Part shown: positions 1 through 64,000 of the stretch, one piece after another | Layout: every line of letters starts with the position of its first letter | Position numbering within the stretch: the stretch's first letter is position 1 | Notes under the pieces: generated by a model | Seen by the model: the letters and a program-made list of their open reading frames with translations, nothing else | The model's database searches: none | What the model was told of the DNA's origin: nothing | Sequence record: NC_041878.1 | Reading direction: 5' to 3' (one strand) | DNA length: 64,000 nucleotides | Position numbers and translations under genes: made by a program

Positions 1-1
1 T

Positions 2-202
2 CATGACCATATTAAACAATCTATTTCAGGATTACATTCATTTGATTTAGAATACAAAGAACATGTTTACGATGGCAGTACTGAACCCTATACAATTAGA
101 TTAGTAAAAGGTACTGGTGAATGTATCAATCAAATGATTAAATATTATCCGTGGCTTGAAATAGAAGATGAATCTGTACAGGTCGAAGATCTACATGAAT
201 AA
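2..202 (+). CDS. Hypothetical protein, 3' part (runs off window start)
   Basis: Open frame from base 2 to TAA 200-202 (HDHIKQSISG...EDLHE); overlaps next ATG at 195. Confidence 0.6.
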   Translation, partial: HDHIKQSISGLHSFDLEYKEHVYDGSTEPYTIRLVKGTGECINQMIKYYPWLEIEDESVQVEDLHE

Positions 203-458
203 GAAAGCTAAGCAACGAATAATGAATAAATTAATCGAAGCTGAACCATCATTAAGTACTGACTATAAAAGACAGAATCGTTTTAAAAAGATTATTCTGA
301 TGAGTAGTAGATGTACTGGTGACAAGATGAATGAAGAACGTATACTTAATATGTTGCTTCGTCATATTGAAAATGCAAAACAGTTTCATGCAGCAATAGC
401 AAAAAGTGCAGTTCGTGAAGAACAATACTATGGTCTGTTGTGTGGTAAACCAAATTAG
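195..458 (+). CDS. Hypothetical protein
   Basis: ORF track 168..458; coupled ATG at 195 (MNKKAKQR). Confidence 0.6.
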   Translation: MNKKAKQRIMNKLIEAEPSLSTDYKRQNRFKKIILMSSRCTGDKMNEERILNMLLRHIENAKQFHAAIAKSAVREEQYYGLLCGKPN

Positions 459-628
459 TAACAAAGAGTGTAAGGGTTAGTACTCAGTATCATATTCCCC
501 CTCTGCCATCTTCCCCCATATGTTATGGGTTCTAGTCGCAGACACAGTTAGTACTTTGTTACTCGCGATTTTCCCGAAAGGGTGACGGTGTGAATAGTGC
601 ACATCACTGCTGTACGTGACAGTACAGA
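457..628 (+). ncRNA. Putative structured small RNA upstream of tRNA-Arg
   Basis: 10-bp stem AGTAACAAAG(457-466)/CTTTGTTACT(554-563), inner CCCATA/TATGGG hairpin, then hairpins CCC-GAAA-GGG, GGTGTG/CACATC and CTGTAC/GTACAG; no ORF. Confidence 0.5.
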
Positions 629-641
629 TTTTACAATAATT

Positions 642-717
642 GTTTGTGTAGCTCAGTTGGAATTAGAGCATTTGTCTACGAAACAAAGGGTCGCAGGTTC
701 GAGTCCTGCCATGAACA
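642..717 (+). tRNA. trnR: tRNA-Arg(ACG), CCA not encoded
   Basis: Cloverleaf: GTTTGTG/CATGAAC acceptor, TTTGT-CTACGAA-ACAAA anticodon arm, GCAGG-TTCGAGT-CCTGC T arm. Confidence 0.93.
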
Positions 718-739
718 CAAAATCTAAAGGATTAATGAA

Positions 740-958
740 ATGAGTAAATTACTAGACATGGTTAAAGACAAACACGTTAAGTTTAGCCATTATAAAGAAA
801 ACGAGTTATGGTACAGTACTGAATGCGGCTTTATGTTTCCGGTTCCGGTATCTGATACAGGTAACGCAGAATTTAAAAATGAAGACAAAGCCACGTTCTT
901 CATGCGTTGGATTCGTAAACATCTAGAAATGCTTACGAAAGAACAAGAAAATGCATGA
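740..958 (+). CDS. Conserved phage hypothetical protein
   Basis: AAGGA RBS; LWYxTxxGFxFPVPxxDxGxAxF...DKAxxFMRWIRK motif recalled from many phages. Confidence 0.75.
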   Translation: MSKLLDMVKDKHVKFSHYKENELWYSTECGFMFPVPVSDTGNAEFKNEDKATFFMRWIRKHLEMLTKEQENA

Positions 959-1301
959 TGAAACTTGGAAGGATTATCCCGATAAAAGGGATTTTCCATC
1001 CGAAGACCAATGGAAGAAGGTGCACTACGTACTCAATGTTTGCCAAACGGTAGGTGTTAAGTACTGTACATCGTACTTCACATATGAGTACTTTAGAAAG
1101 TACTGCTATGTACCGGATACGGGGTTTTGTTTTAACACACAATATGTGTATTTTGACGGAATTCCCCGATACATAGATAAAGTACATTCAGAAGAATCAT
1201 TCTTTCAGCAAAGTACTGTACATGATTATCATGATCTCACATTCGAAGAAATCATGATACTCAAAGAAATCTATGAATTTATAGTAGGGGATTTTCCGTA
1301 A
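951..1301 (+). CDS. Hypothetical protein
   Basis: 116-aa ORF overlapping the previous stop. Confidence 0.65.
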   Translation: MHDETWKDYPDKRDFPSEDQWKKVHYVLNVCQTVGVKYCTSYFTYEYFRKYCYVPDTGFCFNTQYVYFDGIPRYIDKVHSEESFFQQSTVHDYHDLTFEEIMILKEIYEFIVGDFP

Positions 1302-1331
1302 GGGAAATCCCTTTTTTCGTTTAGGGATTAT

Positions 1332-1727
1332 ATGGCAAGCTTAGTACAAAAATTTAAAGCATTTACTGATATATCAAGTAATGACATTACAAGAATCTAT
1401 GATGCTCTTTACATACAAAAAATATTAGTTAAGTTTCATCCTAATTTCACATTGTATGCAGATAGAGAAGATATTCTAATACTAGATGTTCAGCAAAAAG
1501 AAGTACTAACATATATTGAATTCCATGAGAATCATATGCTTGTTAATGTATCACGAGATTTCACGGATGACGAAGTAAACAGTGCTGAAGAATTTATTTT
1601 GAAGTACGATGCAACATCAGAATGGTTGTTCCAATTAAGTACTATTCACGATTTAGGATTTATTGAGAATCGTTATATGAAGTACTTGAATAAGTTACGT
1701 GACCTTTATAGTACTGACTATGATTAA
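1332..1727 (+). CDS. Hypothetical protein
   Basis: 131-aa ORF with AGGGA RBS. Confidence 0.7.
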   Translation: MASLVQKFKAFTDISSNDITRIYDALYIQKILVKFHPNFTLYADREDILILDVQQKEVLTYIEFHENHMLVNVSRDFTDDEVNSAEEFILKYDATSEWLFQLSTIHDLGFIENRYMKYLNKLRDLYSTDYD

Positions 1728-1730
1728 AAA

Positions 1731-1759
1731 TGAAACGAAAAAATAAACTATGGTATAAT
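1731..1759 (+). promoter_or_regulatory. TGAAAC-N17-TATAAT promoter (stable-RNA class)
   Basis: TGAAAC 1731-36, 17-nt spacer ending TGG, TATAAT 1754-59, directly upstream of tRNA-Pro. Confidence 0.7.
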
Positions 1760-1780
1760 GTAGTTAGAAAATAAAAAATT

Positions 1781-1852
1781 CTCCGGTTGGGTCAATGGTT
1801 GATCGCTTGTTTTGGGAACAAGAATATGGAAGTTCGATTCTTTCACTGGAGA
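1781..1852 (+). tRNA. trnP: tRNA-Pro(TGG) copy 1, CCA not encoded
   Basis: CTCCGGT/ACTGGAG acceptor, CTTGT-TTTGGGA-ACAAG anticodon arm, TTCGATT T loop. Confidence 0.88.
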
Positions 1853-1857
1853 CAAAA

Positions 1858-1933
1858 CGGGATGTAGCTCAGTTGATAGAGTGCGTCGTTTGGGGCGATG
1901 AAGCCGCTGGTTTGAGTCCAGCCATCCCGACCA
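1858..1933 (+). tRNA. trnP: tRNA-Pro(TGG) copy 2
   Basis: CGGGATG/CATCCCG acceptor, CGTCG-TTTGGGG-CGATG anticodon arm, ends ACCA. Confidence 0.93.
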
Positions 1934-1948
1934 ATTAAGGATAACATA

Positions 1949-2266
1949 ATGAAACGTAATAGACAAATGATATTGTCCAGTACTTCAGAAACCGATATTA
2001 AAGTTACAAGAATCAACCATCGTTATCATGCAAGATTATTCGTTAACGGTATATTCTCAGATGAAATGGCTTGTGAACTGCGTTCTGATATTGGATGGAT
2101 ATGCAGAGAAATGATGCGTTGGTGCGATAAGTTAGGTGCTGGTAATAATCATACTGATAGTGCTCGACGTAGACATAATAAAGATGATGCACCTCGCGGT
2201 AAAGTACTTTATTACGGTGAAATCCAAAACAATATTGAAAAACATAAAGCAAAGAAACAAAAATAA
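1949..2266 (+). CDS. Conserved phage hypothetical protein
   Basis: 105-aa ORF with AAGGA RBS between tRNA genes. Confidence 0.7.
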   Translation: MKRNRQMILSSTSETDIKVTRINHRYHARLFVNGIFSDEMACELRSDIGWICREMMRWCDKLGAGNNHTDSARRRHNKDDAPRGKVLYYGEIQNNIEKHKAKKQK

Positions 2267-2272
2267 TTCAAT

Positions 2273-2350
2273 GGTGACTATGAGCGTAACTGGCTAACGT
2301 TGGAGATTGTGAAACTCCTGATTCGGGTTCAAGCCCCGATAGTCACACCA
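2273..2350 (+). tRNA. trnH: tRNA-His(GTG) with encoded G-1 and A73
   Basis: G then GTGACTA/TAGTCAC acceptor, TTGTGAA anticodon loop, ends ACCA. Confidence 0.9.
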
Positions 2351-2369
2351 TATTTGATAAGGAAGTACT

Positions 2370-2621
2370 GTGGCAAGTTTAGATAAAATTCTCACTAAGA
2401 TGAGACAAAATAAAAGAGATTGGTCAATGCAAAGTTTGCTCACTGTAGCTAATAAGCTTAATATACCATACTCAAATTATAAATCAAGTCATTATATTTT
2501 CAAATATGATGGTATAGTTGAAAACCTGAGTATCCCCGAAAACAAAAAAGATATTCATCCAGACTATATCACAAAGTTTCTTAGATTCGTCGATAGAGTC
2601 CAGGAATTGCAAAGCGGTTGA
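2370..2621 (+). CDS. hicA: HicA-family toxin-like protein (no adjacent HicB)
   Basis: GTG start after AAGGA; SSHYIF...LSIP...IHPDYI matches the HicA dsRBD-like GSH motif pattern; 83 aa. Confidence 0.7.
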   Translation: MASLDKILTKMRQNKRDWSMQSLLTVANKLNIPYSNYKSSHYIFKYDGIVENLSIPENKKDIHPDYITKFLRFVDRVQELQSG

Positions 2622-2635
2622 AAAACCGCTAAAAT

Positions 2636-2712
2636 GGGTCGGTAACTCAGTTGGTCAGAGTGGTACACTGAAAATGTATTGGTCGCGAGTTCGAATCTCG
2701 CCCGTCCCACCA
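2636..2712 (+). tRNA. trnF: tRNA-Phe(GAA)
   Basis: GGGTCGG/CCGTCCC acceptor (one T:T), GTACA-CTGAAAA-TGTAT anticodon arm, TTCGAAT T loop, ACCA. Confidence 0.93.
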
Positions 2713-2720
2713 AAAAGTAC

Positions 2721-2749
2721 TTGACAAGCAGTACGTTAAGTGTTATCAT
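2721..2749 (+). promoter_or_regulatory. sigma70-like promoter
   Basis: TTGACA-N17-TATCAT. Confidence 0.7.
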
Positions 2750-2783
2750 GTGCAGGTTGAATCTTAAACAGGAATTAAACTTT

Positions 2784-3227
2784 ATGTCTGGTAAAATTAA
2801 AAGTACACTGAATTTTGTTAAAAGTTGGCCTACTGAGAATCGTCGTGAGGACACGCCCTTCACGATTCTCAGCAGTACCCAAGCTGAAGCGAATGCTGAA
2901 ATCACCAAAATCATGAATGCATGGGTCAGTACTGAAACTGATTCAGACGGTAAGATTGTTTATCAATGTTATCTTAAAAGCGTAAAGACTGAAGAAATTT
3001 ACGTTGCAAAACGTGTTCCAGTAACTTCTTTTGAGAAAGTACTGACGTATGAAGAACTGTTCGAATACATTGTTGAAAACAAAGTACGTCTGGTTCCATC
3101 TCCGTTAGTTTGGGAAACCGAAAATGGTGAACCTGCAACGTTCGTAACGCACGATGTATATTTCGATAAAGAACGTTATCAGGGTATGTCGGTATACGAC
3201 TGTATTCACACCCATTTAAACAAATAA
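2784..3227 (+). CDS. Hypothetical protein
   Basis: ORF 2679..3227; start moved to ATG 2784 behind AGGA because the upstream part overlaps tRNA-Phe and the promoter. Confidence 0.7.
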   Translation: MSGKIKSTLNFVKSWPTENRREDTPFTILSSTQAEANAEITKIMNAWVSTETDSDGKIVYQCYLKSVKTEEIYVAKRVPVTSFEKVLTYEELFEYIVENKVRLVPSPLVWETENGEPATFVTHDVYFDKERYQGMSVYDCIHTHLNK

Positions 3228-3270
3228 TAAAAATAAAATGGGGATAGATATTATCCCCTAACGGAACTTT

Positions 3271-3441
3271 ATGTTTGGTTTTTTTAGGAAGATCTTTTGT
3301 GGGCATTACGTGAGTATGGAAGTTTGTAAGATCCATTACTTACCTGGCAGTACTGAATTGATTTATACCAAAGTCTGTAAAGGTTGTGGAAAGAAGTTAG
3401 GTAACAGTACAACTAAACAAGTAGGCAAATATGAAAAATAA
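3271..3441 (+). CDS. Small Cys/His protein (FCGH...CxxC)
   Basis: 56-aa ORF read by eye: MFGFFRKIFCGH...VCKGCGKK. Confidence 0.55.
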   Translation: MFGFFRKIFCGHYVSMEVCKIHYLPGSTELIYTKVCKGCGKKLGNSTTKQVGKYEK

Positions 3442-3574
3442 GCAAGTTCCTTCGTATGAACCGGATGACGGTCCATTAACTCCTGAACAAATCGAAGCAA
3501 TACGTAAGCTAAGTGGTGCTTCACATTTAACCGAAGCTGATTTTAAAAATAGTCTATTCGATGAAAAAGAATAA
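3431..3574 (+). CDS. Small hypothetical protein
   Basis: 47-aa ORF read by eye: MKNKQVPSYEPDDGPLTPEQIEAIRK. Confidence 0.55.
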   Translation: MKNKQVPSYEPDDGPLTPEQIEAIRKLSGASHLTEADFKNSLFDEKE

Positions 3575-3809
3575 AGGTCTTTCGGACTTCATTCAAAGAG
3601 CCATGAACACTCCTGATATGATTCAGCGTGGTAAGATTCATGGTACTGATTCACAAATGCATCATAATTTATCTCGTAAAGAGATAATGAAACTTCTTGA
3701 TGCTGGTGATAAAGGTACTGATACAGAAATAACTGGCAGTACTTCAGAAGAAAGAAAATCAAGTTTACGCAGTATTCTTGATGAACAAAAAAAGAAAAAA
3801 GGTACTTAG
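3561..3809 (+). CDS. Hypothetical protein
   Basis: 82-aa ORF followed by AAAGGTAC/GTACCTTT terminator. Confidence 0.6.
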   Translation: MKKNKGLSDFIQRAMNTPDMIQRGKIHGTDSQMHHNLSRKEIMKLLDAGDKGTDTEITGSTSEERKSSLRSILDEQKKKKGT

Positions 3810-3821
3810 TACCTTTTTAAT

Positions 3822-3894
3822 ACCTCGTTAACTCAGTTGGTAGAGTAACGGTCTTTTAAACCGTGAGTGGTGTGTTCGATTCACACACGAGGTA
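3822..3894 (+). tRNA. trnK: tRNA-Lys(TTT), CCA not encoded
   Basis: ACCTCGT/ACGAGGT acceptor, ACGGT-CTTTTAA-ACCGT anticodon arm, TTCGATT T loop. Confidence 0.92.
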
Positions 3895-3916
3895 CAAATT
3901 ATAAAGGATATTATTA

Positions 3917-4393
3917 ATGGAACAAATTATAGAATTTATATCAACCACTCGTGCACGATGTGCAACATTGGTAGGTATACCAGCACCGTTTCCTAGAGGT
4001 TATGGTAATGTTTTATTTTTATACAGTCCAGATGGAACTACAAGATATTATGTAGAAAACTTATCATATGAAGATTTGAGGGATGCATTAAAATTAAATC
4101 TCATTGATGAAAATATAAAAGTTATAAGTACGGTGGTCGATGCCCCTGCACATCTTTGGGGTGAAACACCATGTGAAGTGTATAAAAATGTAATTGTAGT
4201 CGATTCAAGATTACCGAAAGAATGCTTGGGAAATTACGAAGAACAATTCTTAGATTTTCTATCTAAAGATATTGATGAACATCCTGAAAACGTTCGTCCA
4301 GTATCGAAAGAGTTATGGGAACACGTTGAACAATTAGTTCAGGGTGTTGAAGTTAATTTAGACGAACCATTGGAAGATGACGATGACTTTTGA
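3917..4393 (+). CDS. Hypothetical protein, paralog of 4377..4901
   Basis: Shares FPRGxGN...NLSYEDLxDA with the next gene. Confidence 0.75.
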   Translation: MEQIIEFISTTRARCATLVGIPAPFPRGYGNVLFLYSPDGTTRYYVENLSYEDLRDALKLNLIDENIKVISTVVDAPAHLWGETPCEVYKNVIVVDSRLPKECLGNYEEQFLDFLSKDIDEHPENVRPVSKELWEHVEQLVQGVEVNLDEPLEDDDDF

Positions 4394-4901
4394 AATGACA
4401 GTAGAACAAATTCCGGTATCAATTGGTAGCTCATCCTTAGTTGGGGTTTCATCTGAATTTCCACGTGGTCATGGTAACTATATTAGTACTTTCAAACGTA
4501 GTAATGTAGCTACGACATATGAAATAGTAAATCTATCATATGAAGATTTGGTAGATGCCATTCATAAAGGTATCATCGACACTAACACAATGGAAGCTGA
4601 AGTTTATCACATTTCAGAAACCATGAAAGTTGCTTTTGTTATCGATAAACGTTTTCCTCCAATCTGCTTAACTCCTGAATGGTTTTATGGTAATCGTTCA
4701 AAAGTTAAAGTTGATATTGTGCGGCGGAAATATAATGTACCAGAATTGGTATGTTCGTGTGAATATGAAGATTCACGCAATGCAGCTATTATGTACAATT
4801 ATTTTAGCTATAATATCCCTGATTGTATTGATATGAATGGTAAATGTATCGAATGTGGAACTTCCTATCGTTTAGTAAGGAAAAAGAATTATGAAGCCTG
4901 A
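4377..4901 (+). CDS. Hypothetical protein with C-terminal Cys motif, paralog of 3917..4393
   Basis: FPRGHGN...NLSYEDLVDA; CSC...CIECG tail. Confidence 0.75.
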   Translation: MTMTFEMTVEQIPVSIGSSSLVGVSSEFPRGHGNYISTFKRSNVATTYEIVNLSYEDLVDAIHKGIIDTNTMEAEVYHISETMKVAFVIDKRFPPICLTPEWFYGNRSKVKVDIVRRKYNVPELVCSCEYEDSRNAAIMYNYFSYNIPDCIDMNGKCIECGTSYRLVRKKNYEA

Positions 4902-5019
4902 ACAATGGATAATTGATGATATGCGAGCGATGCGAGCTATCAAAGAACGCACATATGAACAACAAGCGTACCTTGATTTGCTTCAATGGTACTGCTCAGT
5001 ACTGAACGGGAAAGCATAA
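4891..5019 (+). CDS. Small hypothetical protein
   Basis: 42-aa ORF MKPEQWIIDD..., translationally coupled to both neighbours. Confidence 0.5.
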   Translation: MKPEQWIIDDMRAMRAIKERTYEQQAYLDLLQWYCSVLNGKA

Positions 5020-5333
5020 TGAGTACTAATATCGTTTTACTTATCGTTTCGGGTATGCTGGTATTTGCTGCACTTCGTGTGTACTTCGGTCATAAGAAGA
5101 TCGTCAATGAACTGTACGCCCGACTTGTTGAAGATTCAGCAACTGCTGGTACAAAGAAAAGTCCATACACTATTCGCCGCCAACATAGTTCTTATTCTGG
5201 ACGTGATTACTATTACATCTATGAAGGTGATAATGTAGTTCAGACAAAGAACTTCTACACTGCAAAAGAAGCCCAAGTATCTATGAACGAATTAGAACAA
5301 TTGGGTGGATACCAGAAGACGAAGGTGGTATAA
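5019..5333 (+). CDS. Membrane-anchored protein, KSPY family 1/4
   Basis: N-terminal TM helix, KKSPY, C-terminal NELEQLGGYQKTKV. Confidence 0.75.
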   Translation: MSTNIVLLIVSGMLVFAALRVYFGHKKIVNELYARLVEDSATAGTKKSPYTIRRQHSSYSGRDYYYIYEGDNVVQTKNFYTAKEAQVSMNELEQLGGYQKTKVV

Positions 5334-5671
5334 TGACAGACATTCAAATATTAATGTTTTGTACTATAGTGGTTAGTATCTGTGCTTGTGTAATTCATAA
5401 CAGTACTAAAACAATTGCTGCACGTTTACATTGTCGTGCAATGGGTATTGAGTATGAAGCACCAAAATCTCTACCACATAGCCCCTATGGTGTAATTCAC
5501 ACTAATGCTAATGATGGTTCATGGGGATTTTGTGTTACAAAGAATGGAGAAATTTATCGTTCAAGTAAATATGCTTCTGCTCCAGTGTATAGCAACATTA
5601 AAAGTGCTATCACTGTAATGAACACATATGAAAAACTCGAAGGGTACAAAATAACTGTACTGGAGGATTAA
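5333..5671 (+). CDS. Membrane-anchored protein, KSPY family 2/4
   Basis: TM helix, HSPYG, GSWGFCVTKNGE, NTYEKLEGYKITV. Confidence 0.75.
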   Translation: MTDIQILMFCTIVVSICACVIHNSTKTIAARLHCRAMGIEYEAPKSLPHSPYGVIHTNANDGSWGFCVTKNGEIYRSSKYASAPVYSNIKSAITVMNTYEKLEGYKITVLED

Positions 5672-5988
5672 TGACAAGTACTTTAATTATTTGCTGTACA
5701 ATAGCTTTTTGTACTATTTGTTTGATGATTTGTAATGTACGAAAAGTAACAGCTAAGGTATATGCACAAGTTGCAACATACGATGCTTTACCAAAAAGCC
5801 CGTACAGTTTAATCCGAACAAAAAGTAGTTCAGGTGGTATTGGTTATAGCATTACAAAAAATGGTGAAATAATCTATATTCCTAGTACTGATGATAAACA
5901 GTATGAAGTGTTTGGTAGTTTATCTAATGCTATTTTTCATATTAATACCCTAGAAAAAATTGAAGGTTATCGTTTAACTCAAGTTTAA
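5671..5988 (+). CDS. Membrane-anchored protein, KSPY family 3/4
   Basis: TM helix, KSPYS, GIGYSITKNGE, NTLEKIEGYRLTQV. Confidence 0.75.
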   Translation: MTSTLIICCTIAFCTICLMICNVRKVTAKVYAQVATYDALPKSPYSLIRTKSSSGGIGYSITKNGEIIYIPSTDDKQYEVFGSLSNAIFHINTLEKIEGYRLTQV

Positions 5989-5997
5989 GGTATCATC

Positions 5998-6297
5998 ATG
6001 CAAATTATTGCTAGTATTGTGATCGCTGTGATTGTTATTTGTGTTATGGTGTACATGAACAAACGTACTGCTGCTAAATTGTATGCAGATTTAGTACTGG
6101 ATATTGATAAACCTGCAAGCCCATATGGTGTATCTCGTGAAATCTCTGAAGGTGGTTCATGGGGTTACTGTATCACTAAAGATGGTGAAGTAATGTATAG
6201 TGGTTCTAAAGCTAAGGTTTTTGATTCAGTTAATGCTGCTGTACGTGAAATTAATAAACTGGAAGCAGTACAAGGATTTAGGAAAACTCGTGTCTAA
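5998..6297 (+). CDS. Membrane-anchored protein, KSPY family 4/4
   Basis: TM helix, ASPYG, GSWGYCITKDGE, NKLEAVQGFRKTRV. Confidence 0.75.
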   Translation: MQIIASIVIAVIVICVMVYMNKRTAAKLYADLVLDIDKPASPYGVSREISEGGSWGYCITKDGEVMYSGSKAKVFDSVNAAVREINKLEAVQGFRKTRV

Positions 6298-6493
6298 ATT
6301 TAAATTTGGAAAATGCCCTCAGTGTGGCTGTACTGGTATTCATGCTTGCATGGGTAAGCCTTTGAAAAAAGGGGTTGACATGTCAGAGCATTCAATGTAT
6401 AGTACTTTGGAGGAAGCAATTGACCACATAAGAAAGTCAGAAGCTAAACGAAAAGGGGAACGTAAAAATGGCCGAAATGGTAGTAGTCGTTGA
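6290..6493 (+). CDS. Small putative Zn-binding protein
   Basis: GTG at 6290 after AGGA; CPQCGCTGIHAC. Confidence 0.6.
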   Translation: MSKFKFGKCPQCGCTGIHACMGKPLKKGVDMSEHSMYSTLEEAIDHIRKSEAKRKGERKNGRNGSSR

Positions 6494-6671
6494 GCACTAT
6501 GAAACACGGTACGGCTATGAAGAAAAACGTATCTTCAAAGCGTTTACCAACATTGCTTCATTTGAAGATTATTGTATCAAAAACGGCATCCAAATTTTAA
6601 AAGGTGCTTTCGGCACTACTTATTATGACGATGATTATAGTTACATTGTAAATCACGTGGAGTGTTTATAA
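6468..6671 (+). CDS. Hypothetical protein
   Basis: 67-aa ORF with GGGGA RBS. Confidence 0.6.
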   Translation: MAEMVVVVEHYETRYGYEEKRIFKAFTNIASFEDYCIKNGIQILKGAFGTTYYDDDYSYIVNHVECL

Positions 6672-6706
6672 TGAAAGATGAATTTCCTGACTACTAAGAG
6701 AAAACA

Positions 6707-7192
6707 ATGAAATTGAATCCAAACACCGTTATTAAAAAAGGTTTTGTAGTTGACATTTTTTCGTGGGAAAACGATGCTGACGATTATAAGCATACGATCA
6801 CTACAAGTCTAACTAAAGCCCAGGCTGATTTTCTGATCAACATTGCTCGTGCATTCATTTCTCGCAATGGTTCACGGATCAACCGTAATGCAAGTGGTTT
6901 TGGTAATAATGAAATCACTCCTGAAGTTGTTGCGTTTTTGGAAGAACAAGTTGAATCACTTGGTGATGAAAAAGATTCTATTATGGAACGCTTCGACCTT
7001 GAAGGTTATGAAGAATTCGGTGATTATGAATGGTTGGATTTCCTTCACGATTACGTACTTGGTTCACCAGTACAGTACGATGATGATTTTTGTCGTGTAG
7101 TTGAAACAATTGAACTGAAAGAACTGACAGAAGATTTTGTTGTTCCTGATTTCAATCCACCGTTCAAACGCATTAGTTCAGAAACTTTGTAA
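6707..7192 (+). CDS. Acidic hypothetical protein
   Basis: 161-aa ORF; followed by AGTGCTGCA/TGCAGTACT-TTT terminator. Confidence 0.7.
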   Translation: MKLNPNTVIKKGFVVDIFSWENDADDYKHTITTSLTKAQADFLINIARAFISRNGSRINRNASGFGNNEITPEVVAFLEEQVESLGDEKDSIMERFDLEGYEEFGDYEWLDFLHDYVLGSPVQYDDDFCRVVETIELKELTEDFVVPDFNPPFKRISSETL

Positions 7193-7232
7193 TTTCTATA
7201 GTGCTGCATTATGCAGTACTTTTAATTAAGAG

Positions 7233-7511
7233 ATGGAACACATCATGTATACACCATTGTCTGAAGAACAGATCCAGAAAGTTAAGAAGTATAATGTAGA
7301 TTCTGATTATGAAGCATATAAACGTGCTCAATCGATGATTGGTTGTAAAGTAATTAAAAGTTCCAAACGCCCTTTTAAAAGTACTTTAATTGTTAACACA
7401 TGTAAAGGTGTTATTCGTAATCCATATACAAATCTTTGGGGAATAAAGTTCGAAGAAGATGATAGTATTGTGGATGTTAAACAAGTGAAAATTTACACTG
7501 AGACTGAATAA
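7233..7511 (+). CDS. Hypothetical protein
   Basis: 92-aa ORF. Confidence 0.65.
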   Translation: MEHIMYTPLSEEQIQKVKKYNVDSDYEAYKRAQSMIGCKVIKSSKRPFKSTLIVNTCKGVIRNPYTNLWGIKFEEDDSIVDVKQVKIYTETE

Positions 7512-7957
7512 TGAAAAAACTTCTGTTAGTACTTGCAATTTTTACCCTGATTGGTTGTGATCCTTATCCTGCACAATCTGCACAACCAGAATCATCTCAA
7601 CCAAGTGAAAGCACTGCTGCAAATACTGAAGCGGCTCAGGTTGAAACTGAGGTTGATGTAGAAGAAGACACTGATGACAATGTTATTCAGATAGCACCTC
7701 AAACTAAAGAGCAAAAGAAAGAAGCGAAACGTGTTGATTATAAAGCACAAGAAAACATTCGTGTATCTGACAAAGAAGTTATTGTGTCCAAAGGTCGCAA
7801 TGATAACGTACAAACCGTAAAACGTGTTGAAGATAAAGACGCTGTTTGTTGGGTCGTTATGAACACACATGAATGGTCTGGTTCTATTAGTTGTATCCCA
7901 CGTGCACAACTTGCACCATCACAATCAACTGAACCTGCACCAGTAGCACAACAATAA
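7511..7957 (+). CDS. Lipoprotein
   Basis: MKK + hydrophobic core + LIGC lipobox; disordered linker; C-terminal VCW...ISC domain. Confidence 0.75.
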   Translation: MKKLLLVLAIFTLIGCDPYPAQSAQPESSQPSESTAANTEAAQVETEVDVEEDTDDNVIQIAPQTKEQKKEAKRVDYKAQENIRVSDKEVIVSKGRNDNVQTVKRVEDKDAVCWVVMNTHEWSGSISCIPRAQLAPSQSTEPAPVAQQ

Positions 7958-7961
7958 TCCA

Positions 7962-8004
7962 AAAGTACTCCTAAATAATTAGCATATACAAATAGGAGTA
8001 CTTT
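7962..8004 (+). promoter_or_regulatory. 12-bp hairpin sequestering an RBS, with TAAATA late-promoter core
   Basis: AAAGTACTCCTA(7962-73)/TAGGAGTACTTT(7993-8004); TAAATA 7972-77; ATG at 8005. Confidence 0.55.
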
Positions 8005-8136
8005 ATGATTCTTTTAAGTAAGATTTGGTCTATTCTAAAATCATTTTGGGCGGCTCTATGTGAAGAACCAGCCAACAATGTTTTAGGACAGGATCTTCCA
8101 CCAGATGAACCTTCAGACGAAGACCAATCACATTAA
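8005..8136 (+). CDS. Small amphipathic protein (43 aa)
   Basis: AGGAG RBS; MILLSKIWSILKSFWAALC then acidic tail; terminator follows. Confidence 0.6.
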   Translation: MILLSKIWSILKSFWAALCEEPANNVLGQDLPPDEPSDEDQSH

Positions 8137-8190
8137 TAAAAGGGAGCGGATTGCTCCCTGTTTTATAATGCATAAGGAAATGGATAAGAA

Positions 8191-8814
8191 GTGAGTGATT
8201 TAATAAACAGACACAATATTGTTGACCGATTTTTTAACAGTACTTCATTATTATCATTAAGTAAAGAAAGTACTGAAGATGTTATGATTTTCGAAGTACC
8301 TGAGTTTTTAGAAATACGAAGATACCCTAAAGAAAACCGATATGTATTTTCCATGTTAATTAAAGGTACATTTGAAGAAGAAGAATATGATCATAACTAT
8401 AGCCATTTTAATCCAGCTTCAAGGGGTAGGATAATGGTTAAGAAAACTCGTTCTAACTTAGTTGAAGTAATGCGTTATACTGATGGTAATTTTAAAATGG
8501 TCAGTACTTCATCTGATAGTAAATGGATCGAGTTTGCTCGAAGGGCTATAATGGTTCCTGGCGGTGGCCGTCAAGTAAAAGAAGAATTAGTCAGTACTTT
8601 AGATATGGAATATACTAAGCTTCCATTAACTGAAGAATATCATTTTCAAAGGATGACAACCAATGAAGGTTTAATTCTGGAGTTAGAGTACTGTTTGAAA
8701 GTACAACAAATTATTGAATTCATTGATAGCATTGGTAGTATTATTGCTGTTGATTCAAATAACAATTTAACAATACCTCTATTGTTCACGGAAAGATTAA
8801 GCGGGGATGCCTGA
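8191..8814 (+). CDS. Hypothetical protein
   Basis: 207-aa ORF, GTG start; 3' end overlaps tRNA-Cys. Confidence 0.7.
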   Translation: MSDLINRHNIVDRFFNSTSLLSLSKESTEDVMIFEVPEFLEIRRYPKENRYVFSMLIKGTFEEEEYDHNYSHFNPASRGRIMVKKTRSNLVEVMRYTDGNFKMVSTSSDSKWIEFARRAIMVPGGGRQVKEELVSTLDMEYTKLPLTEEYHFQRMTTNEGLILELEYCLKVQQIIEFIDSIGSIIAVDSNNNLTIPLLFTERLSGDA

Positions 8815-8878
8815 GTTGGCTTAAAGGAGCGGATTGCAAATCCGATGTTCGTGGGTTCGAATCCCACTCCCTGCTCCA
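8801..8878 (+). tRNA. trnC: tRNA-Cys(GCA)
   Basis: GCGGGGA/TCCCTGC acceptor, CGGA-TTGCAAA-TCCG anticodon arm, TTCGAAT, ends TCCA. Confidence 0.93.
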
Positions 8879-8891
8879 ATTTTGATAAGGA

Positions 8892-9257
8892 ATGTATATG
8901 CACCATTTTAATAGTTTAAAAGAAATTGCTCAGTTCTTTGATAAGAACTACTATCACTTTCTCAGATATGAAGATCACACCATTGAGTATAACGGTATTA
9001 CATACCTAATGGAACTTGATGAAGACGCACCAGTACCGCTAGTTAAGATTGGGTACTTTGATGATGAAGGTGATTTGAATCTTCTTCTATGTGTTGTGGA
9101 CTTCGGTTTACTAATCAACACGGATATTACCGATGATGAGCGTCCAGACATTTACGAGTACTGTACTATTATTCGTGATGAATTGTTTGATTTAAATCTT
9201 TACGATCTTGCTCGCTTCAACTTTGTTTTGGAACGTGCAAAAAAAGATATGGGTTAA
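8892..9257 (+). CDS. Hypothetical protein
   Basis: 121-aa ORF with AAGGA RBS. Confidence 0.7.
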   Translation: MYMHHFNSLKEIAQFFDKNYYHFLRYEDHTIEYNGITYLMELDEDAPVPLVKIGYFDDEGDLNLLLCVVDFGLLINTDITDDERPDIYEYCTIIRDELFDLNLYDLARFNFVLERAKKDMG

Positions 9258-9368
9258 ACTGGTGTGGTTTTATACAGTGCTTAAAGTACTGAAATAAAAC
9301 CACAAAACACCTTGACAGTGGCATCCTCTCATGGCAAAATATACGCATGTTGAATGAGAGGACGAGCT

Positions 9369-9557
9369 ATGATGATTACTCAGGAACGATTAAACGAGAT
9401 TGAGCAAGAACTCTTGAAAATTCAGCTTGAACTGAATGAGGCGATTGTAACTGACAACAATTCGAAACAGTTTGGTATTACTTTGTTTCAACGTGATTCA
9501 GTCAATAGTATTAGTCGTGCTCGTCAACACATTGGTAAGCTCTCAGAATTGTTGTGA
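9369..9557 (+). CDS. Small coiled-coil protein, paralog of 9565..9762
   Basis: ITQERLNEIEQELLKIQLEL. Confidence 0.65.
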   Translation: MMITQERLNEIEQELLKIQLELNEAIVTDNNSKQFGITLFQRDSVNSISRARQHIGKLSELL

Positions 9558-9564
9558 GGATTAT

Positions 9565-9762
9565 ATGTCAAAAATAACACCGGAACGGTTGAATGAACTC
9601 GAACAGCAGTTGATGCAAATTCAACATGAATTGCAAACCGTTGTTAGCCCTGTCAATTCAGATAATAATGTATTACTGAAGTACGCACAGGATCAGGCTG
9701 TTGGTCATGCACATAATACTCGTGTATGGGTAGAAGTACTGAAAGGTTATTTGGTCAGTTAG
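9565..9762 (+). CDS. Small coiled-coil protein, paralog of 9369..9557
   Basis: GAGGA RBS; ITPERLNELEQQLMQIQHEL. Confidence 0.65.
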   Translation: MSKITPERLNELEQQLMQIQHELQTVVSPVNSDNNVLLKYAQDQAVGHAHNTRVWVEVLKGYLVS

Positions 9763-9828
9763 TTCAGTTGGTAGAACGCTGCACTCATAATGCAGAAGTC
9801 ACTGGATCGTAGCCAGTACTGACCACCA
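9753..9828 (+). tRNA. tRNA with CAT anticodon (elongator Met or Ile2), atypical T loop
   Basis: GGTCAGT/ACTGACC acceptor, CTGCA-CTCATAA-TGCAG anticodon arm, ACTGG-ATCGTAG-CCAGT T arm, ACCA. Confidence 0.85.
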
Positions 9829-9846
9829 ATTTGACGGAGTGATTAT

Positions 9847-10068
9847 ATGTTTAAAAGTTTATTTTGCAAACATCAATATCATATCAATCTAATTTCTGTT
9901 AAAAACCACAAAAGTGCTTTTGATGCAGACATTAAGTACAAGATAACGTACAATGCAATATGCACTATATGCAACAAAGTAAAAATCAATTCATTTAATA
10001 TCAAAAGTGATGAAGAATTGGTCAACTGTGCTCAATTATCTGACGAACATTTACACGGAGTTAATTAA
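9847..10068 (+). CDS. Small Cys/His protein (LFCKH...CxxC)
   Basis: 73 aa; same pattern as 3271..3441. Confidence 0.65.
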   Translation: MFKSLFCKHQYHINLISVKNHKSAFDADIKYKITYNAICTICNKVKINSFNIKSDEELVNCAQLSDEHLHGVN

Positions 10069-10263
10069 ATGTCTGTATTCTTAGCAATACTGTTCATGAT
10101 TATCTGTTGGGTAATTGGTTTACTTGTTTTTGCCAACTTTGGTATTGCTGCACCGCAGTACGGTTCGGATAAGTTTAAACGCAATTATTACATAAAGTTT
10201 GTTTTGGGTTTGGTAGTACTGTTTATCGGGCTTCCTGGTCTTGGGTTTTATATTGCCCTGTAA
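10069..10263 (+). CDS. Small two-TM membrane protein
   Basis: Two hydrophobic segments, 64 aa. Confidence 0.65.
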   Translation: MSVFLAILFMIICWVIGLLVFANFGIAAPQYGSDKFKRNYYIKFVLGLVVLFIGLPGLGFYIAL

Positions 10264-10288
10264 TTAAATTAAAAAATATAAAAATAAA

Positions 10289-10317
10289 TGAAACGATAGA
10301 AAAAAATGTGGTATAAT
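10289..10317 (+). promoter_or_regulatory. TGAAAC-N17-TATAAT promoter (stable-RNA class)
   Basis: TGAAAC 10289-94, spacer ending TGG, TATAAT 10312-17, upstream of tRNA-Met. Confidence 0.7.
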
Positions 10318-10333
10318 AATCACATAAAGGAAA

Positions 10334-10411
10334 TGCGGAGTAGAGCAGTCTGGTTAGCTTGCAAGGCTCATAACCTTGAGGTCGGTGGTTCAAATCCATC
10401 CTCCGCATCCA
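10334..10411 (+). tRNA. trnM: tRNA-Met(CAT), initiator-like sequence
   Basis: TGCGGAG/CTCCGCA acceptor, D arm resembling tRNA-fMet, CAAGG-CTCATAA-CCTTG anticodon arm, ends TCCA. Confidence 0.9.
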
Positions 10412-10477
10412 ATTATTGAGAATCAAGTAGTAGCAATCGACCACTGTATTAACGCAACTCGATGCTTGATTCGATTA

Positions 10478-10550
10478 GGGGCTATAGCTCAGTTGGGAGA
10501 GCGTCTGCCTTGCACGTAGAAGGTCAACGGTTCGAACCCGTTTAGCTCCA
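10478..10550 (+). tRNA. trnA: tRNA-Ala(TGC), CCA not encoded
   Basis: GGGGCTA/TAGCTCC acceptor with G3:U70, TCTGC-CTTGCAC-GTAGA anticodon arm. Confidence 0.95.
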
Positions 10551-10561
10551 CAAAGTACTAT

Positions 10562-10683
10562 ATACTTATCGTCTAAAGTTTAACTTGCATAACAGACAGC
10601 ACTTGTTGTAATAGTTGAATAGGATACTGATTCGCTCGCAGGAGGTTTCGGGGATACAAGTGAAAGTCTTGTTGAGTATACCA
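10562..10683 (+). ncRNA. tRNA-like 122-nt RNA ending in CCA
   Basis: ATACTTA/TGAGTAT 7-bp acceptor-like stem + A + CCA; stacked ACAAG-TGAAAGT-CTTGT arm; GTCT/AGAC D-like stem. Confidence 0.55.
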
Positions 10684-10744
10684 ATTTTAAGTAACACAAA
10701 AGTAAGTAACTAAGAAACTCAATCAAAAACCAATGAGGTATATC

Positions 10745-11431
10745 ATGCAAGTAGAATTTAAAAACGCACTTTTCGGTCTGGAAGATTACGATTTCGCAGT
10801 AGTATCTGGTGACACTCTTATCATCGCACTGAAAACTCGCGAAATTCATCTGGAATTCGAATCTGAAGAAGAAGCATTTGATGCTAAATCAGAACTCGCA
10901 GTTGTAATTGAAGCTGCAAAAGCCGATTCCATTTCGATCACTGATGTACTGGAAGAAGCAGCAAGCGTAGTAACTGGTCTGTTCGGTGGTCTGGTTAGCT
11001 CTGTAAAAGCTAAAGCTACTAAAGCATCTTCTACTGTAGAAGCTCGTGCTGCTAAAGTTGTTGCGGATCTGGAAGAAGTACTGGATACCGTTGCACGTTC
11101 TAAAGCTGAACCACGCAATACCGCTAAAGATTCTGCTGATGCAGAAAGCGTATTCGGTACTACTCGCACTGCACGTAACTCTGCTGCTGATACTGTAGTA
11201 TCTGAACTGTCTGATAATGCACTTCGTGTTGCAATTTCTGACAAAGCTGATCATCTGGTAGAAAACGATACTCGCGTTAAAGCACTTGTTGCACAGCTTC
11301 GCACTTTCCACAGCGATGAAGAAGTTGATGACGTGATTCAGCAACATAAAGACCAGATCTTCCGTATTGCTCGTGCAAACGACCATCTGACTGTTAACGA
11401 AGTCTTTGTTGAACTGCTTCGCGGTCTGTAA
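10745..11431 (+). CDS. Ala-rich, probably abundant hypothetical protein
   Basis: GAGGT RBS; codon usage typical of highly expressed enterobacterial genes; terminator AAGGCAGCC/GGCTGCCTT follows. Confidence 0.8.
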   Translation: MQVEFKNALFGLEDYDFAVVSGDTLIIALKTREIHLEFESEEEAFDAKSELAVVIEAAKADSISITDVLEEAASVVTGLFGGLVSSVKAKATKASSTVEARAAKVVADLEEVLDTVARSKAEPRNTAKDSADAESVFGTTRTARNSAADTVVSELSDNALRVAISDKADHLVENDTRVKALVAQLRTFHSDEEVDDVIQQHKDQIFRIARANDHLTVNEVFVELLRGL

Positions 11432-11486
11432 TCTGAATTAAAAATACAAGGCAGCCATTGGCTGCCTTTTTTCGTTTAAGGACTAT

Positions 11487-12026
11487 ATGAAAATAACAGA
11501 ACAATATAGAAGTGTTGGTGTACAAGAGTACTATCAAAATGAAGAAACACAACGCACATATGAAAACCCACACGCTGAATTCGTAACCAAAAGCTTCCTG
11601 ACAGCCTTTCATGAGTACTTTACCGAAGATGCTACAGTACTTGATCTATGCTCCGGTAATGGCATTATAAGCTCTGTACTGAAGTCCTGTGGAGTACAGA
11701 ATATAGAGGGTGCAGACAAATATATGTATGAACGGTACACAGAAGAAACTGGTTTCGTTTGTCATCCATATTCGTTTGAAGATATAGCAGATTTCAATGT
11801 GCAATTCGAGAAGTATTATGATGTTATAGTATGTAGTTATGCATTTGATATTGTACCTGATTCATACAGGAATAAACTTCTGTACGCATTAAGTACTTAT
11901 GCTGATGCATTGATCCTGATTAGGCCGAACTCACATATTCTAGAATCCGATATGTGGGAATTAAATTTTCGTACAAAAGTACATAAAAGCACTACCACTG
12001 TATACAAGAAAAAAAGGCACTCATAA
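11487..12026 (+). CDS. Class I SAM-dependent methyltransferase, substrate unknown
   Basis: VLDLCSGNG motif I; YDVIVCSY motif IV-like; no DPPY/NPPY/PC DNA-MTase motif seen. Confidence 0.75.
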   Translation: MKITEQYRSVGVQEYYQNEETQRTYENPHAEFVTKSFLTAFHEYFTEDATVLDLCSGNGIISSVLKSCGVQNIEGADKYMYERYTEETGFVCHPYSFEDIADFNVQFEKYYDVIVCSYAFDIVPDSYRNKLLYALSTYADALILIRPNSHILESDMWELNFRTKVHKSTTTVYKKKRHS

Positions 12027-12040
12027 AGAGTGCCTTTTGT
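12012..12040. terminator. Bidirectional intrinsic terminator
   Basis: AAAAGGCACTC-ATAAA-GAGTGCCTTTT between convergent genes. Confidence 0.8.
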
Positions 12041-12041
12041 T

Positions 12042-13175
12042 TTACGCTTTACCTGCAATTACAACTTTACCAGTAAAGTTATCATTACTGATTAGAGTTA
12101 TATTGTCAGAATCATCAATTTCAATGGTAATAGCAACAAGTTTAGTTCCATCATACACAGACAAAGACGGTGTTGGTTTGTTGTGAGTACTGAACGGTAT
12201 TACCATTTCATATTCACTTCCATTTGCAACCCATACTAATGAAGTACTGTAAACTGTAGTTTGGTCAGTTGGTCCAATAATTACAACGTCTAAATCTTGT
12301 GCAACATCCTGTGTAATTGTAACGTTACCATTTGCATCCACTGATACATCTGGATTATAAATTACACCATTAGGACTTTGAATTTGAAGTACTAAGTCAG
12401 TACCACGATTATGTTCACTTTCATTCAATACATAACTGAATGTACCATCTCCATTATCAACAAACTGACTTGCTGCTACTGGAACATGTGTTGTGAAATC
12501 TGAATCTGCACCACTAGGTAATACTTCAAATGGAACAGTTGCAGTATTATAATGTGGTGAAGTAACCGTAATCGTACCCATTCCTGGAGAAACGAACTGA
12601 ACATTATCAAATGTAAAGACACGATTATGTACTGTAGTAGTATACTCAACTCCTTCTGGAGTAGTTAATGTCACAATCATACCATCTTCATTTAGAGTTC
12701 CACTTGCAGCACTTATTGAACCAGTAACAGTTGTACTGTCAACGGTTACGGTATTAACTACAATAGAACCTAAGTCTGGAGTTGGAATACTACATTCAGG
12801 TGTGTACATATCGAATAGATATATACCATTACTTAATACAACTTTATTATACAAGAAACGGATTACAAATCCGTACTGAGACATAGAATCATTATAACCA
12901 CGAACAAAGAATGAGTTTACTGGAATAAGATCCAGCAACTGATCATCTGTTAAACTATAGTCAAGAACTCTATTATTTGTGTTATAACCAGTTAATTGTA
13001 CTTTTTGATACACCACTTCTGATACTGGATCAATCAAATCAAATACATTAATAGAACGTTGCTTGTAAATCCTTACATTTTTCAGCTTAGTTCCATTTTT
13101 AAGTAATGCACCATCAACAATAAATCCACATATACCATATGGGTAATCATTTATACCAGCGATAGGTTTAGCCAT
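12042..13175 (-). CDS. Putative virion protein with beta-sandwich/Ig-like repeats
   Basis: 377 aa, Thr/Val/Asn-rich beta pattern with repeated C-terminal modules; TAAATA late core at 13201-06 (minus). Confidence 0.6.
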   Translation of the reverse strand: MAKPIAGINDYPYGICGFIVDGALLKNGTKLKNVRIYKQRSINVFDLIDPVSEVVYQKVQLTGYNTNNRVLDYSLTDDQLLDLIPVNSFFVRGYNDSMSQYGFVIRFLYNKVVLSNGIYLFDMYTPECSIPTPDLGSIVVNTVTVDSTTVTGSISAASGTLNEDGMIVTLTTPEGVEYTTTVHNRVFTFDNVQFVSPGMGTITVTSPHYNTATVPFEVLPSGADSDFTTHVPVAASQFVDNGDGTFSYVLNESEHNRGTDLVLQIQSPNGVIYNPDVSVDANGNVTITQDVAQDLDVVIIGPTDQTTVYSTSLVWVANGSEYEMVIPFSTHNKPTPSLSVYDGTKLVAITIEIDDSDNITLISNDNFTGKVVIAGKA

Positions 13176-13293
13176 ATATCACTCCCTAGTTATTATAAAG
13201 TATTTATTTTATATGACCTGTTTTTCTTGACATTTTCACCCCCTTCTAGTACTATAAAAACCAAAGAAAACATGTATTAACGACAGATTTTGC

Positions 13294-13322
13294 TTGACAA
13301 GACGGCATTTTTTGTTTATAAT
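13294..13322 (+). promoter_or_regulatory. Consensus sigma70 promoter
   Basis: TTGACA-N17-TATAAT. Confidence 0.85.
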
Positions 13323-13349
13323 ATATGGACATTAATTGAGGTAACATTT

Positions 13350-13925
13350 ATGACACGTTTGATTATTCGTGAAAACAAAATGAAGATTCGTTTGCACCAG
13401 GATGAAGCAGAATCTTTCATGGCAAAGGCAGCAGCAAAAGCTGACAAGTACAATAAACTTGCACCAGCAGGAAAGTCGCCATACGGCTTTAACCACGCAC
13501 ATTCACACTTAGTTGGAATGGCAGCAGAACATGCTTCGTGGATTCTGTTCAATGAGGTTGAGGCTCTGGCGGGTATTAACCTAAACATCGATCCTGCGTT
13601 TCAGGATGACCGCCGTGAAGGTGAATGCGACATTTACGTAGCAGGTAAACGCATTGAAGTAAAGGGTATTAAGTACGGTTCTTGGTTACGTTTCGGTCCA
13701 TGTATCAGTGCACGTCAGTTACCTAAAATTCAAAAGAAAGCTGACATTGTTCTTTGGGCGTTGTATAATGAACGTTGTCAGGAATTCACTTTCGAGGGTT
13801 TCAACTACGTTGATGAGATTGCAACCTTAGAAACTGTTATGACAGGTGCAGAAGGTCGTCCACTGATAGAAAACTATCCAGTACTACCTATCATCAAACC
13901 AATGCAATCGCTTAGTTTACATTAA
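13350..13925 (+). CDS. PD-(D/E)XK (restriction-endonuclease-fold) nuclease-like protein
   Basis: GMAAE helix, ECDI...IEVKG catalytic pattern; ATG 13350 after GAGGT. Confidence 0.55.
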   Translation: MTRLIIRENKMKIRLHQDEAESFMAKAAAKADKYNKLAPAGKSPYGFNHAHSHLVGMAAEHASWILFNEVEALAGINLNIDPAFQDDRREGECDIYVAGKRIEVKGIKYGSWLRFGPCISARQLPKIQKKADIVLWALYNERCQEFTFEGFNYVDEIATLETVMTGAEGRPLIENYPVLPIIKPMQSLSLH

Positions 13926-13936
13926 GAGGTCTTAAA

Positions 13937-14242
13937 ATGAAAGTGTTCGGTATTTTGTTTCTCGCGGTAGTAGCGTATATTGCTTTTATTCGTTTCGCAG
14001 ATGCAAGTACTTTACCAACAAACAAATATGCTTTTTGTTCAGGTTACGCAAGTAAAATGCACGAAGTATATCGTTTGAAACATTACCAAAAAATGCAAGA
14101 ATTTTTCGAAGCACTCATTGGTAACAAAACAGATGAATTTACATCAGAGTACTATCAGTCAGGTTCAGAAGTAGTTAAAACTGGTCTTTCCATTAAACTG
14201 AACGTCAATGATAAGTGCGAGGTGCTTTTCCATAAAGGGTAA
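13937..14242 (+). CDS. Secreted/periplasmic hypothetical protein
   Basis: Signal peptide ending ADA; two Cys. Confidence 0.65.
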   Translation: MKVFGILFLAVVAYIAFIRFADASTLPTNKYAFCSGYASKMHEVYRLKHYQKMQEFFEALIGNKTDEFTSEYYQSGSEVVKTGLSIKLNVNDKCEVLFHKG

Positions 14243-14245
14243 CAC

Positions 14246-14728
14246 ATGACAGAAGGTATTATATTTTTCTTTGCGTTTCAGGTTTTATTTGCAATTGCCA
14301 GTGGTGGCCTTGCACCTCGAATCATGTACGCATTGACAGTAAGTAATGGGTTCTGGAACTTCTTACAGAACTATGCTTTATCTTATCAGGTATCATACGA
14401 TCAGATACATAGTACTGAGAAGTTTCTACCTGAAGTTAATTCTAAGTTAGAGAAACTTTTAACTTTAGCATTAATTAATGAAGCAGGTGTCGGTATAAGT
14501 ACTGACTATCGCCGTGATAATGGTATAATACTTCGCATTGAAAAACCACATACGTTCACTGGTTCTGGATATGGCAATACCGTCCATTTTTATATGGACA
14601 ATGGTATGATTGATGAAGAAAAATATGCACTATCACCAACTGTTTTTATTCTTGCACAAAAAGTGTACAAGCGTGTACTTGCCGCTAAAGAGCAGGAAAA
14701 AATTGAAAAGAAACGAAGTAAAATCTAA
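14246..14728 (+). CDS. Membrane-anchored hypothetical protein
   Basis: N-terminal hydrophobic segment, 160 aa. Confidence 0.7.
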   Translation: MTEGIIFFFAFQVLFAIASGGLAPRIMYALTVSNGFWNFLQNYALSYQVSYDQIHSTEKFLPEVNSKLEKLLTLALINEAGVGISTDYRRDNGIILRIEKPHTFTGSGYGNTVHFYMDNGMIDEEKYALSPTVFILAQKVYKRVLAAKEQEKIEKKRSKI

Positions 14729-14787
14729 TTGACTTCAGTTTTAAATTAAGTATAATATTTTAAAATCAAATTGTGCGAGGATTTAAT

Positions 14788-15309
14788 ATGTCATCTGTAC
14801 TAGCAACTAAAATCACCAAAGGTATGATCAATCGTGCTGGTTATATTCCGATTGAAACAACGATGGATAATGGTGGTTTTCTCAGCATCATGGATGATGA
14901 CTTTATGTATTATACTTTCAAAGATTGTTTGAAGGTTGACCGTACCGATTTCCACAAATGGGTATGTTATTGGGATTCTTACCCATTTGCAATTGTCTGT
15001 GATGTTAAAGCTGACAAACTCGCAAACGGATATACCAAAGTTGCCATTCTCAATAAACAAATTGTTCCGGTTTCTGAAGTTGGTGAATTCCCTTCTAAAC
15101 GTAATATTTGTTTTGGTTCGATGATAAAAGGCAAATTCGTAACCAACAAAGGTGTTGAGCAGTACGTTACTGACAACTTCGGCAATGTTCAGGTTAGCAC
15201 ACGCACCAATGTAAGTACTGGTAAAAAAGAAAAAACTGTACTTTCAAATGATGAAATCAAAAATCTAAAAGAAGAAATGCAACGCAATTGGGGTTGTACT
15301 CTAAAATAA
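14788..15309 (+). CDS. Hypothetical protein
   Basis: Own promoter (TTGACT...TATAAT near 14729-57), GAGGA RBS. Confidence 0.7.
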   Translation: MSSVLATKITKGMINRAGYIPIETTMDNGGFLSIMDDDFMYYTFKDCLKVDRTDFHKWVCYWDSYPFAIVCDVKADKLANGYTKVAILNKQIVPVSEVGEFPSKRNICFGSMIKGKFVTNKGVEQYVTDNFGNVQVSTRTNVSTGKKEKTVLSNDEIKNLKEEMQRNWGCTLK

Positions 15310-15353
15310 TAAATTCGGGGATTAACTATCCCCGAAACTTTTAATGGTGAAAT

Positions 15354-15824
15354 ATGAAACGTTCAACTTTTCTTGGTATTACCTTAGCATTAATTGCAGT
15401 TGAAATTGCATATACTACTGCAAGCCTGAATGAAACATATCAATTCATGAATGGTGTACTACAAAATAAGTACTACGCTCTGTTTGCAATTTCATATATC
15501 GGGTTCGTATTATTCTCAGGATGGTTCTTTACTTTTTCAGTACCAACACTTGAGTATAAACGCCAAGTACATGGGTACTTTGAAGAAGTATTCGGACAAG
15601 AGAAATATAGTTTCCTGTATACTTATCACTTCCTTGCATTCGCGGTAGCAACATTTTATCTCAGTGCCTGGCCGTACTTTATTATGAGTACTGTTATGTG
15701 GCTATTCTGGACATGGGTACGTTCTAAGCAGAATGAATATGCGGAAGAATACGAACTCGAACGTAAGAAGGAAGAAGCTAAACATAAACCAACTGTAGTA
15801 CTTGATCGTACTGATTTACTATAA
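15354..15824 (+). CDS. Multi-pass membrane protein
   Basis: About 4 hydrophobic segments. Confidence 0.7.
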   Translation: MKRSTFLGITLALIAVEIAYTTASLNETYQFMNGVLQNKYYALFAISYIGFVLFSGWFFTFSVPTLEYKRQVHGYFEEVFGQEKYSFLYTYHFLAFAVATFYLSAWPYFIMSTVMWLFWTWVRSKQNEYAEEYELERKKEEAKHKPTVVLDRTDLL

Positions 15825-15833
15825 GAGGGAACT

Positions 15834-16283
15834 ATGTATTCACAAATGTTAACTAAGTTCTTGTTTGGATTCTTTGCTCTGTACCTTATTGCATTGTACG
15901 GTTCAGTAGCAATAACTTACAAAAGCTTACCACTAATCATTGCTTCACAATGGTATACTTTAGCATCAGTCATTGTAGTACTTACCGCATTCTGTGCGTT
16001 ATGTGCAACAGTTTTAAATGTAGGAATTATTTTTGAAGTTGATAATGATTGTAAACGCTTTAAGCTCAAGATATATGAAATACTGAACGATAAAGTTATT
16101 AGTCCTGTATGGCATTGGATACTTGCAATCAGTATGATTGGTTTATTCCAAATTGGTCATTACGGTGATTCATTAGTAACGCTTTGTTTATTTTCATGTA
16201 TTCTAACTTTCCGTATCGCACATCAAAGTGTTGTGCGAAAAGCGAAAATACAAGTACTGAACGCAGCTATAACTAAAAAATAA
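15834..16283 (+). CDS. Multi-pass membrane protein
   Basis: About 4 hydrophobic segments; GAGG RBS. Confidence 0.7.
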   Translation: MYSQMLTKFLFGFFALYLIALYGSVAITYKSLPLIIASQWYTLASVIVVLTAFCALCATVLNVGIIFEVDNDCKRFKLKIYEILNDKVISPVWHWILAISMIGLFQIGHYGDSLVTLCLFSCILTFRIAHQSVVRKAKIQVLNAAITKK

Positions 16284-16354
16284 ATCAAATACCAGTTGAC
16301 TCAACGTGGGTTAACTGGTATACTTTTCAGTATATTAAGTGATGGAGAAATAAA

Positions 16355-16600
16355 ATGAACCAGCAAGAAATTGTACAAAGCGTCAAGGAAAAAGAAGTAC
16401 TGATCAACGATCATCATGTTCGCATCAAAGCGTTGTATGAAGAAATCAATACTGGTCTTCAGCAATCCGGTGGTGTACGTACTTCAGAAGTAGATGAGAA
16501 GTATAAAAAGATCGATGCTGCCTTTGGTGCTAAATCAAAACTCGAAGGTGAAGTTCGTAATCTGAAAAAGCAATTGCTAGAGATGGTACTGAGTGAATAA
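16355..16600 (+). CDS. Small coiled-coil protein
   Basis: 81 aa, GGAG RBS, own promoter. Confidence 0.7.
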   Translation: MNQQEIVQSVKEKEVLINDHHVRIKALYEEINTGLQQSGGVRTSEVDEKYKKIDAAFGAKSKLEGEVRNLKKQLLEMVLSE

Positions 16601-17318
16601 ATCAAACATTGAAACCTTGATCTATAATCTCAGTGCAGTGAAGTATCAATTTGCAATTGTATGTGAAACTGCACTAGACCAGTTGAGCCATTATTTTTGT
16701 ACAATTGGTAATGCAATTAACTACGATCCTGTTCGTGGTATGATAGACTGTGATCGTTCTGGTAATTATTTTTGTATTATCGAAAATCACATCTTCAGTT
16801 TCGATGATATTCAGGCACAACGTAAAAAATCATGCGAAGAATTGGAAGTACAGTACAATCGCTTGAAAGAAATTTTTGGCGATGAAGTACCTGAAAACAT
16901 GAAGCGTTTGTACGTTGATGAAATTGAAAAACTGAAAAAACCGTTTGAAGTACTAGACGAATCATACTTTTTCAGTTATAATGATATTGCACGTGAGATG
17001 ATAGATGCCGTGCAAAAACGTTTTGAAGAAGATCGTCATCTGCGTTTACAGATTAACACTCCTGTAATCGATGAACAGTGCTCTATCATCTTTAAAGTAA
17101 AGAATACTGACAATCCACTAATTGTTAAATTGGCTATTACTACGTGTAAAGCTTGGATTGAAGTACTGGAGTATTATGTACAAGCTGAATGGTACTTTAC
17201 TGAAGAAGAAATTCAGAAGTATCAGGGAGCATCGCATTACTTTTCGTTAAGTTACATCAATACATGTATTGATAAATTCAAACAGATTGTTGAAAACCTG
17301 GAGAATCAAAATGCTTAA
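16593..17318 (+). CDS. Hypothetical protein
   Basis: 241-aa ORF coupled to the previous gene. Confidence 0.7.
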   Translation: MNKSNIETLIYNLSAVKYQFAIVCETALDQLSHYFCTIGNAINYDPVRGMIDCDRSGNYFCIIENHIFSFDDIQAQRKKSCEELEVQYNRLKEIFGDEVPENMKRLYVDEIEKLKKPFEVLDESYFFSYNDIAREMIDAVQKRFEEDRHLRLQINTPVIDEQCSIIFKVKNTDNPLIVKLAITTCKAWIEVLEYYVQAEWYFTEEEIQKYQGASHYFSLSYINTCIDKFKQIVENLENQNA

Positions 17319-17430
17319 ACCAATTATTCTGCTGATCGTTGTTCTCGGTATTGGTGCTGCTGGTGGTTATACTTATGGCACAAAACATCCTACAATGGGT
17401 GATTGTGTAAATTCGGTTATTGGGAGTTAA
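17311..17430 (+). CDS. Small membrane peptide (39 aa)
   Basis: MLKPIILLIVVLGIGAAGG..., GGAG RBS, read by eye. Confidence 0.5.
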   Translation: MLKPIILLIVVLGIGAAGGYTYGTKHPTMGDCVNSVIGS

Positions 17431-17432
17431 AA

Positions 17433-17867
17433 ATGGAAATCAGTCGTAAATCCTGGCATTATCGCATGACTGCATGGTGCTGGGATCATTTTGGGAAAAC
17501 ACCATCTAATTCACTGTGTGGTTATTTCTGGCAGATGGTGTTTTCCCCATTTGTAGTAATTGGTATGTATGCTGCAATTCTGGTCGTAGCACTTATCATG
17601 CTAAGTTGGGGTTTGTATTTCTCTGGTGCAATGCTTTGTAATGTTCTGCACTGGATTAATGTACTTCCTGATTCTTTTGATATGGTTCCTGGTGTATTCA
17701 ACTGGCGACACATGGTAGTTTCAGTACTGATTACATCTGGTATCGCTGCAAAAGTTGCATATTCAATCTATAAAGAAGATCATCCAAACAAAGAGCCAAA
17801 CGTTATATTCGAATTTATTAAAGCGAAGAAACGTAAAATCTGCCCACTGATCGAATTTAAAGATTAA
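17433..17867 (+). CDS. Membrane protein
   Basis: SWHYR...SLCGYFW motif, 2 TM segments. Confidence 0.7.
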   Translation: MEISRKSWHYRMTAWCWDHFGKTPSNSLCGYFWQMVFSPFVVIGMYAAILVVALIMLSWGLYFSGAMLCNVLHWINVLPDSFDMVPGVFNWRHMVVSVLITSGIAAKVAYSIYKEDHPNKEPNVIFEFIKAKKRKICPLIEFKD

Positions 17868-17920
17868 GTTTTAATGTACTACCCATTTAGAGTAGTACAT
17901 TTTATTTTAAGGAAGTTATT

Positions 17921-18448
17921 ATGTTCAAAGTTGGTAATTGGATAGTTCTTACGCTCGAAGATGCATTTAACAGGTGTCATGCACAAAATAGGGATATTAC
18001 TAATATCATTCGTGATACTCCCATTAAAGTACTGCGACTTGATAGTGATGGTGATATACGTGAATGGTGTACTCCTAGTGGTGTACGTCACTCCATGACA
18101 ATTACCACACGTGAACAACTTTTTTTCACGTTACATGATAGCAGTTCAGAATATGGTTCTTTCAAAATTATCCTGACTTATATCGAAGATGGTAAAACGA
18201 TTGAAGAAGAAGGTGTAACATTTGTCTCTATGGATCACAATTCCATTGAGTACAAATACAATCGTAAGAAACTTGGCTTTATCAAATATAAAGGTGAAGT
18301 TAAGTTAAACATCGATGAACTAAAACAAATTACGATTAGTACTCCTGAAAACGAACGAGTATATCATATCGAAAATGGCGTGATTGTGCGTGAACATATT
18401 ATGTATGATCATGAACGTAAATTTAAACGTTTCAAGCTGGGGAATTAA
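17921..18448 (+). CDS. Hypothetical protein
   Basis: 175-aa ORF, AAGGA RBS. Confidence 0.7.
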   Translation: MFKVGNWIVLTLEDAFNRCHAQNRDITNIIRDTPIKVLRLDSDGDIREWCTPSGVRHSMTITTREQLFFTLHDSSSEYGSFKIILTYIEDGKTIEEEGVTFVSMDHNSIEYKYNRKKLGFIKYKGEVKLNIDELKQITISTPENERVYHIENGVIVREHIMYDHERKFKRFKLGN

Positions 18449-18449
18449 A

Positions 18450-18773
18450 ATGCAAAACAATAATACGATTGGAACACCACTGTGGATGCGAAGTCCAATG
18501 CATGAGTACTATGTAGTACAGAATGGTGCTAAGTACATTGCTATCGACCAACATAGTGGTGGTTATCCATATGACACTAATTTTTCTTCTGCTGAACGTT
18601 ATTCAACATTAGAACTAGCAGTACAATCAATGAAACGTAATTCAGGTACTGCTGTTGTTCATTGTAAAATTTACGGTGAAGTTGTTCAGCAATGTGAAAT
18701 TGATCACCAGTTGCGTTTATCTGCAATTGCAAAACTTACACCTGAAGAAATTCGTGCATTGGGGTTAGGTTAA
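18450..18773 (+). CDS. Conserved phage hypothetical protein
   Basis: IDxHSGGYPY motif; C-terminal ALAKLT-like IAKLTPEEIRALGL. Confidence 0.7.
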   Translation: MQNNNTIGTPLWMRSPMHEYYVVQNGAKYIAIDQHSGGYPYDTNFSSAERYSTLELAVQSMKRNSGTAVVHCKIYGEVVQQCEIDHQLRLSAIAKLTPEEIRALGLG

Positions 18774-19156
18774 TGTTGGGTTCATTGGGATTGTTCTGGA
18801 GTGAAGAAGATGGTACTATGATTCTTTCTCCATGTGATGAATCATTCCAGGAACCTAAAGTGGCGTATTTTTACATTCAAGTTGAAACTGAATCGGAATA
18901 TAAGCATATTCGCATAGACAAGTGGAATACTCCTGTGCGAACCAATGACCATTTCGAATGTACCCGCTTCGATACGTATGAAGAAGCGTTGGAAGTAGTA
19001 AAGACATTTAACCTTGTCAGTACTTCTCATGTACATAAGATTCGTCTTGCTCGTGTAACTGGTACGTACATGTGGGATGATATAGTGTACGCTCATTGCT
19101 CCTTGAAAAATCTAGGAAATGGTAAATTTGGCCTTGCAATCAGCGAACGCATGTGA
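18773..19156 (+). CDS. Hypothetical protein
   Basis: 127-aa ORF coupled to the previous gene. Confidence 0.65.
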   Translation: MLGSLGLFWSEEDGTMILSPCDESFQEPKVAYFYIQVETESEYKHIRIDKWNTPVRTNDHFECTRFDTYEEALEVVKTFNLVSTSHVHKIRLARVTGTYMWDDIVYAHCSLKNLGNGKFGLAISERM

Positions 19157-19213
19157 TATATTATTTTACATCGAGGGGAGATAACCTTCCCTCCCTATTA
19201 AGTGAGAATTCAA

Positions 19214-19405
19214 ATGACAGCATATGAAATGTGTATTGCGAACATTGCTCGTAAAGTCCGTTCTACCAACCATAACACCGCTGAAGGTGTACAAATGCCA
19301 TCTGCATTTGAGTATTCAGTCGGTATTGCTGCTGGCTTTTGTAAAGATCCGAAAGAAGTTGTGATGGACATTTTCAACTTCAGCGAAGATAATCATAATT
19401 CCTGA
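19214..19405 (+). CDS. Small hypothetical protein
   Basis: TAAGTGAG RBS; ATG 19214. Confidence 0.6.
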   Translation: MTAYEMCIANIARKVRSTNHNTAEGVQMPSAFEYSVGIAAGFCKDPKEVVMDIFNFSEDNHNS

Positions 19406-19437
19406 AGGTACATTCTAGAGAAATTTAAAAAAAATCC

Positions 19438-19557
19438 TTGACAGTACTAAACAATGTGCTATACTGATAAGGTTCAAGCGGAAAGACAAGTTTTAAAAAT
19501 CTTCTCGCTAAAAAGTTTAAAAAAGTACTTGACAACCACTTCGTTAGATAGTACAAT
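19438..19557 (+). promoter_or_regulatory. Tandem sigma70 promoters feeding an ORF-free region
   Basis: TTGACA-N16-TATACT (19438-65) and TTGACA-N17-TACAAT (19529-57). Confidence 0.8.
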
Positions 19558-19563
19558 GTAGTC

Positions 19564-20470
19564 TCTGATAAGGAACAAAGTGTTCCGAAGCTGATAAAGA
19601 GTTCAGCGTGTTAAATCTAAAAAGAGGATTGAACGCAAATGTAACAGTTAAATATTAAATTTTATAATATTGATGACTAGGAACTTTTTTGATTTTTAAA
19701 TCTGGGCGAATGGTTCCCCCGATAACCGGAAAACTTTGAGGATCGCAATCATGAAGTAATTAACACTAATTGAATCTGATCATTTAAAATATTGCCGAGT
19801 TATTAGTGGTACGGGGCGGTGTCCAGGCAAAAAACGCCGCTACCTATTATCCACGAATGAATGACATTTTGCAAAGAACGAGTACTGCGTAAAGAGTACA
19901 AGCTGAGAGGAAACCGATACTCTTGAAATTATCAGTTATCGGCAGAGAATCTATGAAGGCTGTTCTTGTCTGACTTCGCCGTAGAAAAGTAACGGTACAA
20001 GGGTTATGTGAGATGTGTGAATCTTGCTGTAATGATGGATAACGAGTTAAGGCGTTTGATGGCTTACAGTCGGGTGATCCGGTCACAAATTAGGAGTAGA
20101 AACACAACTAACTGATCATGGTTAGATGAAGCTAAGGCAGAGCTTTCTCGTAAGTATTTGGTACGGGTACGGTGAGATGCATACCGTGAGTGTTTCAAAC
20201 ATGTGCGAACTGTATAGCGTAGATACAGTAACTCTTTCGAGAGTTGTTTGATTAACCGCATATGTCGAACTTTCCGAACAAAGTTCAAAACAGAATTGAA
20301 GTACTACGAAGTTGCGTGTTATAATCAGTTCGGTGAGGACTAACACGCAGCGATTTAATTACTGTACTGAATTGTATCATTCACAGTTTCGAGTTTGTGA
20401 TGCAATAAGGTGATAGTAATAAGTTCGAGCAAAACATAGGTTGTCTGAGCAGTGAAGCTGTTAACTTCAT
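19564..20470 (+). ncRNA. Putative large (about 900-nt) highly structured ncRNA
   Basis: No plausible ORF or RBS for 1.2 kb; at least 12 hairpins, including AACTCT-TTCG-AGAGTT, GTTGCGTGTTA/TAACACGCAGC and ACTGTAT/ATACAGT. Confidence 0.6.
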
Positions 20471-20478
20471 GATAAGCC

Positions 20479-20507
20479 TTGACAATTAGGGAATAGCCGA
20501 CTATAAT
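20479..20507 (+). promoter_or_regulatory. Consensus sigma70 promoter
   Basis: TTGACA-N17-TATAAT. Confidence 0.85.
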
Positions 20508-20630
20508 GTGTTTATAGATTCCCCACTACCTGTAAATGGTTAGCCCAAGTGCAGTAAAGATGTTTCGGTACGGGAGTTCACACAAAAAGGACTCCCACCT
20601 TTTAAGTTAGCTGATTAAGTGAGAATAATA

Positions 20631-20861
20631 ATGAAAAACGCACTCAAAACCCAATTGTTCAAAATGATTAAGAGCACTGCATCTGAACGCAATATGTCTC
20701 AGCGTGACCTGGGGAAAGCGTTGCAGGTTTCTCAACCACGTATTTCTAACCTTCTTGACGAGCGTCAAGATCTGTTCAGTATCGATAAACTGCTTGAATT
20801 CGTTGATACGTTAGGGTATCATGTAGAAATCAAAGCAGTGGAAAAGGAGACAGTACAATGA
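20631..20861 (+). CDS. XRE/HigA-like HTH transcriptional regulator
   Basis: MSQRDLGKALQVSQPRISNLL...FSIDKL (HTH_37-like pattern). Confidence 0.85.
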   Translation: MKNALKTQLFKMIKSTASERNMSQRDLGKALQVSQPRISNLLDERQDLFSIDKLLEFVDTLGYHVEIKAVEKETVQ

Positions 20862-21007
20862 AAGAATATATTGTAGAGTACTTCCAGAAAGGCGGTTCTA
20901 ACCCGTTAGCTACTCGCCAGTTCGCACATAACGAAGCAATGGCTCGTACTAATGCGAAGAACGAAAAAGGCCAGGATATTATTATCCGCAGCGTAAAACC
21001 TGCATAA
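20858..21007 (+). CDS. Small hypothetical protein (49 aa)
   Basis: AGGAG RBS, ATGA overlap with XRE stop; terminator follows. Confidence 0.6.
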   Translation: MKEYIVEYFQKGGSNPLATRQFAHNEAMARTNAKNEKGQDIIIRSVKPA

Positions 21008-21102
21008 CAAAAGCCAGTTACCCCACATTCAGAAAAGCCAGCTTAGCTCTGGCTTTTTTTATTGGATAATTTTAGTTGTTGCTATTTTGTACGGAGATAA
21101 AA

Positions 21103-22095
21103 GTGAGTCCAAAAAAATTAAACTTAGATGATATTCAGGAAGATATCCTTGACGAATGTTTTGAAAAAGAAGAATTAACTTTAGAATCACTTGTGGTAGA
21201 TGATTCTGACGAGGATACAACTTCTGATGCTGATGATGTACATCACGGTTTAACAATGGATCAGATTAAAACACAAATTAAAGCTGACCAGTACATTAGC
21301 AACGAAGATCTAGTACGAAAAGTACAATCCGGCGTAGATGTAGAAGAATCAAAGAAACTACTTGTTATGTTCAACAGTGGTTTAGTGTACAACGAAGCGA
21401 AAAATTGTACTTGTAATATTCCATTCCAGGATAAAGTACAATATGGTTTCGAAGGTTTAATGAAAGCTATCTATGGTTTCAATACAACTTTCCGTACAAT
21501 GTTTAGTACTTATGCAACAACTACGATCCGTCAACATATGTATCGTAACGGCAATAACGATGTTCGTATGGTAGCTCTACCTGAACATCTGTCGGTTAAC
21601 AACATTCGTATACAATCTTTTATCGAACGTTATATGAATGATAATACTGGCTATCCAACTAATGAGCAAATTGCTGAAAGTACTGGAATTGATATTCGTT
21701 CAGTAAAACGTATCATGAACTATAACAGTAATACTTTTAGTATTGATACGCCAATGAACAAAGGCGACGAAGGTTCAGAACAAACACTAAAAGATATTAT
21801 CCCTGGTGAAAGTGCTGATTATGTGGTTGATGAACGTTGTGTTGCAAAAGACTTTGTAAGTACAATGGAAGAAATCATGAATGAACTTGAAGAACATGAA
21901 CGTGTTCTACTTGGATTAGTTCACGGTTTAGATGGTTATCGTATCCATACGTTTGATGAAATTATTAACACTGGATACATTGATGGTAAAGGAAAGTTCG
22001 TAACTTCTAAAGCTACACTATCTCGTCGTTACAATGATATGATGGATAAAGTACGTCGTATTGTTGAACGTAAACAAATCAACTTTGATCTTTAA
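21103..22095 (+). CDS. sigma70-family RNA polymerase sigma factor
   Basis: Region 2 (LV...QxGFEGLMKAIxxF...FSTYATxxIRQ), region 3 (PTNEQIAESTGI...SIDTP), divergent region 4; acidic N-terminus; GTG after GGAG. Confidence 0.9.
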   Translation: MSPKKLNLDDIQEDILDECFEKEELTLESLVVDDSDEDTTSDADDVHHGLTMDQIKTQIKADQYISNEDLVRKVQSGVDVEESKKLLVMFNSGLVYNEAKNCTCNIPFQDKVQYGFEGLMKAIYGFNTTFRTMFSTYATTTIRQHMYRNGNNDVRMVALPEHLSVNNIRIQSFIERYMNDNTGYPTNEQIAESTGIDIRSVKRIMNYNSNTFSIDTPMNKGDEGSEQTLKDIIPGESADYVVDERCVAKDFVSTMEEIMNELEEHERVLLGLVHGLDGYRIHTFDEIINTGYIDGKGKFVTSKATLSRRYNDMMDKVRRIVERKQINFDL

Positions 22096-22107
22096 AGGTA
22101 CTATTTA

Positions 22108-22818
22108 ATGACACATAAAGATAAACGTTCAGTTAGTACTGATGCACTTGATACGCTCGGTACTATCCATACTCGCGAAGAACATCGGGATGCAATTCAC
22201 TTAGGTGTAGAACCAGTTATTGCTGGTGAAGATATTGCTGTAGGTGCAAACATTGGTATTGGTAAAGATGGTTTTGCATATGCTACCGATTACCGTTCTG
22301 ATATTAAAGCAGTTGGTATTGCAGATCCATTTCTTGCGAATCGTATTCAAAAAGGTGAATCTTTCTGGCTCGTAGTATATCCACGTAAGATTACTTCGCT
22401 ACGCCATGTTTGGACTCATCCTGATTTTGATTCTGAAGAAGATCAGAAAGTACTTGACATTGCAGAAGTCTCAAGCGATGATTTAATGGTAGAGATCCAA
22501 CGCCGTTTAGCTACTAATAACATTGTACAAACGGTTCAGGAGCCGCAGCAGAAAGCCGCTGACAGCGATGAAAAGGCTAAGGCATGGGCTTGGATTAACG
22601 AATACGCAGACGGCTTAGGGCTTGATACAGACGAACTGATGGACTACGCCGATATGTGGGTTTCCTCTGAACGTCGCGGAACCTGGGGTGATTACCTTTG
22701 CAAAGGTGGTGATCTCGAAGGTGAATATGTCTCTGACGAATTTTGGGATAACTACGATATTGTCCGTGATGAAAGTACTGATACCGAACGTGGTTCCTTC
22801 TTCACGTGTTCTTGTTAA
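22108..22818 (+). CDS. Conserved phage hypothetical protein
   Basis: STDALDTLG...RDAIHL...GIADPFL...FWLVVYPRKITSLRHVW motif recalled from many phages. Confidence 0.8.
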   Translation: MTHKDKRSVSTDALDTLGTIHTREEHRDAIHLGVEPVIAGEDIAVGANIGIGKDGFAYATDYRSDIKAVGIADPFLANRIQKGESFWLVVYPRKITSLRHVWTHPDFDSEEDQKVLDIAEVSSDDLMVEIQRRLATNNIVQTVQEPQQKAADSDEKAKAWAWINEYADGLGLDTDELMDYADMWVSSERRGTWGDYLCKGGDLEGEYVSDEFWDNYDIVRDESTDTERGSFFTCSC

Positions 22819-22826
22819 GGTGTTAA

Positions 22827-23018
22827 ATGAAAGAAGAACACAAAGGAATCATTTCTGTTGGTAAAATTTTAAATCGTAATCTGTTTGGTTTAAAAGGAAG
22901 TCGTCAGGGTTTTGGTAGTTTAGGTTTAGAGAATTTCAAAACTGAAACTATTGTTGATACTACAAAGATGACACCAGAAGAAAAGAAAGAATATTTGAAG
23001 AATTTCAACAAACAATAA
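22827..23018 (+). CDS. Small hypothetical protein
   Basis: 63-aa ORF. Confidence 0.55.
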   Translation: MKEEHKGIISVGKILNRNLFGLKGSRQGFGSLGLENFKTETIVDTTKMTPEEKKEYLKNFNKQ

Positions 23019-23072
23019 TTCATAGGGTTGACTTCGGTCAGCCCTTTATTTTAATTAAATTTTATAATTATT

Positions 23073-24047
23073 ATGGTTGCTAAGTTAACACAAAAAGAAG
23101 TTGAAAAGAAAGTCCAAAATAAATGCAAAAAACTGAATTATAAAGTTGAAAAGTTTGTATATACAACTGCTAAAAAAACTAAACTATTACTTACATGCGA
23201 TAATGGACATACATGGAATAGTACTTCGGTTGAAAACTTTTTAAGACTTTCTACTGGATGCCCCAAATGCAGTGGTACTAAGAAGCTGTCTCAGACTGAA
23301 GCAGAAGAAAATGTCAAATTAAAATGTTTAGAACTTAACTATACATGTGAACCATTCGATTACATATCTTCTAGAAAAACTTTATTGACACTGACTTGTA
23401 ATAACGGGCATACATGGAATACTACTACATATCACAAATTACTACAGGCAAACATAAATTATGGTTGTTGTAAAAAATGTGGTTCAATGAAATCTTCTGA
23501 AAAAATGAGGTTTGATAAAAATGATGTTCTACAAAAAATTAATTTAAGGTGTAAAGAATTAAATTATAAATGTGGTGAATTTGAATACATTAGTAGTGTT
23601 AAAACTAAACTTCCATTAACGTGCAATAAAGGACATTCATGGAATACTACTATTTGTAGAGATTTTTTAAATGGTTCATTATGTCCTATATGTAAAGGGC
23701 ATTCACAAAAGATTGCATACATTAATTTAATAAGTGATGGTGATATTTCTATAGGATTAAAATATGGAATTGAAAGCACTAAAGGTAGGAGATGTAAACA
23801 ACAAAATTACAGTAGTTCTTTTAACATAAAAAGGATCAAAAGTTTTGAATTCGAAACTGTCGATCTTTGCAAAAATGCCGAAAGCGAATGTAAAAAAATG
23901 TTCCAAGCAGAAAACATACGTCTTATTAAGAAAAAAGGAATTTTTACAAAAAAAGAATTACCTGATGGCTATACTGAAACTACTTATATTAAAAATATAG
24001 ACAAAATAATAGAAATTTATAAAAAATACGGCGGTGTTGAAATATGA
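23073..24047 (+). mobile_element. Free-standing homing-endonuclease-like gene (3 zinc-ribbon repeats + GIY-YIG-like C-terminus)
   Basis: Three LTCxxGHxW...CxxC repeats; C-terminal YI...KYGI...RR...E pattern; more AT/Lys-rich than neighbours. Confidence 0.65.
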
Positions 24048-24162
24048 AATACAGTTATGATTCATTGGATTTTAATAACGACCTTAAAAATGTATGATAA
24101 AAATATTGACTTCGGTCAGCCCTTTTTGTTATAATGAACCTATCATATATAGAGATACAATT

Positions 24163-24459
24163 ATGTTAGATGAAATTTATTTAAAACTGTTGAAGAATCC
24201 ACAAAATGGATTAAACATTGATATTCATTTTCAAAATGGAAACAATGTTAATATTCTGTTTATCGATAACCTGTATCATATTTTCAGTACTAATGGTATT
24301 GTTATGTTGGATCATTGGTATAGCCGTCGATTATTGAATATCAAAAAACGATTAGAAAAACTTTATAATGAGTTTGGTGAATCGGGTGCAGTAATTACTA
24401 AAATCAATAATGATGTACTAGCCAGTTATTATCAAATAAAAGAACAAGTTGGAGTTTAA
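24163..24459 (+). CDS. Hypothetical protein
   Basis: Start moved past the promoter cassette to ATG 24163. Confidence 0.65.
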   Translation: MLDEIYLKLLKNPQNGLNIDIHFQNGNNVNILFIDNLYHIFSTNGIVMLDHWYSRRLLNIKKRLEKLYNEFGESGAVITKINNDVLASYYQIKEQVGV

Positions 24460-24460
24460 T

Positions 24461-24634
24461 ATGAAAGATGAAAATGTTAAGAAAGGTTTAGTAGTTTCCT
24501 ATAGTGTTGTTACTAAAATGAATCCTATTGAAACAAAAGTAGAGACGCTACTCTTTGAAGATATTGAAGAAGGTCGTGAGTTCGCAAAGAACCACACTAC
24601 TATCAGTAAAGAAATTGTTCAGTTCGTTAAATGA
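24461..24634 (+). CDS. Small hypothetical protein
   Basis: GGAG RBS, ATG 24461. Confidence 0.55.
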
Positions 24635-24699
24635 AAAAAGGGTTGACTTCGGTCAGCCCTTTTTTGTATAATACGGCAATGAAATCAGGGAGTTCCACA

Positions 24700-25134
24700 A
24701 TGACACGTATTAATTTAGTTCCAGTACAAGAATTAGCCGATCAACATTTGATGGCCGAATATCGTGAATTGCCACGTGTGTTCGGTGCAGTTCAAAAGCA
24801 TATTGATGCTGGTAAGAAAATTAAAGATTTTAAAATCAACCAAACTTATATTCTTGGTACTGGTCATGTAACATTCTTCTATGATAAATTGCTATTCTTA
24901 TCTTTACGACATGAACAAATAGTACTTGAATGTTTAAAACGTGGAATAAAAATTAGTAATATCGATAAGTATGATGTTTCTAGTTTTCCTTCTGTGTGGT
25001 GTAATGATTATATTCCAACAGAAGCAGAAATAAGTATTTCACGTACTCGTTTGATTGAAAAGTTAAAAATTAAACCTTCTTGGTACAGGTTCAGTACTGA
25101 TTCAGTTCCTAAGTATTTTGAAGAAATGCTATAA
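24700..25134 (+). CDS. denV: Pyrimidine-dimer DNA glycosylase / endonuclease V
   Basis: MTRINL...[17 protein letters not shown]...[13 protein letters not shown]...KRG matches T4 DenV. Confidence 0.95.
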
Positions 25135-25197
25135 CTTTGACTTTTTCTCAGCACTGTCTACTATATTAATTCCTTGCAGAAAAACAGTAGGTATATT

Positions 25198-25383
25198 ATG
25201 ATAAGTCAATATCTAGTAGATCGCCTGAAAGAAAAAGGTTTTAAAATTGTCAGCCAGGATGATAGTGAAGTTGTGGTGAAAGGTACACTTCATGGTTCAT
25301 CCGTAGGAAACTGGACAACTGAAGAAGACGTACCACTGTACAACGACCGTGAAATTCGTAAGTTTCTGGAAGTTCACGGATAA
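25198..25383 (+). CDS. Small hypothetical protein
   Basis: AGGT RBS, ATG 25198. Confidence 0.55.
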   Translation: MISQYLVDRLKEKGFKIVSQDDSEVVVKGTLHGSSVGNWTTEEDVPLYNDREIRKFLEVHG

Positions 25384-25457
25384 TTTTAAGAAAAGGGTTG
25401 ACTTCGGTCAGCCCTTTTTGCTATACTCTCTGTACTGTATAGTCAGAGGAAAATAAG

Positions 25458-25853
25458 ATGATTAGTACTTCTATCAATCATGAATCGGCAATGCGTGTTC
25501 ACGGTGTATTGAAAGGTAAACCAAATCTATTCATCAACGAAGAATTGCTTTTTGAAATATCAGAAGCAACTAAAATTTTAATTGAGGCTTATGCGAATCG
25601 CAACAACTCGCGTAAAGAGTACGATTACTATATCAGTATGGTAGAAACTTATCTGGTAGATTATCATCGTACTACACCAGAAGCATTCGTACATTTCATT
25701 CGTTCGATCACCGATAATAACATTTGTATTCGGTACGATGATGTACCATATTTTCGTGAAATTGTTCGGATGTATGGTCCGTTAATTCGTTATGCTCGTT
25801 GTATCAAATGGGATGAATATGAAAGTTTTGAAATGGGAGTACTAGGAGCATGA
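25458..25853 (+). CDS. Hypothetical protein
   Basis: 131 aa, GAGGA RBS, own promoter. Confidence 0.7.
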   Translation: MISTSINHESAMRVHGVLKGKPNLFINEELLFEISEATKILIEAYANRNNSRKEYDYYISMVETYLVDYHRTTPEAFVHFIRSITDNNICIRYDDVPYFREIVRMYGPLIRYARCIKWDEYESFEMGVLGA

Positions 25854-26044
25854 CTTCATTTCGTCGATTTACTATAGCCTTTTGGGGCGGTCATGTTATC
25901 GGTGCAGTTGGGTTAATCGTTGGTATGATTCTGATGGTGCAACATCAAGATTTTACATACTTAATTGGTTCAGCGATATGTGGATTGATTGTTGCATTCT
26001 CATACGTACAACTTATGTTTAAATTCGTAAAGGTGAAATCATGA
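25850..26044 (+). CDS. Small two-TM membrane protein
   Basis: AGGAG RBS, two hydrophobic segments. Confidence 0.65.
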   Translation: MTSFRRFTIAFWGGHVIGAVGLIVGMILMVQHQDFTYLIGSAICGLIVAFSYVQLMFKFVKVKS

Positions 26045-26274
26045 TTTATCAATATGCTATCGTCGATGAAGAATCAGAAGAAGTAATTGGTAAGTATGTT
26101 AATACTGTTAAACCTTTTAAAATGCGTAACGTGATTTATACCCTGAAATCGCCCGATGGTGAAGTACTGTCACAAGGTAAAGCATTTCTTTCCAGGGCTG
26201 AAAAGTTTTGGGATCAGGTGAAAGATCCTCTGTACAGTGCGAATCAGAAAAACAATCTGATTATCGGTGGTTAA
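26041..26274 (+). CDS. Hypothetical protein
   Basis: 77 aa, AGGTG RBS. Confidence 0.65.
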   Translation: MIYQYAIVDEESEEVIGKYVNTVKPFKMRNVIYTLKSPDGEVLSQGKAFLSRAEKFWDQVKDPLYSANQKNNLIIGG

Positions 26275-26279
26275 TTAAA

Positions 26280-26308
26280 TGAAACCACGGATTTTTTTAT
26301 GGTATAAT
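26280..26308 (+). promoter_or_regulatory. TGAAAC-N17-TATAAT promoter (stable-RNA class)
   Basis: Same -35, TGG and -10 geometry as the two tRNA promoters. Confidence 0.7.
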
Positions 26309-26313
26309 CATAT

Positions 26314-26830
26314 AGACAATCCTGCTTGATAGGGAGAGAAATCTTCCTAATGATTGAATCCCTACTTCGATGAAAATGTAATTGGAGAGTTGAGAAGTTC
26401 AGGCAGTTCGGAGAGCAAAAGAAACCCGTTAGGAGATGGCATAGTTTGTACCACCCACGGCAATGCGGCTCTATAAAGAAGTACATCTAATCGTTACCAG
26501 TACTTCCTCGATAGACATATAAGTGCAACCTTACCAAAAACGATAAGGGAGAATATGCACCAATTTTGTACAATATAGATCCGTCCAAAATTTGTGAATC
26601 ATATTCAAGTACTTTGTTTGATTGTATAGACAAGTATTAAGTGAGCTAAGACCTCGACCGTTGTTAGAACTGAAATAGGAAGAAACAGGACAACCCGCTT
26701 CCGTGCTGAAAAGTAATTTTCAATACAATTGCCGACGACTATCATCGTCAGTTTTCATCCTCCTGCGGGGGGATGAAATTGCCTCTACAAATCTCGTCAG
26801 TAATAAATGTGTTGAACAGTACAACGATTG
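26314..26830 (+). ncRNA. Putative approx. 500-nt structured ncRNA
   Basis: No ORF; hairpins GTGCA/TGCAC enclosing CCTTA/TAAGG, TGAAAA/TTTTCA, GACGA/TCGTC, TTTCATCC-TCC-TGC-GGG-GGATGAAA. Confidence 0.55.
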
Positions 26831-26948
26831 AATTTTAAATATGATTTTCTTGCAGCGAAGCGTAAGAAAATCCTTGACTTGCTTCAGCAAGGCGAGTACA
26901 CTACTCGAATTGAAGCATAAACAAATCATAAAATATGAGGTACATCTG

Positions 26949-27752
26949 ATGGGTACAATCCTGATGAAAGCAGAACTGCAAGATGTTTCGGTTGATAATA
27001 TTAAGCAGTACTGCTTCGATCATTTAAATGGTCGTGAAGTTGAATTCTTTGCAACTCGCCCACAATTGCGTGAAGCTTTGGTCAAAGCTGACATTAGTCC
27101 ATCTTTGCAGCATAGCTTGAATAGTTATAAAACTCTCACACGTGATGAGTGTATTTCTATTTTGGAAAATAGCTCGCAAATCTGGAATTCGATTGTAACT
27201 GATTACCAGTACGATCTCGATCTTCTGTATAAAGTTGCAAATAAAATCAATTTGTCATACGTGGATTGTCAGGAAAGTCTTGACGTTGCATTTGTTAAAC
27301 AATACGCAGATTCAATGGACATTTCTGATTTTGTTTCTCGCCGTATTAATAACGGCACGATTGAACAATTCTTTGAAGTTCCACAAGTAATGAACCGTTA
27401 TATGCGTACTGCGGTTCGTTGGAGCATTAGCCGTCCTGAACTGGTAAGTTTTATTGCTCGTCATAAAACTGATATTCAGCGTACAGAAATTGAAAAATTT
27501 GTTGATGAACTGTATAATAAGCCGGTTAGTGAAGAAACATTGACTGCTGCATATTCAGATCATCGCCGTGCTTCTCACAGTGTTGATACTGTAGTTAGCT
27601 ACTTCAAACGTAATCGTACTAAAGTTGAATACGCTACGTGGGATGATTATGTACTGGATTGTCAACGTACTGGTGATGATGGCCTGGCTGATTGCTGGTT
27701 CCGTGATTTCTTCCGTCCAGAAATTTGTGAGTACGCTGGCATCCAAATTTAA
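26949..27752 (+). CDS. Helical-repeat protein, family with C-terminal TW..W motif
   Basis: GAGGT RBS, ATG 26949; C-terminal ATWDDY...CWF. Confidence 0.75.
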   Translation: MGTILMKAELQDVSVDNIKQYCFDHLNGREVEFFATRPQLREALVKADISPSLQHSLNSYKTLTRDECISILENSSQIWNSIVTDYQYDLDLLYKVANKINLSYVDCQESLDVAFVKQYADSMDISDFVSRRINNGTIEQFFEVPQVMNRYMRTAVRWSISRPELVSFIARHKTDIQRTEIEKFVDELYNKPVSEETLTAAYSDHRRASHSVDTVVSYFKRNRTKVEYATWDDYVLDCQRTGDDGLADCWFRDFFRPEICEYAGIQI

Positions 27753-27821
27753 AAAATACATTGACGTGGCACATTTTTTGTGCCATAATATCGGTACTTT
27801 CTTAGAACAAGGCAAAAAAAC

Positions 27822-28832
27822 ATGTTAACCATTAAGTCCGAAAAAACTTCTCTCATGGATCTGAGCATCAATGAACTTTCAAATGTTGCATGGGAATATC
27901 TTGAAGTTGAAGAATTCGTTGATGATTTGAATAATCCGAACTTCCTCGCACGTATGATGTACGGCAAAAATAAAGAAGTACTTGCATCTTTGACGAAGTG
28001 CGACAACTTCATTGCTTATGTACCAGAAGCATTTCTGGCGAAAATGATCGATGCCCGTAAAATTCAAACTGAACATTTTAAAATCGGTTCATCGATGTTC
28101 TATGATGGAAAACAATACTCAATCGAATTTCTCAATAAGTACGGTGCACACATTGACATGTACCATGTTGAAAATCAGAAAAGTATTACTCCTGAATTCC
28201 TTGAGAAATACCATGATGAAATCGATGTAAGTTCATTCTGGTCACGTTTTGATCGTACCTTTGGTATCGAAAATTTGAAACATTTCGCTACTTATAAAAA
28301 TGGTATGTTCCTTGAAGAAATTCAAGAATCTGAAGCAATTCGTTATTTGACTATTAGCGATCTCGAAAGTCTCGATATGCCAGTACCGGATTATTACCAT
28401 AACGTAATGACTGAACAGCGTGTCATGAGTGGTGATCCATGTAATGATGGTCAACGTTCATTCAGTATTTGGTTGCGTAAGTATCGCCGTGTTTCAAATA
28501 ATCCAACTGGATTCCCAACATGGAATGATCTTCTGGAACTTTATAAAAAGTACCCACGAATGAATCAGCACAACTATGTTGATTGGCTTCATGATCGTGC
28601 AGTAACTAATCGCGAAGATTACGTTAACGAATATCCAGAACATTTGTCCTATTCACCAAGTAATATTTCGTTCGGTGAGTATCGTGATATTGCGGGTGAA
28701 GATCATAAAGAAGAAGATTATGCCATTGAGTTTTCTGACGTACTTCAACCGGAAATTACACCGGATGTACAAGTTGCTCGCCGTGTTCCTGCACGTGATC
28801 CGGTAACTGGTCGCTTTGTTTCAGCAAACTAA
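27822..28832 (+). CDS. Helical-repeat protein, same family
   Basis: DPCNDG...PTWNDL...YVDWL; ends RDPVTGRFV. Confidence 0.75.
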   Translation: MLTIKSEKTSLMDLSINELSNVAWEYLEVEEFVDDLNNPNFLARMMYGKNKEVLASLTKCDNFIAYVPEAFLAKMIDARKIQTEHFKIGSSMFYDGKQYSIEFLNKYGAHIDMYHVENQKSITPEFLEKYHDEIDVSSFWSRFDRTFGIENLKHFATYKNGMFLEEIQESEAIRYLTISDLESLDMPVPDYYHNVMTEQRVMSGDPCNDGQRSFSIWLRKYRRVSNNPTGFPTWNDLLELYKKYPRMNQHNYVDWLHDRAVTNREDYVNEYPEHLSYSPSNISFGEYRDIAGEDHKEEDYAIEFSDVLQPEITPDVQVARRVPARDPVTGRFVSAN

Positions 28833-28898
28833 AAAACTAACTTAGTACTATATAATGCCAAACATCGTGTTTGGCATTTTTTATTAAAAGGTATTTGT

Positions 28899-29423
28899 AT
28901 GTCAACAATTACAGCAACAAAACATGTTTCAATCGATACACTCAGTGAATTACTGAATGCAATCAAAACTTATGGTAAAGATAAGGTAAGTGCTGATAAT
29001 ATGTATGAACTGTTTCGTGCAAGCATTAACAACATTAACACTGCCGAATGGTATGAACTAATTGAAATCGGTAGCGATGATTTAGTTGCCAGTACTATCA
29101 GTGAACTCTTTGCACATAATCATTTCCGTACACCATTCGTAAATGCTTTTGGTGTAACTGAAGAAGAATTTACTTCTCGTCTAATCAATATTGCATTAGA
29201 ACGTGATCTACATTTGTCTCGTGTTCCACCTTGCACTACAATTGAACAGCTTAATGATTTGGCTGAGCGTGACTTAGTATCTTTGTATTTTGTTGAACAT
29301 GTTGAATCAATTGATCTTGACTTTGTTCGCAAATATGCTGATGGTCTAGATTTGGGTGCTGTTGCTCGCCATTCTAATAAGCAAGATGTACGTGAATTTG
29401 CACAAGAACTATATTACAATTAA
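28899..29423 (+). CDS. Helical-repeat protein, short member
   Basis: IDLDFVRKYADGLD resembles LDVAFVKQYADSMD of 26949..27752. Confidence 0.7.
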   Translation: MSTITATKHVSIDTLSELLNAIKTYGKDKVSADNMYELFRASINNINTAEWYELIEIGSDDLVASTISELFAHNHFRTPFVNAFGVTEEEFTSRLINIALERDLHLSRVPPCTTIEQLNDLAERDLVSLYFVEHVESIDLDFVRKYADGLDLGAVARHSNKQDVREFAQELYYN

Positions 29424-29432
29424 GGATTACTG

Positions 29433-30227
29433 ATGTATATTGAAATTACACACGATTACGATGTTAAAGAAGTTGCAAAGGATATTCGTAGTTTCTGCTT
29501 CCGTGATGATATTACAGTAAAAGATTTCATTGCTTTAGTGGAAGAACTGGAACCAGAACGTTATCTTGAATTGTTTTATCGCAATGTTCTTGAGAATGTT
29601 AAAGGTGAGCTTCCAGATGATTTGGTTGAACTACTACTAACGTCACAACTTACTGTGGGTCATATTATTGGTTCATGTAAAGTATCCGATGCTATGGTTC
29701 AAAACATCATTGATAACCGTCTACGTGAAGTTGATAGCGAAAAACTTATCAGTACTCAAAATCTAACTTTCGAACAGTTTGAAACTGTTCTCAAAAATGG
29801 TTCAGACATTTATACTAGTTCACTTGGTTCTATGCTTGGTGATCTACGTAATGTAGAATATGCATTGTATGTAATTGATAATTGGGATCAAATTCCATCT
29901 ATTGCAGATGAAGATATTGCTGAATTCCGTTATTATCTTTTCAATGGCTTTGGTTCAGTACTGCTTTCTGATGAAGAATGTCTGAAACTATTTGGATTTG
30001 TGCGTCCAGCATTTAGCTCCGAAGAACTTCGTGAACATGAACCATGTACAGAAGGCTGGAAACGTGCATACAAATGGGCTGGTCGTAGTGATACGAAGTA
30101 CACATGGAACGAATTTATCGCCCGTCATATTCTTGCGAACCAGAATAACGTTGAAGGTGCAAAATCAGATCTAGAGTGGTTAGCTGAATCTTTATCTGAT
30201 GAGCAGGATTATTTTGATCACTGGTAA
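29433..30227 (+). CDS. Helical-repeat protein, same family
   Basis: EELREHEPCTEG...YTWNEF...DLEWL. Confidence 0.75.
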   Translation: MYIEITHDYDVKEVAKDIRSFCFRDDITVKDFIALVEELEPERYLELFYRNVLENVKGELPDDLVELLLTSQLTVGHIIGSCKVSDAMVQNIIDNRLREVDSEKLISTQNLTFEQFETVLKNGSDIYTSSLGSMLGDLRNVEYALYVIDNWDQIPSIADEDIAEFRYYLFNGFGSVLLSDEECLKLFGFVRPAFSSEELREHEPCTEGWKRAYKWAGRSDTKYTWNEFIARHILANQNNVEGAKSDLEWLAESLSDEQDYFDHW

Positions 30228-30293
30228 AAGTACTTGACTTAGGTCATAAGATTTGATAGACTGGATTCCTATAATTGAAAGGAGTCCAGTTTA

Positions 30294-30860
30294 ATGTTTA
30301 AGTTAGATAATGTGTACAAAAACACATGTTGTATGTGTTGTGGTATTCCACAGGAAAGTCCACGTTTTTTTGTAAAAGAAGATGGAACTAAAGTTCGTGT
30401 AACAGTAGATCATGTTCTTTTGCGTTCACTTGATGGACCAAATACAGCAGACAACTTAGTACTTATGTGTCATGATTGTAATCAGATGCGTGGTAACTTG
30501 TTCGCTGAACTTTCGGAATTCATTGATTGGTACTGGAGCGATACTCCTTTGCCTAAAGAAAAGAACTTTTCATATTTGCGTGGTAAACATCGTGTGAATA
30601 GTAAGTTCGATAGGTATACGTTTAAAGGTAATAACTTTGTAAAATCATCTACTCGTATCTTAGATGAAAATGATAATACTATTCGTATACAACAAAAGAA
30701 TATAAATTCTAAACAAGTAATTCCAGTACTTAAACCAAAATCATCTTCGTCAGTTCTTATAGGAACGATTGAACTCAATGGTTATGTGTACGAACAATAT
30801 AAACATCCTTTATTCGGAACAAGTCTGGTGAAAGTAGAATCTCACCAACAGGAACAATAA
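30294..30860 (+). CDS. HNH endonuclease-domain protein
   Basis: CCMC...TVDHV...G...NLVLMCHDCNQMRGN. Confidence 0.85.
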   Translation: MFKLDNVYKNTCCMCCGIPQESPRFFVKEDGTKVRVTVDHVLLRSLDGPNTADNLVLMCHDCNQMRGNLFAELSEFIDWYWSDTPLPKEKNFSYLRGKHRVNSKFDRYTFKGNNFVKSSTRILDENDNTIRIQQKNINSKQVIPVLKPKSSSSVLIGTIELNGYVYEQYKHPLFGTSLVKVESHQQEQ

Positions 30861-30861
30861 T

Positions 30862-31182
30862 ATGAACGCATTTGGATTTATGGTTGGAACAGTACTGGTT
30901 AATACCTTATTCGTATTTGATGTATTCATTTCCAAATACCAACGTCGCTGGTCACTTTGGGGTTCAACAATGACTGTTATTGTTGAGAGCTATAATGTAT
31001 TCCTCGTTACTCCAATATGGACACTAATTAGTTTATGGTTCAGTGGTTTGATCTTTGGTGATTCGGTAAACATTGTGCAAGTATGTGTGAGTGTAATGTT
31101 TTGGGTATACATTGTAGTACTGTACGGTTTTAGTACTCACAAATATTACGAATGGAAAGTACCGGAGATGAAAAAAGAGTAA
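30862..31182 (+). CDS. Multi-pass membrane protein
   Basis: Three hydrophobic segments. Confidence 0.65.
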   Translation: MNAFGFMVGTVLVNTLFVFDVFISKYQRRWSLWGSTMTVIVESYNVFLVTPIWTLISLWFSGLIFGDSVNIVQVCVSVMFWVYIVVLYGFSTHKYYEWKVPEMKKE

Positions 31183-32369
31183 TGACTTATAAAATATGGC
31201 AACCCAGGATAACCTCAATTGAAGTTCTTGGTAGCATAACTACAACAAATCATACAACAACTGATACAACACCAATACCTGTTATTAAAAGGAATAATAT
31301 GATCGCGATTACCGATCCAGTTCGTTTGCAAGTAGAAGATATTCTACGTGCAAGTTTGAAATACGCTTCAAATCTACGTGTTAAAGATGTAGTACGTTAT
31401 AAACTTGCCGAGAAGTTTATGAATACTCACAGCGATACTGAGTATTATGTGAATGAAAATGAAAAAGAAGGTAAGAGTACTTTCAAACAAGTAGTTAGTA
31501 CATTTTGTGAGAAACACAATTTGGGTACTATTAGTATGGGATACCAAGAACTTGTATTCAATGAAGAACAAGTAATTGGTTCAATTTCATTTGTATTCTA
31601 TACTGATAAAACCTTCGGGTTTGATTACATTATGGATGAAACTCTTGTTGATGATTTCAAACTTTGCATCAAGAATCGTGAGAACTGTAATAACACTCCT
31701 ATTCTTAATCGTTTGAGTCTGGACAACATGGGTCGTATGAACGAGAATAACATTCTGTTCAATCCACCTAAGATCAATATGCCATCAGAGATCATGTATC
31801 CGTGGTTTGATTTTACACCTGAAGAACTTGCAAAAAACTTCATGGATAGTACTGCGAATGTTCTAGTACTATACGGTGATCCAGGTACAGGTAAGACTAC
31901 GTTTATTAAACGTATGTTGCAGGGTGTTGGTTTTGAAGAGAACCGTTCTATTACGGTCGTTGATACACCAGCAGTAATGCAATCACCAGAACTGGTTAAT
32001 AATATCTATACGTCTAAACACAAAGATATTTTCATCTTTGAAGATGTTGACCGTCACCTTTATTCACGTGAAGAAGGTAATGATATTATGGCTGGTCTAT
32101 TGAACGCAGCAGAAGGTTTAGCATCACCTGATGTTAAGATCATTATCAGTACTAACATTAAGAATCTTAATGATATTGATAGTGCATTGATTCGTCCAGG
32201 TCGTTGTTTCAAAACTCTTGAGTTCTTGAAACTACAAAAAGAAGAACAGATTAATGTTCGTAACTTCTTAGGTCTTGATGTAGAAGTATGTACTTCTGCA
32301 ACACAATCTCTTGCAGAAGTAATGAATGAACGTGCAACTACCGGAATGGTTGGTTCAGGTTTTCTGTAA
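31182..32369 (+). CDS. AAA+ ATPase
   Basis: Walker A GDPGTGKT, Walker B FIFEDVD, STN sensor 1, DSALIRPGR SRH motif. Confidence 0.9.
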   Translation: MTYKIWQPRITSIEVLGSITTTNHTTTDTTPIPVIKRNNMIAITDPVRLQVEDILRASLKYASNLRVKDVVRYKLAEKFMNTHSDTEYYVNENEKEGKSTFKQVVSTFCEKHNLGTISMGYQELVFNEEQVIGSISFVFYTDKTFGFDYIMDETLVDDFKLCIKNRENCNNTPILNRLSLDNMGRMNENNILFNPPKINMPSEIMYPWFDFTPEELAKNFMDSTANVLVLYGDPGTGKTTFIKRMLQGVGFEENRSITVVDTPAVMQSPELVNNIYTSKHKDIFIFEDVDRHLYSREEGNDIMAGLLNAAEGLASPDVKIIISTNIKNLNDIDSALIRPGRCFKTLEFLKLQKEEQINVRNFLGLDVEVCTSATQSLAEVMNERATTGMVGSGFL

Positions 32370-32423
32370 TTAATTTGGGATGCTTCGGCATCCCTTTTTT
32401 CGTTTGACATTTGGGAGTATTTC

Positions 32424-32612
32424 ATGTTATCATATGATGTAGTACTGAAAGGATTAAAAGATGGTGAAGACGTATATGAAACTATCGAACTCAAAATTGA
32501 AGCCGAAACCGAAGTTGAAGTAGATGCATTGATCGCAGATGCTATCTATCAGGTTCGTTTAGATAATATGTATTATAAAATGAAATATGTATCTAAGGTA
32601 AAATGTGAATGA
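32424..32612 (+). CDS. Small acidic protein
   Basis: 62 aa, GGGAG RBS. Confidence 0.6.
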   Translation: MLSYDVVLKGLKDGEDVYETIELKIEAETEVEVDALIADAIYQVRLDNMYYKMKYVSKVKCE

Positions 32613-32866
32613 CCCGAAGTGTACAATCCTATATCAATCGTTATAAAGCATCCTGGAAAACTCGTCGGGATGTAAACAGTACTATCAAACAATTGCAAGA
32701 TAAATTGAACTGTCTGATGAAAACACGCTCGAAAGATTTAAGGAACTCTAAGAATCTGGATGAGAAAGTAGCAGTACGCAATCGTTATGATAACGATATT
32801 AAATTTTATGATTACCTTCTGTACATTATTAAGTTAGACTATTATGAGATTGTGAGTGAGTTATGA
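32609..32866 (+). CDS. Hypothetical protein
   Basis: 85 aa, coupled. Confidence 0.6.
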   Translation: MTRSVQSYINRYKASWKTRRDVNSTIKQLQDKLNCLMKTRSKDLRNSKNLDEKVAVRNRYDNDIKFYDYLLYIIKLDYYEIVSEL

Positions 32867-33030
32867 TTTATCAAATGATTGTAAAAGCATTGAAAGAGCT
32901 ACAGGCATCCGGTACTGACATTGGAAATGCAGTTAAGTACTGTTCAGATAACGCATTCGACCTTGTGCAAAAATATGAGGAAGGAACAACTATTGATGAA
33001 TTGTTAATGATTTGTATGAATCATAAATAA
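32863..33030 (+). CDS. Small hypothetical protein (55 aa)
   Basis: MIYQMIVKALKEL..., read by eye. Confidence 0.5.
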   Translation: MIYQMIVKALKELQASGTDIGNAVKYCSDNAFDLVQKYEEGTTIDELLMICMNHK

Positions 33031-33062
33031 ATGAAAGGAAATCATTTATAAGGATATAAACC

Positions 33063-33335
33063 ATGATTCATCCAGATATGAACGTCATTAAGAAATGGAA
33101 TACAGTTAAAATTTCCCAGCTTGGCGACTTGCTTAAATCACAAGGTTTTCACTTTGTTAAATCATTCAGTACTGATGAGCACCGTATTTTCGTTAGCGAA
33201 GACAATTCACTAATGATTATATTTGAGCGTAATGTTGGTAAAGTGTACAATACAAAAGACCGTAAAACTGCTTTACATTCTTTTAGTGCCGTTCCTGACA
33301 TGCCAAAATTAAATGACGTTAAGCGTCCACAATAA
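33063..33335 (+). CDS. Hypothetical protein
   Basis: 90 aa, AAGGA RBS. Confidence 0.65.
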   Translation: MIHPDMNVIKKWNTVKISQLGDLLKSQGFHFVKSFSTDEHRIFVSEDNSLMIIFERNVGKVYNTKDRKTALHSFSAVPDMPKLNDVKRPQ

Positions 33336-33416
33336 CCAAAAAGGGGTTGACTTCGGTCAGCCCCTTTGCTATTATGGCGGTACTGAAGCGAAAAACAACT
33401 TTTAAGAGAGAAGAAA

Positions 33417-34337
33417 ATGGAAGTACGTAACTGCCGTAACGTTAAATTCAATGGTCAATTCGTTCTTAAAAACCTGCAAGTATTACGTAAACAATATAAA
33501 TTCAAATCTGGAGTTTTAACTTTAATTTCAGTTGCAACTCGTGATGGATTAAAATGCGATACTTGTCAGAATGATAAGATTCATTTCGAATTGCACCCTG
33601 AATACGGTATGGCAATGTATGCTGGGTCAGTACGCATGACTAAGGATCATGATCTTCTTAATTCACTCGAAGGTTCAGATGGTGCAGATAACCAGCATCT
33701 TCTTTGTGAAACTTGCAATACTTTGCGTGGGAATCGTTTTGCTGAATATAAAGAATTTAAAGATTGGTACGATTCAGTACTGGCAAAAGGTCTTAATCCA
33801 CATACTGCAATTAATAAAGTAAAACGTAATTTCTCTTATATGGATTTCCATAAGAACGGATATTCAGAATCACAACTTCCAGAAATTTTAGGTACTATTG
33901 ATATAATTCCTGTTGATGTTAAAAATTCTTTAACTGAACATTTCCTAAAACACCAGGCATTCAAAGCAATTAAAGGTATGTTTAGTTTTCACACATTACT
34001 ATCATATTCTGAGAAAGCATGGAATGATTACCTTAATGAACTGATGGTTATTTTGGTAAAAACTCGTACTAAACAAGATATTCAAATGCGTAATACCAAT
34101 TTTAATATCTACAAATACAAAAAAAGTAAAAAGAAAATTACAACATTCTTCGTTCATATTAATGAAACTATTAAAGTCGAATATCAAAAAGTTAAAAAAG
34201 ACGCACACAAAGTTGGTATTCAAAAACAAATTAAAGAAGTACTGAACAACCAAGAACAATCATTTAAAGTTATTCCTGTTCGTCCGAACTTCTTCCAGCG
34301 TTTGAAGAATGCATTTCAAGTACTGGTAGCAGCATAA
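33417..34337 (+). CDS. HNH-domain protein with long C-terminal extension
   Basis: CDTC...MTKDH...G...NQHLLCETCNTLRGN; HNH part parallels 30294..30860. Confidence 0.75.
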   Translation: MEVRNCRNVKFNGQFVLKNLQVLRKQYKFKSGVLTLISVATRDGLKCDTCQNDKIHFELHPEYGMAMYAGSVRMTKDHDLLNSLEGSDGADNQHLLCETCNTLRGNRFAEYKEFKDWYDSVLAKGLNPHTAINKVKRNFSYMDFHKNGYSESQLPEILGTIDIIPVDVKNSLTEHFLKHQAFKAIKGMFSFHTLLSYSEKAWNDYLNELMVILVKTRTKQDIQMRNTNFNIYKYKKSKKKITTFFVHINETIKVEYQKVKKDAHKVGIQKQIKEVLNNQEQSFKVIPVRPNFFQRLKNAFQVLVAA

Positions 34338-34367
34338 ATCAAAAGGGAGCCAATTGCTCCCTTTCTA

Positions 34368-35027
34368 TTATAGTAATTGTCTAACTTCGAACTCATAAAT
34401 TTTGCCGTTAAAGAATGGTGTAGCAGCAGTTCCACTAAAAGCATTCTTACCTACAGTGTAGTTTTGTAGGGTATTGATATTAAAAACTTGTGAACTTGAT
34501 TGAAAAAGAACATCGTTGATGTAAACAAATGAACCTGTACTCAAAAGTTGAATTCTAATTTCCATTGGAGTATTGGCATCATTTGTGAATGTTGATGTAC
34601 TGTAGTTGTCACCTGTATTATTAATACTCATATATGTTTTAAATGGGGCTACTGCGTTTGATGTGTACCCAAATAAAAAATAATTTCCGTTGGTTTGTAT
34701 CGGTCTAGTATCCATTAGAAGTGTAAGATATTGTCCACCTCTATATACTAACCCTGATATTTTATAATAAATTTCCATATTAGTTCCAATGGCTAATTTA
34801 TTATCCTTGAAGTTAAAGTATGAAGAAGCACTCCCGTTAAAATTCATATATGTTCCATATTGGTTTAGACCAACTGTAACATCGGCTCCACGGTTTATAG
34901 TTATATTATTATCACTTTTGTCTTTAATGTCAGAAATAGTATTAAACTCATGCATACTAAGAAGTACTTTATAGTTCGGTGGTATGATTACGTTTGCGTA
35001 TTCAAATAATCTTGGGAATGGTAACAT
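34368..35027 (-). CDS. MLPF-family putative virion protein, concanavalin/LamG-like
   Basis: MLPFPRLFEYAN N-terminus; YMNFNG...FNGKIYEFEV lectin-like pattern. Confidence 0.75.
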   Translation of the reverse strand: MLPFPRLFEYANVIIPPNYKVLLSMHEFNTISDIKDKSDNNITINRGADVTVGLNQYGTYMNFNGSASSYFNFKDNKLAIGTNMEIYYKISGLVYRGGQYLTLLMDTRPIQTNGNYFLFGYTSNAVAPFKTYMSINNTGDNYSTSTFTNDANTPMEIRIQLLSTGSFVYINDVLFQSSSQVFNINTLQNYTVGKNAFSGTAATPFFNGKIYEFEVRQLL

Positions 35028-35041
35028 GTGAATAGTTTTCC

Positions 35042-35689
35042 TTATGTTGGTCTACGAATTTCAAAACGGTAAATTTTACCATATAAGTACGGTGCTGATG
35101 GTGCACCATTGTTAACCCACGCATTCTTACCAATTTTATATTGTTGGTTAACCATACTTATTGCTGCGGTAGTGCTAAAAAATAATGAGTCATTAACAAA
35201 TAATTGTGTACCAGTACTCCTTATTTTAAATAGCATTTCAATTGGCTCAGCAGATGTGTCAGGGAATGTATTAGTACTTTGTAATTCACCAGCACTTTGA
35301 TAATACATCCAAAGAGTATAAGGTGCTGGGGCGTTAGATGAATATCCAGCAACAAAATATTGCCCATTAGTACCTGCTGGTCTACAATCTATGATTTGAT
35401 TTGAATATATTCCACTTCTATATGTGAAGTTGCTTATTTTAATATAAATGTCAAGTTCTCCTAAATCCAACAAACTAGAGTTAAACTCTACCCATTGTGC
35501 TTGACCAGTGAAGTTCATATAAGTACCGTATGCATCAACACCAACAGGCAAATAACCAAAAGCAGATACTGGAATTTTATTAGGACTTCTATCAACTATG
35601 TCAGACGTACTAATAAAATCATATAAAGCAAAAACTGGAACAGAACTAAGATCATTTCCATATTGAAGCATTCTTGTAAATGGAAGCAT
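35042..35689 (-). CDS. MLPF-family putative virion protein, concanavalin/LamG-like
   Basis: MLPFTRMLQYGN; close paralog of 34368..35027; TAAATA at 35724-29 (minus). Confidence 0.75.
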   Translation of the reverse strand: MLPFTRMLQYGNDLSSVPVFALYDFISTSDIVDRSPNKIPVSAFGYLPVGVDAYGTYMNFTGQAQWVEFNSSLLDLGELDIYIKISNFTYRSGIYSNQIIDCRPAGTNGQYFVAGYSSNAPAPYTLWMYYQSAGELQSTNTFPDTSAEPIEMLFKIRSTGTQLFVNDSLFFSTTAAISMVNQQYKIGKNAWVNNGAPSAPYLYGKIYRFEIRRPT

Positions 35690-35732
35690 ATTATAATAAC
35701 CTCATATTTTTAAAATTATTAATTATTTAGGC

Positions 35733-35761
35733 TTGACACGATGTTAAATCTTTGATATAAT
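35733..35761 (+). promoter_or_regulatory. Consensus sigma70 promoter
   Basis: TTGACA-N17-TATAAT, back-to-back with the minus-strand late core. Confidence 0.85.
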
Positions 35762-35788
35762 GTCAGTATTAAGTGCGAGAGGTAGAAA

Positions 35789-36571
35789 ATGATTAGTCGT
35801 CGCGAAGTACTGAAACTGCGTATCGCTGAGAATTTTGATGCGATGATGGATACGCTTGAGTGCATCCTGAATCCGTTGAACCCAATCAAGGCTATGACCG
35901 TGACTGGAGCGAGTGGTATTGGTAAATCTTATAACCTGATTAAACGGTTAGAAGATGCTCATGATCATGGTTATTGTAACTTCCACTATCTTAACGGTAA
36001 ATGTACTGGACTTGGTTTGTATCAGGCATTATATAATGCTCGTCACTTAGGTTCAGTACTGCTGATGGATGACGTTGACGTATTTGATACAGAAGATAAG
36101 TTGAACCTTCTGAAAGCATCTCTTGAATCTGATGATAATCGAATCATCACTTACATGAGTTCTTCACGTCACTTAGCTGATAACGGAATTCCTACTCAGT
36201 TCGAGTTCTGTGGTAAGGTTATCTTTATCACGAACAAAGACCTAGTGAAAATTTCCGAAGCTAACTCAGCATTGTCTCCACATGTTGAGGCATTGATGAC
36301 TCGTGGTGCATTCATTGACCTTGAGATCCATGATAACGAAAGTGTTATGGTTCACATTGAGAACATCATGCGTAGTACTAACATTGTTAAAGGTCTTGGT
36401 GTTAGCAGCGATGGTGCAGAGAAGATACTGAACTTCATGTTGAAGAACAGTGCTAATCTCCGTAAGCCATCATTGCGTATGCCAGTTCAATTGGCAGGGC
36501 TGTACTTGCAGTTCCCTGATAAATGGGAGCAACATGCAATGAAAGTATGTGTTAAATCTGTAAAGGTGTAG
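35789..36571 (+). CDS. P-loop AAA-like ATPase
   Basis: GASGIGKS Walker A, LLMDDVD Walker B, FITN, ALMTR. Confidence 0.85.
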   Translation: MISRREVLKLRIAENFDAMMDTLECILNPLNPIKAMTVTGASGIGKSYNLIKRLEDAHDHGYCNFHYLNGKCTGLGLYQALYNARHLGSVLLMDDVDVFDTEDKLNLLKASLESDDNRIITYMSSSRHLADNGIPTQFEFCGKVIFITNKDLVKISEANSALSPHVEALMTRGAFIDLEIHDNESVMVHIENIMRSTNIVKGLGVSSDGAEKILNFMLKNSANLRKPSLRMPVQLAGLYLQFPDKWEQHAMKVCVKSVKV

Positions 36572-36578
36572 TGTAACG

Positions 36579-36902
36579 ATGGAAATCATAGCAGTACTAT
36601 CAATTATAGTTTTTATTATCATGTTCGTCGGGTACTGGACATATGCTGATTACTATACTAATTTAAAAATAGATATACGCCGAATGTATTGGGTGACTCA
36701 TGTAATTATGTACGGCATTGCTGCTGAATGTATATTACTTTCAATGGGTGAACCTGAACCACTTAAAGCTGCGATAAAAGCGTGTTCCGCAGTTATAGGT
36801 TATGGTACTATTATAATTGTTGCGTCCAGTTTTGGTGCTGCACTTATTTTGTTTTTTGGTGAATCTCGTAAGTACTTTGGTCGCAAAAGAAATAAACTTT
36901 AG
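36579..36902 (+). CDS. Membrane protein, ADYY family
   Basis: Three TM segments; WTYADYY; ends YFGRKRNKL. Confidence 0.7.
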   Translation: MEIIAVLSIIVFIIMFVGYWTYADYYTNLKIDIRRMYWVTHVIMYGIAAECILLSMGEPEPLKAAIKACSAVIGYGTIIIVASSFGAALILFFGESRKYFGRKRNKL

Positions 36903-36910
36903 GTGGTGTA

Positions 36911-37263
36911 ATGTTTCATGATTTTATGTACATCAATGGTGTATTGTGGGCTGTAGTTGGTATTATCATGATAATCGGAAATTTAACTTATGCCGATTAT
37001 TATACAAAGTTGAATGAAAAATTCGTATCAAACTTTTGGGGTACTTATGCTATTTGTATGGGTGCAGCAATAGTTAACTTCGTTTTACTTTTGTTATAAC
37101 GTTGGCGGTTGGTAAAACTGATGGACCAGAACCATTGAATTATGGATTAGGTTGGCTTGCAGTACTGTCCATTATAGTGTATAGTATCGGTGTTATTTGG
37201 GCTATCTGTATCGGATTTTGTAATTTAAAACAATATTTCGGTCGTAAACGTAATAAAATTTAA
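36911..37263 (+). pseudogene. Frameshifted ADYY-family membrane protein
   Basis: Frame 1 stops at 37099; the -1 frame continues GPEPL...KQYFGRKRNKI to 37263, mirroring the upstream paralog. Confidence 0.7.
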
Positions 37264-37276
37264 GGTATCAATTAAA

Positions 37277-38047
37277 ATGATTAAACTTTGTATTGAAGAT
37301 ATTACACTGAATCAGTTAGAACCTAAACTGCTTCCTTTTGTTCAATGGAAATCTCTGAAAGTTTCCGATCTCGAAGGTGTCAGTGACGAAATCATTTCGA
37401 AGTACATCTTCCAAATGGCACGTCCAGTTATCAAATCTATGATCAAAAATAAGAATATAGATTTTAGTCATCTTACTGACGATCAATGGGTTGACCTGGT
37501 ACATGAAGCATACAACGATGACTATTCATTGTTTGACTACTTCCAGCTTCCGTACAGTGCATTGATGAAATTACTGGAATCGGATCGTAATGTTAATCGC
37601 TATGCTAGTGCAATGGCAAAAACACAAAAGAATATGCCAGTACAAGAAGCATTACGTCATGCTAGTAATAGTTTCTTAAACCATATTCTTCTGACGAATA
37701 GCAATCCTGCTCTTATGGATTATATGTTCTCTGAAGAAGGTATTGCACAACTGAAAGAGAAACGCCATTCACAGTATCTTCAGTATTTGACTTCAGAAGA
37801 AGCAAAAAAGATCGGTGCACGTAATATTAAGAACCGTCGCATTAGTCCTGAGCTTCTTCGTCGTGCTGGTGCTTGCCATAATGGTGTTTCGTACTGTTCT
37901 AAAATGCTTAAAGAACTGAATCTGGAACAGATTACATGGGATGAAGCAATTCATACAATCCGTAATAATCCTAAACTTCAGAAACGTTCTTCACTTCTGG
38001 ACTATATGGAATGGATCTATCAACGTAGCTCACACCTTCCAGAATAA
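37277..38047 (+). CDS. Helical-repeat protein, same C-terminal family as 27822 and 29433
   Basis: ISPELLRRAGACHNG...ITWDEA...YMEWIY. Confidence 0.75.
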   Translation: MIKLCIEDITLNQLEPKLLPFVQWKSLKVSDLEGVSDEIISKYIFQMARPVIKSMIKNKNIDFSHLTDDQWVDLVHEAYNDDYSLFDYFQLPYSALMKLLESDRNVNRYASAMAKTQKNMPVQEALRHASNSFLNHILLTNSNPALMDYMFSEEGIAQLKEKRHSQYLQYLTSEEAKKIGARNIKNRRISPELLRRAGACHNGVSYCSKMLKELNLEQITWDEAIHTIRNNPKLQKRSSLLDYMEWIYQRSSHLPE

Positions 38048-38093
38048 ATTATAAATTAAAACTCCCTACGGGGAGTTTTTTATTGAGGCTCTT

Positions 38094-38444
38094 ATGGTTC
38101 TACCTAACGTATTATATAATATTGCAGTACTTCTATTTGTACTTAATCTTTCAACATTAGTAGTACTCTTTGTTGGTTGGTTAACTCACGCTAATTACTA
38201 CTATAAACTTTACGAAACTGTTGATGACGTTGCAATTTTTGTACATAGTTTATTCACTGCAATCTTTGGCTTTATTGGAATTATTGGTTATCTAGTTGAT
38301 GATAGCAAACCTCGTCTATTTGATGCAATCATTTCATTAAATGGGTTGTATGTAGCTGCTATACTATTGGTTATAGTACTAGGCTATCTTCAAGGTTATA
38401 TAATGAAGGTGCATAATTACTTCGGTAATAAAAGGGGAAGGTAA
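38094..38444 (+). CDS. Membrane protein, ADYY family
   Basis: WLTHANYY; ends YFGNKRGR. Confidence 0.7.
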   Translation: MVLPNVLYNIAVLLFVLNLSTLVVLFVGWLTHANYYYKLYETVDDVAIFVHSLFTAIFGFIGIIGYLVDDSKPRLFDAIISLNGLYVAAILLVIVLGYLQGYIMKVHNYFGNKRGR

Positions 38445-38782
38445 TGGAAGCGTTACTAAGTATATCTGAATATGTTGTGTATCCATCATTAATATACATG
38501 GCACTGTATGTGTTCATCTTTGTTATGTGGTTGTTCGCAACGGACTTTTACGATGTTGTAGAAGATGTAATCGGTGATGGTAAAGCATTCTTCACTACGA
38601 TGTTTGTAATAAGTATACTGAACTATATTATTGGTAAGTTCATATGGTCATGGGCTAACCCAATAAACTACTTGTTTAACGGCATTCTCTGCATTATCCT
38701 ATTGCTCATTATCGGTATTCTGTTTCTAACATTTTGTGAATCATTCAACCAGTACTGCCGAGAAAAACGAGGAAAAGATTAA
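38444..38782 (+). CDS. Membrane protein, ADYY family (divergent)
   Basis: WLFATDFY; ends YCREKRGKD. Confidence 0.7.
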   Translation: MEALLSISEYVVYPSLIYMALYVFIFVMWLFATDFYDVVEDVIGDGKAFFTTMFVISILNYIIGKFIWSWANPINYLFNGILCIILLLIIGILFLTFCESFNQYCREKRGKD

Positions 38783-39132
38783 TGTTATATATTTTTATTA
38801 ACGGTTACACAATAGTATTTTTAACATTTATTATTGTTACAGTACTGGATTGGGTTTTGGGTATTGATAAACTTAACCCATATTTGAATGAAAAGCTTGA
38901 AGGTGTAAGTAAGAAAAACGCAGAAGTATTCTTTCCTACAATTGCTTTAACTTTATTGGGTATATTTTCTGCACTCATGTATTTGTGTACTGGATTTATA
39001 TTCTTCCACGTTATATACTTCTTTGTAGTCTTTTGTGGCTTAGTGATTTTGGGAATAATAATTGCAGTTTGGGCGATCTTTAAAGTACTGTCCAGTATTC
39101 GGAACTTTATTATTTCCAAGAAAAAACAGTAA
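38782..39132 (+). CDS. Three-TM membrane protein
   Basis: Same topology and basic tail as neighbours. Confidence 0.65.
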   Translation: MLYIFINGYTIVFLTFIIVTVLDWVLGIDKLNPYLNEKLEGVSKKNAEVFFPTIALTLLGIFSALMYLCTGFIFFHVIYFFVVFCGLVILGIIIAVWAIFKVLSSIRNFIISKKKQ

Positions 39133-39198
39133 TTTGGCTTGACTTAGGCTTTCGAACTCCGTATAATAGCTCCATCAAATGATGACGAGGATTTAGAA

Positions 39199-39495
39199 AT
39201 GAACAAAGAAGATATGATTGTTGAAGCTGCAAAACGTACTCTTGTTGAACTTAAAAAACAAGTTAAGTCTACACCTCCGATGGTTGTACCATTTGCTGTA
39301 GTCGGTCTGATTGTAGGCCATTGGTGGGCTACTGTAGTTGTGATCATTCTTATGCTTGTATGGGAAGGTTATGAGCACTACAACGATGTAGTTGCAGAAG
39401 AAGTTGCAGGTATCAAATCTGCTTCTAAAGAAGCAGCAGACTCTGCCAACAATGTACAGTCTGAAGAAGTCAGTACTGAAAACAAAGAACAATAA
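39199..39495 (+). CDS. Membrane protein with acidic tail
   Basis: GAGGA RBS, own promoter, central hydrophobic stretch. Confidence 0.7.
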   Translation: MNKEDMIVEAAKRTLVELKKQVKSTPPMVVPFAVVGLIVGHWWATVVVIILMLVWEGYEHYNDVVAEEVAGIKSASKEAADSANNVQSEEVSTENKEQ

Positions 39496-39546
39496 TAATT
39501 ATACCCGCCAGCATTGTTGGCGGTTTTTTAATTGCGAGGAAAACAA

Positions 39547-40170
39547 ATGAAACGTACTAAAAATATTAATAAAGACCGTTTCCGTAAAGTTCATACATTC
39601 TGGAAATATAGTGCATTATTCCTGGCTATCTCAGGTAGTACTTTATTTCTGACAGGTTGCGACGATACTGAAAACGTATCAGTTTATCAAACGATTCAGG
39701 ACTGTGAACGTTCTGCTGCGAATGATAAAGCTAAAGAACAATGTGCTTTGGATTACCAAAATGCATTAGCACAAAATAAAAGTACTGCACCTAAGTACAG
39801 TTCACAACGTGATTGTGAAGATGAATTCGGTGCGAATCAGTGTACTACCACGAATAGTACTCATAGTTCTATGATGTGGTTCCCATTAATGAGCGGTTAT
39901 AGTTCTTCTCATGCGAACTATCCGAGCCAGCCATTATATTCAAGTACACGTTATAGTTCACCAATGCACGGAAAATTTGTAGATGCAAAAGGTAATTCAT
40001 TTGGTTCCTTTAAACCATCTGGTACTTCTTCTGTATCTCGATCAGCACTGTCAAGCAAACCAGCGGTAACAACTACAACAACTCGTGGTGGATTTGGTAG
40101 TACTGTTTCAACTCATGCTGCACGTGCATCATCATCACATTCTTCCGGTGGTCACAGTTTCGGTGGATAA
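39547..40170 (+). CDS. ygiB: DUF1190 / YgiB-like lipoprotein
   Basis: MKRTKNI..FRK, LTGC lipobox, VSVYQ...DC...APKY...DC..EFG..QC, PLMxGY, TTTRGGFG match E. coli YgiB. Confidence 0.9.
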   Translation: MKRTKNINKDRFRKVHTFWKYSALFLAISGSTLFLTGCDDTENVSVYQTIQDCERSAANDKAKEQCALDYQNALAQNKSTAPKYSSQRDCEDEFGANQCTTTNSTHSSMMWFPLMSGYSSSHANYPSQPLYSSTRYSSPMHGKFVDAKGNSFGSFKPSGTSSVSRSALSSKPAVTTTTTRGGFGSTVSTHAARASSSHSSGGHSFGG

Positions 40171-40195
40171 AAGAAAAGCCCCAAAAGGGGCTTTT

Positions 40196-40849
40196 TTAAT
40201 TTGTGAGATTTAATGGTGGTGTCGGAACTGTAATAGTACTGCCACCATTATATAATGCTTTATTTGTAATCCGTATTTGATCATAGTACGCAAGTGAATT
40301 TGTTTCATATCCACCAATGCGTAACGGAGTATTATTATCTCCCCAAATATCAGATGTTAAAGTAATTTTAAGTATACCATTGATGTACAAATAAACATTA
40401 CCTGAATGTTGAAGGATACAGAAATGTGTCCATGTGTTTAATGGTATGTTAGCACTTGACGAAACTGAACCACCTTTTGCTCTACCTTGTAGGTATAGAC
40501 TTCCACTGTATATTTTCAAACCACTAGTGGTTCCTGTTCCTGAACTCATGTACCAGTTGTTTGATGTATTGTTTGTGCAATACGCATACCATTCAAGTGT
40601 GAAATCCTGACCAGTACCAATAGTTGTATCAGCACGATCCACAGCACTGATTGTATAGTACCCGTAACGAAAATCATAGCTGTTCCCAATAATAGCGGGT
40701 GTTGTTGGTACAGGAACAGAGCCAACAGTATTAATAACCCTTGTTGGTTTAGCAATATCAATTTTGCCGTTGTTTGCATGTAATAGGAATTTTGTAGCGT
40801 ATTCAACTATTACATTTGCATATTTTATGATTCTTGCGAATGGTAACAT
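40196..40849 (-). CDS. MLPF-family protein, LamG/concanavalin-like
   Basis: MLPFARIIKYAN; DFTLEW...WTHFC...LYING...LRIGG...DQIRIT. Confidence 0.8.
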   Translation of the reverse strand: MLPFARIIKYANVIVEYATKFLLHANNGKIDIAKPTRVINTVGSVPVPTTPAIIGNSYDFRYGYYTISAVDRADTTIGTGQDFTLEWYAYCTNNTSNNWYMSSGTGTTSGLKIYSGSLYLQGRAKGGSVSSSANIPLNTWTHFCILQHSGNVYLYINGILKITLTSDIWGDNNTPLRIGGYETNSLAYYDQIRITNKALYNGGSTITVPTPPLNLTN

Positions 40850-40858
40850 AATAGTTCC

Positions 40859-41530
40859 TTATTTTATCTCTGTTATTTTTAATTTAGCAAGTGAACCACC
40901 AAAATAATATGGTTGCCCACCAACTTCAGCACTAACATATGATCCACCAATAGATAGCTTATATCCAATTCCGTATGGATATAGAGGAAATGTTTGTGTA
41001 TTATTGTAATAAGAACTTTTCACCGTAATACCAGAATTCTTTATATATGTGAATGTCATAGTTTCCCACGACATATGGTTAGTTCCATTCATTAAAACTC
41101 TATTATATGTTTCCCCGCTATCTAAAAAGTACTGGAAATATGTTGATGGAAATTGGTTTAATGCACATGTGATTCCTGGAATTCTTTGTGAGCTATAATT
41201 ACCAGTTTCCCATAAACCTTCCATCACTGAAGTTCTGTTAGTTTTAAACTGTATTACTACCTCAAAACTTCTATTAGTAAGATCTAGTTTTGAACCACTT
41301 ATAATTGGTGGTGTTACATAATATCCTGCACCACTAAATTTAAAAACGTTTTGTCCTAATTGTGGATCGTATTGGACAGAGCCAGCAGTTCCAATTGTAC
41401 TAAATTGTGCTCCTGCATTATCTCTGATAAAATTGTCACCAATTGTTTGTGTACTGAAATCAATATCTAACAGTACTGTATTTGGAGGTAAAATATTTGC
41501 ATATTCTACCAATCTTGGAAATGGTAACAT
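40859..41530 (-). CDS. MLPF-family protein, lectin-like
   Basis: MLPFPRLVEYAN; paralog of 44030..44701. Confidence 0.75.
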   Translation of the reverse strand: MLPFPRLVEYANILPPNTVLLDIDFSTQTIGDNFIRDNAGAQFSTIGTAGSVQYDPQLGQNVFKFSGAGYYVTPPIISGSKLDLTNRSFEVVIQFKTNRTSVMEGLWETGNYSSQRIPGITCALNQFPSTYFQYFLDSGETYNRVLMNGTNHMSWETMTFTYIKNSGITVKSSYYNNTQTFPLYPYGIGYKLSIGGSYVSAEVGGQPYYFGGSLAKLKITEIK

Positions 41531-41538
41531 AATATCCT

Positions 41539-42396
41539 CTATTGAAATCTATATTGTGAATTTATTGGTGAAGTTGAATATCCATACATACTATATACTT
41601 TAACGCCATCTAATGATGTATATAATGCTCCGCGAGATATACCAACTGAAGTGTTAAAACCGACTTGCGACCAAGTATTAGTACTAATACTATATTTGTA
41701 CAATCTTTCAGCATTAACACAGTAGATGGCATCATTATATTCATTATAAGTCATTCTACCTTGCATTGATGCCATAGAACTCCATGTTCCAGTAGAAATT
41801 AAAAATTTCTGACCACTAGAACCTTGACAGTACAAATAATTTCCATCAGTTGTCATATCACCAGCCAACGAATTAGTAATACTAGAACTTGTTAGTGTAG
41901 TCCATGCATTAGATGCAATGTCATATGAAAATAATTGTGAACCGCCGTCACTACCCCATAGATATAGCTTTCCATTATTTGTACTTACAAACCTACAATG
42001 GTGTCTAGCTGATGGCTTATTAGTACTCGTTGTATTTTCAGACCAAGTATTAGATGATATATCGTATATAAAAAATCTGTTTTGCATGGAACCAGTATAT
42101 CCACCAAACATATATATTTTTCCATTATATCCAGCTAAACCTGAACCATGCATTGCTAATGTTCCATTAGCTAATGGTTCCCATGTTTCAGTACGAGTGT
42201 CAAATCTCCAAAATTCATTATTATAATCACTGCCAACTACTGCACCACCATACATATAACCATAGTTATCTAAACTAGTATATCCAAAAGAAAATCGTGC
42301 ACTAGGGGAAATAGTAGGTGAAATTTGGATTCTTGTTCCGGTATTATTTTCTTTTCTGATATTTCCATATTCTATCAATCTTGGGAATGGTAACAT
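41539..42396 (-). CDS. MLPF-family protein, Kelch beta-propeller
   Basis: MLPFPRLIEYGN; YMYGG...WRFD...TWE and IYMFGG...YDI...TWS Kelch repeats. Confidence 0.8.
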   Translation of the reverse strand: MLPFPRLIEYGNIRKENNTGTRIQISPTISPSARFSFGYTSLDNYGYMYGGAVVGSDYNNEFWRFDTRTETWEPLANGTLAMHGSGLAGYNGKIYMFGGYTGSMQNRFFIYDISSNTWSENTTSTNKPSARHHCRFVSTNNGKLYLWGSDGGSQLFSYDIASNAWTTLTSSSITNSLAGDMTTDGNYLYCQGSSGQKFLISTGTWSSMASMQGRMTYNEYNDAIYCVNAERLYKYSISTNTWSQVGFNTSVGISRGALYTSLDGVKVYSMYGYSTSPINSQYRFQ

Positions 42397-43100
42397 TATA
42401 CTTCTCCGCTTAATTCATGTGTATATATTTTTGCAATTGTCGCATTATCTAATAGATAATCATACATCCTGTGTCCAGCAATTCCCCCAGCTAACGGTGT
42501 AGCGGTTGGGTTACTTGGATAGTACCCTAAACCAACACTACGTGCTGTTGTTGTACCAGTACCGTAACCAGTAAATGTAGGACTTACTGACTGAGTTTTT
42601 ATCAATACTCCATCAGCATAAAAACGTAAAGTATTAGTACTCCTATCATAAGAATATACAGCATGTACCCATGTATTAACAGGCATTGAGTACTGACCAA
42701 AATAAGAATTAGTAGTACTCGCAGTATTCACACAATAAAAATTCCGTACTAACGATGGAGAACCACCAGTATTGTAACTGAACCCAATATTACCAGATGC
42801 ATTTATGTATGCCTTTGCAGCAGTACTAGTAGTGTATACCCAATTCATTGCAGTCCATGATGAATTTGCATAAACTATTTCATCATAGTATAATCTCTGT
42901 GCTCCATTACATACAAGAGCTTGTTTACCACCAACTGTACCTATTGTACCAGATGTATAAGTGAAGTTCGCTTGTGTAAATTTAGGATTTGTGGTATCAC
43001 CATGATTAGCAATATCAGCACGTAAGGGTAAGTACACCAATGGTGCTGGAAGAATATTTGCAGCATTTCCATATTCTAACATTCTTGAAAAAGGTAACAT
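42396..43100 (-). CDS. MLPF-family protein, LamG-like
   Basis: MLPFSRMLEYGN; WVHAVYSYD...RFYADG...RMYDYLL. Confidence 0.8.
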   Translation of the reverse strand: MLPFSRMLEYGNAANILPAPLVYLPLRADIANHGDTTNPKFTQANFTYTSGTIGTVGGKQALVCNGAQRLYYDEIVYANSSWTAMNWVYTTSTAAKAYINASGNIGFSYNTGGSPSLVRNFYCVNTASTTNSYFGQYSMPVNTWVHAVYSYDRSTNTLRFYADGVLIKTQSVSPTFTGYGTGTTTARSVGLGYYPSNPTATPLAGGIAGHRMYDYLLDNATIAKIYTHELSGEV

Positions 43101-43109
43101 AATATCTCC

Positions 43110-43952
43110 CTATTTGATTTTGTAAAATTTAGTTCCGTTTACTGTCCAACCTGTATCATATGAACATGCTATAGCAACTTCATTTCCACCAGCAGGAGCA
43201 GTATTGTTAATTTTTGTCCATACATTAGTGTTTATACTGTACTGCCATAAACCCGCCGTTGGCCCAACTGCATAAATGTAATTACCCATTCTACTTATTT
43301 TATTACGTGTTCCAATTCCTGCACATGATGCAAGGGTTTGCCATGTATTACTTTCTATATGATAACGTGCAAATGAAGTACTGTACATCATATACAAATA
43401 ACCAGAACTATAAATTAAACCTACCTCATCACCATTACTGCTACCAAAAGGTAAAGTTGCTAAACCTGTGGTACTCCATGTATTTTGTAACACACTATAT
43501 CTCCACATAGCTGAACCTTTAACTGCATAAACATAATCACTATTATCATAGTTCATCGCAATACTTAAATCATACGTGCTTTGTGGTAGTACTGCCATCT
43601 GACTCCAAGTATTCAAGATTGTATCATATCTGTCAAATCTGTTCGTACTACTATATCCACCAGCACAATAGATATATCTGCTATCAGCACATATTCCAAT
43701 GTTTCTAACATTTATTGGTCTTGTTGTAAGTAAGGTGACTGCACCTGAAACTGGATTCAGTTTATATATTTGGCTTGTCTGGTTAATGAAATATATATTG
43801 TCTCTGTATGTACAAGATCTTGACCCATATGTTCCAAAGGTTGAAACGGTGGTATATTCTTGTACTGTTCCTGATAATTTATTTGGGTTTGAATCATCAT
43901 AATTAAACACTACTGTATTTCCGTACTCATTGATTATAGAAAAAGGTAACAT
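43110..43952 (-). CDS. MLPF-family protein, Kelch beta-propeller
   Basis: MLPFSIINEYGN; IYCAGG...RYD...NTWS repeats; TAAATA at 43982-87 (minus). Confidence 0.8.
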   Translation of the reverse strand: MLPFSIINEYGNTVVFNYDDSNPNKLSGTVQEYTTVSTFGTYGSRSCTYRDNIYFINQTSQIYKLNPVSGAVTLLTTRPINVRNIGICADSRYIYCAGGYSSTNRFDRYDTILNTWSQMAVLPQSTYDLSIAMNYDNSDYVYAVKGSAMWRYSVLQNTWSTTGLATLPFGSSNGDEVGLIYSSGYLYMMYSTSFARYHIESNTWQTLASCAGIGTRNKISRMGNYIYAVGPTAGLWQYSINTNVWTKINNTAPAGGNEVAIACSYDTGWTVNGTKFYKIK

Positions 43953-44029
43953 TTCAATCCCTCAAATTTATTAATATTATGTATTTACTTACAAAAACAG
44001 AAAAAGCCCAACCTAAGTTGAGCTTATAA

Positions 44030-44701
44030 TTAACTTATAATCTTTAATTTTAAATACTTCATGTACCCATAAAAATTAGTTGCCGTAGGAGTTTTGAAAT
44101 AACCACCTACACCAAAAGACTGTCCATTAGAACATTCAAATGCAGTATACGTGGACTGATTGGCAATAACACCATTTACATATCTGGTAATAGTTACATT
44201 TGAATCAACTTTTCTGTACACAACTCTTTGCCAATCACTTACTAACTGACCATCAACAAAATGTCGAACAAATGTACTAGCGTTCTGTAGAAAGTACTGA
44301 TCATTTCCTGCGTACTGTAATATCTGATGAGCAAATCCAGGTATGTTATTCGTTACATCTGGATAATATCCTGTACCATAAAGTAATTGAATTGCGTTAA
44401 CCGCAGAGTTTCTTTTGTACATAACATCGAACTCATAATTCTTCCCGTTCAATGAGATAGATGCATCTAGCGGGGTACTGAAAACTGCACCATTGAAATA
44501 CATAACATTTGCATTCAACATATTATCCAGTACGATTTTACCCTCCAAAGAATTTAACTTAGTGAAAAGTCTATTCTTATAACTATAATCAATTATATTA
44601 GTATCACCCAATGCTTGTCGAGAAAAATCTAAATTTATTTCATACTCATTGGAAACTACTTTTTTATTACCGTACTGTAATAATCTTGGAAATGGTAACA
44701 T
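44030..44701 (-). CDS. MLPF-family protein, lectin-like
   Basis: MLPFPRLLQYGN; FYGYMKYLKL C-terminus. Confidence 0.75.
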   Translation of the reverse strand: MLPFPRLLQYGNKKVVSNEYEINLDFSRQALGDTNIIDYSYKNRLFTKLNSLEGKIVLDNMLNANVMYFNGAVFSTPLDASISLNGKNYEFDVMYKRNSAVNAIQLLYGTGYYPDVTNNIPGFAHQILQYAGNDQYFLQNASTFVRHFVDGQLVSDWQRVVYRKVDSNVTITRYVNGVIANQSTYTAFECSNGQSFGVGGYFKTPTATNFYGYMKYLKLKIIS

Positions 44702-45464
44702 ATAAATTCCCCTCTATATCTTTTAATATCCTGTATTTACCATTGTTATAACTATATAAATATCTACTATCCGCACATAACATAGAATTGTTTAATTCAG
44801 ATGTTCCTAATGATGCAGTACTCCATGTGTCACTTAACATATCATATATGTACAGATTACTATTACCTATACCATATAACTTGTAATTGTTATACGCCGT
44901 GCCAGTACTATAACTCAACTTCAACGGAGGAAATGTAAGTTCTTCCCAGGTCCACGTACTTATATCTATCCGATACATACCATTGTATAAATCAGCAGCC
45001 CATATGTAAAAGTAATTAGTCTCACCAATATTAACAAAATATATCATCGCTTGTGATAATTTTCCTGGAGAATTCGTAGTAACAATAACATCCCATGTGT
45101 CAGATTCAATACTATATCTATACAACTTATCACTTACCTGTGTGCCATTACTATCCTTTACACCACCGTACAAGTATATGTGAGAATTATAATACGTACT
45201 CGTTGTACCATATAAAACTTCAGGCATAGATGATAATTGATGCATGGTATTATCTATAGTACTGTACCTGTACAAATTATTAGTTACCTGTGTACCATTC
45301 CATCCACCACATATGTATATGTCTGACTGTACTGAACATACCATATGACCATATAATTGTGTGCCACCTAGTGTAATTCCTTGCGGTTCTACAACTTCCA
45401 TATCTCCATCAATAATACCAGGTGCTGAATTTCCATAAGCACTTACTATACTAAACGGTAACAT
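44667..45464 (-). CDS. MLPF-family protein, Kelch beta-propeller
   Basis: MLPFSIVSAYGN; IYICGG and IYLYGG Kelch repeats; 35-nt overlap with the next gene. Confidence 0.75.
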   Translation of the reverse strand: MLPFSIVSAYGNSAPGIIDGDMEVVEPQGITLGGTQLYGHMVCSVQSDIYICGGWNGTQVTNNLYRYSTIDNTMHQLSSMPEVLYGTTSTYYNSHIYLYGGVKDSNGTQVSDKLYRYSIESDTWDVIVTTNSPGKLSQAMIYFVNIGETNYFYIWAADLYNGMYRIDISTWTWEELTFPPLKLSYSTGTAYNNYKLYGIGNSNLYIYDMLSDTWSTASLGTSELNNSMLCADSRYLYSYNNGKYRILKDIEGNLYVTISKIITVR

Positions 45465-45474
45465 TTTAAATCTC

Positions 45475-45563
45475 CTATTGATTATTTGTTAATGTATTAG
45501 GGAATGAACGATCATCTCCATAAATTATTCTTACAGCACCACCAATTGCGGAAAAGGTAACAT
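45475..45563 (-). pseudogene. Collapsed MLPF-family gene (N-terminus joined out of frame to a GAVRIIYG C-terminus)
   Basis: AAGGAG RBS, MLPFPQLVVL*; shifted frame reads AIGGAVRIIYGDDRSFPNTLTNNQ*; TAAATA at 45627-32 (minus). Confidence 0.65.
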
Positions 45564-46216
45564 ACTTTTATCTCCTTCTTATTTTTTTATACGTCTCTAT
45601 TATACTATGATAGAAACTAATATAGGTATTTACCCACTTTATCATTCCTAGACACTCCTTAGAACACATGCTATAATCCCCCTAGAAGCTCGTAGAACGC
45701 TCTACAACGCACGTGTTTGATTCCTGTAGTATCGCTATTGCGATATCGAAAGGATTCAAACTAGCTAAAATAGCGTTCACGATATTCTATGTATTAATAT
45801 ACAGTACTGTAATAATACACAATATGGATAAGTTATCAGTACTATATGTTTGTACAGGAAAAGATAGGTTCTATCTTATAGTACTATAGAAGTACAGTTC
45901 AGTACTGTTGACCCCTTCCGCTATATCCGTTCCTGAAGTCGAATGCGAATAGCACAAAAAGTACAGCAACCTTTTTTCAAAAATGATAACATGAGGTTGG
46001 GAAAAATCTGGAGTGATCGTGAAATCAAATACGAATCAAGGAAATTTTGGAGTACCCTTCAGACTTTTTCTGAGATCTCGAAAGTACACCAAAGTAAAGA
46101 CGCATCGTAGAAATTACGTTCAATACTATAATACAAATACAAAGTACTGAAAATTTATACAGTACTGTTATTATGCACAGTGCAATATAAATTTTAAAAT
46201 CAGATGAAAAAAGTAC

Positions 46217-46370
46217 TTGACGAGGGATGATGGAATTGATACTATAGCTACAAGTTAAGGAGACAGGCAACGGTCAAGCCTCTCAGCCACGTAGCCTGGA
46301 ACCTTAACAGTACTGCAATGATGGTTGCCCCCTGATTTGCAGTCCTCTTACCAGAGGTGTTCTCTTCATT
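46217..46370 (+). ncRNA. Promoter-fed structured small RNA candidate
   Basis: TTGACG-N17-TACTAT (46217-45); GTTAAGG/CCTTAAC, AGGC/GCCT, ACTGCAA/TTGCAGT, CCTCT/AGAGG. Confidence 0.45.
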
Positions 46371-46599
46371 GCTTAGGAAACATTAAGTACTAAGCGTGTT
46401 AAAAATTTGAAGTACTTTATAGTACTATGCAGTGTACATTCTACTAAGTCATCCTGCCAATAACTTTTGAATGTATAGTGCTAGTACTATATCTTTTTAA
46501 GTGAGAATATTAGTACTGTATAAGTACTGATGAATTACCAAAGTACAGATACAATGAGGGTATATGTTGTCTGAATTTTGGGTGTACTATCCCTATCTG

Positions 46600-46730
46600 C
46601 TATCTTCAGATGGATAGACTTCTGGCGGTGTAGATGGCTGGATGTTTAAACGTCTAGACTGCTATCCTTCTGGATGGCTAAAAGGCTAGATGGCTATCCG
46701 TATAGATGGATAGACGTTTAGACGGCTAAA
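46600..46730. repeat. Iteron-like short direct repeats (TAGATGGCTA / AGATGGATAGAC)
   Basis: At least 6 imperfect copies of T(A/G)GA(T/C)GG(C/A)T in about 130 bp. Confidence 0.6.
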
Positions 46731-46912
46731 TGATTTTTTCTGTCAAAATTCCATTAGCTCCCCTTCCGCGACTGGATAGAACCAGGCAGAATCGAAAGTC
46801 GTCTTTTCGTGTTGACAGGGATATAATACCACACTGAAAAACAATTGCAAGGGATTTTTTGCAGAAAAATAAATTTGACAAGTGAACCAGGATTATAGTA
46901 CTATATAAGCAA

Positions 46913-46946
46913 GCCAGAGAAATGGCCTAGCCCACAGGGTGCGGAG
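46913..46946 (+). repeat. Two-hairpin element copy 1
   Basis: GCC-AGAGAAAT-GGC + GCCCACAGGGTGCGGAG; TTGACA at 46875. Confidence 0.85.
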
Positions 46947-46984
46947 ATCCGTCTATTGCTTTTTATTTGAATTTTGGACACAAT

Positions 46985-47017
46985 TCCGCACCCTGTGGGT
47001 CAAGGAGTTTCGCCTCC
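46985..47017 (-). repeat. Two-hairpin element copy 2 (convergent with copy 1)
   Basis: GGAG-GCGAAA-CTCC + ACCCACAGGGTGCGGA; minus-strand TTGCAT-N17-CATAAT upstream. Confidence 0.85.
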
Positions 47018-47088
47018 ATGTAAAGTATTATGCCAGTACTGCGAACATAATGCAAGGACTTTTTACGATTTTCTTTAAAAAAGTTTCC

Positions 47089-47222
47089 CCTTCTATATAC
47101 GTATAAAGGAAGCGTTTAGAGCGTGTCAGATCCTGGGGCTTACAGTTTTGTACTTTATACTTTATAAAGCCGTGTAAAGCGTCCTATGCGTTCCTTGTAC
47201 GTGTATACGTATATAGAGAAGG
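47089..47222. repeat. Long imperfect inverted repeat
   Basis: CCTTCTATATACGTATA-AAGGAAGCG ... CGTTCCTT...TATACGTATATAGAGAAGG. Confidence 0.65.
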
Positions 47223-47266
47223 AAAAGCCTGTTAGAAAGAATCTTATAAAAACTTATATAAAGTAC

Positions 47267-47661
47267 TTGCAAAGGTTTTTTGGTGTGATAGTATTAATCC
47301 CGTCGAACAGGACAACGCTCTTTAAAAACTTGCTGGTGAATACTTAAACATGCCTCCAGGTACTTTGAAAAAAGAATCTGAGAGAATGAAAAAGTACTTG
47401 ACAGCAAGAATAGAAAGTGTAGAATGTTCAATATCGAAAGGCGGTAAGGTTCGCCGGATGGTAGGAAGCGGTAGCAGGGCGATAAAGTACTGCTACAGTG
47501 ATAAGCCGGAAGTGCTATCACAGCGTTATAAAGGTTAACATAACTGTTAACGTCCTATCTACTGCCTTTTGATTCTTTCAGTACGGTAAAAGGTACGAAA
47601 GAATAAAGATTCAGAAAGTTATCAAAAAGTACTTGACGGACTGAATCGCACGATGTAAGAT
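47267..47661 (+). promoter_or_regulatory. Three tandem early promoters with boxA
   Basis: TTGCAA..TAGTAT (47267-94), CGCTCTTTAAAA boxA-like (47316-27), TTGACA..TAGAAT (47398-425), TTGACG-N17-TAAGAT (47633-61). Confidence 0.75.
47437..47569 (+). ncRNA. Multibranch structured RNA / leader
   Basis: AAAGGCGGTA/TACTGCCTTT closing stem; inner GTAGCAG/CTGCTAC, GTGATA/TATCAC, GTTAAC/GTTAAC. Confidence 0.5.
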
Positions 47662-47722
47662 GTTAAGTAAGCCGAGTGGCTAACCCAAAATTCAAAATTT
47701 AACTTTTAAGAAGGTATATATC

Positions 47723-48400
47723 ATGACTACTACTAACAACGCTAAAGCTACCAAAGTTACCCTGAACTCTATCGTTTTCGCTCCGGCTCCGGTACTGCGT
47801 GAACTGAAAGAAGGTGAAAACTACACCAAAACCGAACTGAAAGCCCACGAAAAAGAAATGGGCGAATATCTCCGCACCACGTCGCACGATTTGGCGATGT
47901 ACCTGGTAAACAAAACCGACAATACTGATACCATTGTCAAACTGTTTGCCGCTACCGCCGAAGCGATCCCTACAGTACTGGCCGAAGTACTGAAACAGCG
48001 TGAAGAAGAAGAAGCCGCTAAACAGGCTGAACGCGAAAAAGCGGAAGAAGAAAAACGTCGCCTCGCTGAACAGGAAGAAAAAGAACTGCAAGCGAAGAAA
48101 GATGAAATGCTTAAACACATGACCGATGTTCTGGGGCTGGATCTGGATGTTGCGAAAGCTGCGGTTGAAACGGTGGCGAAAAAGCTGAACGTTGGCAACC
48201 ATACTAAAAACTCTTATGAGCGTGTAACCTGCACCATTGAAGGCAATCAGTACGATGTTCCGGTGCGTGGTAATATGTCTCAGGCACTGAAAGATCTGGC
48301 GGCGAAATATGGTTTCGCTGATGACCGCGATGGATTCATCGAAAAATTCCGCGATGAACCTGCAACTGCTGATGCTGACAAAGATACCGCCGAAGCGTAA
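47723..48400 (+). CDS. Abundant early protein, possibly H-NS/MvaT-like
   Basis: AAGGT RBS; strong host-optimal codons; E/K/A coiled coil ending LGLD; small C-terminal domain (YDVPVRGN...GFI). Confidence 0.8.
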   Translation: MTTTNNAKATKVTLNSIVFAPAPVLRELKEGENYTKTELKAHEKEMGEYLRTTSHDLAMYLVNKTDNTDTIVKLFAATAEAIPTVLAEVLKQREEEEAAKQAEREKAEEEKRRLAEQEEKELQAKKDEMLKHMTDVLGLDLDVAKAAVETVAKKLNVGNHTKNSYERVTCTIEGNQYDVPVRGNMSQALKDLAAKYGFADDRDGFIEKFRDEPATADADKDTAEA

Positions 48401-48549
48401 TATCAAAAGTAATGCGGCAAGGGGGCTAGAAAGCCCCCTGAGCCTTTCTAACAGTACTGTAATACCTTTCCTCAAAGTACTATTAGAAACGCTTAGAATC
48501 AATCCTACAGCGTTTTAAGATGTATACTTATTAAGTGAGAATAAACGCT

Positions 48550-48819
48550 ATGGAACTAAAACCACTTTCTGAACTCCGCGATAAAAAAACCATTGTCGCC
48601 AGGACAATGATCCACACTTCCCCACGTCAAAAGGTTTTATCTGGCTATCTGGTTTTTGTGCTGGATGGTAAACTAATACAACGTCGGATCTATGATATGG
48701 CCTATAATAGTACTTTTATGAGTGCTATGTATATAGTTTACAAAGGCGTTAACTATGCCGTAGATCTTGCATGTAAGACGATTAGCGGGGCTTTCAGCGT
48801 CGAAACGTTGAAAGTATAA
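48550..48819 (+). CDS. Hypothetical protein
   Basis: TAAGTGAG RBS, ATG 48550. Confidence 0.65.
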   Translation: MELKPLSELRDKKTIVARTMIHTSPRQKVLSGYLVFVLDGKLIQRRIYDMAYNSTFMSAMYIVYKGVNYAVDLACKTISGAFSVETLKV

Positions 48820-48954
48820 GCCTACAATCAAAAGCCCTTAGAAACGTTTCTAGGGGCTTTATATTTGATTTTAAAAAGTACTAAGAAAGTACTTGCAATT
48901 TATTTTTGAATCTGTAGAATACTCGTTATTGAAACACGTAACGAGATTTAAGAA

Positions 48955-49239
48955 ATGCAAGTAACACTGAACGGATTTACTTTTACAAAGAATGTTGATG
49001 GTACTGATAACATTCAGTCAGTACTTAAAAACAAAGATAATAAAGCATTAGGCGGGATTGTCAAAGATGCTAAGAAGATGGCAAACTTACAACGCCTGAA
49101 ACGTTCGCCTGATGTTCTGGTATTCCTGGCTAAAGTACAGGAAGAAACTGAAAAAGTTTACTTTGAACAAAAGAAACCAAAACCTTACAATAAGTACAAA
49201 AGGAAATTTAATCCTTGCATTCATTCTATAAATGTGTAG
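48955..49239 (+). CDS. Basic hypothetical protein
   Basis: Own promoter; 94 aa. Confidence 0.65.
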   Translation: MQVTLNGFTFTKNVDGTDNIQSVLKNKDNKALGGIVKDAKKMANLQRLKRSPDVLVFLAKVQEETEKVYFEQKKPKPYNKYKRKFNPCIHSINV

Positions 49240-49274
49240 AATGTCTTATATCGAAACGCGACGGAGTAAACAAG

Positions 49275-49664
49275 ATGGAAAGTAAAGCGAAGTTAGAACA
49301 ATACAGATTAGTACTTGATGTACTGATTCAAATGAAAGATTGTATTGACAAAGATGATACTTATACTACAGTACTGAATAAGTCATTCAATCTTTCTCGC
49401 TCCCTGGGTATCTGCTGGCATGTATATGTTCACACTCCACCAGCGGAGATCACTGGTATCGGATCGGACTATCTTGAACCTGCATTCATTGCGTTAGGGC
49501 TTGATCGTGAATATCCGGTTGAATGCCAGGTTGATACTGATTCGCCGCGAATCCTGCACTTTACACAACGTAACCTTTACGATCCTGATAACGAGTGCGG
49601 AAAGTTGCGGATCAAGTTGGTTAATGATTTGATTCAGTACTTTGAACAAAAGTTATCGCAGTAA
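49275..49664 (+). CDS. Hypothetical protein
   Basis: GGAG RBS, ATG 49275. Confidence 0.7.
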   Translation: MESKAKLEQYRLVLDVLIQMKDCIDKDDTYTTVLNKSFNLSRSLGICWHVYVHTPPAEITGIGSDYLEPAFIALGLDREYPVECQVDTDSPRILHFTQRNLYDPDNECGKLRIKLVNDLIQYFEQKLSQ

Positions 49665-49722
49665 AAATCTTTACAAAAAAGAGGTTGACTTCGGTTGGCC
49701 TCTTATAGTACTATATTAATAA

Positions 49723-49756
49723 GCCAGAACAAAGGCGTGACCCACAGGGTGCGGAG
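49723..49756 (+). repeat. Two-hairpin element copy 3
   Basis: GCC-AGAACAAA-GGC + ACCCACAGGGTGCGGAG; TTGACT at 49685. Confidence 0.85.
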
Positions 49757-49793
49757 ATCCGTTCAGTGAAAAGATAATGAATTTTAGATATAA

Positions 49794-49827
49794 CTCCGCA
49801 CCCTGTGGGTTAAGGAATTTCGCTTCC
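49794..49827 (-). repeat. Two-hairpin element copy 4 (convergent with copy 3)
   Basis: GGAA-GCGAAA-TTCC + ACCCACAGGGTGCGGAG; minus-strand TTGACA-N17-TATATT. Confidence 0.85.
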
Positions 49828-50087
49828 ATGAATAATAATATACCACTGCTGGAAAGTACTGTCAAGGAAAAAAACAGGGGAACTTTCATGTTCCCCCTAA
49901 ATGCGACAAAGGCATATATCGGACTTTGTGCGAGCTTCGTTGATCGCATGAGTACTATATCACAACGGCCAGGCGAGTGCAACTATTTGATCTGTGATAA
50001 AAATATACTTTCAAACGTGAAAAGTACTTGCAAAGAATGATTAAAGGAGTATACTTAACTTATCGAAACGAACAAGAGGATTTAAAA

Positions 50088-50360
50088 ATGGCTAGTTACA
50101 GTGCGTCAATGATTGTTAAGGATTTAGCAGGAAAGCCGTGTTTAGCTTGCGGTTCCTTTGGTAACATTGCGATAGATGGTAGATTATCTATTTCCAGGGC
50201 GATAGAGATAGCGGAGGAAAGTTTTAAGAAAGAATCCAAATTTCAAAACAGCGAATACTTGGGATTTGTAATTGAGAAAACTTCTCGATTCGTTGAATAT
50301 CGTAATCCGAGTATTATCGGTAATAAAGAAGTAAAAACTTTTAAAGAACTTGAACGATAA
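50088..50360 (+). CDS. Hypothetical early protein
   Basis: GAGGA RBS, own promoter. Confidence 0.7.
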   Translation: MASYSASMIVKDLAGKPCLACGSFGNIAIDGRLSISRAIEIAEESFKKESKFQNSEYLGFVIEKTSRFVEYRNPSIIGNKEVKTFKELER

Positions 50361-50423
50361 TACTTGCAAAGTGGGTAATGGTTTAGTACTATTACCCTAT
50401 CGAAACGAACTGAGGATTTAAAG

Positions 50424-50870
50424 ATGGGAACTCCAGCATGTATCGCAGTAATGAACGACAATAAAGAAGTTACTTGGACTTATGTTAACTATGACGGTTA
50501 TTTAAACGGCGTAGGTAGAATGTTGATCGAGCATTACAACGATCTGTCAATAGCTAAAAAATTAATTTCAATGGGTGATATTTCAACATTGAAGCGAACG
50601 ATGGATTGCCCCGTTGGTCACTCATTCGCTACACCTGCACCAAATTGCACAGTATTCTATGAGCGGGATCGTGGTGAAGATAATGTAAAACCACGTCACG
50701 GCGATTATGCTATGTTCCTGCGTTGTAATAAAGGTACAATTAGTTATATCTACACGGATGGACAATGGCACATAGTACGGGAAACAAGTAAACGCGGTGC
50801 AATTTTAGACCGTCATAAATTGTTAGTACTTGGCGAAGTGTTATCCGGTTTATATGATTTTTCGCGTTAA
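50424..50870 (+). CDS. Conserved phage hypothetical protein
   Basis: MGT...Y..YDGY..GVG..L..HY...LI..GDIS motif recalled from many phages. Confidence 0.75.
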   Translation: MGTPACIAVMNDNKEVTWTYVNYDGYLNGVGRMLIEHYNDLSIAKKLISMGDISTLKRTMDCPVGHSFATPAPNCTVFYERDRGEDNVKPRHGDYAMFLRCNKGTISYIYTDGQWHIVRETSKRGAILDRHKLLVLGEVLSGLYDFSR

Positions 50871-50946
50871 TTAAATTGTATATAGTACTTGCAAAATTCT
50901 GCGAGTACTATATAATTACTTATATCTTAAACGGGAGAACAAAGAA

Positions 50947-51402
50947 ATGAAAGCTATCGAATTTGAACAGAAAGTAAGAGAATCCTTTTTGAAGTACTTC
51001 CCGAACGGGCATATTCGTTTATCTAAACTTGCTTTAGGTGGCGGCTTACATATTGCTTGCGGCCTGATTGCAAACGTTAAAGAGATCACCGCAACGATCA
51101 GACAAAACGACCCGTTAAACGTTTCTATCTTTATTCATGATAACTATGTATTCAATGATTCAGAAACGGATCTTGATAATGTAGTACTTGAATTTGATAA
51201 TTCTCATGTATCGGTTATTCCTGATAATCCGCACATGTACAGCCAATCGCACAAGATCGCAGCACGTAAAATTAACGCTGCACCAGAAAAAGCACTGGTA
51301 AACCTGGATAAGTATTTTAAACGTGTTAAAGATGTTGTCACAGAGCAAGCGGCATTAAACCGGATTATCAAACAAGATACAATCGATCCTAAGTATCTGT
51401 AA
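50947..51402 (+). CDS. Hypothetical early protein
   Basis: GGGAG RBS, own promoter. Confidence 0.7.
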   Translation: MKAIEFEQKVRESFLKYFPNGHIRLSKLALGGGLHIACGLIANVKEITATIRQNDPLNVSIFIHDNYVFNDSETDLDNVVLEFDNSHVSVIPDNPHMYSQSHKIAARKINAAPEKALVNLDKYFKRVKDVVTEQAALNRIIKQDTIDPKYL

Positions 51403-51482
51403 AATTATTATCAAAAGTACTTGCAAAATGAATGCGAGTACTTTATAATAAAGTTACATTATTAATCAAGAGGAAGTAACAA

Positions 51483-51608
51483 ATGGTCACTATCGAAAAA
51501 GTAAAAGAAATGCTGGAAGAACTCCGCGATCAGGGTTTTGTTGTTGCTGATACTGATGACGAATTAGAAGCAGCGGCAGAAATAGCATTGACCGTTTTAA
51601 ATAGCTAA
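51483..51608 (+). CDS. Small acidic early protein (41 aa)
   Basis: GAGGA RBS, own promoter; read by eye. Confidence 0.6.
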   Translation: MVTIEKVKEMLEELRDQGFVVADTDDELEAAAEIALTVLNS

Positions 51609-51680
51609 TTAAAAATAGTACTTGCATTAATTTGTGAGTACTATATAATTACTTATATCGAAACAGCGGAGTAACTTGCA

Positions 51681-51908
51681 ATGATTGAATTTCGCAGAAC
51701 TATGGAAATGTCTATCACTATCACTGACCCACGTTATACTGAGAAAGAGATCGCGGAAGGGTTATCTGACGGCTCAATGAATATGGGCGAAGAAGATGGC
51801 GAAGATGCAGGAAAGATTTTTAATAGTGCATGGGATGAAATCGCTACTATTGATGATCTTCATGTATCGGATGTTATGACGCCGGATGTTCAATTTTCAG
51901 TGATTTAA
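51681..51908 (+). CDS. Small acidic early protein
   Basis: GGAG RBS, own promoter. Confidence 0.65.
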   Translation: MIEFRRTMEMSITITDPRYTEKEIAEGLSDGSMNMGEEDGEDAGKIFNSAWDEIATIDDLHVSDVMTPDVQFSVI

Positions 51909-51981
51909 TTATCAAAAGTACTTTGACAATTTTGTTAGAGTACTTTATAATTAACTTACATTAAGCGAGAGGATTTTAAAA

Positions 51982-52404
51982 ATGTTACAAGTCAGAGGTT
52001 ATGCGGAAGGTGGTTTCTGTTTCATGTTGGATGATAAAGCGGTATCAGTACATGAAGCATTATTAGCGAATGGGGGTAAGTTTCATAAGAGAACCATTAA
52101 CGCTCTTAATCGTAATAACCTGGCGAACGAACAAGATCTGGCAGAGTTTGAAAAGCTGGTAAAGGTTTTACATACTGGCTTAGATGCCTTTAATGCTCGT
52201 AAAGTACTGCGTGATCATTTCAATATTGATGTATTGAAGATTGAGAACTATTATATTTTAACTAGTTCTGAAATTTATGATCTCATGAAAGTATATGAGA
52301 TCTGTAAGTACAAAGTAAGTGTAAAAAGTCCTGCACACTCAACGATGTACTATTTCTTTGAGTACTTAAACCGGAAAGATGTTCGCCGCCTGGAAAGAAC
52401 ATAA
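51982..52404 (+). CDS. Hypothetical early protein
   Basis: GAGGA RBS, own promoter. Confidence 0.7.
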   Translation: MLQVRGYAEGGFCFMLDDKAVSVHEALLANGGKFHKRTINALNRNNLANEQDLAEFEKLVKVLHTGLDAFNARKVLRDHFNIDVLKIENYYILTSSEIYDLMKVYEICKYKVSVKSPAHSTMYYFFEYLNRKDVRRLERT

Positions 52405-52455
52405 TTCAAGAAAGGGGTTGACTTCGGTTAGCCCCTTCTGTATACTGTATTCATT

Positions 52456-52489
52456 GGCAGATAAAGCCGCAAGCCCATAGGGTGCGGAG
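52456..52489 (+). repeat. Two-hairpin element copy 5
   Basis: GGC-AGATAAA-GCC + GCCCATAGGGTGCGGAG; TTGACT-N17-TATACT (52418-46). Confidence 0.85.
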
Positions 52490-52585
52490 GTATGTCTGTA
52501 AGAATATAAATTTGAATAAAGTACTTGCAATCTATTTTAAAAGGCGTATACTTATCTATATCGAAACAACACAGAGGAAAACGAA

Positions 52586-52921
52586 ATGGAACAGACTACC
52601 CTGGTAAATGAAGATGCAATCATTGATTGTCTCCTGAATGTAATCCTTAACGCTGGCTATTGTGTAAGCGTGAATGATGGGGAATGTACTGTTATTAATC
52701 GCAGTACTGACAAAGAAGAGATTATGTCTGAGCTTCGCGGTACAGACAGCGATTGGATCAGAATTTATAAACCTGGTGAAGCCTACCATGTTGGATCTGT
52801 TGAACTGATTTACAACAATGGATCGGACGGATTAGATCTTATCAGTAATACAGCGGCAAGTGATTTAGAAGCCCTGGATGAATTACTTATTCCAGTATAT
52901 GAATTGATTGATACGCTGTAA
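52586..52921 (+). CDS. Conserved phage hypothetical protein
   Basis: GAGGA RBS; LIYNNG...LISN motif. Confidence 0.7.
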   Translation: MEQTTLVNEDAIIDCLLNVILNAGYCVSVNDGECTVINRSTDKEEIMSELRGTDSDWIRIYKPGEAYHVGSVELIYNNGSDGLDLISNTAASDLEALDELLIPVYELIDTL

Positions 52922-52990
52922 ACATTATCAAAAGTACTTGCAATTAGAAAGCGAGTACTTTATAATGATTATATTAAATCAGGAGGATAT

Positions 52991-53158
52991 ATGGACGAAC
53001 TTTTAAAACTCTGGCAACAATTCAGTACTGTATCAGTTAACGATGATGATGAAATTGAAGAATCATTTTTGCACTTTGAAAAGGGAACAGACAGATTAGA
53101 AGTGTGGAAATGGTTTGAGAATCAGAATCCTGATTTTAAAGTATCTGATTTAGTTTAA
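52991..53158 (+). CDS. Small conserved phage protein (55 aa)
   Basis: AGGAGG RBS; LW..F....NDDDEIEE.FLHF..GT.R.EVW.WF. Confidence 0.65.
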   Translation: MDELLKLWQQFSTVSVNDDDEIEESFLHFEKGTDRLEVWKWFENQNPDFKVSDLV

Positions 53159-53241
53159 TGTAAACATTATCAAAAGTACTTTACTTATTTTGTAGAGTAC
53201 TTTATAATGATTATAGTTAATTAAGAGAGAGGGTTTAAGAA

Positions 53242-53421
53242 ATGAAATTATATGCTTATGCGTCTAATAGTGGTGAAGCTATTGCAGTTGGTAGATCTGA
53301 GCGTGGTGCTAAATCTACTGCTACTAAAAACAAAAGTACTGAAATAGGTTATATCAGTACTATTAACAATATGTACATTCCTACTCATAAAAAAATTAAT
53401 AATAAGTGGGTATCAATTTAA
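53242..53421 (+). CDS. Small early protein (59 aa)
   Basis: GAGG RBS, own promoter; read by eye. Confidence 0.6.
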   Translation: MKLYAYASNSGEAIAVGRSERGAKSTATKNKSTEIGYISTINNMYIPTHKKINNKWVSI

Positions 53422-53493
53422 TGTATATAAGTACTTGCAAGTTATTTGTGAGTACTATATAATGATTGTACTTTAAGTGAGAGGAAAGAAAAC

Positions 53494-53865
53494 ATGAATC
53501 CAGTATATGAAATCCAGGCAGATATTTTCAACACGTTCTCTGAGATCGTTACACGTGGTCATGATGAGGAATCATACAAAAGAGAACAGGCCAGAATCCA
53601 GAATGATATTAACCGCCTTAAATTAGTGCGGGATCGTTATGCCTGTAATACTCTTATGACTAGCATGTTTTGCAATGTCATGTTGCGTAAAATGTGCCTG
53701 GCTTATCGTTATGAGGGTATTCTTTATTGTACGGCTAATAATGTCCCTGGCCGTCCAAATACTGACTACTTACATACATTAAACTTAACATCGGATCAAT
53801 GGGATAGTTTAAAACAATTCCATGTATGGATCAGTACTGGCGATGTATACGCTCCAGTGCCTTAA
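53494..53865 (+). CDS. Hypothetical early protein
   Basis: GAGGA RBS, own promoter. Confidence 0.7.
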   Translation: MNPVYEIQADIFNTFSEIVTRGHDEESYKREQARIQNDINRLKLVRDRYACNTLMTSMFCNVMLRKMCLAYRYEGILYCTANNVPGRPNTDYLHTLNLTSDQWDSLKQFHVWISTGDVYAPVP

Positions 53866-53911
53866 TTAACTATAGGGGAACATTGTTCCCCTTTTTAAGT
53901 GAGATCCGCCT

Positions 53912-54166
53912 ATGAATATTTTTTATCAAACTAACAGGTTATGCGTTGCATTTGATTGTGATTCTGATAAAATACAATGCGTAATCTACCGGAAAGGAAC
54001 GGCGGTATATGATAACTGGAAAGTACTACAATCATATACAATGCGGCGTAAAGGTTTTAAACGCCTGGATAATCGAACACAGAAAGCGGCCTTGCGACAA
54101 ATGATCAAAGCAATGCGGAACCGTCAAACAATGGCTTTAAACATTGCACTTAACAGTAAGGAATGA
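53912..54166 (+). CDS. Basic hypothetical protein
   Basis: 84 aa. Confidence 0.6.
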   Translation: MNIFYQTNRLCVAFDCDSDKIQCVIYRKGTAVYDNWKVLQSYTMRRKGFKRLDNRTQKAALRQMIKAMRNRQTMALNIALNSKE

Positions 54167-54170
54167 TACA

Positions 54171-54329
54171 ATGATTCATGATGTGGTTATTACTCTGACA
54201 GTACAATCTGATAATGAAGTACTGACTAACGACGAAATTATAAAGGCGATGGAAGAAAAACTATCCCTGATGAAAGCCGAACCGCAAATGGTTAAAGAGC
54301 TTGCGGAATCCGCAGAAGTGTTTGATTAA
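54171..54329 (+). CDS. Small hypothetical protein
   Basis: AAGGA RBS, ATG 54171. Confidence 0.55.
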   Translation: MIHDVVITLTVQSDNEVLTNDEIIKAMEEKLSLMKAEPQMVKELAESAEVFD

Positions 54330-54391
54330 TTAAAAAAGGGGTTGACATATGTTAGCCCCTTCTGTATACTGTATTCATTGAAATAAATTAG

Positions 54392-54407
54392 CCCACAGGG
54401 TGCGGAG
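54392..54407 (+). repeat. Two-hairpin element copy 6 (first hairpin absent)
   Basis: CCCACAGGGTGCGGAG; TTGACA-N17-TATACT (54342-70). Confidence 0.8.
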
Positions 54408-54618
54408 ATGTATCTATTAAAAAAGTACTGTATACTTAACCAGTACCTATCAAATATAAATTCAAACGAAAAAAGTACTTGCAATGGATGATAAAAGGAG
54501 TATAATTGTTTACATGGAAGGGCAAGAGGTGAAAGGTAATGAGTCGCAGTACTGAAATAGTTCTGTTTATCTTTGTACTAGTAGCACTATCTATTAATTT
54601 TAATTGAGAGGATTCAAA

Positions 54619-54852
54619 ATGTCTTTATATGATGTAACTGTAAACAGTACTGGTATTGGTCGTTCTGGTACTACTAAGATGCTGGCTGTTGCTTTCTTTC
54701 CTCATATGAATGAAGCAAGACAAGGTATCAATGAGTGGGTATCAGAGAACTTTGTTGCTCCGGTAACTGTGAGTGTTGAATTAAAATCTCACTCAAATAT
54801 TATCTATCCATCAGAAGTCCAGGGATATGAGCGTATTGTAATTATTGAATAA
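54619..54852 (+). CDS. Hypothetical early protein
   Basis: GAGGA RBS, ATG 54619. Confidence 0.65.
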   Translation: MSLYDVTVNSTGIGRSGTTKMLAVAFFPHMNEARQGINEWVSENFVAPVTVSVELKSHSNIIYPSEVQGYERIVIIE

Positions 54853-54923
54853 TTCATTAAAAGTACTTTGACAAAATGGTTAGAGTACTTTATAATGTAG
54901 TTATTGAGTGGGGAGGAAACAAA

Positions 54924-55034
54924 ATGCAATTTGTTTTCGGTGCAATTAGTGGTGTACTGATTTATCTGAATTGGGATGTTATCAGTCCCTGGATTGAATC
55001 AGTACTGAAATTTACATTAACCTTTTTTAATTGA
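54924..55034 (+). CDS. Small membrane peptide (36 aa)
   Basis: GGAGG RBS, own promoter. Confidence 0.5.
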   Translation: MQFVFGAISGVLIYLNWDVISPWIESVLKFTLTFFN

Positions 55035-55045
55035 GAGAAACAAAA

Positions 55046-55249
55046 ATGGCACAGAAAGATCGTCGTTATGCTATCGCTGCTGAGTTCACTGGTCACGCTT
55101 CTGGTAAGAAACGTTTTGTACTGCGTTTTGAAGGTACTCGCGTATCCGATCATGGTTCCCGTTATGAAGCGGAACAGGAGATCGCGAAGTACAAGAAAGC
55201 GGGTACTATCCCTAACGTGAATGGTTCACGTTTGCTGGTGGAGGCGTAA
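55046..55249 (+). CDS. Small conserved phage protein
   Basis: EFTGH...FVLRF motif. Confidence 0.65.
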   Translation: MAQKDRRYAIAAEFTGHASGKKRFVLRFEGTRVSDHGSRYEAEQEIAKYKKAGTIPNVNGSRLLVEA

Positions 55250-55425
55250 TGCGGGAGTTTGCATTGTATGACAAGGTACACATGGAAAGGGAATATCCGT
55301 TAAGTACTAAGAAAGTACTTGATACTGTACCCGATATTTCTGATCATGAAGTTGAACGTATTATCAACATGAATGTATCAGAAAGTATTGAGATTGATAA
55401 TACTATTATCATTCGTACACTGTAA
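55249..55425 (+). CDS. Small hypothetical protein (58 aa)
   Basis: GGAGG RBS, coupled start. Confidence 0.55.
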   Translation: MREFALYDKVHMEREYPLSTKKVLDTVPDISDHEVERIINMNVSESIEIDNTIIIRTL

Positions 55426-55503
55426 AAAAACATTATCAAAAGTACTTGCTAATAGAATGCGAGTACTTTATAATGTACTTATATTAAGCGAGAGAATAAA
55501 GAA

Positions 55504-55707
55504 ATGAAAAGACTTCAAATTGACGTATCGGAACAAGCATTCAATCAATTGAAAGAATTGAAGGGTAAATGTGAAAGTGCTAGTTACGCAGATGTTACCC
55601 AAAAAGCATATAAAGTACTCGACTTCTTTATGAATGCAAAAGCTGATGGCAAATCTATAATTGTCGTAGATAAAGATGGTAAAGAAACGATAGTAGAAAT
55701 GCTTTAA
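55504..55707 (+). CDS. Ribbon-helix-helix (CopG-like) DNA-binding protein
   Basis: RLQIDV beta strand + two amphipathic helices (SYADVTQKAY). Confidence 0.6.
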   Translation: MKRLQIDVSEQAFNQLKELKGKCESASYADVTQKAYKVLDFFMNAKADGKSIIVVDKDGKETIVEML

Positions 55708-55784
55708 CTATATTATCAAAAGTACTTGCTAATAGAATGCGAGTACTTTATAATGTAGTTATTGAATCAAACAGAGATAAAGAA

Positions 55785-56087
55785 ATGAAAACTCCACATC
55801 ATAAAGCGTATGAATATCATTATTACTTTGTTGGTAAAGATGGTATTCCTTATGTAGCAAAAAACTATCTCGCTGTAGTTCCTGGCGTTAATGTTGAAAT
55901 GCTGATTAAACGCTGGAACCTTGCTGCTGGTCATGGTCGGAAGTATGTTCTTAAAGGTGAGGTGGATCTTAAAACAGCTTTATATACTCGCGGCAGTACT
56001 GGAACTATGATTGCGAATGATTGGAAGTTACTCGATCATATGCAATTCCACGGTATTGAATTTGAAGTAAAACAAATCGCAGCATAA
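55785..56087 (+). CDS. Hypothetical early protein
   Basis: ATG 55785 after own promoter. Confidence 0.7.
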   Translation: MKTPHHKAYEYHYYFVGKDGIPYVAKNYLAVVPGVNVEMLIKRWNLAAGHGRKYVLKGEVDLKTALYTRGSTGTMIANDWKLLDHMQFHGIEFEVKQIAA

Positions 56088-56152
56088 TTACAAAGTACTG
56101 GTGAAATATCCAGTACTGTTTTTATGTACAGTACTATATCCATTGAATACAT

Positions 56153-56188
56153 CTCCGCACCCTGTGGGCTGTAGCATTGTTCTTGCTA
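56153..56188 (-). repeat. Two-hairpin element copy 7 (antisense, stand-alone)
   Basis: AGC-AAGAACAAT-GCT + GCCCACAGGGTGCGGAG; minus-strand TTGACA-N17-TATTAT; runs into AGTACTGG/CCAGTACT terminator near 56094-117. Confidence 0.85.
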
Positions 56189-56313
56189 TGTGATAATAAT
56201 ATACTAGTACTTATATAATGTCAAGGAAATAATTATACTTTCAAACGTGAATTTGTCCTTGCATTTATTAATTAGTACTGTATAATACTTGTATTGAATC
56301 GGGAGAACGAACA

Positions 56314-56565
56314 ATGAACAAAGATTTAGTACTGTATTCGATTGCAATGATACTGTCAAGCATAGTAGTATACGTTGGTATCGATGAAGCAAGATCCGGT
56401 ATCTTCTGGCAAGCTACGGTCATTGCAGAAAACATCAACGATACATGGTTTAACTTTATAACTCATGGTATCAATTCGTTGTTCTTTATGGTGGTATGGA
56501 TCGGCGTTGGTTCAATGATTGCATTTGTTTTTCATTTAGTGTTTGACAACGAGCAAGAGTCCTGA
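56314..56565 (+). CDS. Two-TM membrane protein
   Basis: GGGAG RBS; two hydrophobic segments. Confidence 0.65.
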   Translation: MNKDLVLYSIAMILSSIVVYVGIDEARSGIFWQATVIAENINDTWFNFITHGINSLFFMVVWIGVGSMIAFVFHLVFDNEQES

Positions 56566-56755
56566 TATAGTACACGAATTGAAACGGAGAGATACTATGA
56601 GAGTTCAACCGATTGCACCAATTTTTAAGTTAGCCAGCAGTACTGTTAAAGATGAATATCCGAAACATATTGTTGACAATCCTTGTAGTACTGTAGTATC
56701 TTTGGGTCAGAAAACTTTTGCACAGTTATATGACAAACAATGTAAAATCAAATGA
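56543..56755 (+). CDS. Small hypothetical protein (start uncertain)
   Basis: ORF track; an internal ATG near 56598 after GGAG is more likely. Confidence 0.45.
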   Translation: MTTSKSPDIVHELKRRDTMRVQPIAPIFKLASSTVKDEYPKHIVDNPCSTVVSLGQKTFAQLYDKQCKIK

Positions 56756-56763
56756 GGTTTTAA

Positions 56764-57639
56764 ATGGGTAAGTATATTTCGTGGGGTATCTTTGGGGTTA
56801 TCGCCCTTGCAGTAATGGCAGCGGTATTTGGTGCATCATTCACAGTAAAAGAAACTGAGCGTACTGTACTGTTGCGTAATGGTAAGTTCGTGGAAGTAGC
56901 ACAGCCGGGTTTTCACCTTAAAATGCCTTTCATTACTGACACAAAAGCAATTCAGGTAACAGGCGAATCCCGCCGTTGGGAAAAGCTACAAGCATATTCA
57001 CGCGATCAACAACCTGCGGATATGGCTGTATCTGTATCTTTCAACGTACAGCCTGGACAAGTCGAACAGTTATATAAAAAGTATAACAGCATTGACGCGA
57101 TGATTTCACGTGTAATTGATCGCCAGGTGCCGCAAGCACTGGAAAACGTTTTCGGCAAGTACACAGCAATTTCAGCAGTACAAGATCGTACTAAGCTGGT
57201 GGCTGATGTTAATAAAGCCGTTAAAGAAGCAATGGCTGATGAACCGGTAACAGTATCGAGCGTACAGATCGAAGGTCTATCCTTCTCTGATGCATACGAT
57301 AAAGCAGTTGAAGATCGTATGACTGCACAGGTTGCGGTTGAACAATCCCAGCAAGATCTGGAAAAAGCTAAGATCACTTCACAGATTGCACTGACTAACG
57401 CTAAAGCCGAAGCTGATGCAAACTTTGCGAAGTTAGACGCCGAAGCGAAAGGTATCAAAGCAAAAGGTGACGCCGAAGCATCTGCGATTAAAGCGAAAGG
57501 TGAAGCCCTTAAACAAGCTGGTGATACTTTAGTAGCATATATTTACGCTACTACGTGGAAAGGTAATTCACCTACTACCGTAGTGCCTAATACCTCCATC
57601 ACTGGCTTGAGTCTGCCAGGGCAGCAAAAGCCGCAATAA
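56764..57639 (+). CDS. SPFH/band 7 (prohibitin-like) membrane protein
   Basis: N-terminal TM, ERTVLLRNGK...PGFHLKMPF, FSDAYDKAVE, Ala-rich coiled coil. Confidence 0.92.
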   Translation: MGKYISWGIFGVIALAVMAAVFGASFTVKETERTVLLRNGKFVEVAQPGFHLKMPFITDTKAIQVTGESRRWEKLQAYSRDQQPADMAVSVSFNVQPGQVEQLYKKYNSIDAMISRVIDRQVPQALENVFGKYTAISAVQDRTKLVADVNKAVKEAMADEPVTVSSVQIEGLSFSDAYDKAVEDRMTAQVAVEQSQQDLEKAKITSQIALTNAKAEADANFAKLDAEAKGIKAKGDAEASAIKAKGEALKQAGDTLVAYIYATTWKGNSPTTVVPNTSITGLSLPGQQKPQ

Positions 57640-57778
57640 GTACTGAATACTACAAAAGCCTAGCAATGTCTAGGCTTTTTTATATTTCGAAAAATATACT
57701 TTCAAACGTGAAAAGTACTTGCACAAAATGATCTGATGTAGTATTATCTTTATATCGACAACGAACAAGGAGAAACAA

Positions 57779-57976
57779 ATGGAACAACATTATGTACATA
57801 TCCCTAGCCCTCTGTTGTTTTCGAGAGAAGCTAGATTGTCTCGCATTAAGTACTTGAGCAAGGCAAAGGCAAGTACTGAGAAAGAAGATCGTGAATGGAA
57901 CTTGATTATGGCGAAGATGATGAAGCGTCATGAAAAGCAATGGATGGAAGTTTACAAAGAAGACTTTCTGAAGTAA
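57779..57976 (+). CDS. Small early protein
   Basis: AGGAG RBS, own promoter. Confidence 0.65.
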   Translation: MEQHYVHIPSPLLFSREARLSRIKYLSKAKASTEKEDREWNLIMAKMMKRHEKQWMEVYKEDFLK

Positions 57977-58054
57977 ACATTATCAAAAGTACTTTGACAA
58001 AATGGTTAGAGTACTTTATAATGATTACATCAACCACTAAGAAGGAATGTACAA

Positions 58055-58249
58055 ATGACTACTGAAGAATGGCGTAAACTTTCTCTGCAAACATCAATAA
58101 CTGAGAAAGAAAAACAGCAGAAGACTATGTTTAATAGACGTTTGAAGTATCCCCCAAGAAGTGAATTACGTCGCTTGTGCGTTCAATATTCATGGTGGTT
58201 TCGTCACGAATTAAATGATTTTCGTGTACGTTTGGCAAAAATTCAGTAA
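58055..58249 (+). CDS. Small basic early protein
   Basis: AAGGA RBS, own promoter. Confidence 0.6.
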   Translation: MTTEEWRKLSLQTSITEKEKQQKTMFNRRLKYPPRSELRRLCVQYSWWFRHELNDFRVRLAKIQ

Positions 58250-58322
58250 ACATTATCAAAAGTACTTTACTTAATTGATAGAGTACTTTATAATGATTAC
58301 ATCAAATAATGAGGAAATTGAA

Positions 58323-58646
58323 ATGAGAAATTTATTATTAGTACTGGCGGCATTTGGTACAGGTTTAATGTGTGGGAAGTTTATCTACAAAGAGAATATC
58401 TCGTTTGACTTGTTTAGTGAAACAAAGTATACTTGTTCATACAAAGCTTACAGTGAAGAATTACTTCCAATATCAGACAGTAATACTTATACTGAAAAAG
58501 AGTTGAAGAAGTATCAAGAAGGTGATAGTATTATGGGAATGAAGATTGTTAGATTGTTTCCATTCCCTGATGCGTACAGTATGTTTGTACAATCAAATAC
58601 GAATCCTGAACACAGTATTTTAATTAAGTGCGAGAAGAAAAAATGA
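58323..58646 (+). CDS. Membrane-anchored/secreted protein
   Basis: GAGGA RBS; N-terminal hydrophobic segment. Confidence 0.65.
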   Translation: MRNLLLVLAAFGTGLMCGKFIYKENISFDLFSETKYTCSYKAYSEELLPISDSNTYTEKELKKYQEGDSIMGMKIVRLFPFPDAYSMFVQSNTNPEHSILIKCEKKK

Positions 58647-59032
58647 AAACTTACGAACAACTGAAAGGTGTAGCTGGTAAGATTGTTGACAACATTCAAA
58701 AGAACAGAATCAATGAAGCAGTATTCACTACTGTAACAGGCCGCAAAACTAAAGCTATAGAGTTGGGTACTTTGGTCGGTATGGTATCTGCGGCATGTTG
58801 TGAACGCAAGATTGATACTGCGATCTTGGAATTGTACTTGCGTAATGTTCATGGGTTTGAATATCGCGGTGTCCGTAACATGAGCAATGCAATGTTGGAC
58901 GCATACGCAATTAAAGTACTTTCACATTGTGGTGATAAAGTTTTACGGTCTGGACACTTCAAAAAGATTGAAGAACTCGCCGCACAAAATACACCAGTAG
59001 ATGAAGCAGCAAAAATCATCTTAGCAATGTAA
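58643..59032 (+). CDS. Hypothetical protein
   Basis: ATGA overlap with previous stop. Confidence 0.7.
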   Translation: MKTYEQLKGVAGKIVDNIQKNRINEAVFTTVTGRKTKAIELGTLVGMVSAACCERKIDTAILELYLRNVHGFEYRGVRNMSNAMLDAYAIKVLSHCGDKVLRSGHFKKIEELAAQNTPVDEAAKIILAM

Positions 59033-59103
59033 TTATTATCAAAAGTACTTTGACAAATAAGTTAGAGTACTTTATAATGATTATATTCAACGAGGGGAAT
59101 ATA

Positions 59104-59295
59104 ATGAGCAAACAATTTACTCATGCACCAAAAGCTGGTGGTGGTTATGAAATCATGTTCGGTAATAATGTGATCGATAGTGCTGATACTTTAAAAGAAG
59201 CACGTAATAAAATTGCAAAGTTCAAACGTGAAATGAAATTTTCTAATCTGGTGAATAAGTACTTTAATTATTCAGACAACTTAAAGAAAAAATAG
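59104..59295 (+). CDS. Small early protein
   Basis: GAGGGG RBS, own promoter. Confidence 0.6.
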   Translation: MSKQFTHAPKAGGGYEIMFGNNVIDSADTLKEARNKIAKFKREMKFSNLVNKYFNYSDNLKKK

Positions 59296-59357
59296 CTTGC
59301 ATCACTCGTAATTATGAAGTATAATCTTTACATCAACCACTAAGAAGGAACAACAAA

Positions 59358-59744
59358 ATGTTTACTACTCATTACTTTGAAACAAGAACCCTGGCTCGTA
59401 ACAACGTTGCTGTACTGAACGGTAAATTCAAAGACTTCGGTACTGATGCACCGAAAGGCCAGCGTTGGGCTGTATTGGTTGAAGCACAAGAAGCACAACC
59501 AGTGCCGGAAGTCAAAGAAGAAATTAAAATCGAACAAGCAACAACTGATAATTCTTCTGTCAGTACTTCCATCAAAGATCTGCATGTTGCCGCCATTGCA
59601 AATGCTATGCCAAACGTATCCTTTACGCCAGGTATGAAACGCCGCGACGATCTGAAAACGCCTAATGGTAAGCCTGTACGCCTCATGGTACGTCGTTCGA
59701 TGGTGGCTGTACGGTTGGCTCAACATATGGCTAACTACGCTTAA
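59358..59744 (+). CDS. Conserved phage hypothetical protein
   Basis: FETRTLAR...KFKDFGTDAPKGQRWAV; AAGGA RBS. Confidence 0.7.
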   Translation: MFTTHYFETRTLARNNVAVLNGKFKDFGTDAPKGQRWAVLVEAQEAQPVPEVKEEIKIEQATTDNSSVSTSIKDLHVAAIANAMPNVSFTPGMKRRDDLKTPNGKPVRLMVRRSMVAVRLAQHMANYA

Positions 59745-59863
59745 AATTCGATTGGGGGCTTATATGCCCCCATAATTAAGTAAGGATAATACCATATGCC
59801 AATTACTCCAGTTGTTTTGTTAATTGTGGTGTGTATAATAATTTTTATATTGTTGAGGCCGCG

Positions 59864-60106
59864 ATGAAAAAGATGGTAATTGATAATACACAATTACGCA
59901 TACACTTTAAAGCAAGTACTAAAGTACTGGACAAAGCATTAAGGGTTGTGCGAGAATATACAAAAGGTGAAGTTAGACCGAGGCGATTAGGTTGTGGATT
60001 GTTTGAAGTACTGGACGTTTCGCATAATGAGCGAATCGTAATTCAAAACAGTAAACTTAACTTAATGACTCATGAACAATATAATAAGTTCGTTGAACGC
60101 CGTTGA
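59864..60106 (+). CDS. ParE/RelE-like toxin-fold protein
   Basis: PRRL...LDV...RIV...LMTHEQYNK resembles ParE-like small proteins; GAGG RBS. Confidence 0.45.
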   Translation: MKKMVIDNTQLRIHFKASTKVLDKALRVVREYTKGEVRPRRLGCGLFEVLDVSHNERIVIQNSKLNLMTHEQYNKFVERR

Positions 60107-60162
60107 CATAATCCCCTAAATATGATTATAATAAATTTATAGTCATTAGGGGATTTTTTATT

Positions 60163-60681
60163 ATGCCAGGAACATTCCGCAGTAAAAATAGTGCTACCCT
60201 AGCAGGTCACTCTGATAAATGGAGTAACTCTAATCGTAGTGCGTCAAGTCATGATGCTGGTCAAGGTAGTAGAGGAAGCCGAAACCAGGGAACAGGTATT
60301 CAAGGGAAACTAAACACTATGCCATCACAAGGCGTAGACACTTCCAAAATGAAACCAGAAGAAAAGTTAAAGTACTTTAAATCGTTGGGGTTAATGCCTG
60401 GTGCAGAACCTACACCAGAACCAGAAGTACAACCTGAACCAAAACCAGAACGTAACAAAGTACAAGCATTAACGCAAGACCTACAGAAAGTATTTGCTAA
60501 CACTCCAAACTATCTGCATAGTATTGTACAGCAGCTTAAAGAAGTGCCACCAGCACAATTTAAAAAAGCTGTATTCGCGGCGTATCGTGCAATGCAAGAA
60601 GCTACAGCACAAGCAAACGTAGATCCTAAAGCAGTACTTAAACATATAGAAGATGCAATTAACCAAAGTATCTACGATTAA
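60163..60681 (+). CDS. Hypothetical protein with disordered Gly/Ser N-terminus, probably late
   Basis: TAAATA at 60117-22; AGGGGA RBS; PE repeats. Confidence 0.7.
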   Translation: MPGTFRSKNSATLAGHSDKWSNSNRSASSHDAGQGSRGSRNQGTGIQGKLNTMPSQGVDTSKMKPEEKLKYFKSLGLMPGAEPTPEPEVQPEPKPERNKVQALTQDLQKVFANTPNYLHSIVQQLKEVPPAQFKKAVFAAYRAMQEATAQANVDPKAVLKHIEDAINQSIYD

Positions 60682-60744
60682 TATTTGACAGTACTCAATT
60701 CATCTGATAGTATTAAGTTATTCCAAACAACAAGGTACTATCAA

Positions 60745-61083
60745 ATGAAAAGAATTTTATTAGTCGGACTTCTGTTTGCAAGTACTGTTAACGCTCAAAT
60801 GTTAACTTGCTCTAACAGTACTCTTTCTTTTCGTAATAACGATGGAAGTTATAGCGAAAAGGTAGCAACAAAACTTTCAAACATCAACGTAGAAGTACTG
60901 GAACAAGCTATAACGTTCTATGCTGGTGGAATTGATAAACTGGAATTTTGGAAAGATTACAATGAGTATCGTAATGATACTGGTAAGGTAGTTCGCTCAG
61001 GTGATACTTTTTCATTGTATACCACTATTCCAACTGATACAAATAAAATGCAGCCTGTTAAAGTTGATTATGTCTGCAAATAA
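60745..61083 (+). CDS. Secreted hypothetical protein
   Basis: Signal peptide MKRILLVGLLFASTVNA; two Cys. Confidence 0.7.
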   Translation: MKRILLVGLLFASTVNAQMLTCSNSTLSFRNNDGSYSEKVATKLSNINVEVLEQAITFYAGGIDKLEFWKDYNEYRNDTGKVVRSGDTFSLYTTIPTDTNKMQPVKVDYVCK

Positions 61084-61136
61084 ATTCAAATAAAAGGTTG
61101 ACTTCGGTCGGCCTTTTTTGTTATACTTACTTTATT

Positions 61137-61169
61137 GGCAGATAAGCCGTTAGCCCATTGGGTGCGGAG
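61137..61169 (+). repeat. Two-hairpin element copy 8
   Basis: GGC-AGATAA-GCC + GCCCATTGGGTGCGGAG; TTGACT at 61098. Confidence 0.85.
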
Positions 61170-61325
61170 TTATGTCATTTTTAAGTACTTTCTATTTTGA
61201 AAATATTATACAAAAACTTATAAAAAGTCCTTGCAGATAATTCTGATTCTGCTATTATAACCACATCAAGACGGGGCAACGTCTTAGAAAACAAAATTCA
61301 AATATTAAGTGAGAGGCAGTACAAA

Positions 61326-61673
61326 ATGACTAAATCAATCAAAGTTAAAGCTACTAAATCAGTTCAGGCAAACAACGTAGAAAACATTAAAAGACTGCCT
61401 ATTGGTACTGTAGTAGTTCATAACTATGGTGAGTTTACCCACGGTGTAATTGTAGGTCATGCAGAACATGCTTACCAGGTTTATTTTAGTGCTGATATGT
61501 CACCGATGCTTCCAAAGTATCAGGCTAATACCGATGAAGCAATTAAAGCACGTATGCGTACTATTACCCTGGGCAAAGGATTCTTTGTAAGTCGCTTCAA
61601 AACAATTGAAGCAGTTCGTGAAGCACAACGCAAATATAAAAATCGTGGTCTGGATCTCGAATCAGCAGCGTAA
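61326..61673 (+). CDS. Hypothetical early protein
   Basis: GAGG RBS, own promoter. Confidence 0.7.
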   Translation: MTKSIKVKATKSVQANNVENIKRLPIGTVVVHNYGEFTHGVIVGHAEHAYQVYFSADMSPMLPKYQANTDEAIKARMRTITLGKGFFVSRFKTIEAVREAQRKYKNRGLDLESAA

Positions 61674-61763
61674 TTGAATTTAAAAAGGAGTTGACAACAG
61701 TTGGCTCCTTTGCTATACTACCCATAAGAACTTAATTGAAGTACTTTTTAAAGGCATATCATC

Positions 61764-61982
61764 ATGAGAAACATTTTAGAAGAACTCCTTAAAGAACCAA
61801 CCGAAGAAGAAATGCAAGCCAGTGCAGTACTGCGTGATCTCTGTATTCAAAATGAGCTTGAGTTTCCTGAACAATTGTTCATGTTGCAGTATTTTGCAGG
61901 TATTGAACCAGGTCTGATCGTTTCAAAGGTGAACGCATTAAACACGCCTTTGATTGAAAATGCAATACACGTAATGCACTAA
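61764..61982 (+). CDS. Small acidic protein
   Basis: 72 aa, own promoter. Confidence 0.6.
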   Translation: MRNILEELLKEPTEEEMQASAVLRDLCIQNELEFPEQLFMLQYFAGIEPGLIVSKVNALNTPLIENAIHVMH

Positions 61983-62037
61983 TTAATTCTACAAAGTACT
62001 TGACTCCGGTTGAGTACTTTAGTATTATATATTCATT

Positions 62038-62068
62038 GGCAGATAAGCCGTTACCTACAAGGTGCATA
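62038..62068 (+). repeat. Two-hairpin element copy 9 (degenerate, compensatory)
   Basis: GGC-AGATAA-GCC + ACCT-ACA-AGGTGCATA; TTGACT-N17-TATTAT (62000-28). Confidence 0.7.
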
Positions 62069-62190
62069 ATTGTATCTGTATAAAAGAAAATATAAATTCA
62101 AATAAAAAACTTGCATTTATCCGTCAGTACTGTATAATGATTTACATGGATTAGGGAATGGCCTTAATCATTTTAAGTGAGAATACTATC

Positions 62191-62760
62191 ATGAAATTTG
62201 AAGAACTGAACGAGCAACAAAAAGCTAGAGCACTTGACAAACATCGTTATATTAACGTTGATTATGACGAATGGCATGATTTTGTCAAAGACGATCATCA
62301 TTCGAAACTGGAAGCCGTTGGTTTTGAAGGCGTAGAGTCGCGTTACAGTGGTTTTTGTTCCCAGGGCGACGGGGCAAGTTTTCTTGCAAGTAACGTTGAC
62401 ATTGAGAAGTTTCTGCGTTCACAAAAACGTTGGACGCATTATCGTGCCTTGCATGAGTTTATTCGTATCAATGAGATCACGGCGAAAGTAGTTGCGTTAC
62501 CTTCTCATTACGTACACTACAATACAACTCAAGCGGAGTTATCAGGCGATTGGTATATTGATTTTACTCCTAAGCAGGAAGCACTATATAAAGAACTCGA
62601 AGAAGAGATCGACGCATATATCACACAAGCGGGTAAAGATTATTACGCTGATCTTGAAACTGCGTACTACGATCTTACCAGTGACGAACAAGTAGAACAA
62701 ACAATCATCGCGAATGATTTAGATTTTGAAGAAACAGATCATTCAGTAACTTATCTTTGA
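62191..62760 (+). CDS. Conserved acidic phage/plasmid protein (YSGFxSQGDGASF family)
   Basis: SGFCSQGDGASF motif; homologs recalled as being annotated antitoxin-like. Confidence 0.65.
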   Translation: MKFEELNEQQKARALDKHRYINVDYDEWHDFVKDDHHSKLEAVGFEGVESRYSGFCSQGDGASFLASNVDIEKFLRSQKRWTHYRALHEFIRINEITAKVVALPSHYVHYNTTQAELSGDWYIDFTPKQEALYKELEEEIDAYITQAGKDYYADLETAYYDLTSDEQVEQTIIANDLDFEETDHSVTYL

Positions 62761-62964
62761 CAAGTACTAAAACTTTATGATATAGTACTCGCATAGAAAA
62801 AAACACGAGCAAACAACTATGCGAGTACTTAAATCACATAACGATATAATTTTCGCTACTTATGGCGATTGTTATATGGTTAAAAAAGGGAGGATGAAAA
62901 TAGTTTGTAATAATCCCGTAATTGCTTTATACTATTACTGTAAACTTTTAAGTGAGAATATAAA

Positions 62965-63297
62965 ATGAGAAAACCTAACGTAGAAATTCTTTGTGATTCG
63001 CATCATGGTGTACATATCCCGTCCATCATGATTCAACGTCTGGTAGATGCAGGTTGGCGAAACATTCCCGCCGATGCCGTAGAAGTACTTTCTTCCGTAG
63101 ACAATGAAGGTTATTGGGATTGTTGGGAAGAAGTACTTAACAATGCAGAATGGCATGATGCAAGTACTGGTCAAGTATTCAAGTTGCACCAGGACGGCGA
63201 TCTGTTTGCTTATTGCAAGGATAGTATGACTCCGCAAGAGTATCATCATATGTTTGGTGAATATCCAGACTGGTACAATCAGGAAGAAGAAGCATAA
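62965..63297 (+). CDS. Conserved phage hypothetical protein
   Basis: HGVHIP...YWDCWEEVL.NA...LHQDGDLF. Confidence 0.7.
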   Translation: MRKPNVEILCDSHHGVHIPSIMIQRLVDAGWRNIPADAVEVLSSVDNEGYWDCWEEVLNNAEWHDASTGQVFKLHQDGDLFAYCKDSMTPQEYHHMFGEYPDWYNQEEEA

Positions 63298-63350
63298 TTA
63301 AATTTAAAAAGTACTTGACTCCGGTCAGGTACTTTGCTATTATGTATACA

Positions 63351-63387
63351 TAGCAAGAACAATGCTTTAGCCCATAGGGTGCAGGAG
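63351..63387 (+). repeat. Two-hairpin element copy 10
   Basis: AGC-AAGAACAAT-GCT + GCCCATAGGGTGCAGGAG; TTGACT-N17-TATTAT (63315-43). Confidence 0.8.
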
Positions 63388-63506
63388 TGTAGTTATAGTA
63401 TAAGGATGTAGTACTGAAAGAAATATAAAGTTAAATGAAAAATTCCCTTGCTTTCTTTCTTTCGTGTGGTATACTTTAGTTATTGAAACAGAGCGGAGTT
63501 TGAAAA

Positions 63507-63749
63507 ATGTCTAAATCAGGAATCGAATTTAAAGTGCGGAAATGGTCTGAGCATGGTGCAAGACGCCCATTCGATGTAGTAGCACTGGATCACGACAACA
63601 ACAAACAGCACTACCAGCCAGGCTGCACTTTCAGTACTGAGGATGGGGCAGAGCGTCACGCTCAAGTACTGGCACAGCGTATTAAAGACAATGCAAACAC
63701 TATTAAGTTTATTCGTGATTGCTGGCCTGTAGACGGCGGGATCGAATAA
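63507..63749 (+). CDS. Hypothetical early protein
   Basis: GGAG RBS, own promoter. Confidence 0.7.
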   Translation: MSKSGIEFKVRKWSEHGARRPFDVVALDHDNNKQHYQPGCTFSTEDGAERHAQVLAQRIKDNANTIKFIRDCWPVDGGIE

Positions 63750-63828
63750 AAATTCAAATGAAAAAGTACTGGACAATCTAAGTTTAGTACTTTATAATTT
63801 AAATACAAAACGAATTGAGGAACTGATT

Positions 63829-64000
63829 ATGTTGAAAATGTATAAAGGTATCAATGGCTTGGCACTGAAAGCTAACCGTCCACTGAACAGAACTGAACTG
63901 TTAGAAGTTGTACCTTCAATTTTCGCTATCGAAGGGCATTCTTCACGTAGTTCACGTTTTGCACCAGTTGCTACTATCGACGTGGTAGACCGCCTGGCAC
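63829..64000 (+). CDS. DUF932/DUF945-family protein, 5' part
   Basis: PL...EL...PSIFA...HxSRSxRF...TI.V..RL; runs off the window end. Confidence 0.7.
   Translation, partial: MLKMYKGINGLALKANRPLNRTELLEVVPSIFAIEGHSSRSSRFAPVATIDVVDRLA

Follow-up and report, generated by a model that had tools for sequence, protein, structure and literature searches.

A short stretch near the right end of the genome of the Pectobacterium jumbo phage vB_PcaM_CBB (NC_041878.1) raises a simple question. Two loci each carry a pair of promoters that face one another, with a short element behind each promoter. An earlier note on this DNA read the arrangement as a duplicated device, and proposed that it served as a bidirectional transcription-primed origin, a sense/antisense RNA pair or an inversion/recombination hotspot. 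What are these modules?

The window analysed here is the 64-kb right end of the genome, and both modules lie inside the annotated 22,456-bp direct terminal repeat (DTR). Dozens of small genes without assigned function are found in the long terminal repeats of Rak2-like jumbo phages, and these repeats are thought to be expressed first. Modules 1 and 2 bracket a conserved block of four to five genes (47350–49664). The eight proteins encoded beside the modules have no significant Pfam domain, and belong to PHROGs of unknown function.

Anatomy of a predicted promoter-driven RNA unit

An arm of either module is a single copy of a predicted promoter-driven RNA unit of ~50 nt with two hairpins (Table 1). 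The order of its parts is a consensus sigma-70 promoter, a conserved CA that is the predicted start, a 5'-terminal hairpin 1 with a covarying stem of 4–5 bp and an A-rich loop, a hairpin 2 conserved in sequence (RCCC-AYA-GGGU), four variable bases, and a conserved tail (consensus RTNYRTCTAT). In the covariance model of the unit (R1), the CA occupies positions 3–4 and the stem begins at position 6; hairpin 1 lies 2–3 nt from the predicted 5' end. Among 106 units, TTGNNN-16..18-TANNNT is found upstream of 81, and the -10 element almost always stops 3 nt short of model position 1; the orientation of the unit and its distance to the promoter are constant. Hairpin 1 is missing in about one unit in eight, where the A-rich leader alone is kept. 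Nine copies can be aligned from the -35 element through the core (alignment A1), as can 62 distinct units from 8 phages and 5 viral contigs (alignment A2).

Searches of Rfam left the units unmatched at the gathering score, which tRNAs alone passed, and at E up to 5 they returned nothing but far sub-threshold microRNA-type matches on the long hairpin described below. The element appears undescribed, and is a candidate new RNA family.

Table 1. Promoters, RNA units and associated features in the window (positions in the 64-kb stretch)
Feature	Position	Strand	Detail	Basis
Module 1 promoter	46875–46904	+	sigma-70, TTGACA-18-TACTAT	scan
Module 1 predicted start	~46911	+	A	predicted from sequence
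Module 1 plus unit	46908–46958	+		R1, 67.9 bits, E 3e-18
Plus unit, hairpin 1	46913–46926	+	GCCA / GAGAAA loop / TGGC
Plus unit, hairpin 2	46930–46940	+	GCCC ACA GGGT
Plus unit, tail	46947–46956	+	preceded by variable bases GGAG
Plus unit, core	46931–46945	+	CCCACAGGGTGCGGA
Module 1 junction	46959–46971		between 3' ends of both units; least conserved part
Module 1 minus unit	46972–47022	-	tail of TCCAAAATTCA type	R1, 67.9 bits
Minus unit, core	46985–46999	-	CCCACAGGGTGCGGA	core match
Minus unit, hairpin 1	47004–47017	-
Module 1 predicted start	~47019	-		predicted from sequence
Module 1 minus promoter	47055–47027	-	TTGCAT-17-CATAAT	read from sequence, aligned with other unit promoters (A1)
Module 2 promoter	49685–49714	+	TTGACT-18-TACTAT; -35 within terminator-like hairpin closing upstream gene	scan
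Module 2 plus unit	49718–49768	+	core 49741–49755	R1, 40.9 bits, E 8e-10
Module 2 minus unit	49782–49832	-	core 49795–49809	R1, 72.5 bits, E 1e-19
Module 2 minus promoter	49865–49837	-	TTGACA-17-TATATT, TG before -10	scan
Terminator-like hairpin and T-run	49876–49897	-	directly upstream of module 2 minus promoter	scan
Solitary promoter and unit	52418–52501	+	towards gene starting 52586	scan, R1
Solitary promoter and unit	54342–54419	+	short-leader variant without hairpin 1	alignment, scan, R1
Solitary promoter, unit and terminator	56094–56224	-	promoter 56224–56196, unit 56192–56141, bidirectional terminator 56117–56094	scan, R1
Solitary promoter and unit	61098–61181	+	-35 within terminator hairpin 61092–61117	scan, R1
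Solitary promoter and unit	62000–62081	+	hairpin 2 ACCT-ACA-AGGT	covariance model only
Solitary promoter and unit	63315–63398	+	diverged core	core match, scan, R1

Selection for folding in the transcript sense

Hairpin 1 is built from more than 15 different Watson–Crick stems. Read with the proviso that the model seed consists of sequences chosen for having hairpin 1, and that model-made alignments lean towards the model structure, pairing is complete in the 18-sequence seed alignment (100% of cells, with compensatory change at 4/4 hairpin-1 pairs) against 10–47% in slid controls, and reaches 97%, with 149 double-change cells, in 100 distinct sequences. None of the shuffles of the latter set attains the observed pairing, double change or covariation. 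In hairpin 2, two pairs have changed from C-G to U-A in separate lineages, one case being the compensatory change at 62032 in a solitary unit of the window (62000–62081). Pairs of the G.U type outnumber A.C pairs by 43 to 1, and by 31 to 0 in the metagenome set. Since hairpin-1 pairing is kept as the sequence varies and G.U so exceeds A.C, it is the fold of one strand that is selected. We take the folded species to be RNA; the non-template DNA strand, which has the same sense, is a possible alternative.

Copy number and distribution

With filters off, R1 detects exactly ten units in the window, all of them in the DTR between 46908 and 63398; the next match has an E value of 0.57. Matches to the core with up to three mismatches number nine in the window, against 0.23 expected, and nine were reached in 0 of 100 shuffles. 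The terminal repeat as a whole holds 12 units, with three convergent pairs at conserved positions and the remainder solitary. The third pair lies just outside the window (record positions 20840–20908) and was missed by the earlier note, which also left the six solitary copies in the window unconnected with the modules. No special device is involved: each module consists of two units of a kind that is also found singly.

The unit is conserved in every Rak2-like jumbo phage that was checked. R1 counts 9–13 copies in each of seven relatives spanning four genera, and found 48 further units in 19 metagenome stretches. Hosts of the unit-bearing phages are Pectobacterium, Cronobacter, Serratia, Yersinia, Erwinia, Klebsiella and E. 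coli. R1 detected no unit in unrelated viral DNA (555 kb) sharing the 15-mer by chance, and a specific unit pattern gave no match in 185,579 cellular genomes. A check for CRISPR repeat mimicry (a solitary repeat unit or RNA anti-CRISPR) found the 16-mer once per stretch, with no arrays, mostly in high-G+C bacteria, among ~80 of at least 120 matches.

Most solitary units lead into genes. A few, mainly gene-opposed, are followed by a terminator and are predicted to yield small RNAs of ~100 nt. Canonical terminators stand within ~25 nt downstream of the gene-opposed units (for example window 56094–56117, BF 9089-, KP13-7 32176-, and L066), and 11 of the 106 units have one within 25–50 nt downstream. 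The minus-strand unit at 56094–56224 is predicted to form a stand-alone RNA of ~105 nt in an intergenic gap, opposite to all genes, and is syntenic in GAP32, BF and Yen9-03.

Geometry and conservation of the convergent pairs

Promoters and cores at both loci are placed as the earlier note described them, and the two cores do form an inverted repeat around ~40 nt, with fully complementary arms (15 nt, 39 nt apart in module 1; 17 nt, 37 nt apart in module 2). This inverted repeat of 15–17 bp exists because two units stand tail to tail; in an alignment of 12 modules (A6), all but ~13 nt of the module belongs to one unit or the other. The long RNA hairpin that had been suggested is also predicted, with 130-nt module transcripts of either strand folding at -46 to -52 kcal/mol (z-score -5.5 to -6.7). 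The facing starts, predicted from promoter spacing and placed near 49721 (+) and 49829 (-) in module 2, are separated by 108 bp in either module, and the transcripts would therefore be complementary if both promoters fire, so that a sense/antisense relationship follows from the geometry of facing sigma-70 promoters. A bidirectional intrinsic terminator was considered and rejected: the loop would be 37–39 nt, against 3–8 nt in a compact G+C-rich terminator hairpin between an A-tract and a U-tract, no T-run follows on either strand, and the terminator scan does not call it.

The contrast between differing spacers and conserved flanks holds as a matter of degree. Between modules 1 and 2, the promoter-plus-unit flanks are 73–76% identical, the sequence between the cores 63% and its central 17 nt 56%, where unrelated flanking DNA aligns at 50–53% under the same scoring.

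Gene order is colinear in the relatives, and the convergent layout is syntenic in GAP32, XbC2, Kaldavass, Serratia BF, Yersinia fHe-Yen9-03 and Klebsiella KP13-7. The lack of conservation in relatives that the earlier note named as refuting evidence is therefore not seen. Core-to-core spacing is 68 nt in CBB (three pairs), GAP32 (three pairs) and module 2 of BF and Yen9-03, and 79–86 nt in BF module 1, KP13-7 and three metagenomic relatives. Complementarity between the paired units is imperfect in module 3.

Early structured-RNA units as the proposed explanation

With somewhat more confidence than doubt, we interpret each module as a pair of early structured-RNA units that converge within 108 bp, and not as an origin or inversion site. 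As infection begins, host sigma-70 RNA polymerase would transcribe the units from the terminal repeat. The majority would form the 5' ends of early messages, and a minority small RNAs closed by a terminator. Hairpin 1, with its freely varying stem and A-rich loop, may act as a 5'-terminal stabiliser, and hairpin 2 with the tail may be the recognition site for a putative protein partner. Where units are paired, polymerases would collide head-on and the transcripts would be mutually complementary; those passing through the pair would fold into the long core/anti-core hairpin. A pair would thereby yield short unit-bearing RNAs and act as a two-way barrier against transcription into neighbouring DNA. 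The long hairpin is without a U-tract, and the way in which the convergent transcripts end is a matter of conjecture.

Known systems offer partial parallels to this proposal. Like stabilisers of the ompA-type 5' UTR, hairpin 1 lies close to the predicted 5' end and is constrained in fold over sequence. Unlike them, the unit can dispense with hairpin 1, and it has a second, sequence-conserved hairpin and a tail that a stabiliser would not need. In the related jumbo phage PA5oct, the terminal repeat is highly transcribed early and includes two abundant non-coding RNAs (PMC7318152). These RNAs, ncRNA001 and ncRNA002, resemble the units in being non-coding RNAs predicted or found in a long terminal repeat, and are abundant from early infection, but they measure 236 and 451 nt and have no likeness to the units in sequence or structure; R1 found no match in 16.5 kb of the PA5oct terminal repeat. 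Less favourable to the proposal are two metatranscriptomes that contain a relative: assembled contigs skip both modules, and depth there is 0–2 against 73–153 over most of the neighbouring gene region. Such holes prove nothing in themselves and short hairpin RNAs are poorly captured, but the data give no sign of abundant module RNA.

A different function for the same RNA is improbable, in our judgement. Here the unit would be a trans-acting decoy or recruiting RNA that sequesters or redirects a host RNA-binding protein, ribonuclease or defence sensor shared among Enterobacterales. With 12 promoter-driven copies per terminal repeat, and so up to 24 in each injected genome, the cell would be flooded in the first minutes by a single conserved motif of hairpin and tail, and the pairs would serve as compact, terminator-free generators of unit RNA and double-stranded RNA. 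If true, this would be a new kind of RNA-based host-takeover or anti-defence device.

Alternative readings

The modules could instead be antisense control pairs, of the ColE1 RNA I/RNA II or face-to-face-promoter type, in which the convergent RNAs pair or their polymerases interfere, and which set the level or timing of expression of the 47350–49664 block or of the DNA on either side. As in ColE1 and at pR/pL of coliphage 186, opposed sigma-70 promoters lie ~110 bp apart, the hairpin-rich complementary transcripts overlap, here in full, and polymerase collision is expected. The hairpin loops of each RNA are complementary to the partner, and positions bracketing the conserved block are maintained across genera. 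Unlike in those systems, both RNAs are one conserved unit, rather than a regulator and its target; this unit recurs in three pairs per repeat, and the six solitary copies in the window lack an antisense promoter. Complementarity looks like a by-product of pairing like units, imperfect as it is in module 3, and the bracketed genes have separate promoters of their own in the promoter scan. We regard antisense control as unlikely.

Processive antitermination like that at lambda nut or HK022 put, in which the RNA would modify its own polymerase and let it read through the many terminators of the terminal repeat, seems less plausible still. As with nut and put, a short structured RNA with covarying hairpins comes directly behind an early phage promoter; purines predominate in the hairpin-1 loop (GAGAAA, GCGAAA), which recalls boxB loops, and the terminal repeat is dense in terminator-like hairpins (25 seen in the scan against 10.4 expected). 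However, a terminator right behind the unit, as seen in 11 cases, would serve no purpose for an element that suppresses termination, and 5 of the 12 repeat units point against every gene. There is no sequence likeness to nut or put, no match to boxA was found in the tail, none of the 52 repeat-encoded proteins stands out as small, arginine-rich and N-like, and Rfam offers nothing. Membership in the nut/put class of antitermination RNAs is not supported.

A transcription-primed origin, in which the G-rich core of the transcript stays hybridised and 3' ends prime leading strands outwards in both directions, is very unlikely. T4 and T7 origins are promoter-dependent, and in oriF/oriG and the T7 primary origin, which likewise belong to phages, the promoter leads into DNA that melts easily; here a G-rich and then an A+T-rich stretch follows. 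Module 1 also falls within 1.2 kb of non-coding DNA, ~1 kb short of the genome end and adjoining an iteron-like array (46590–46735). The phage origins, however, are single, unidirectional combinations of promoter and unwinding element, whereas the units are present in many copies (12 units and three pairs per repeat), the pairs converge, and modules 2 and 3 are without iterons. Small hairpins selected in the transcribed sense have no obvious use in a primer, and convergent transcription should overwind, not unwind, the DNA between the promoters. The supposedly AT-rich spacer is ~70% A+T in a window of 61–67%, so AT-richness is no distinguishing feature. Cumulative GC skew has no turn at the modules, though in phages skew is a weak indicator that mostly tracks gene direction. 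The origin proposed in the earlier note has, in sum, no positive support.

Finally, we give very little credence to a double-stranded DNA element (a protein site, cruciform or recombination hotspot) with incidental promoters: the core does contain a small palindrome (ACCC nnn GGGT), a Fur-box-like palindrome at the centre of module 1 in other genera suggests that proteins sit there, but the unit keeps a constant orientation and distance to its promoter and is under selection as a single-strand fold; cruciform extrusion is unfavourable with a 37–39-nt centre, and inversion is contradicted by the single arrangement in 12/12 orthologous modules, with no trace of inversion, by a spacer of only 37–39 bp and by the lack of a recombinase domain in the eight flanking proteins. 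The units also recall the REP elements of enterobacterial chromosomes, short intergenic palindromes that are present many times over and commonly combined as closely linked inverted pairs (BIMEs). REPs have no promoter of their own, and the specific unit pattern has no match in the cellular genomes searched.

Implications for Rak2-like phages

The covariation-supported unit would be the first defined regulatory part of Rak2-like terminal repeats, and would form the 5' end of ~12 early transcripts per repeat. Its annotation corrects at least one probable false gene call. The unit offers a handle for 5'-end mapping, pull-downs and phage engineering, and its paired form provides a natural test of head-on sigma-70 promoters 108 bp apart in a virulent phage.

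Genomic setting of the modules

The DNA from 46000 to 51000 is 100% identical to Pectobacterium phage vB_PcaM_CBB (CBB; KU574722), a 378-kb Rak2-like jumbo phage, and record positions are converted to window positions by adding 45923. The record annotates 1-22456 as a redundant terminal repeat, and window DNA from 45924 on is therefore terminal repeat. The genome paper (PMC5259590) supports this repeat with read depth and PFGE. The repeat carries small plus-strand genes, about 50 in all, whose functions are unknown. Some 1 kb in from its left end, module 1 falls inside a non-coding stretch of 1.2 kb; module 2 lies 2.8 kb further in. Module 2 is covered by an annotated 57-aa ORF, CBB_7, which takes in both of its units, the minus promoter, and the terminator hairpin. 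The annotation of the related Cronobacter phage GAP32 has no ORF at the orthologous position, module 1 is likewise without such an ORF, and CBB_7 is probably a false gene call.

Several other features surround the modules (Table). An iteron-like array with periods of 8, 16, and 32, and a unit like GATGGCTA or TAGATGG, lies to the left of module 1 at a distance of 150-280 bp, where the end of the repeat is non-coding. Its match to distant relatives is limited to its right-hand end (46713 onward) and the DNA after it, and a discrete piece of this region is covered by RNA-library contigs of relatives. As plus-strand RNA, the array has a fold z-score of -2.65; it may act as a signal for packaging or replication, or be a further non-coding RNA. 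Immediately right of module 1, also in non-coding DNA, is a second large inverted repeat with 22-nt arms that are 86% complementary and separated by 98 nt. Right before the terminal repeat, GC skew goes negative and ORFs lie on the minus strand, forming a short, oppositely directed gene block that adjoins the repeat boundary. Upstream of the repeat, the early region contains a cluster of ten tRNA genes.

Table. Positions of the features discussed (window coordinates unless a record or comparison stretch, labelled L with a number, is named)
Feature	Position	Strand	Remark
Module 1	~46875-47060	both	two facing promoter-unit arms
Module 2	~49685-49865	both	two facing promoter-unit arms
Module 3	record 20840-20908	both	third convergent pair, just outside the window
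CBB_7	49716-49889	minus	
Iteron-like array	46590-46735		
Piece covered by RNA contigs	~46621-46905		
Second inverted repeat	47084-47105, 47204-47225		
Oppositely directed gene block	40000-46000	minus	e.g. ORFs at 44030-45464
tRNA genes	642-10551		Arg, Pro (2), His, Phe, Lys, Cys, Met (2), Ala
Solitary unit	56141-56192	minus	
Bidirectional terminator	56094-56117	both	
Terminator-like hairpins bearing a -35	49676-49705, 61092-61117, 61993-62020, 63308-63335		also upstream of 52418 and 54342
AGTACT examples	46483-46488, 46899-46904 region, 47035-47041, 56094-56117		
Fur-like palindromes, L084	19716-19766, 20061-20085, 21502-21526		
Fur-like palindromes, L003	2816-2840, 6984-7008, 8080-8098, 8336-8453		
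Fur-like palindromes, L057	2805-2881, 3120		
Fur-like palindromes, L073, L081, L082	6091, 1034, 344 respectively		

Each module is a pair of repeated units

Facing plus- and minus-strand sigma-70-type promoters are predicted at both loci. The modules described in the earlier note are thus borne out, and the pattern is more general than that note saw. Between the facing promoters of each module, the 15-mer CCCACAGGGTGCGGA (the core) occurs once per strand, giving inverted repeats with perfectly complementary arms of 15 nt, 39 nt apart, in module 1 and of 17 nt, 37 nt apart, in module 2. At up to three mismatches, the 15-mer has nine matches in the window, against 0.23 expected. When nine copies are aligned, each in its own sense (alignment A1), the order is constant: -35, 17-18 nt, -10, a short leader, and the core. 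Read from its sequence, a module is not a special device but two copies of a repeated unit. In an alignment of 12 orthologous modules (A6), each base can be assigned to one of the two units, except for about 13 central ones. Modules 1 and 2 are 73-76% identical in their flanks (promoter and element) and 63% identical between the cores, compared with 50-53% for unrelated flanks.

The inverted repeat is automatic, because any two similar units, set tail to tail, complement each other wherever their sequences agree. Its extent varies, from 15-17 nt in the window modules to more than 25 nt in GAP32 module 2, and it is imperfect in module 3. Folding predicts that 130-nt RNAs of either strand form a long hairpin (z-scores -5.5 to -6.7). 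No U-tract follows this hairpin on either strand, and it is therefore no intrinsic terminator. The convergent pairs keep their position across four genera, which says only that the arrangement matters.

Within the unit, the -10 hexamer is followed, after 3 nt, by a conserved CA, the likely start. Hairpin 1 has a stem of 4-5 bp and an A-rich loop of 6-8 nt (such as GAGAAA, GCGAAA, or AGAACAA), and is separated by a linker of 2-5 nt from hairpin 2, in which R-CCC and GGG-U enclose a loop of 3-4 nt (5 in rare cases). Then come G, one of C/G/T, four variable bases, and a tail of one of two types, RTNYRTCTAT and TCCAAAATTCA, the latter chiefly in the minus-strand members of pairs. Hairpin 1 is missing in about one in eight copies, where the A-rich leader alone remains.

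A number of further resemblances were considered and rejected. A closing stem between 5' end and tail, and pseudoknots between either loop and the tail, can be drawn in single copies only (e.g. 46908-46958), with no covariation across an alignment of 62 distinct unit copies (A2). A conserved small peptide with its start in the tail was also rejected: many tails begin ATC, GTA, or TTA, and no start codon is conserved. Compared with the ten phage tRNAs, no unit scored above shuffled controls, and the matching part was the variable region; a supposed likeness of one copy to a tRNA-Cys anticodon arm did not hold up. By eye, the core matches the consensus of a DnaA box at no more than 7 of 9 positions and the RfaH ops site at no more than 4 of 7, in both cases at positions that vary within the family.

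Selection acts on the fold

Hairpin 1 stems occur in more than 15 different Watson-Crick versions. An ungapped alignment of 18 sequences has no unpaired cell, and compensatory change is seen at each of the four hairpin-1 pairs; controls with slid partners give 10-47% pairing. These sequences had been picked for having hairpin 1, and a covariance model of the unit (R1) was therefore built from them to find and align copies itself. The R1 alignment of 100 distinct sequences, which is biased towards the model's own structure, has 97% of cells paired and 149 cells changed on both sides; none of its shuffles attain the observed pairing, double change, or covariation. Hairpin 2 is near-invariant, but separate lineages have U-A in place of C-G at two pairs; one such change is in the window unit at 62032.

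There are 43 G.U pairs to 1 A.C pair, and an independent set from metagenomes gives 31 to 0. Such a bias should arise when the folding strand is the one with the sense of the promoter's transcript; neither a duplex site nor a symmetric cruciform would be expected to show it. The substitution pattern indicates that the fold is selected in the transcript sense, a sense that the non-template DNA strand shares with the RNA.

Distribution of the unit

Run unfiltered, R1 picks out ten units in the window, which all fall within 46908-63398 (next best E 0.57). The unit is also found in Cronobacter phage GAP32, Serratia phage BF, Yersinia phage fHe-Yen9-03, Klebsiella phage KP13-7, E. coli phage UB, Erwinia phage Kaldavass, Xanthomonas phage XbC2, and several viral contigs of jumbo size. 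Relatives carry 9-13 units apiece, always within one stretch of about 20 kb. R1 finds no units in 555 kb of unrelated viral DNA with chance 15-mer matches, nor in 16.5 kb of the repeat of the related jumbo phage PA5oct; kinship to the non-coding RNAs of that repeat was rejected, with no homology detected. A specific unit pattern has no match across 185,579 bacterial and archaeal species (one genome each), and matches 19 metagenome stretches with 48 units in total. The bare 16-mer gives single, evidently chance matches in cellular genomes, with no arrays among the matches listed. Among these, the only enterobacterial stretch with the 16-mer is a 12.4-kb Enterobacteriaceae MAG contig (L175, CAYQSE010000177.1), probably a Rak2-like phage fragment binned into the MAG.

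Rfam contains no relevant family at gathering or permissive thresholds. Literature searches with the core, in either orientation and as DNA or RNA, return unrelated primer-type matches only, and no such element is described in the literature covered, which includes the papers on CBB and fEgEco12 and the results of searches on the four genera. The units are a conserved, apparently undescribed family of promoter-proximal structured RNA elements in jumbo-phage terminal repeats, of which the window modules are the paired form.

Transcriptional context

A strict promoter match at a fixed distance is present for 81 of 106 units, and a canonical terminator within 140 nt for only 11. The solitary plus-strand units of CBB lead into genes. 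All five minus-strand units of the repeat point against every gene, and those belonging to the three pairs face a plus unit. The solitary minus-strand unit, which is syntenic in GAP32, BF, and fHe-Yen9-03, runs into a bidirectional terminator, with a predicted start at about 56189 and a predicted RNA of about 105 nt. Stand-alone units with strong terminators also occur in KP13-7 and metagenomic relatives. Units thus occur with nothing downstream to express, and therefore the RNA itself, or its transcription, would be the point.

Terminator-like hairpins with TTCG or a similar loop contain, in their stems, the -35 of the next unit promoter. Judging from this overlap, upstream transcripts would end exactly at the start of a new unit-tagged transcript. 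Across the 64 kb there are 277 AGTACT hexamers, where base composition leads to an estimate of about 22; the terminal repeat has 6.8 of them per kb and the DNA preceding it 3.35. Typical sites abut the -35 (AGTACTTGACA or AGTACTTGCAA), directly precede the -10 (CAGTACTGnnATAAT), or form small inverted repeats after units; AGTACT looks like a factor-binding site or promoter signature.

Among public RNA reads, four libraries contain relatives, rather than CBB itself, as undirected contigs. In two metatranscriptomes, coverage ends at 46891-46905 and restarts at 47322-47362, and module 2 is also skipped, while depth reaches 73-153 over most of the gene region between the modules. These holes are compatible with little long RNA crossing the modules, although a hole proves nothing.

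The spacers of CBB contain no Fur box. Palindromes with the Fur box core AATGATAATCATT are found at the module 1 centre and in nearby DNA of Klebsiella-, E. coli-, Serratia-, and Yersinia-type relatives, where they are enriched (in L003, 10 matches in 9 kb against 0.2 expected); the CBB and GAP32 modules have none. In the relatives carrying them, these sequences may reflect iron-dependent control or Fur titration.

Possible roles

Our best guess is that the unit is a stabilised 5' module recognised by a protein. The reading in the earlier note is partly right, in proposing convergent, complementary transcripts; the predicted starts face each other 108 bp apart in both window modules (about 46911 and 47019 in module 1, 49721 and 49829 in module 2). 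A true sense/antisense regulatory pair is possible, although its two RNAs would not differ in kind. The promoter-proximal position and two hairpins of the unit would also fit an antitermination element. However, some units are directly followed by terminators, five are oriented against genes, and no boxA was found; units with nothing downstream argue against a purely cis-acting antiterminator. Among the repeat-encoded proteins, there is no convincing arginine-rich N-like protein, and no domains were found in the proteins flanking the modules.

The replication origin suggested in the same note is unsupported. A promoter reading into a G-rich and then an A+T-rich stretch, and the neighbouring iteron-like array, are circumstantial points in its favour, but the number of unit copies, the ordinary A+T content of the spacer, the covariation of the hairpins, and the topology of convergent transcription stand against it. 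Synteny and the spacer of 37-39 bp contradict the inversion site that the note also proposed.

With both promoters of a pair occupied, an elongating polymerase would, given standard footprints, meet the opposite-promoter complex after about 70-90 nt, and the pairs would therefore be sources of short unit-bearing RNAs as well as two-way transcription barriers. In this reading, the non-coding genome end would be shielded by module 1. Modules 1 and 2 bracket a conserved gene block, and the distance from module 3 to the repeat's inner end is 1.5 kb.
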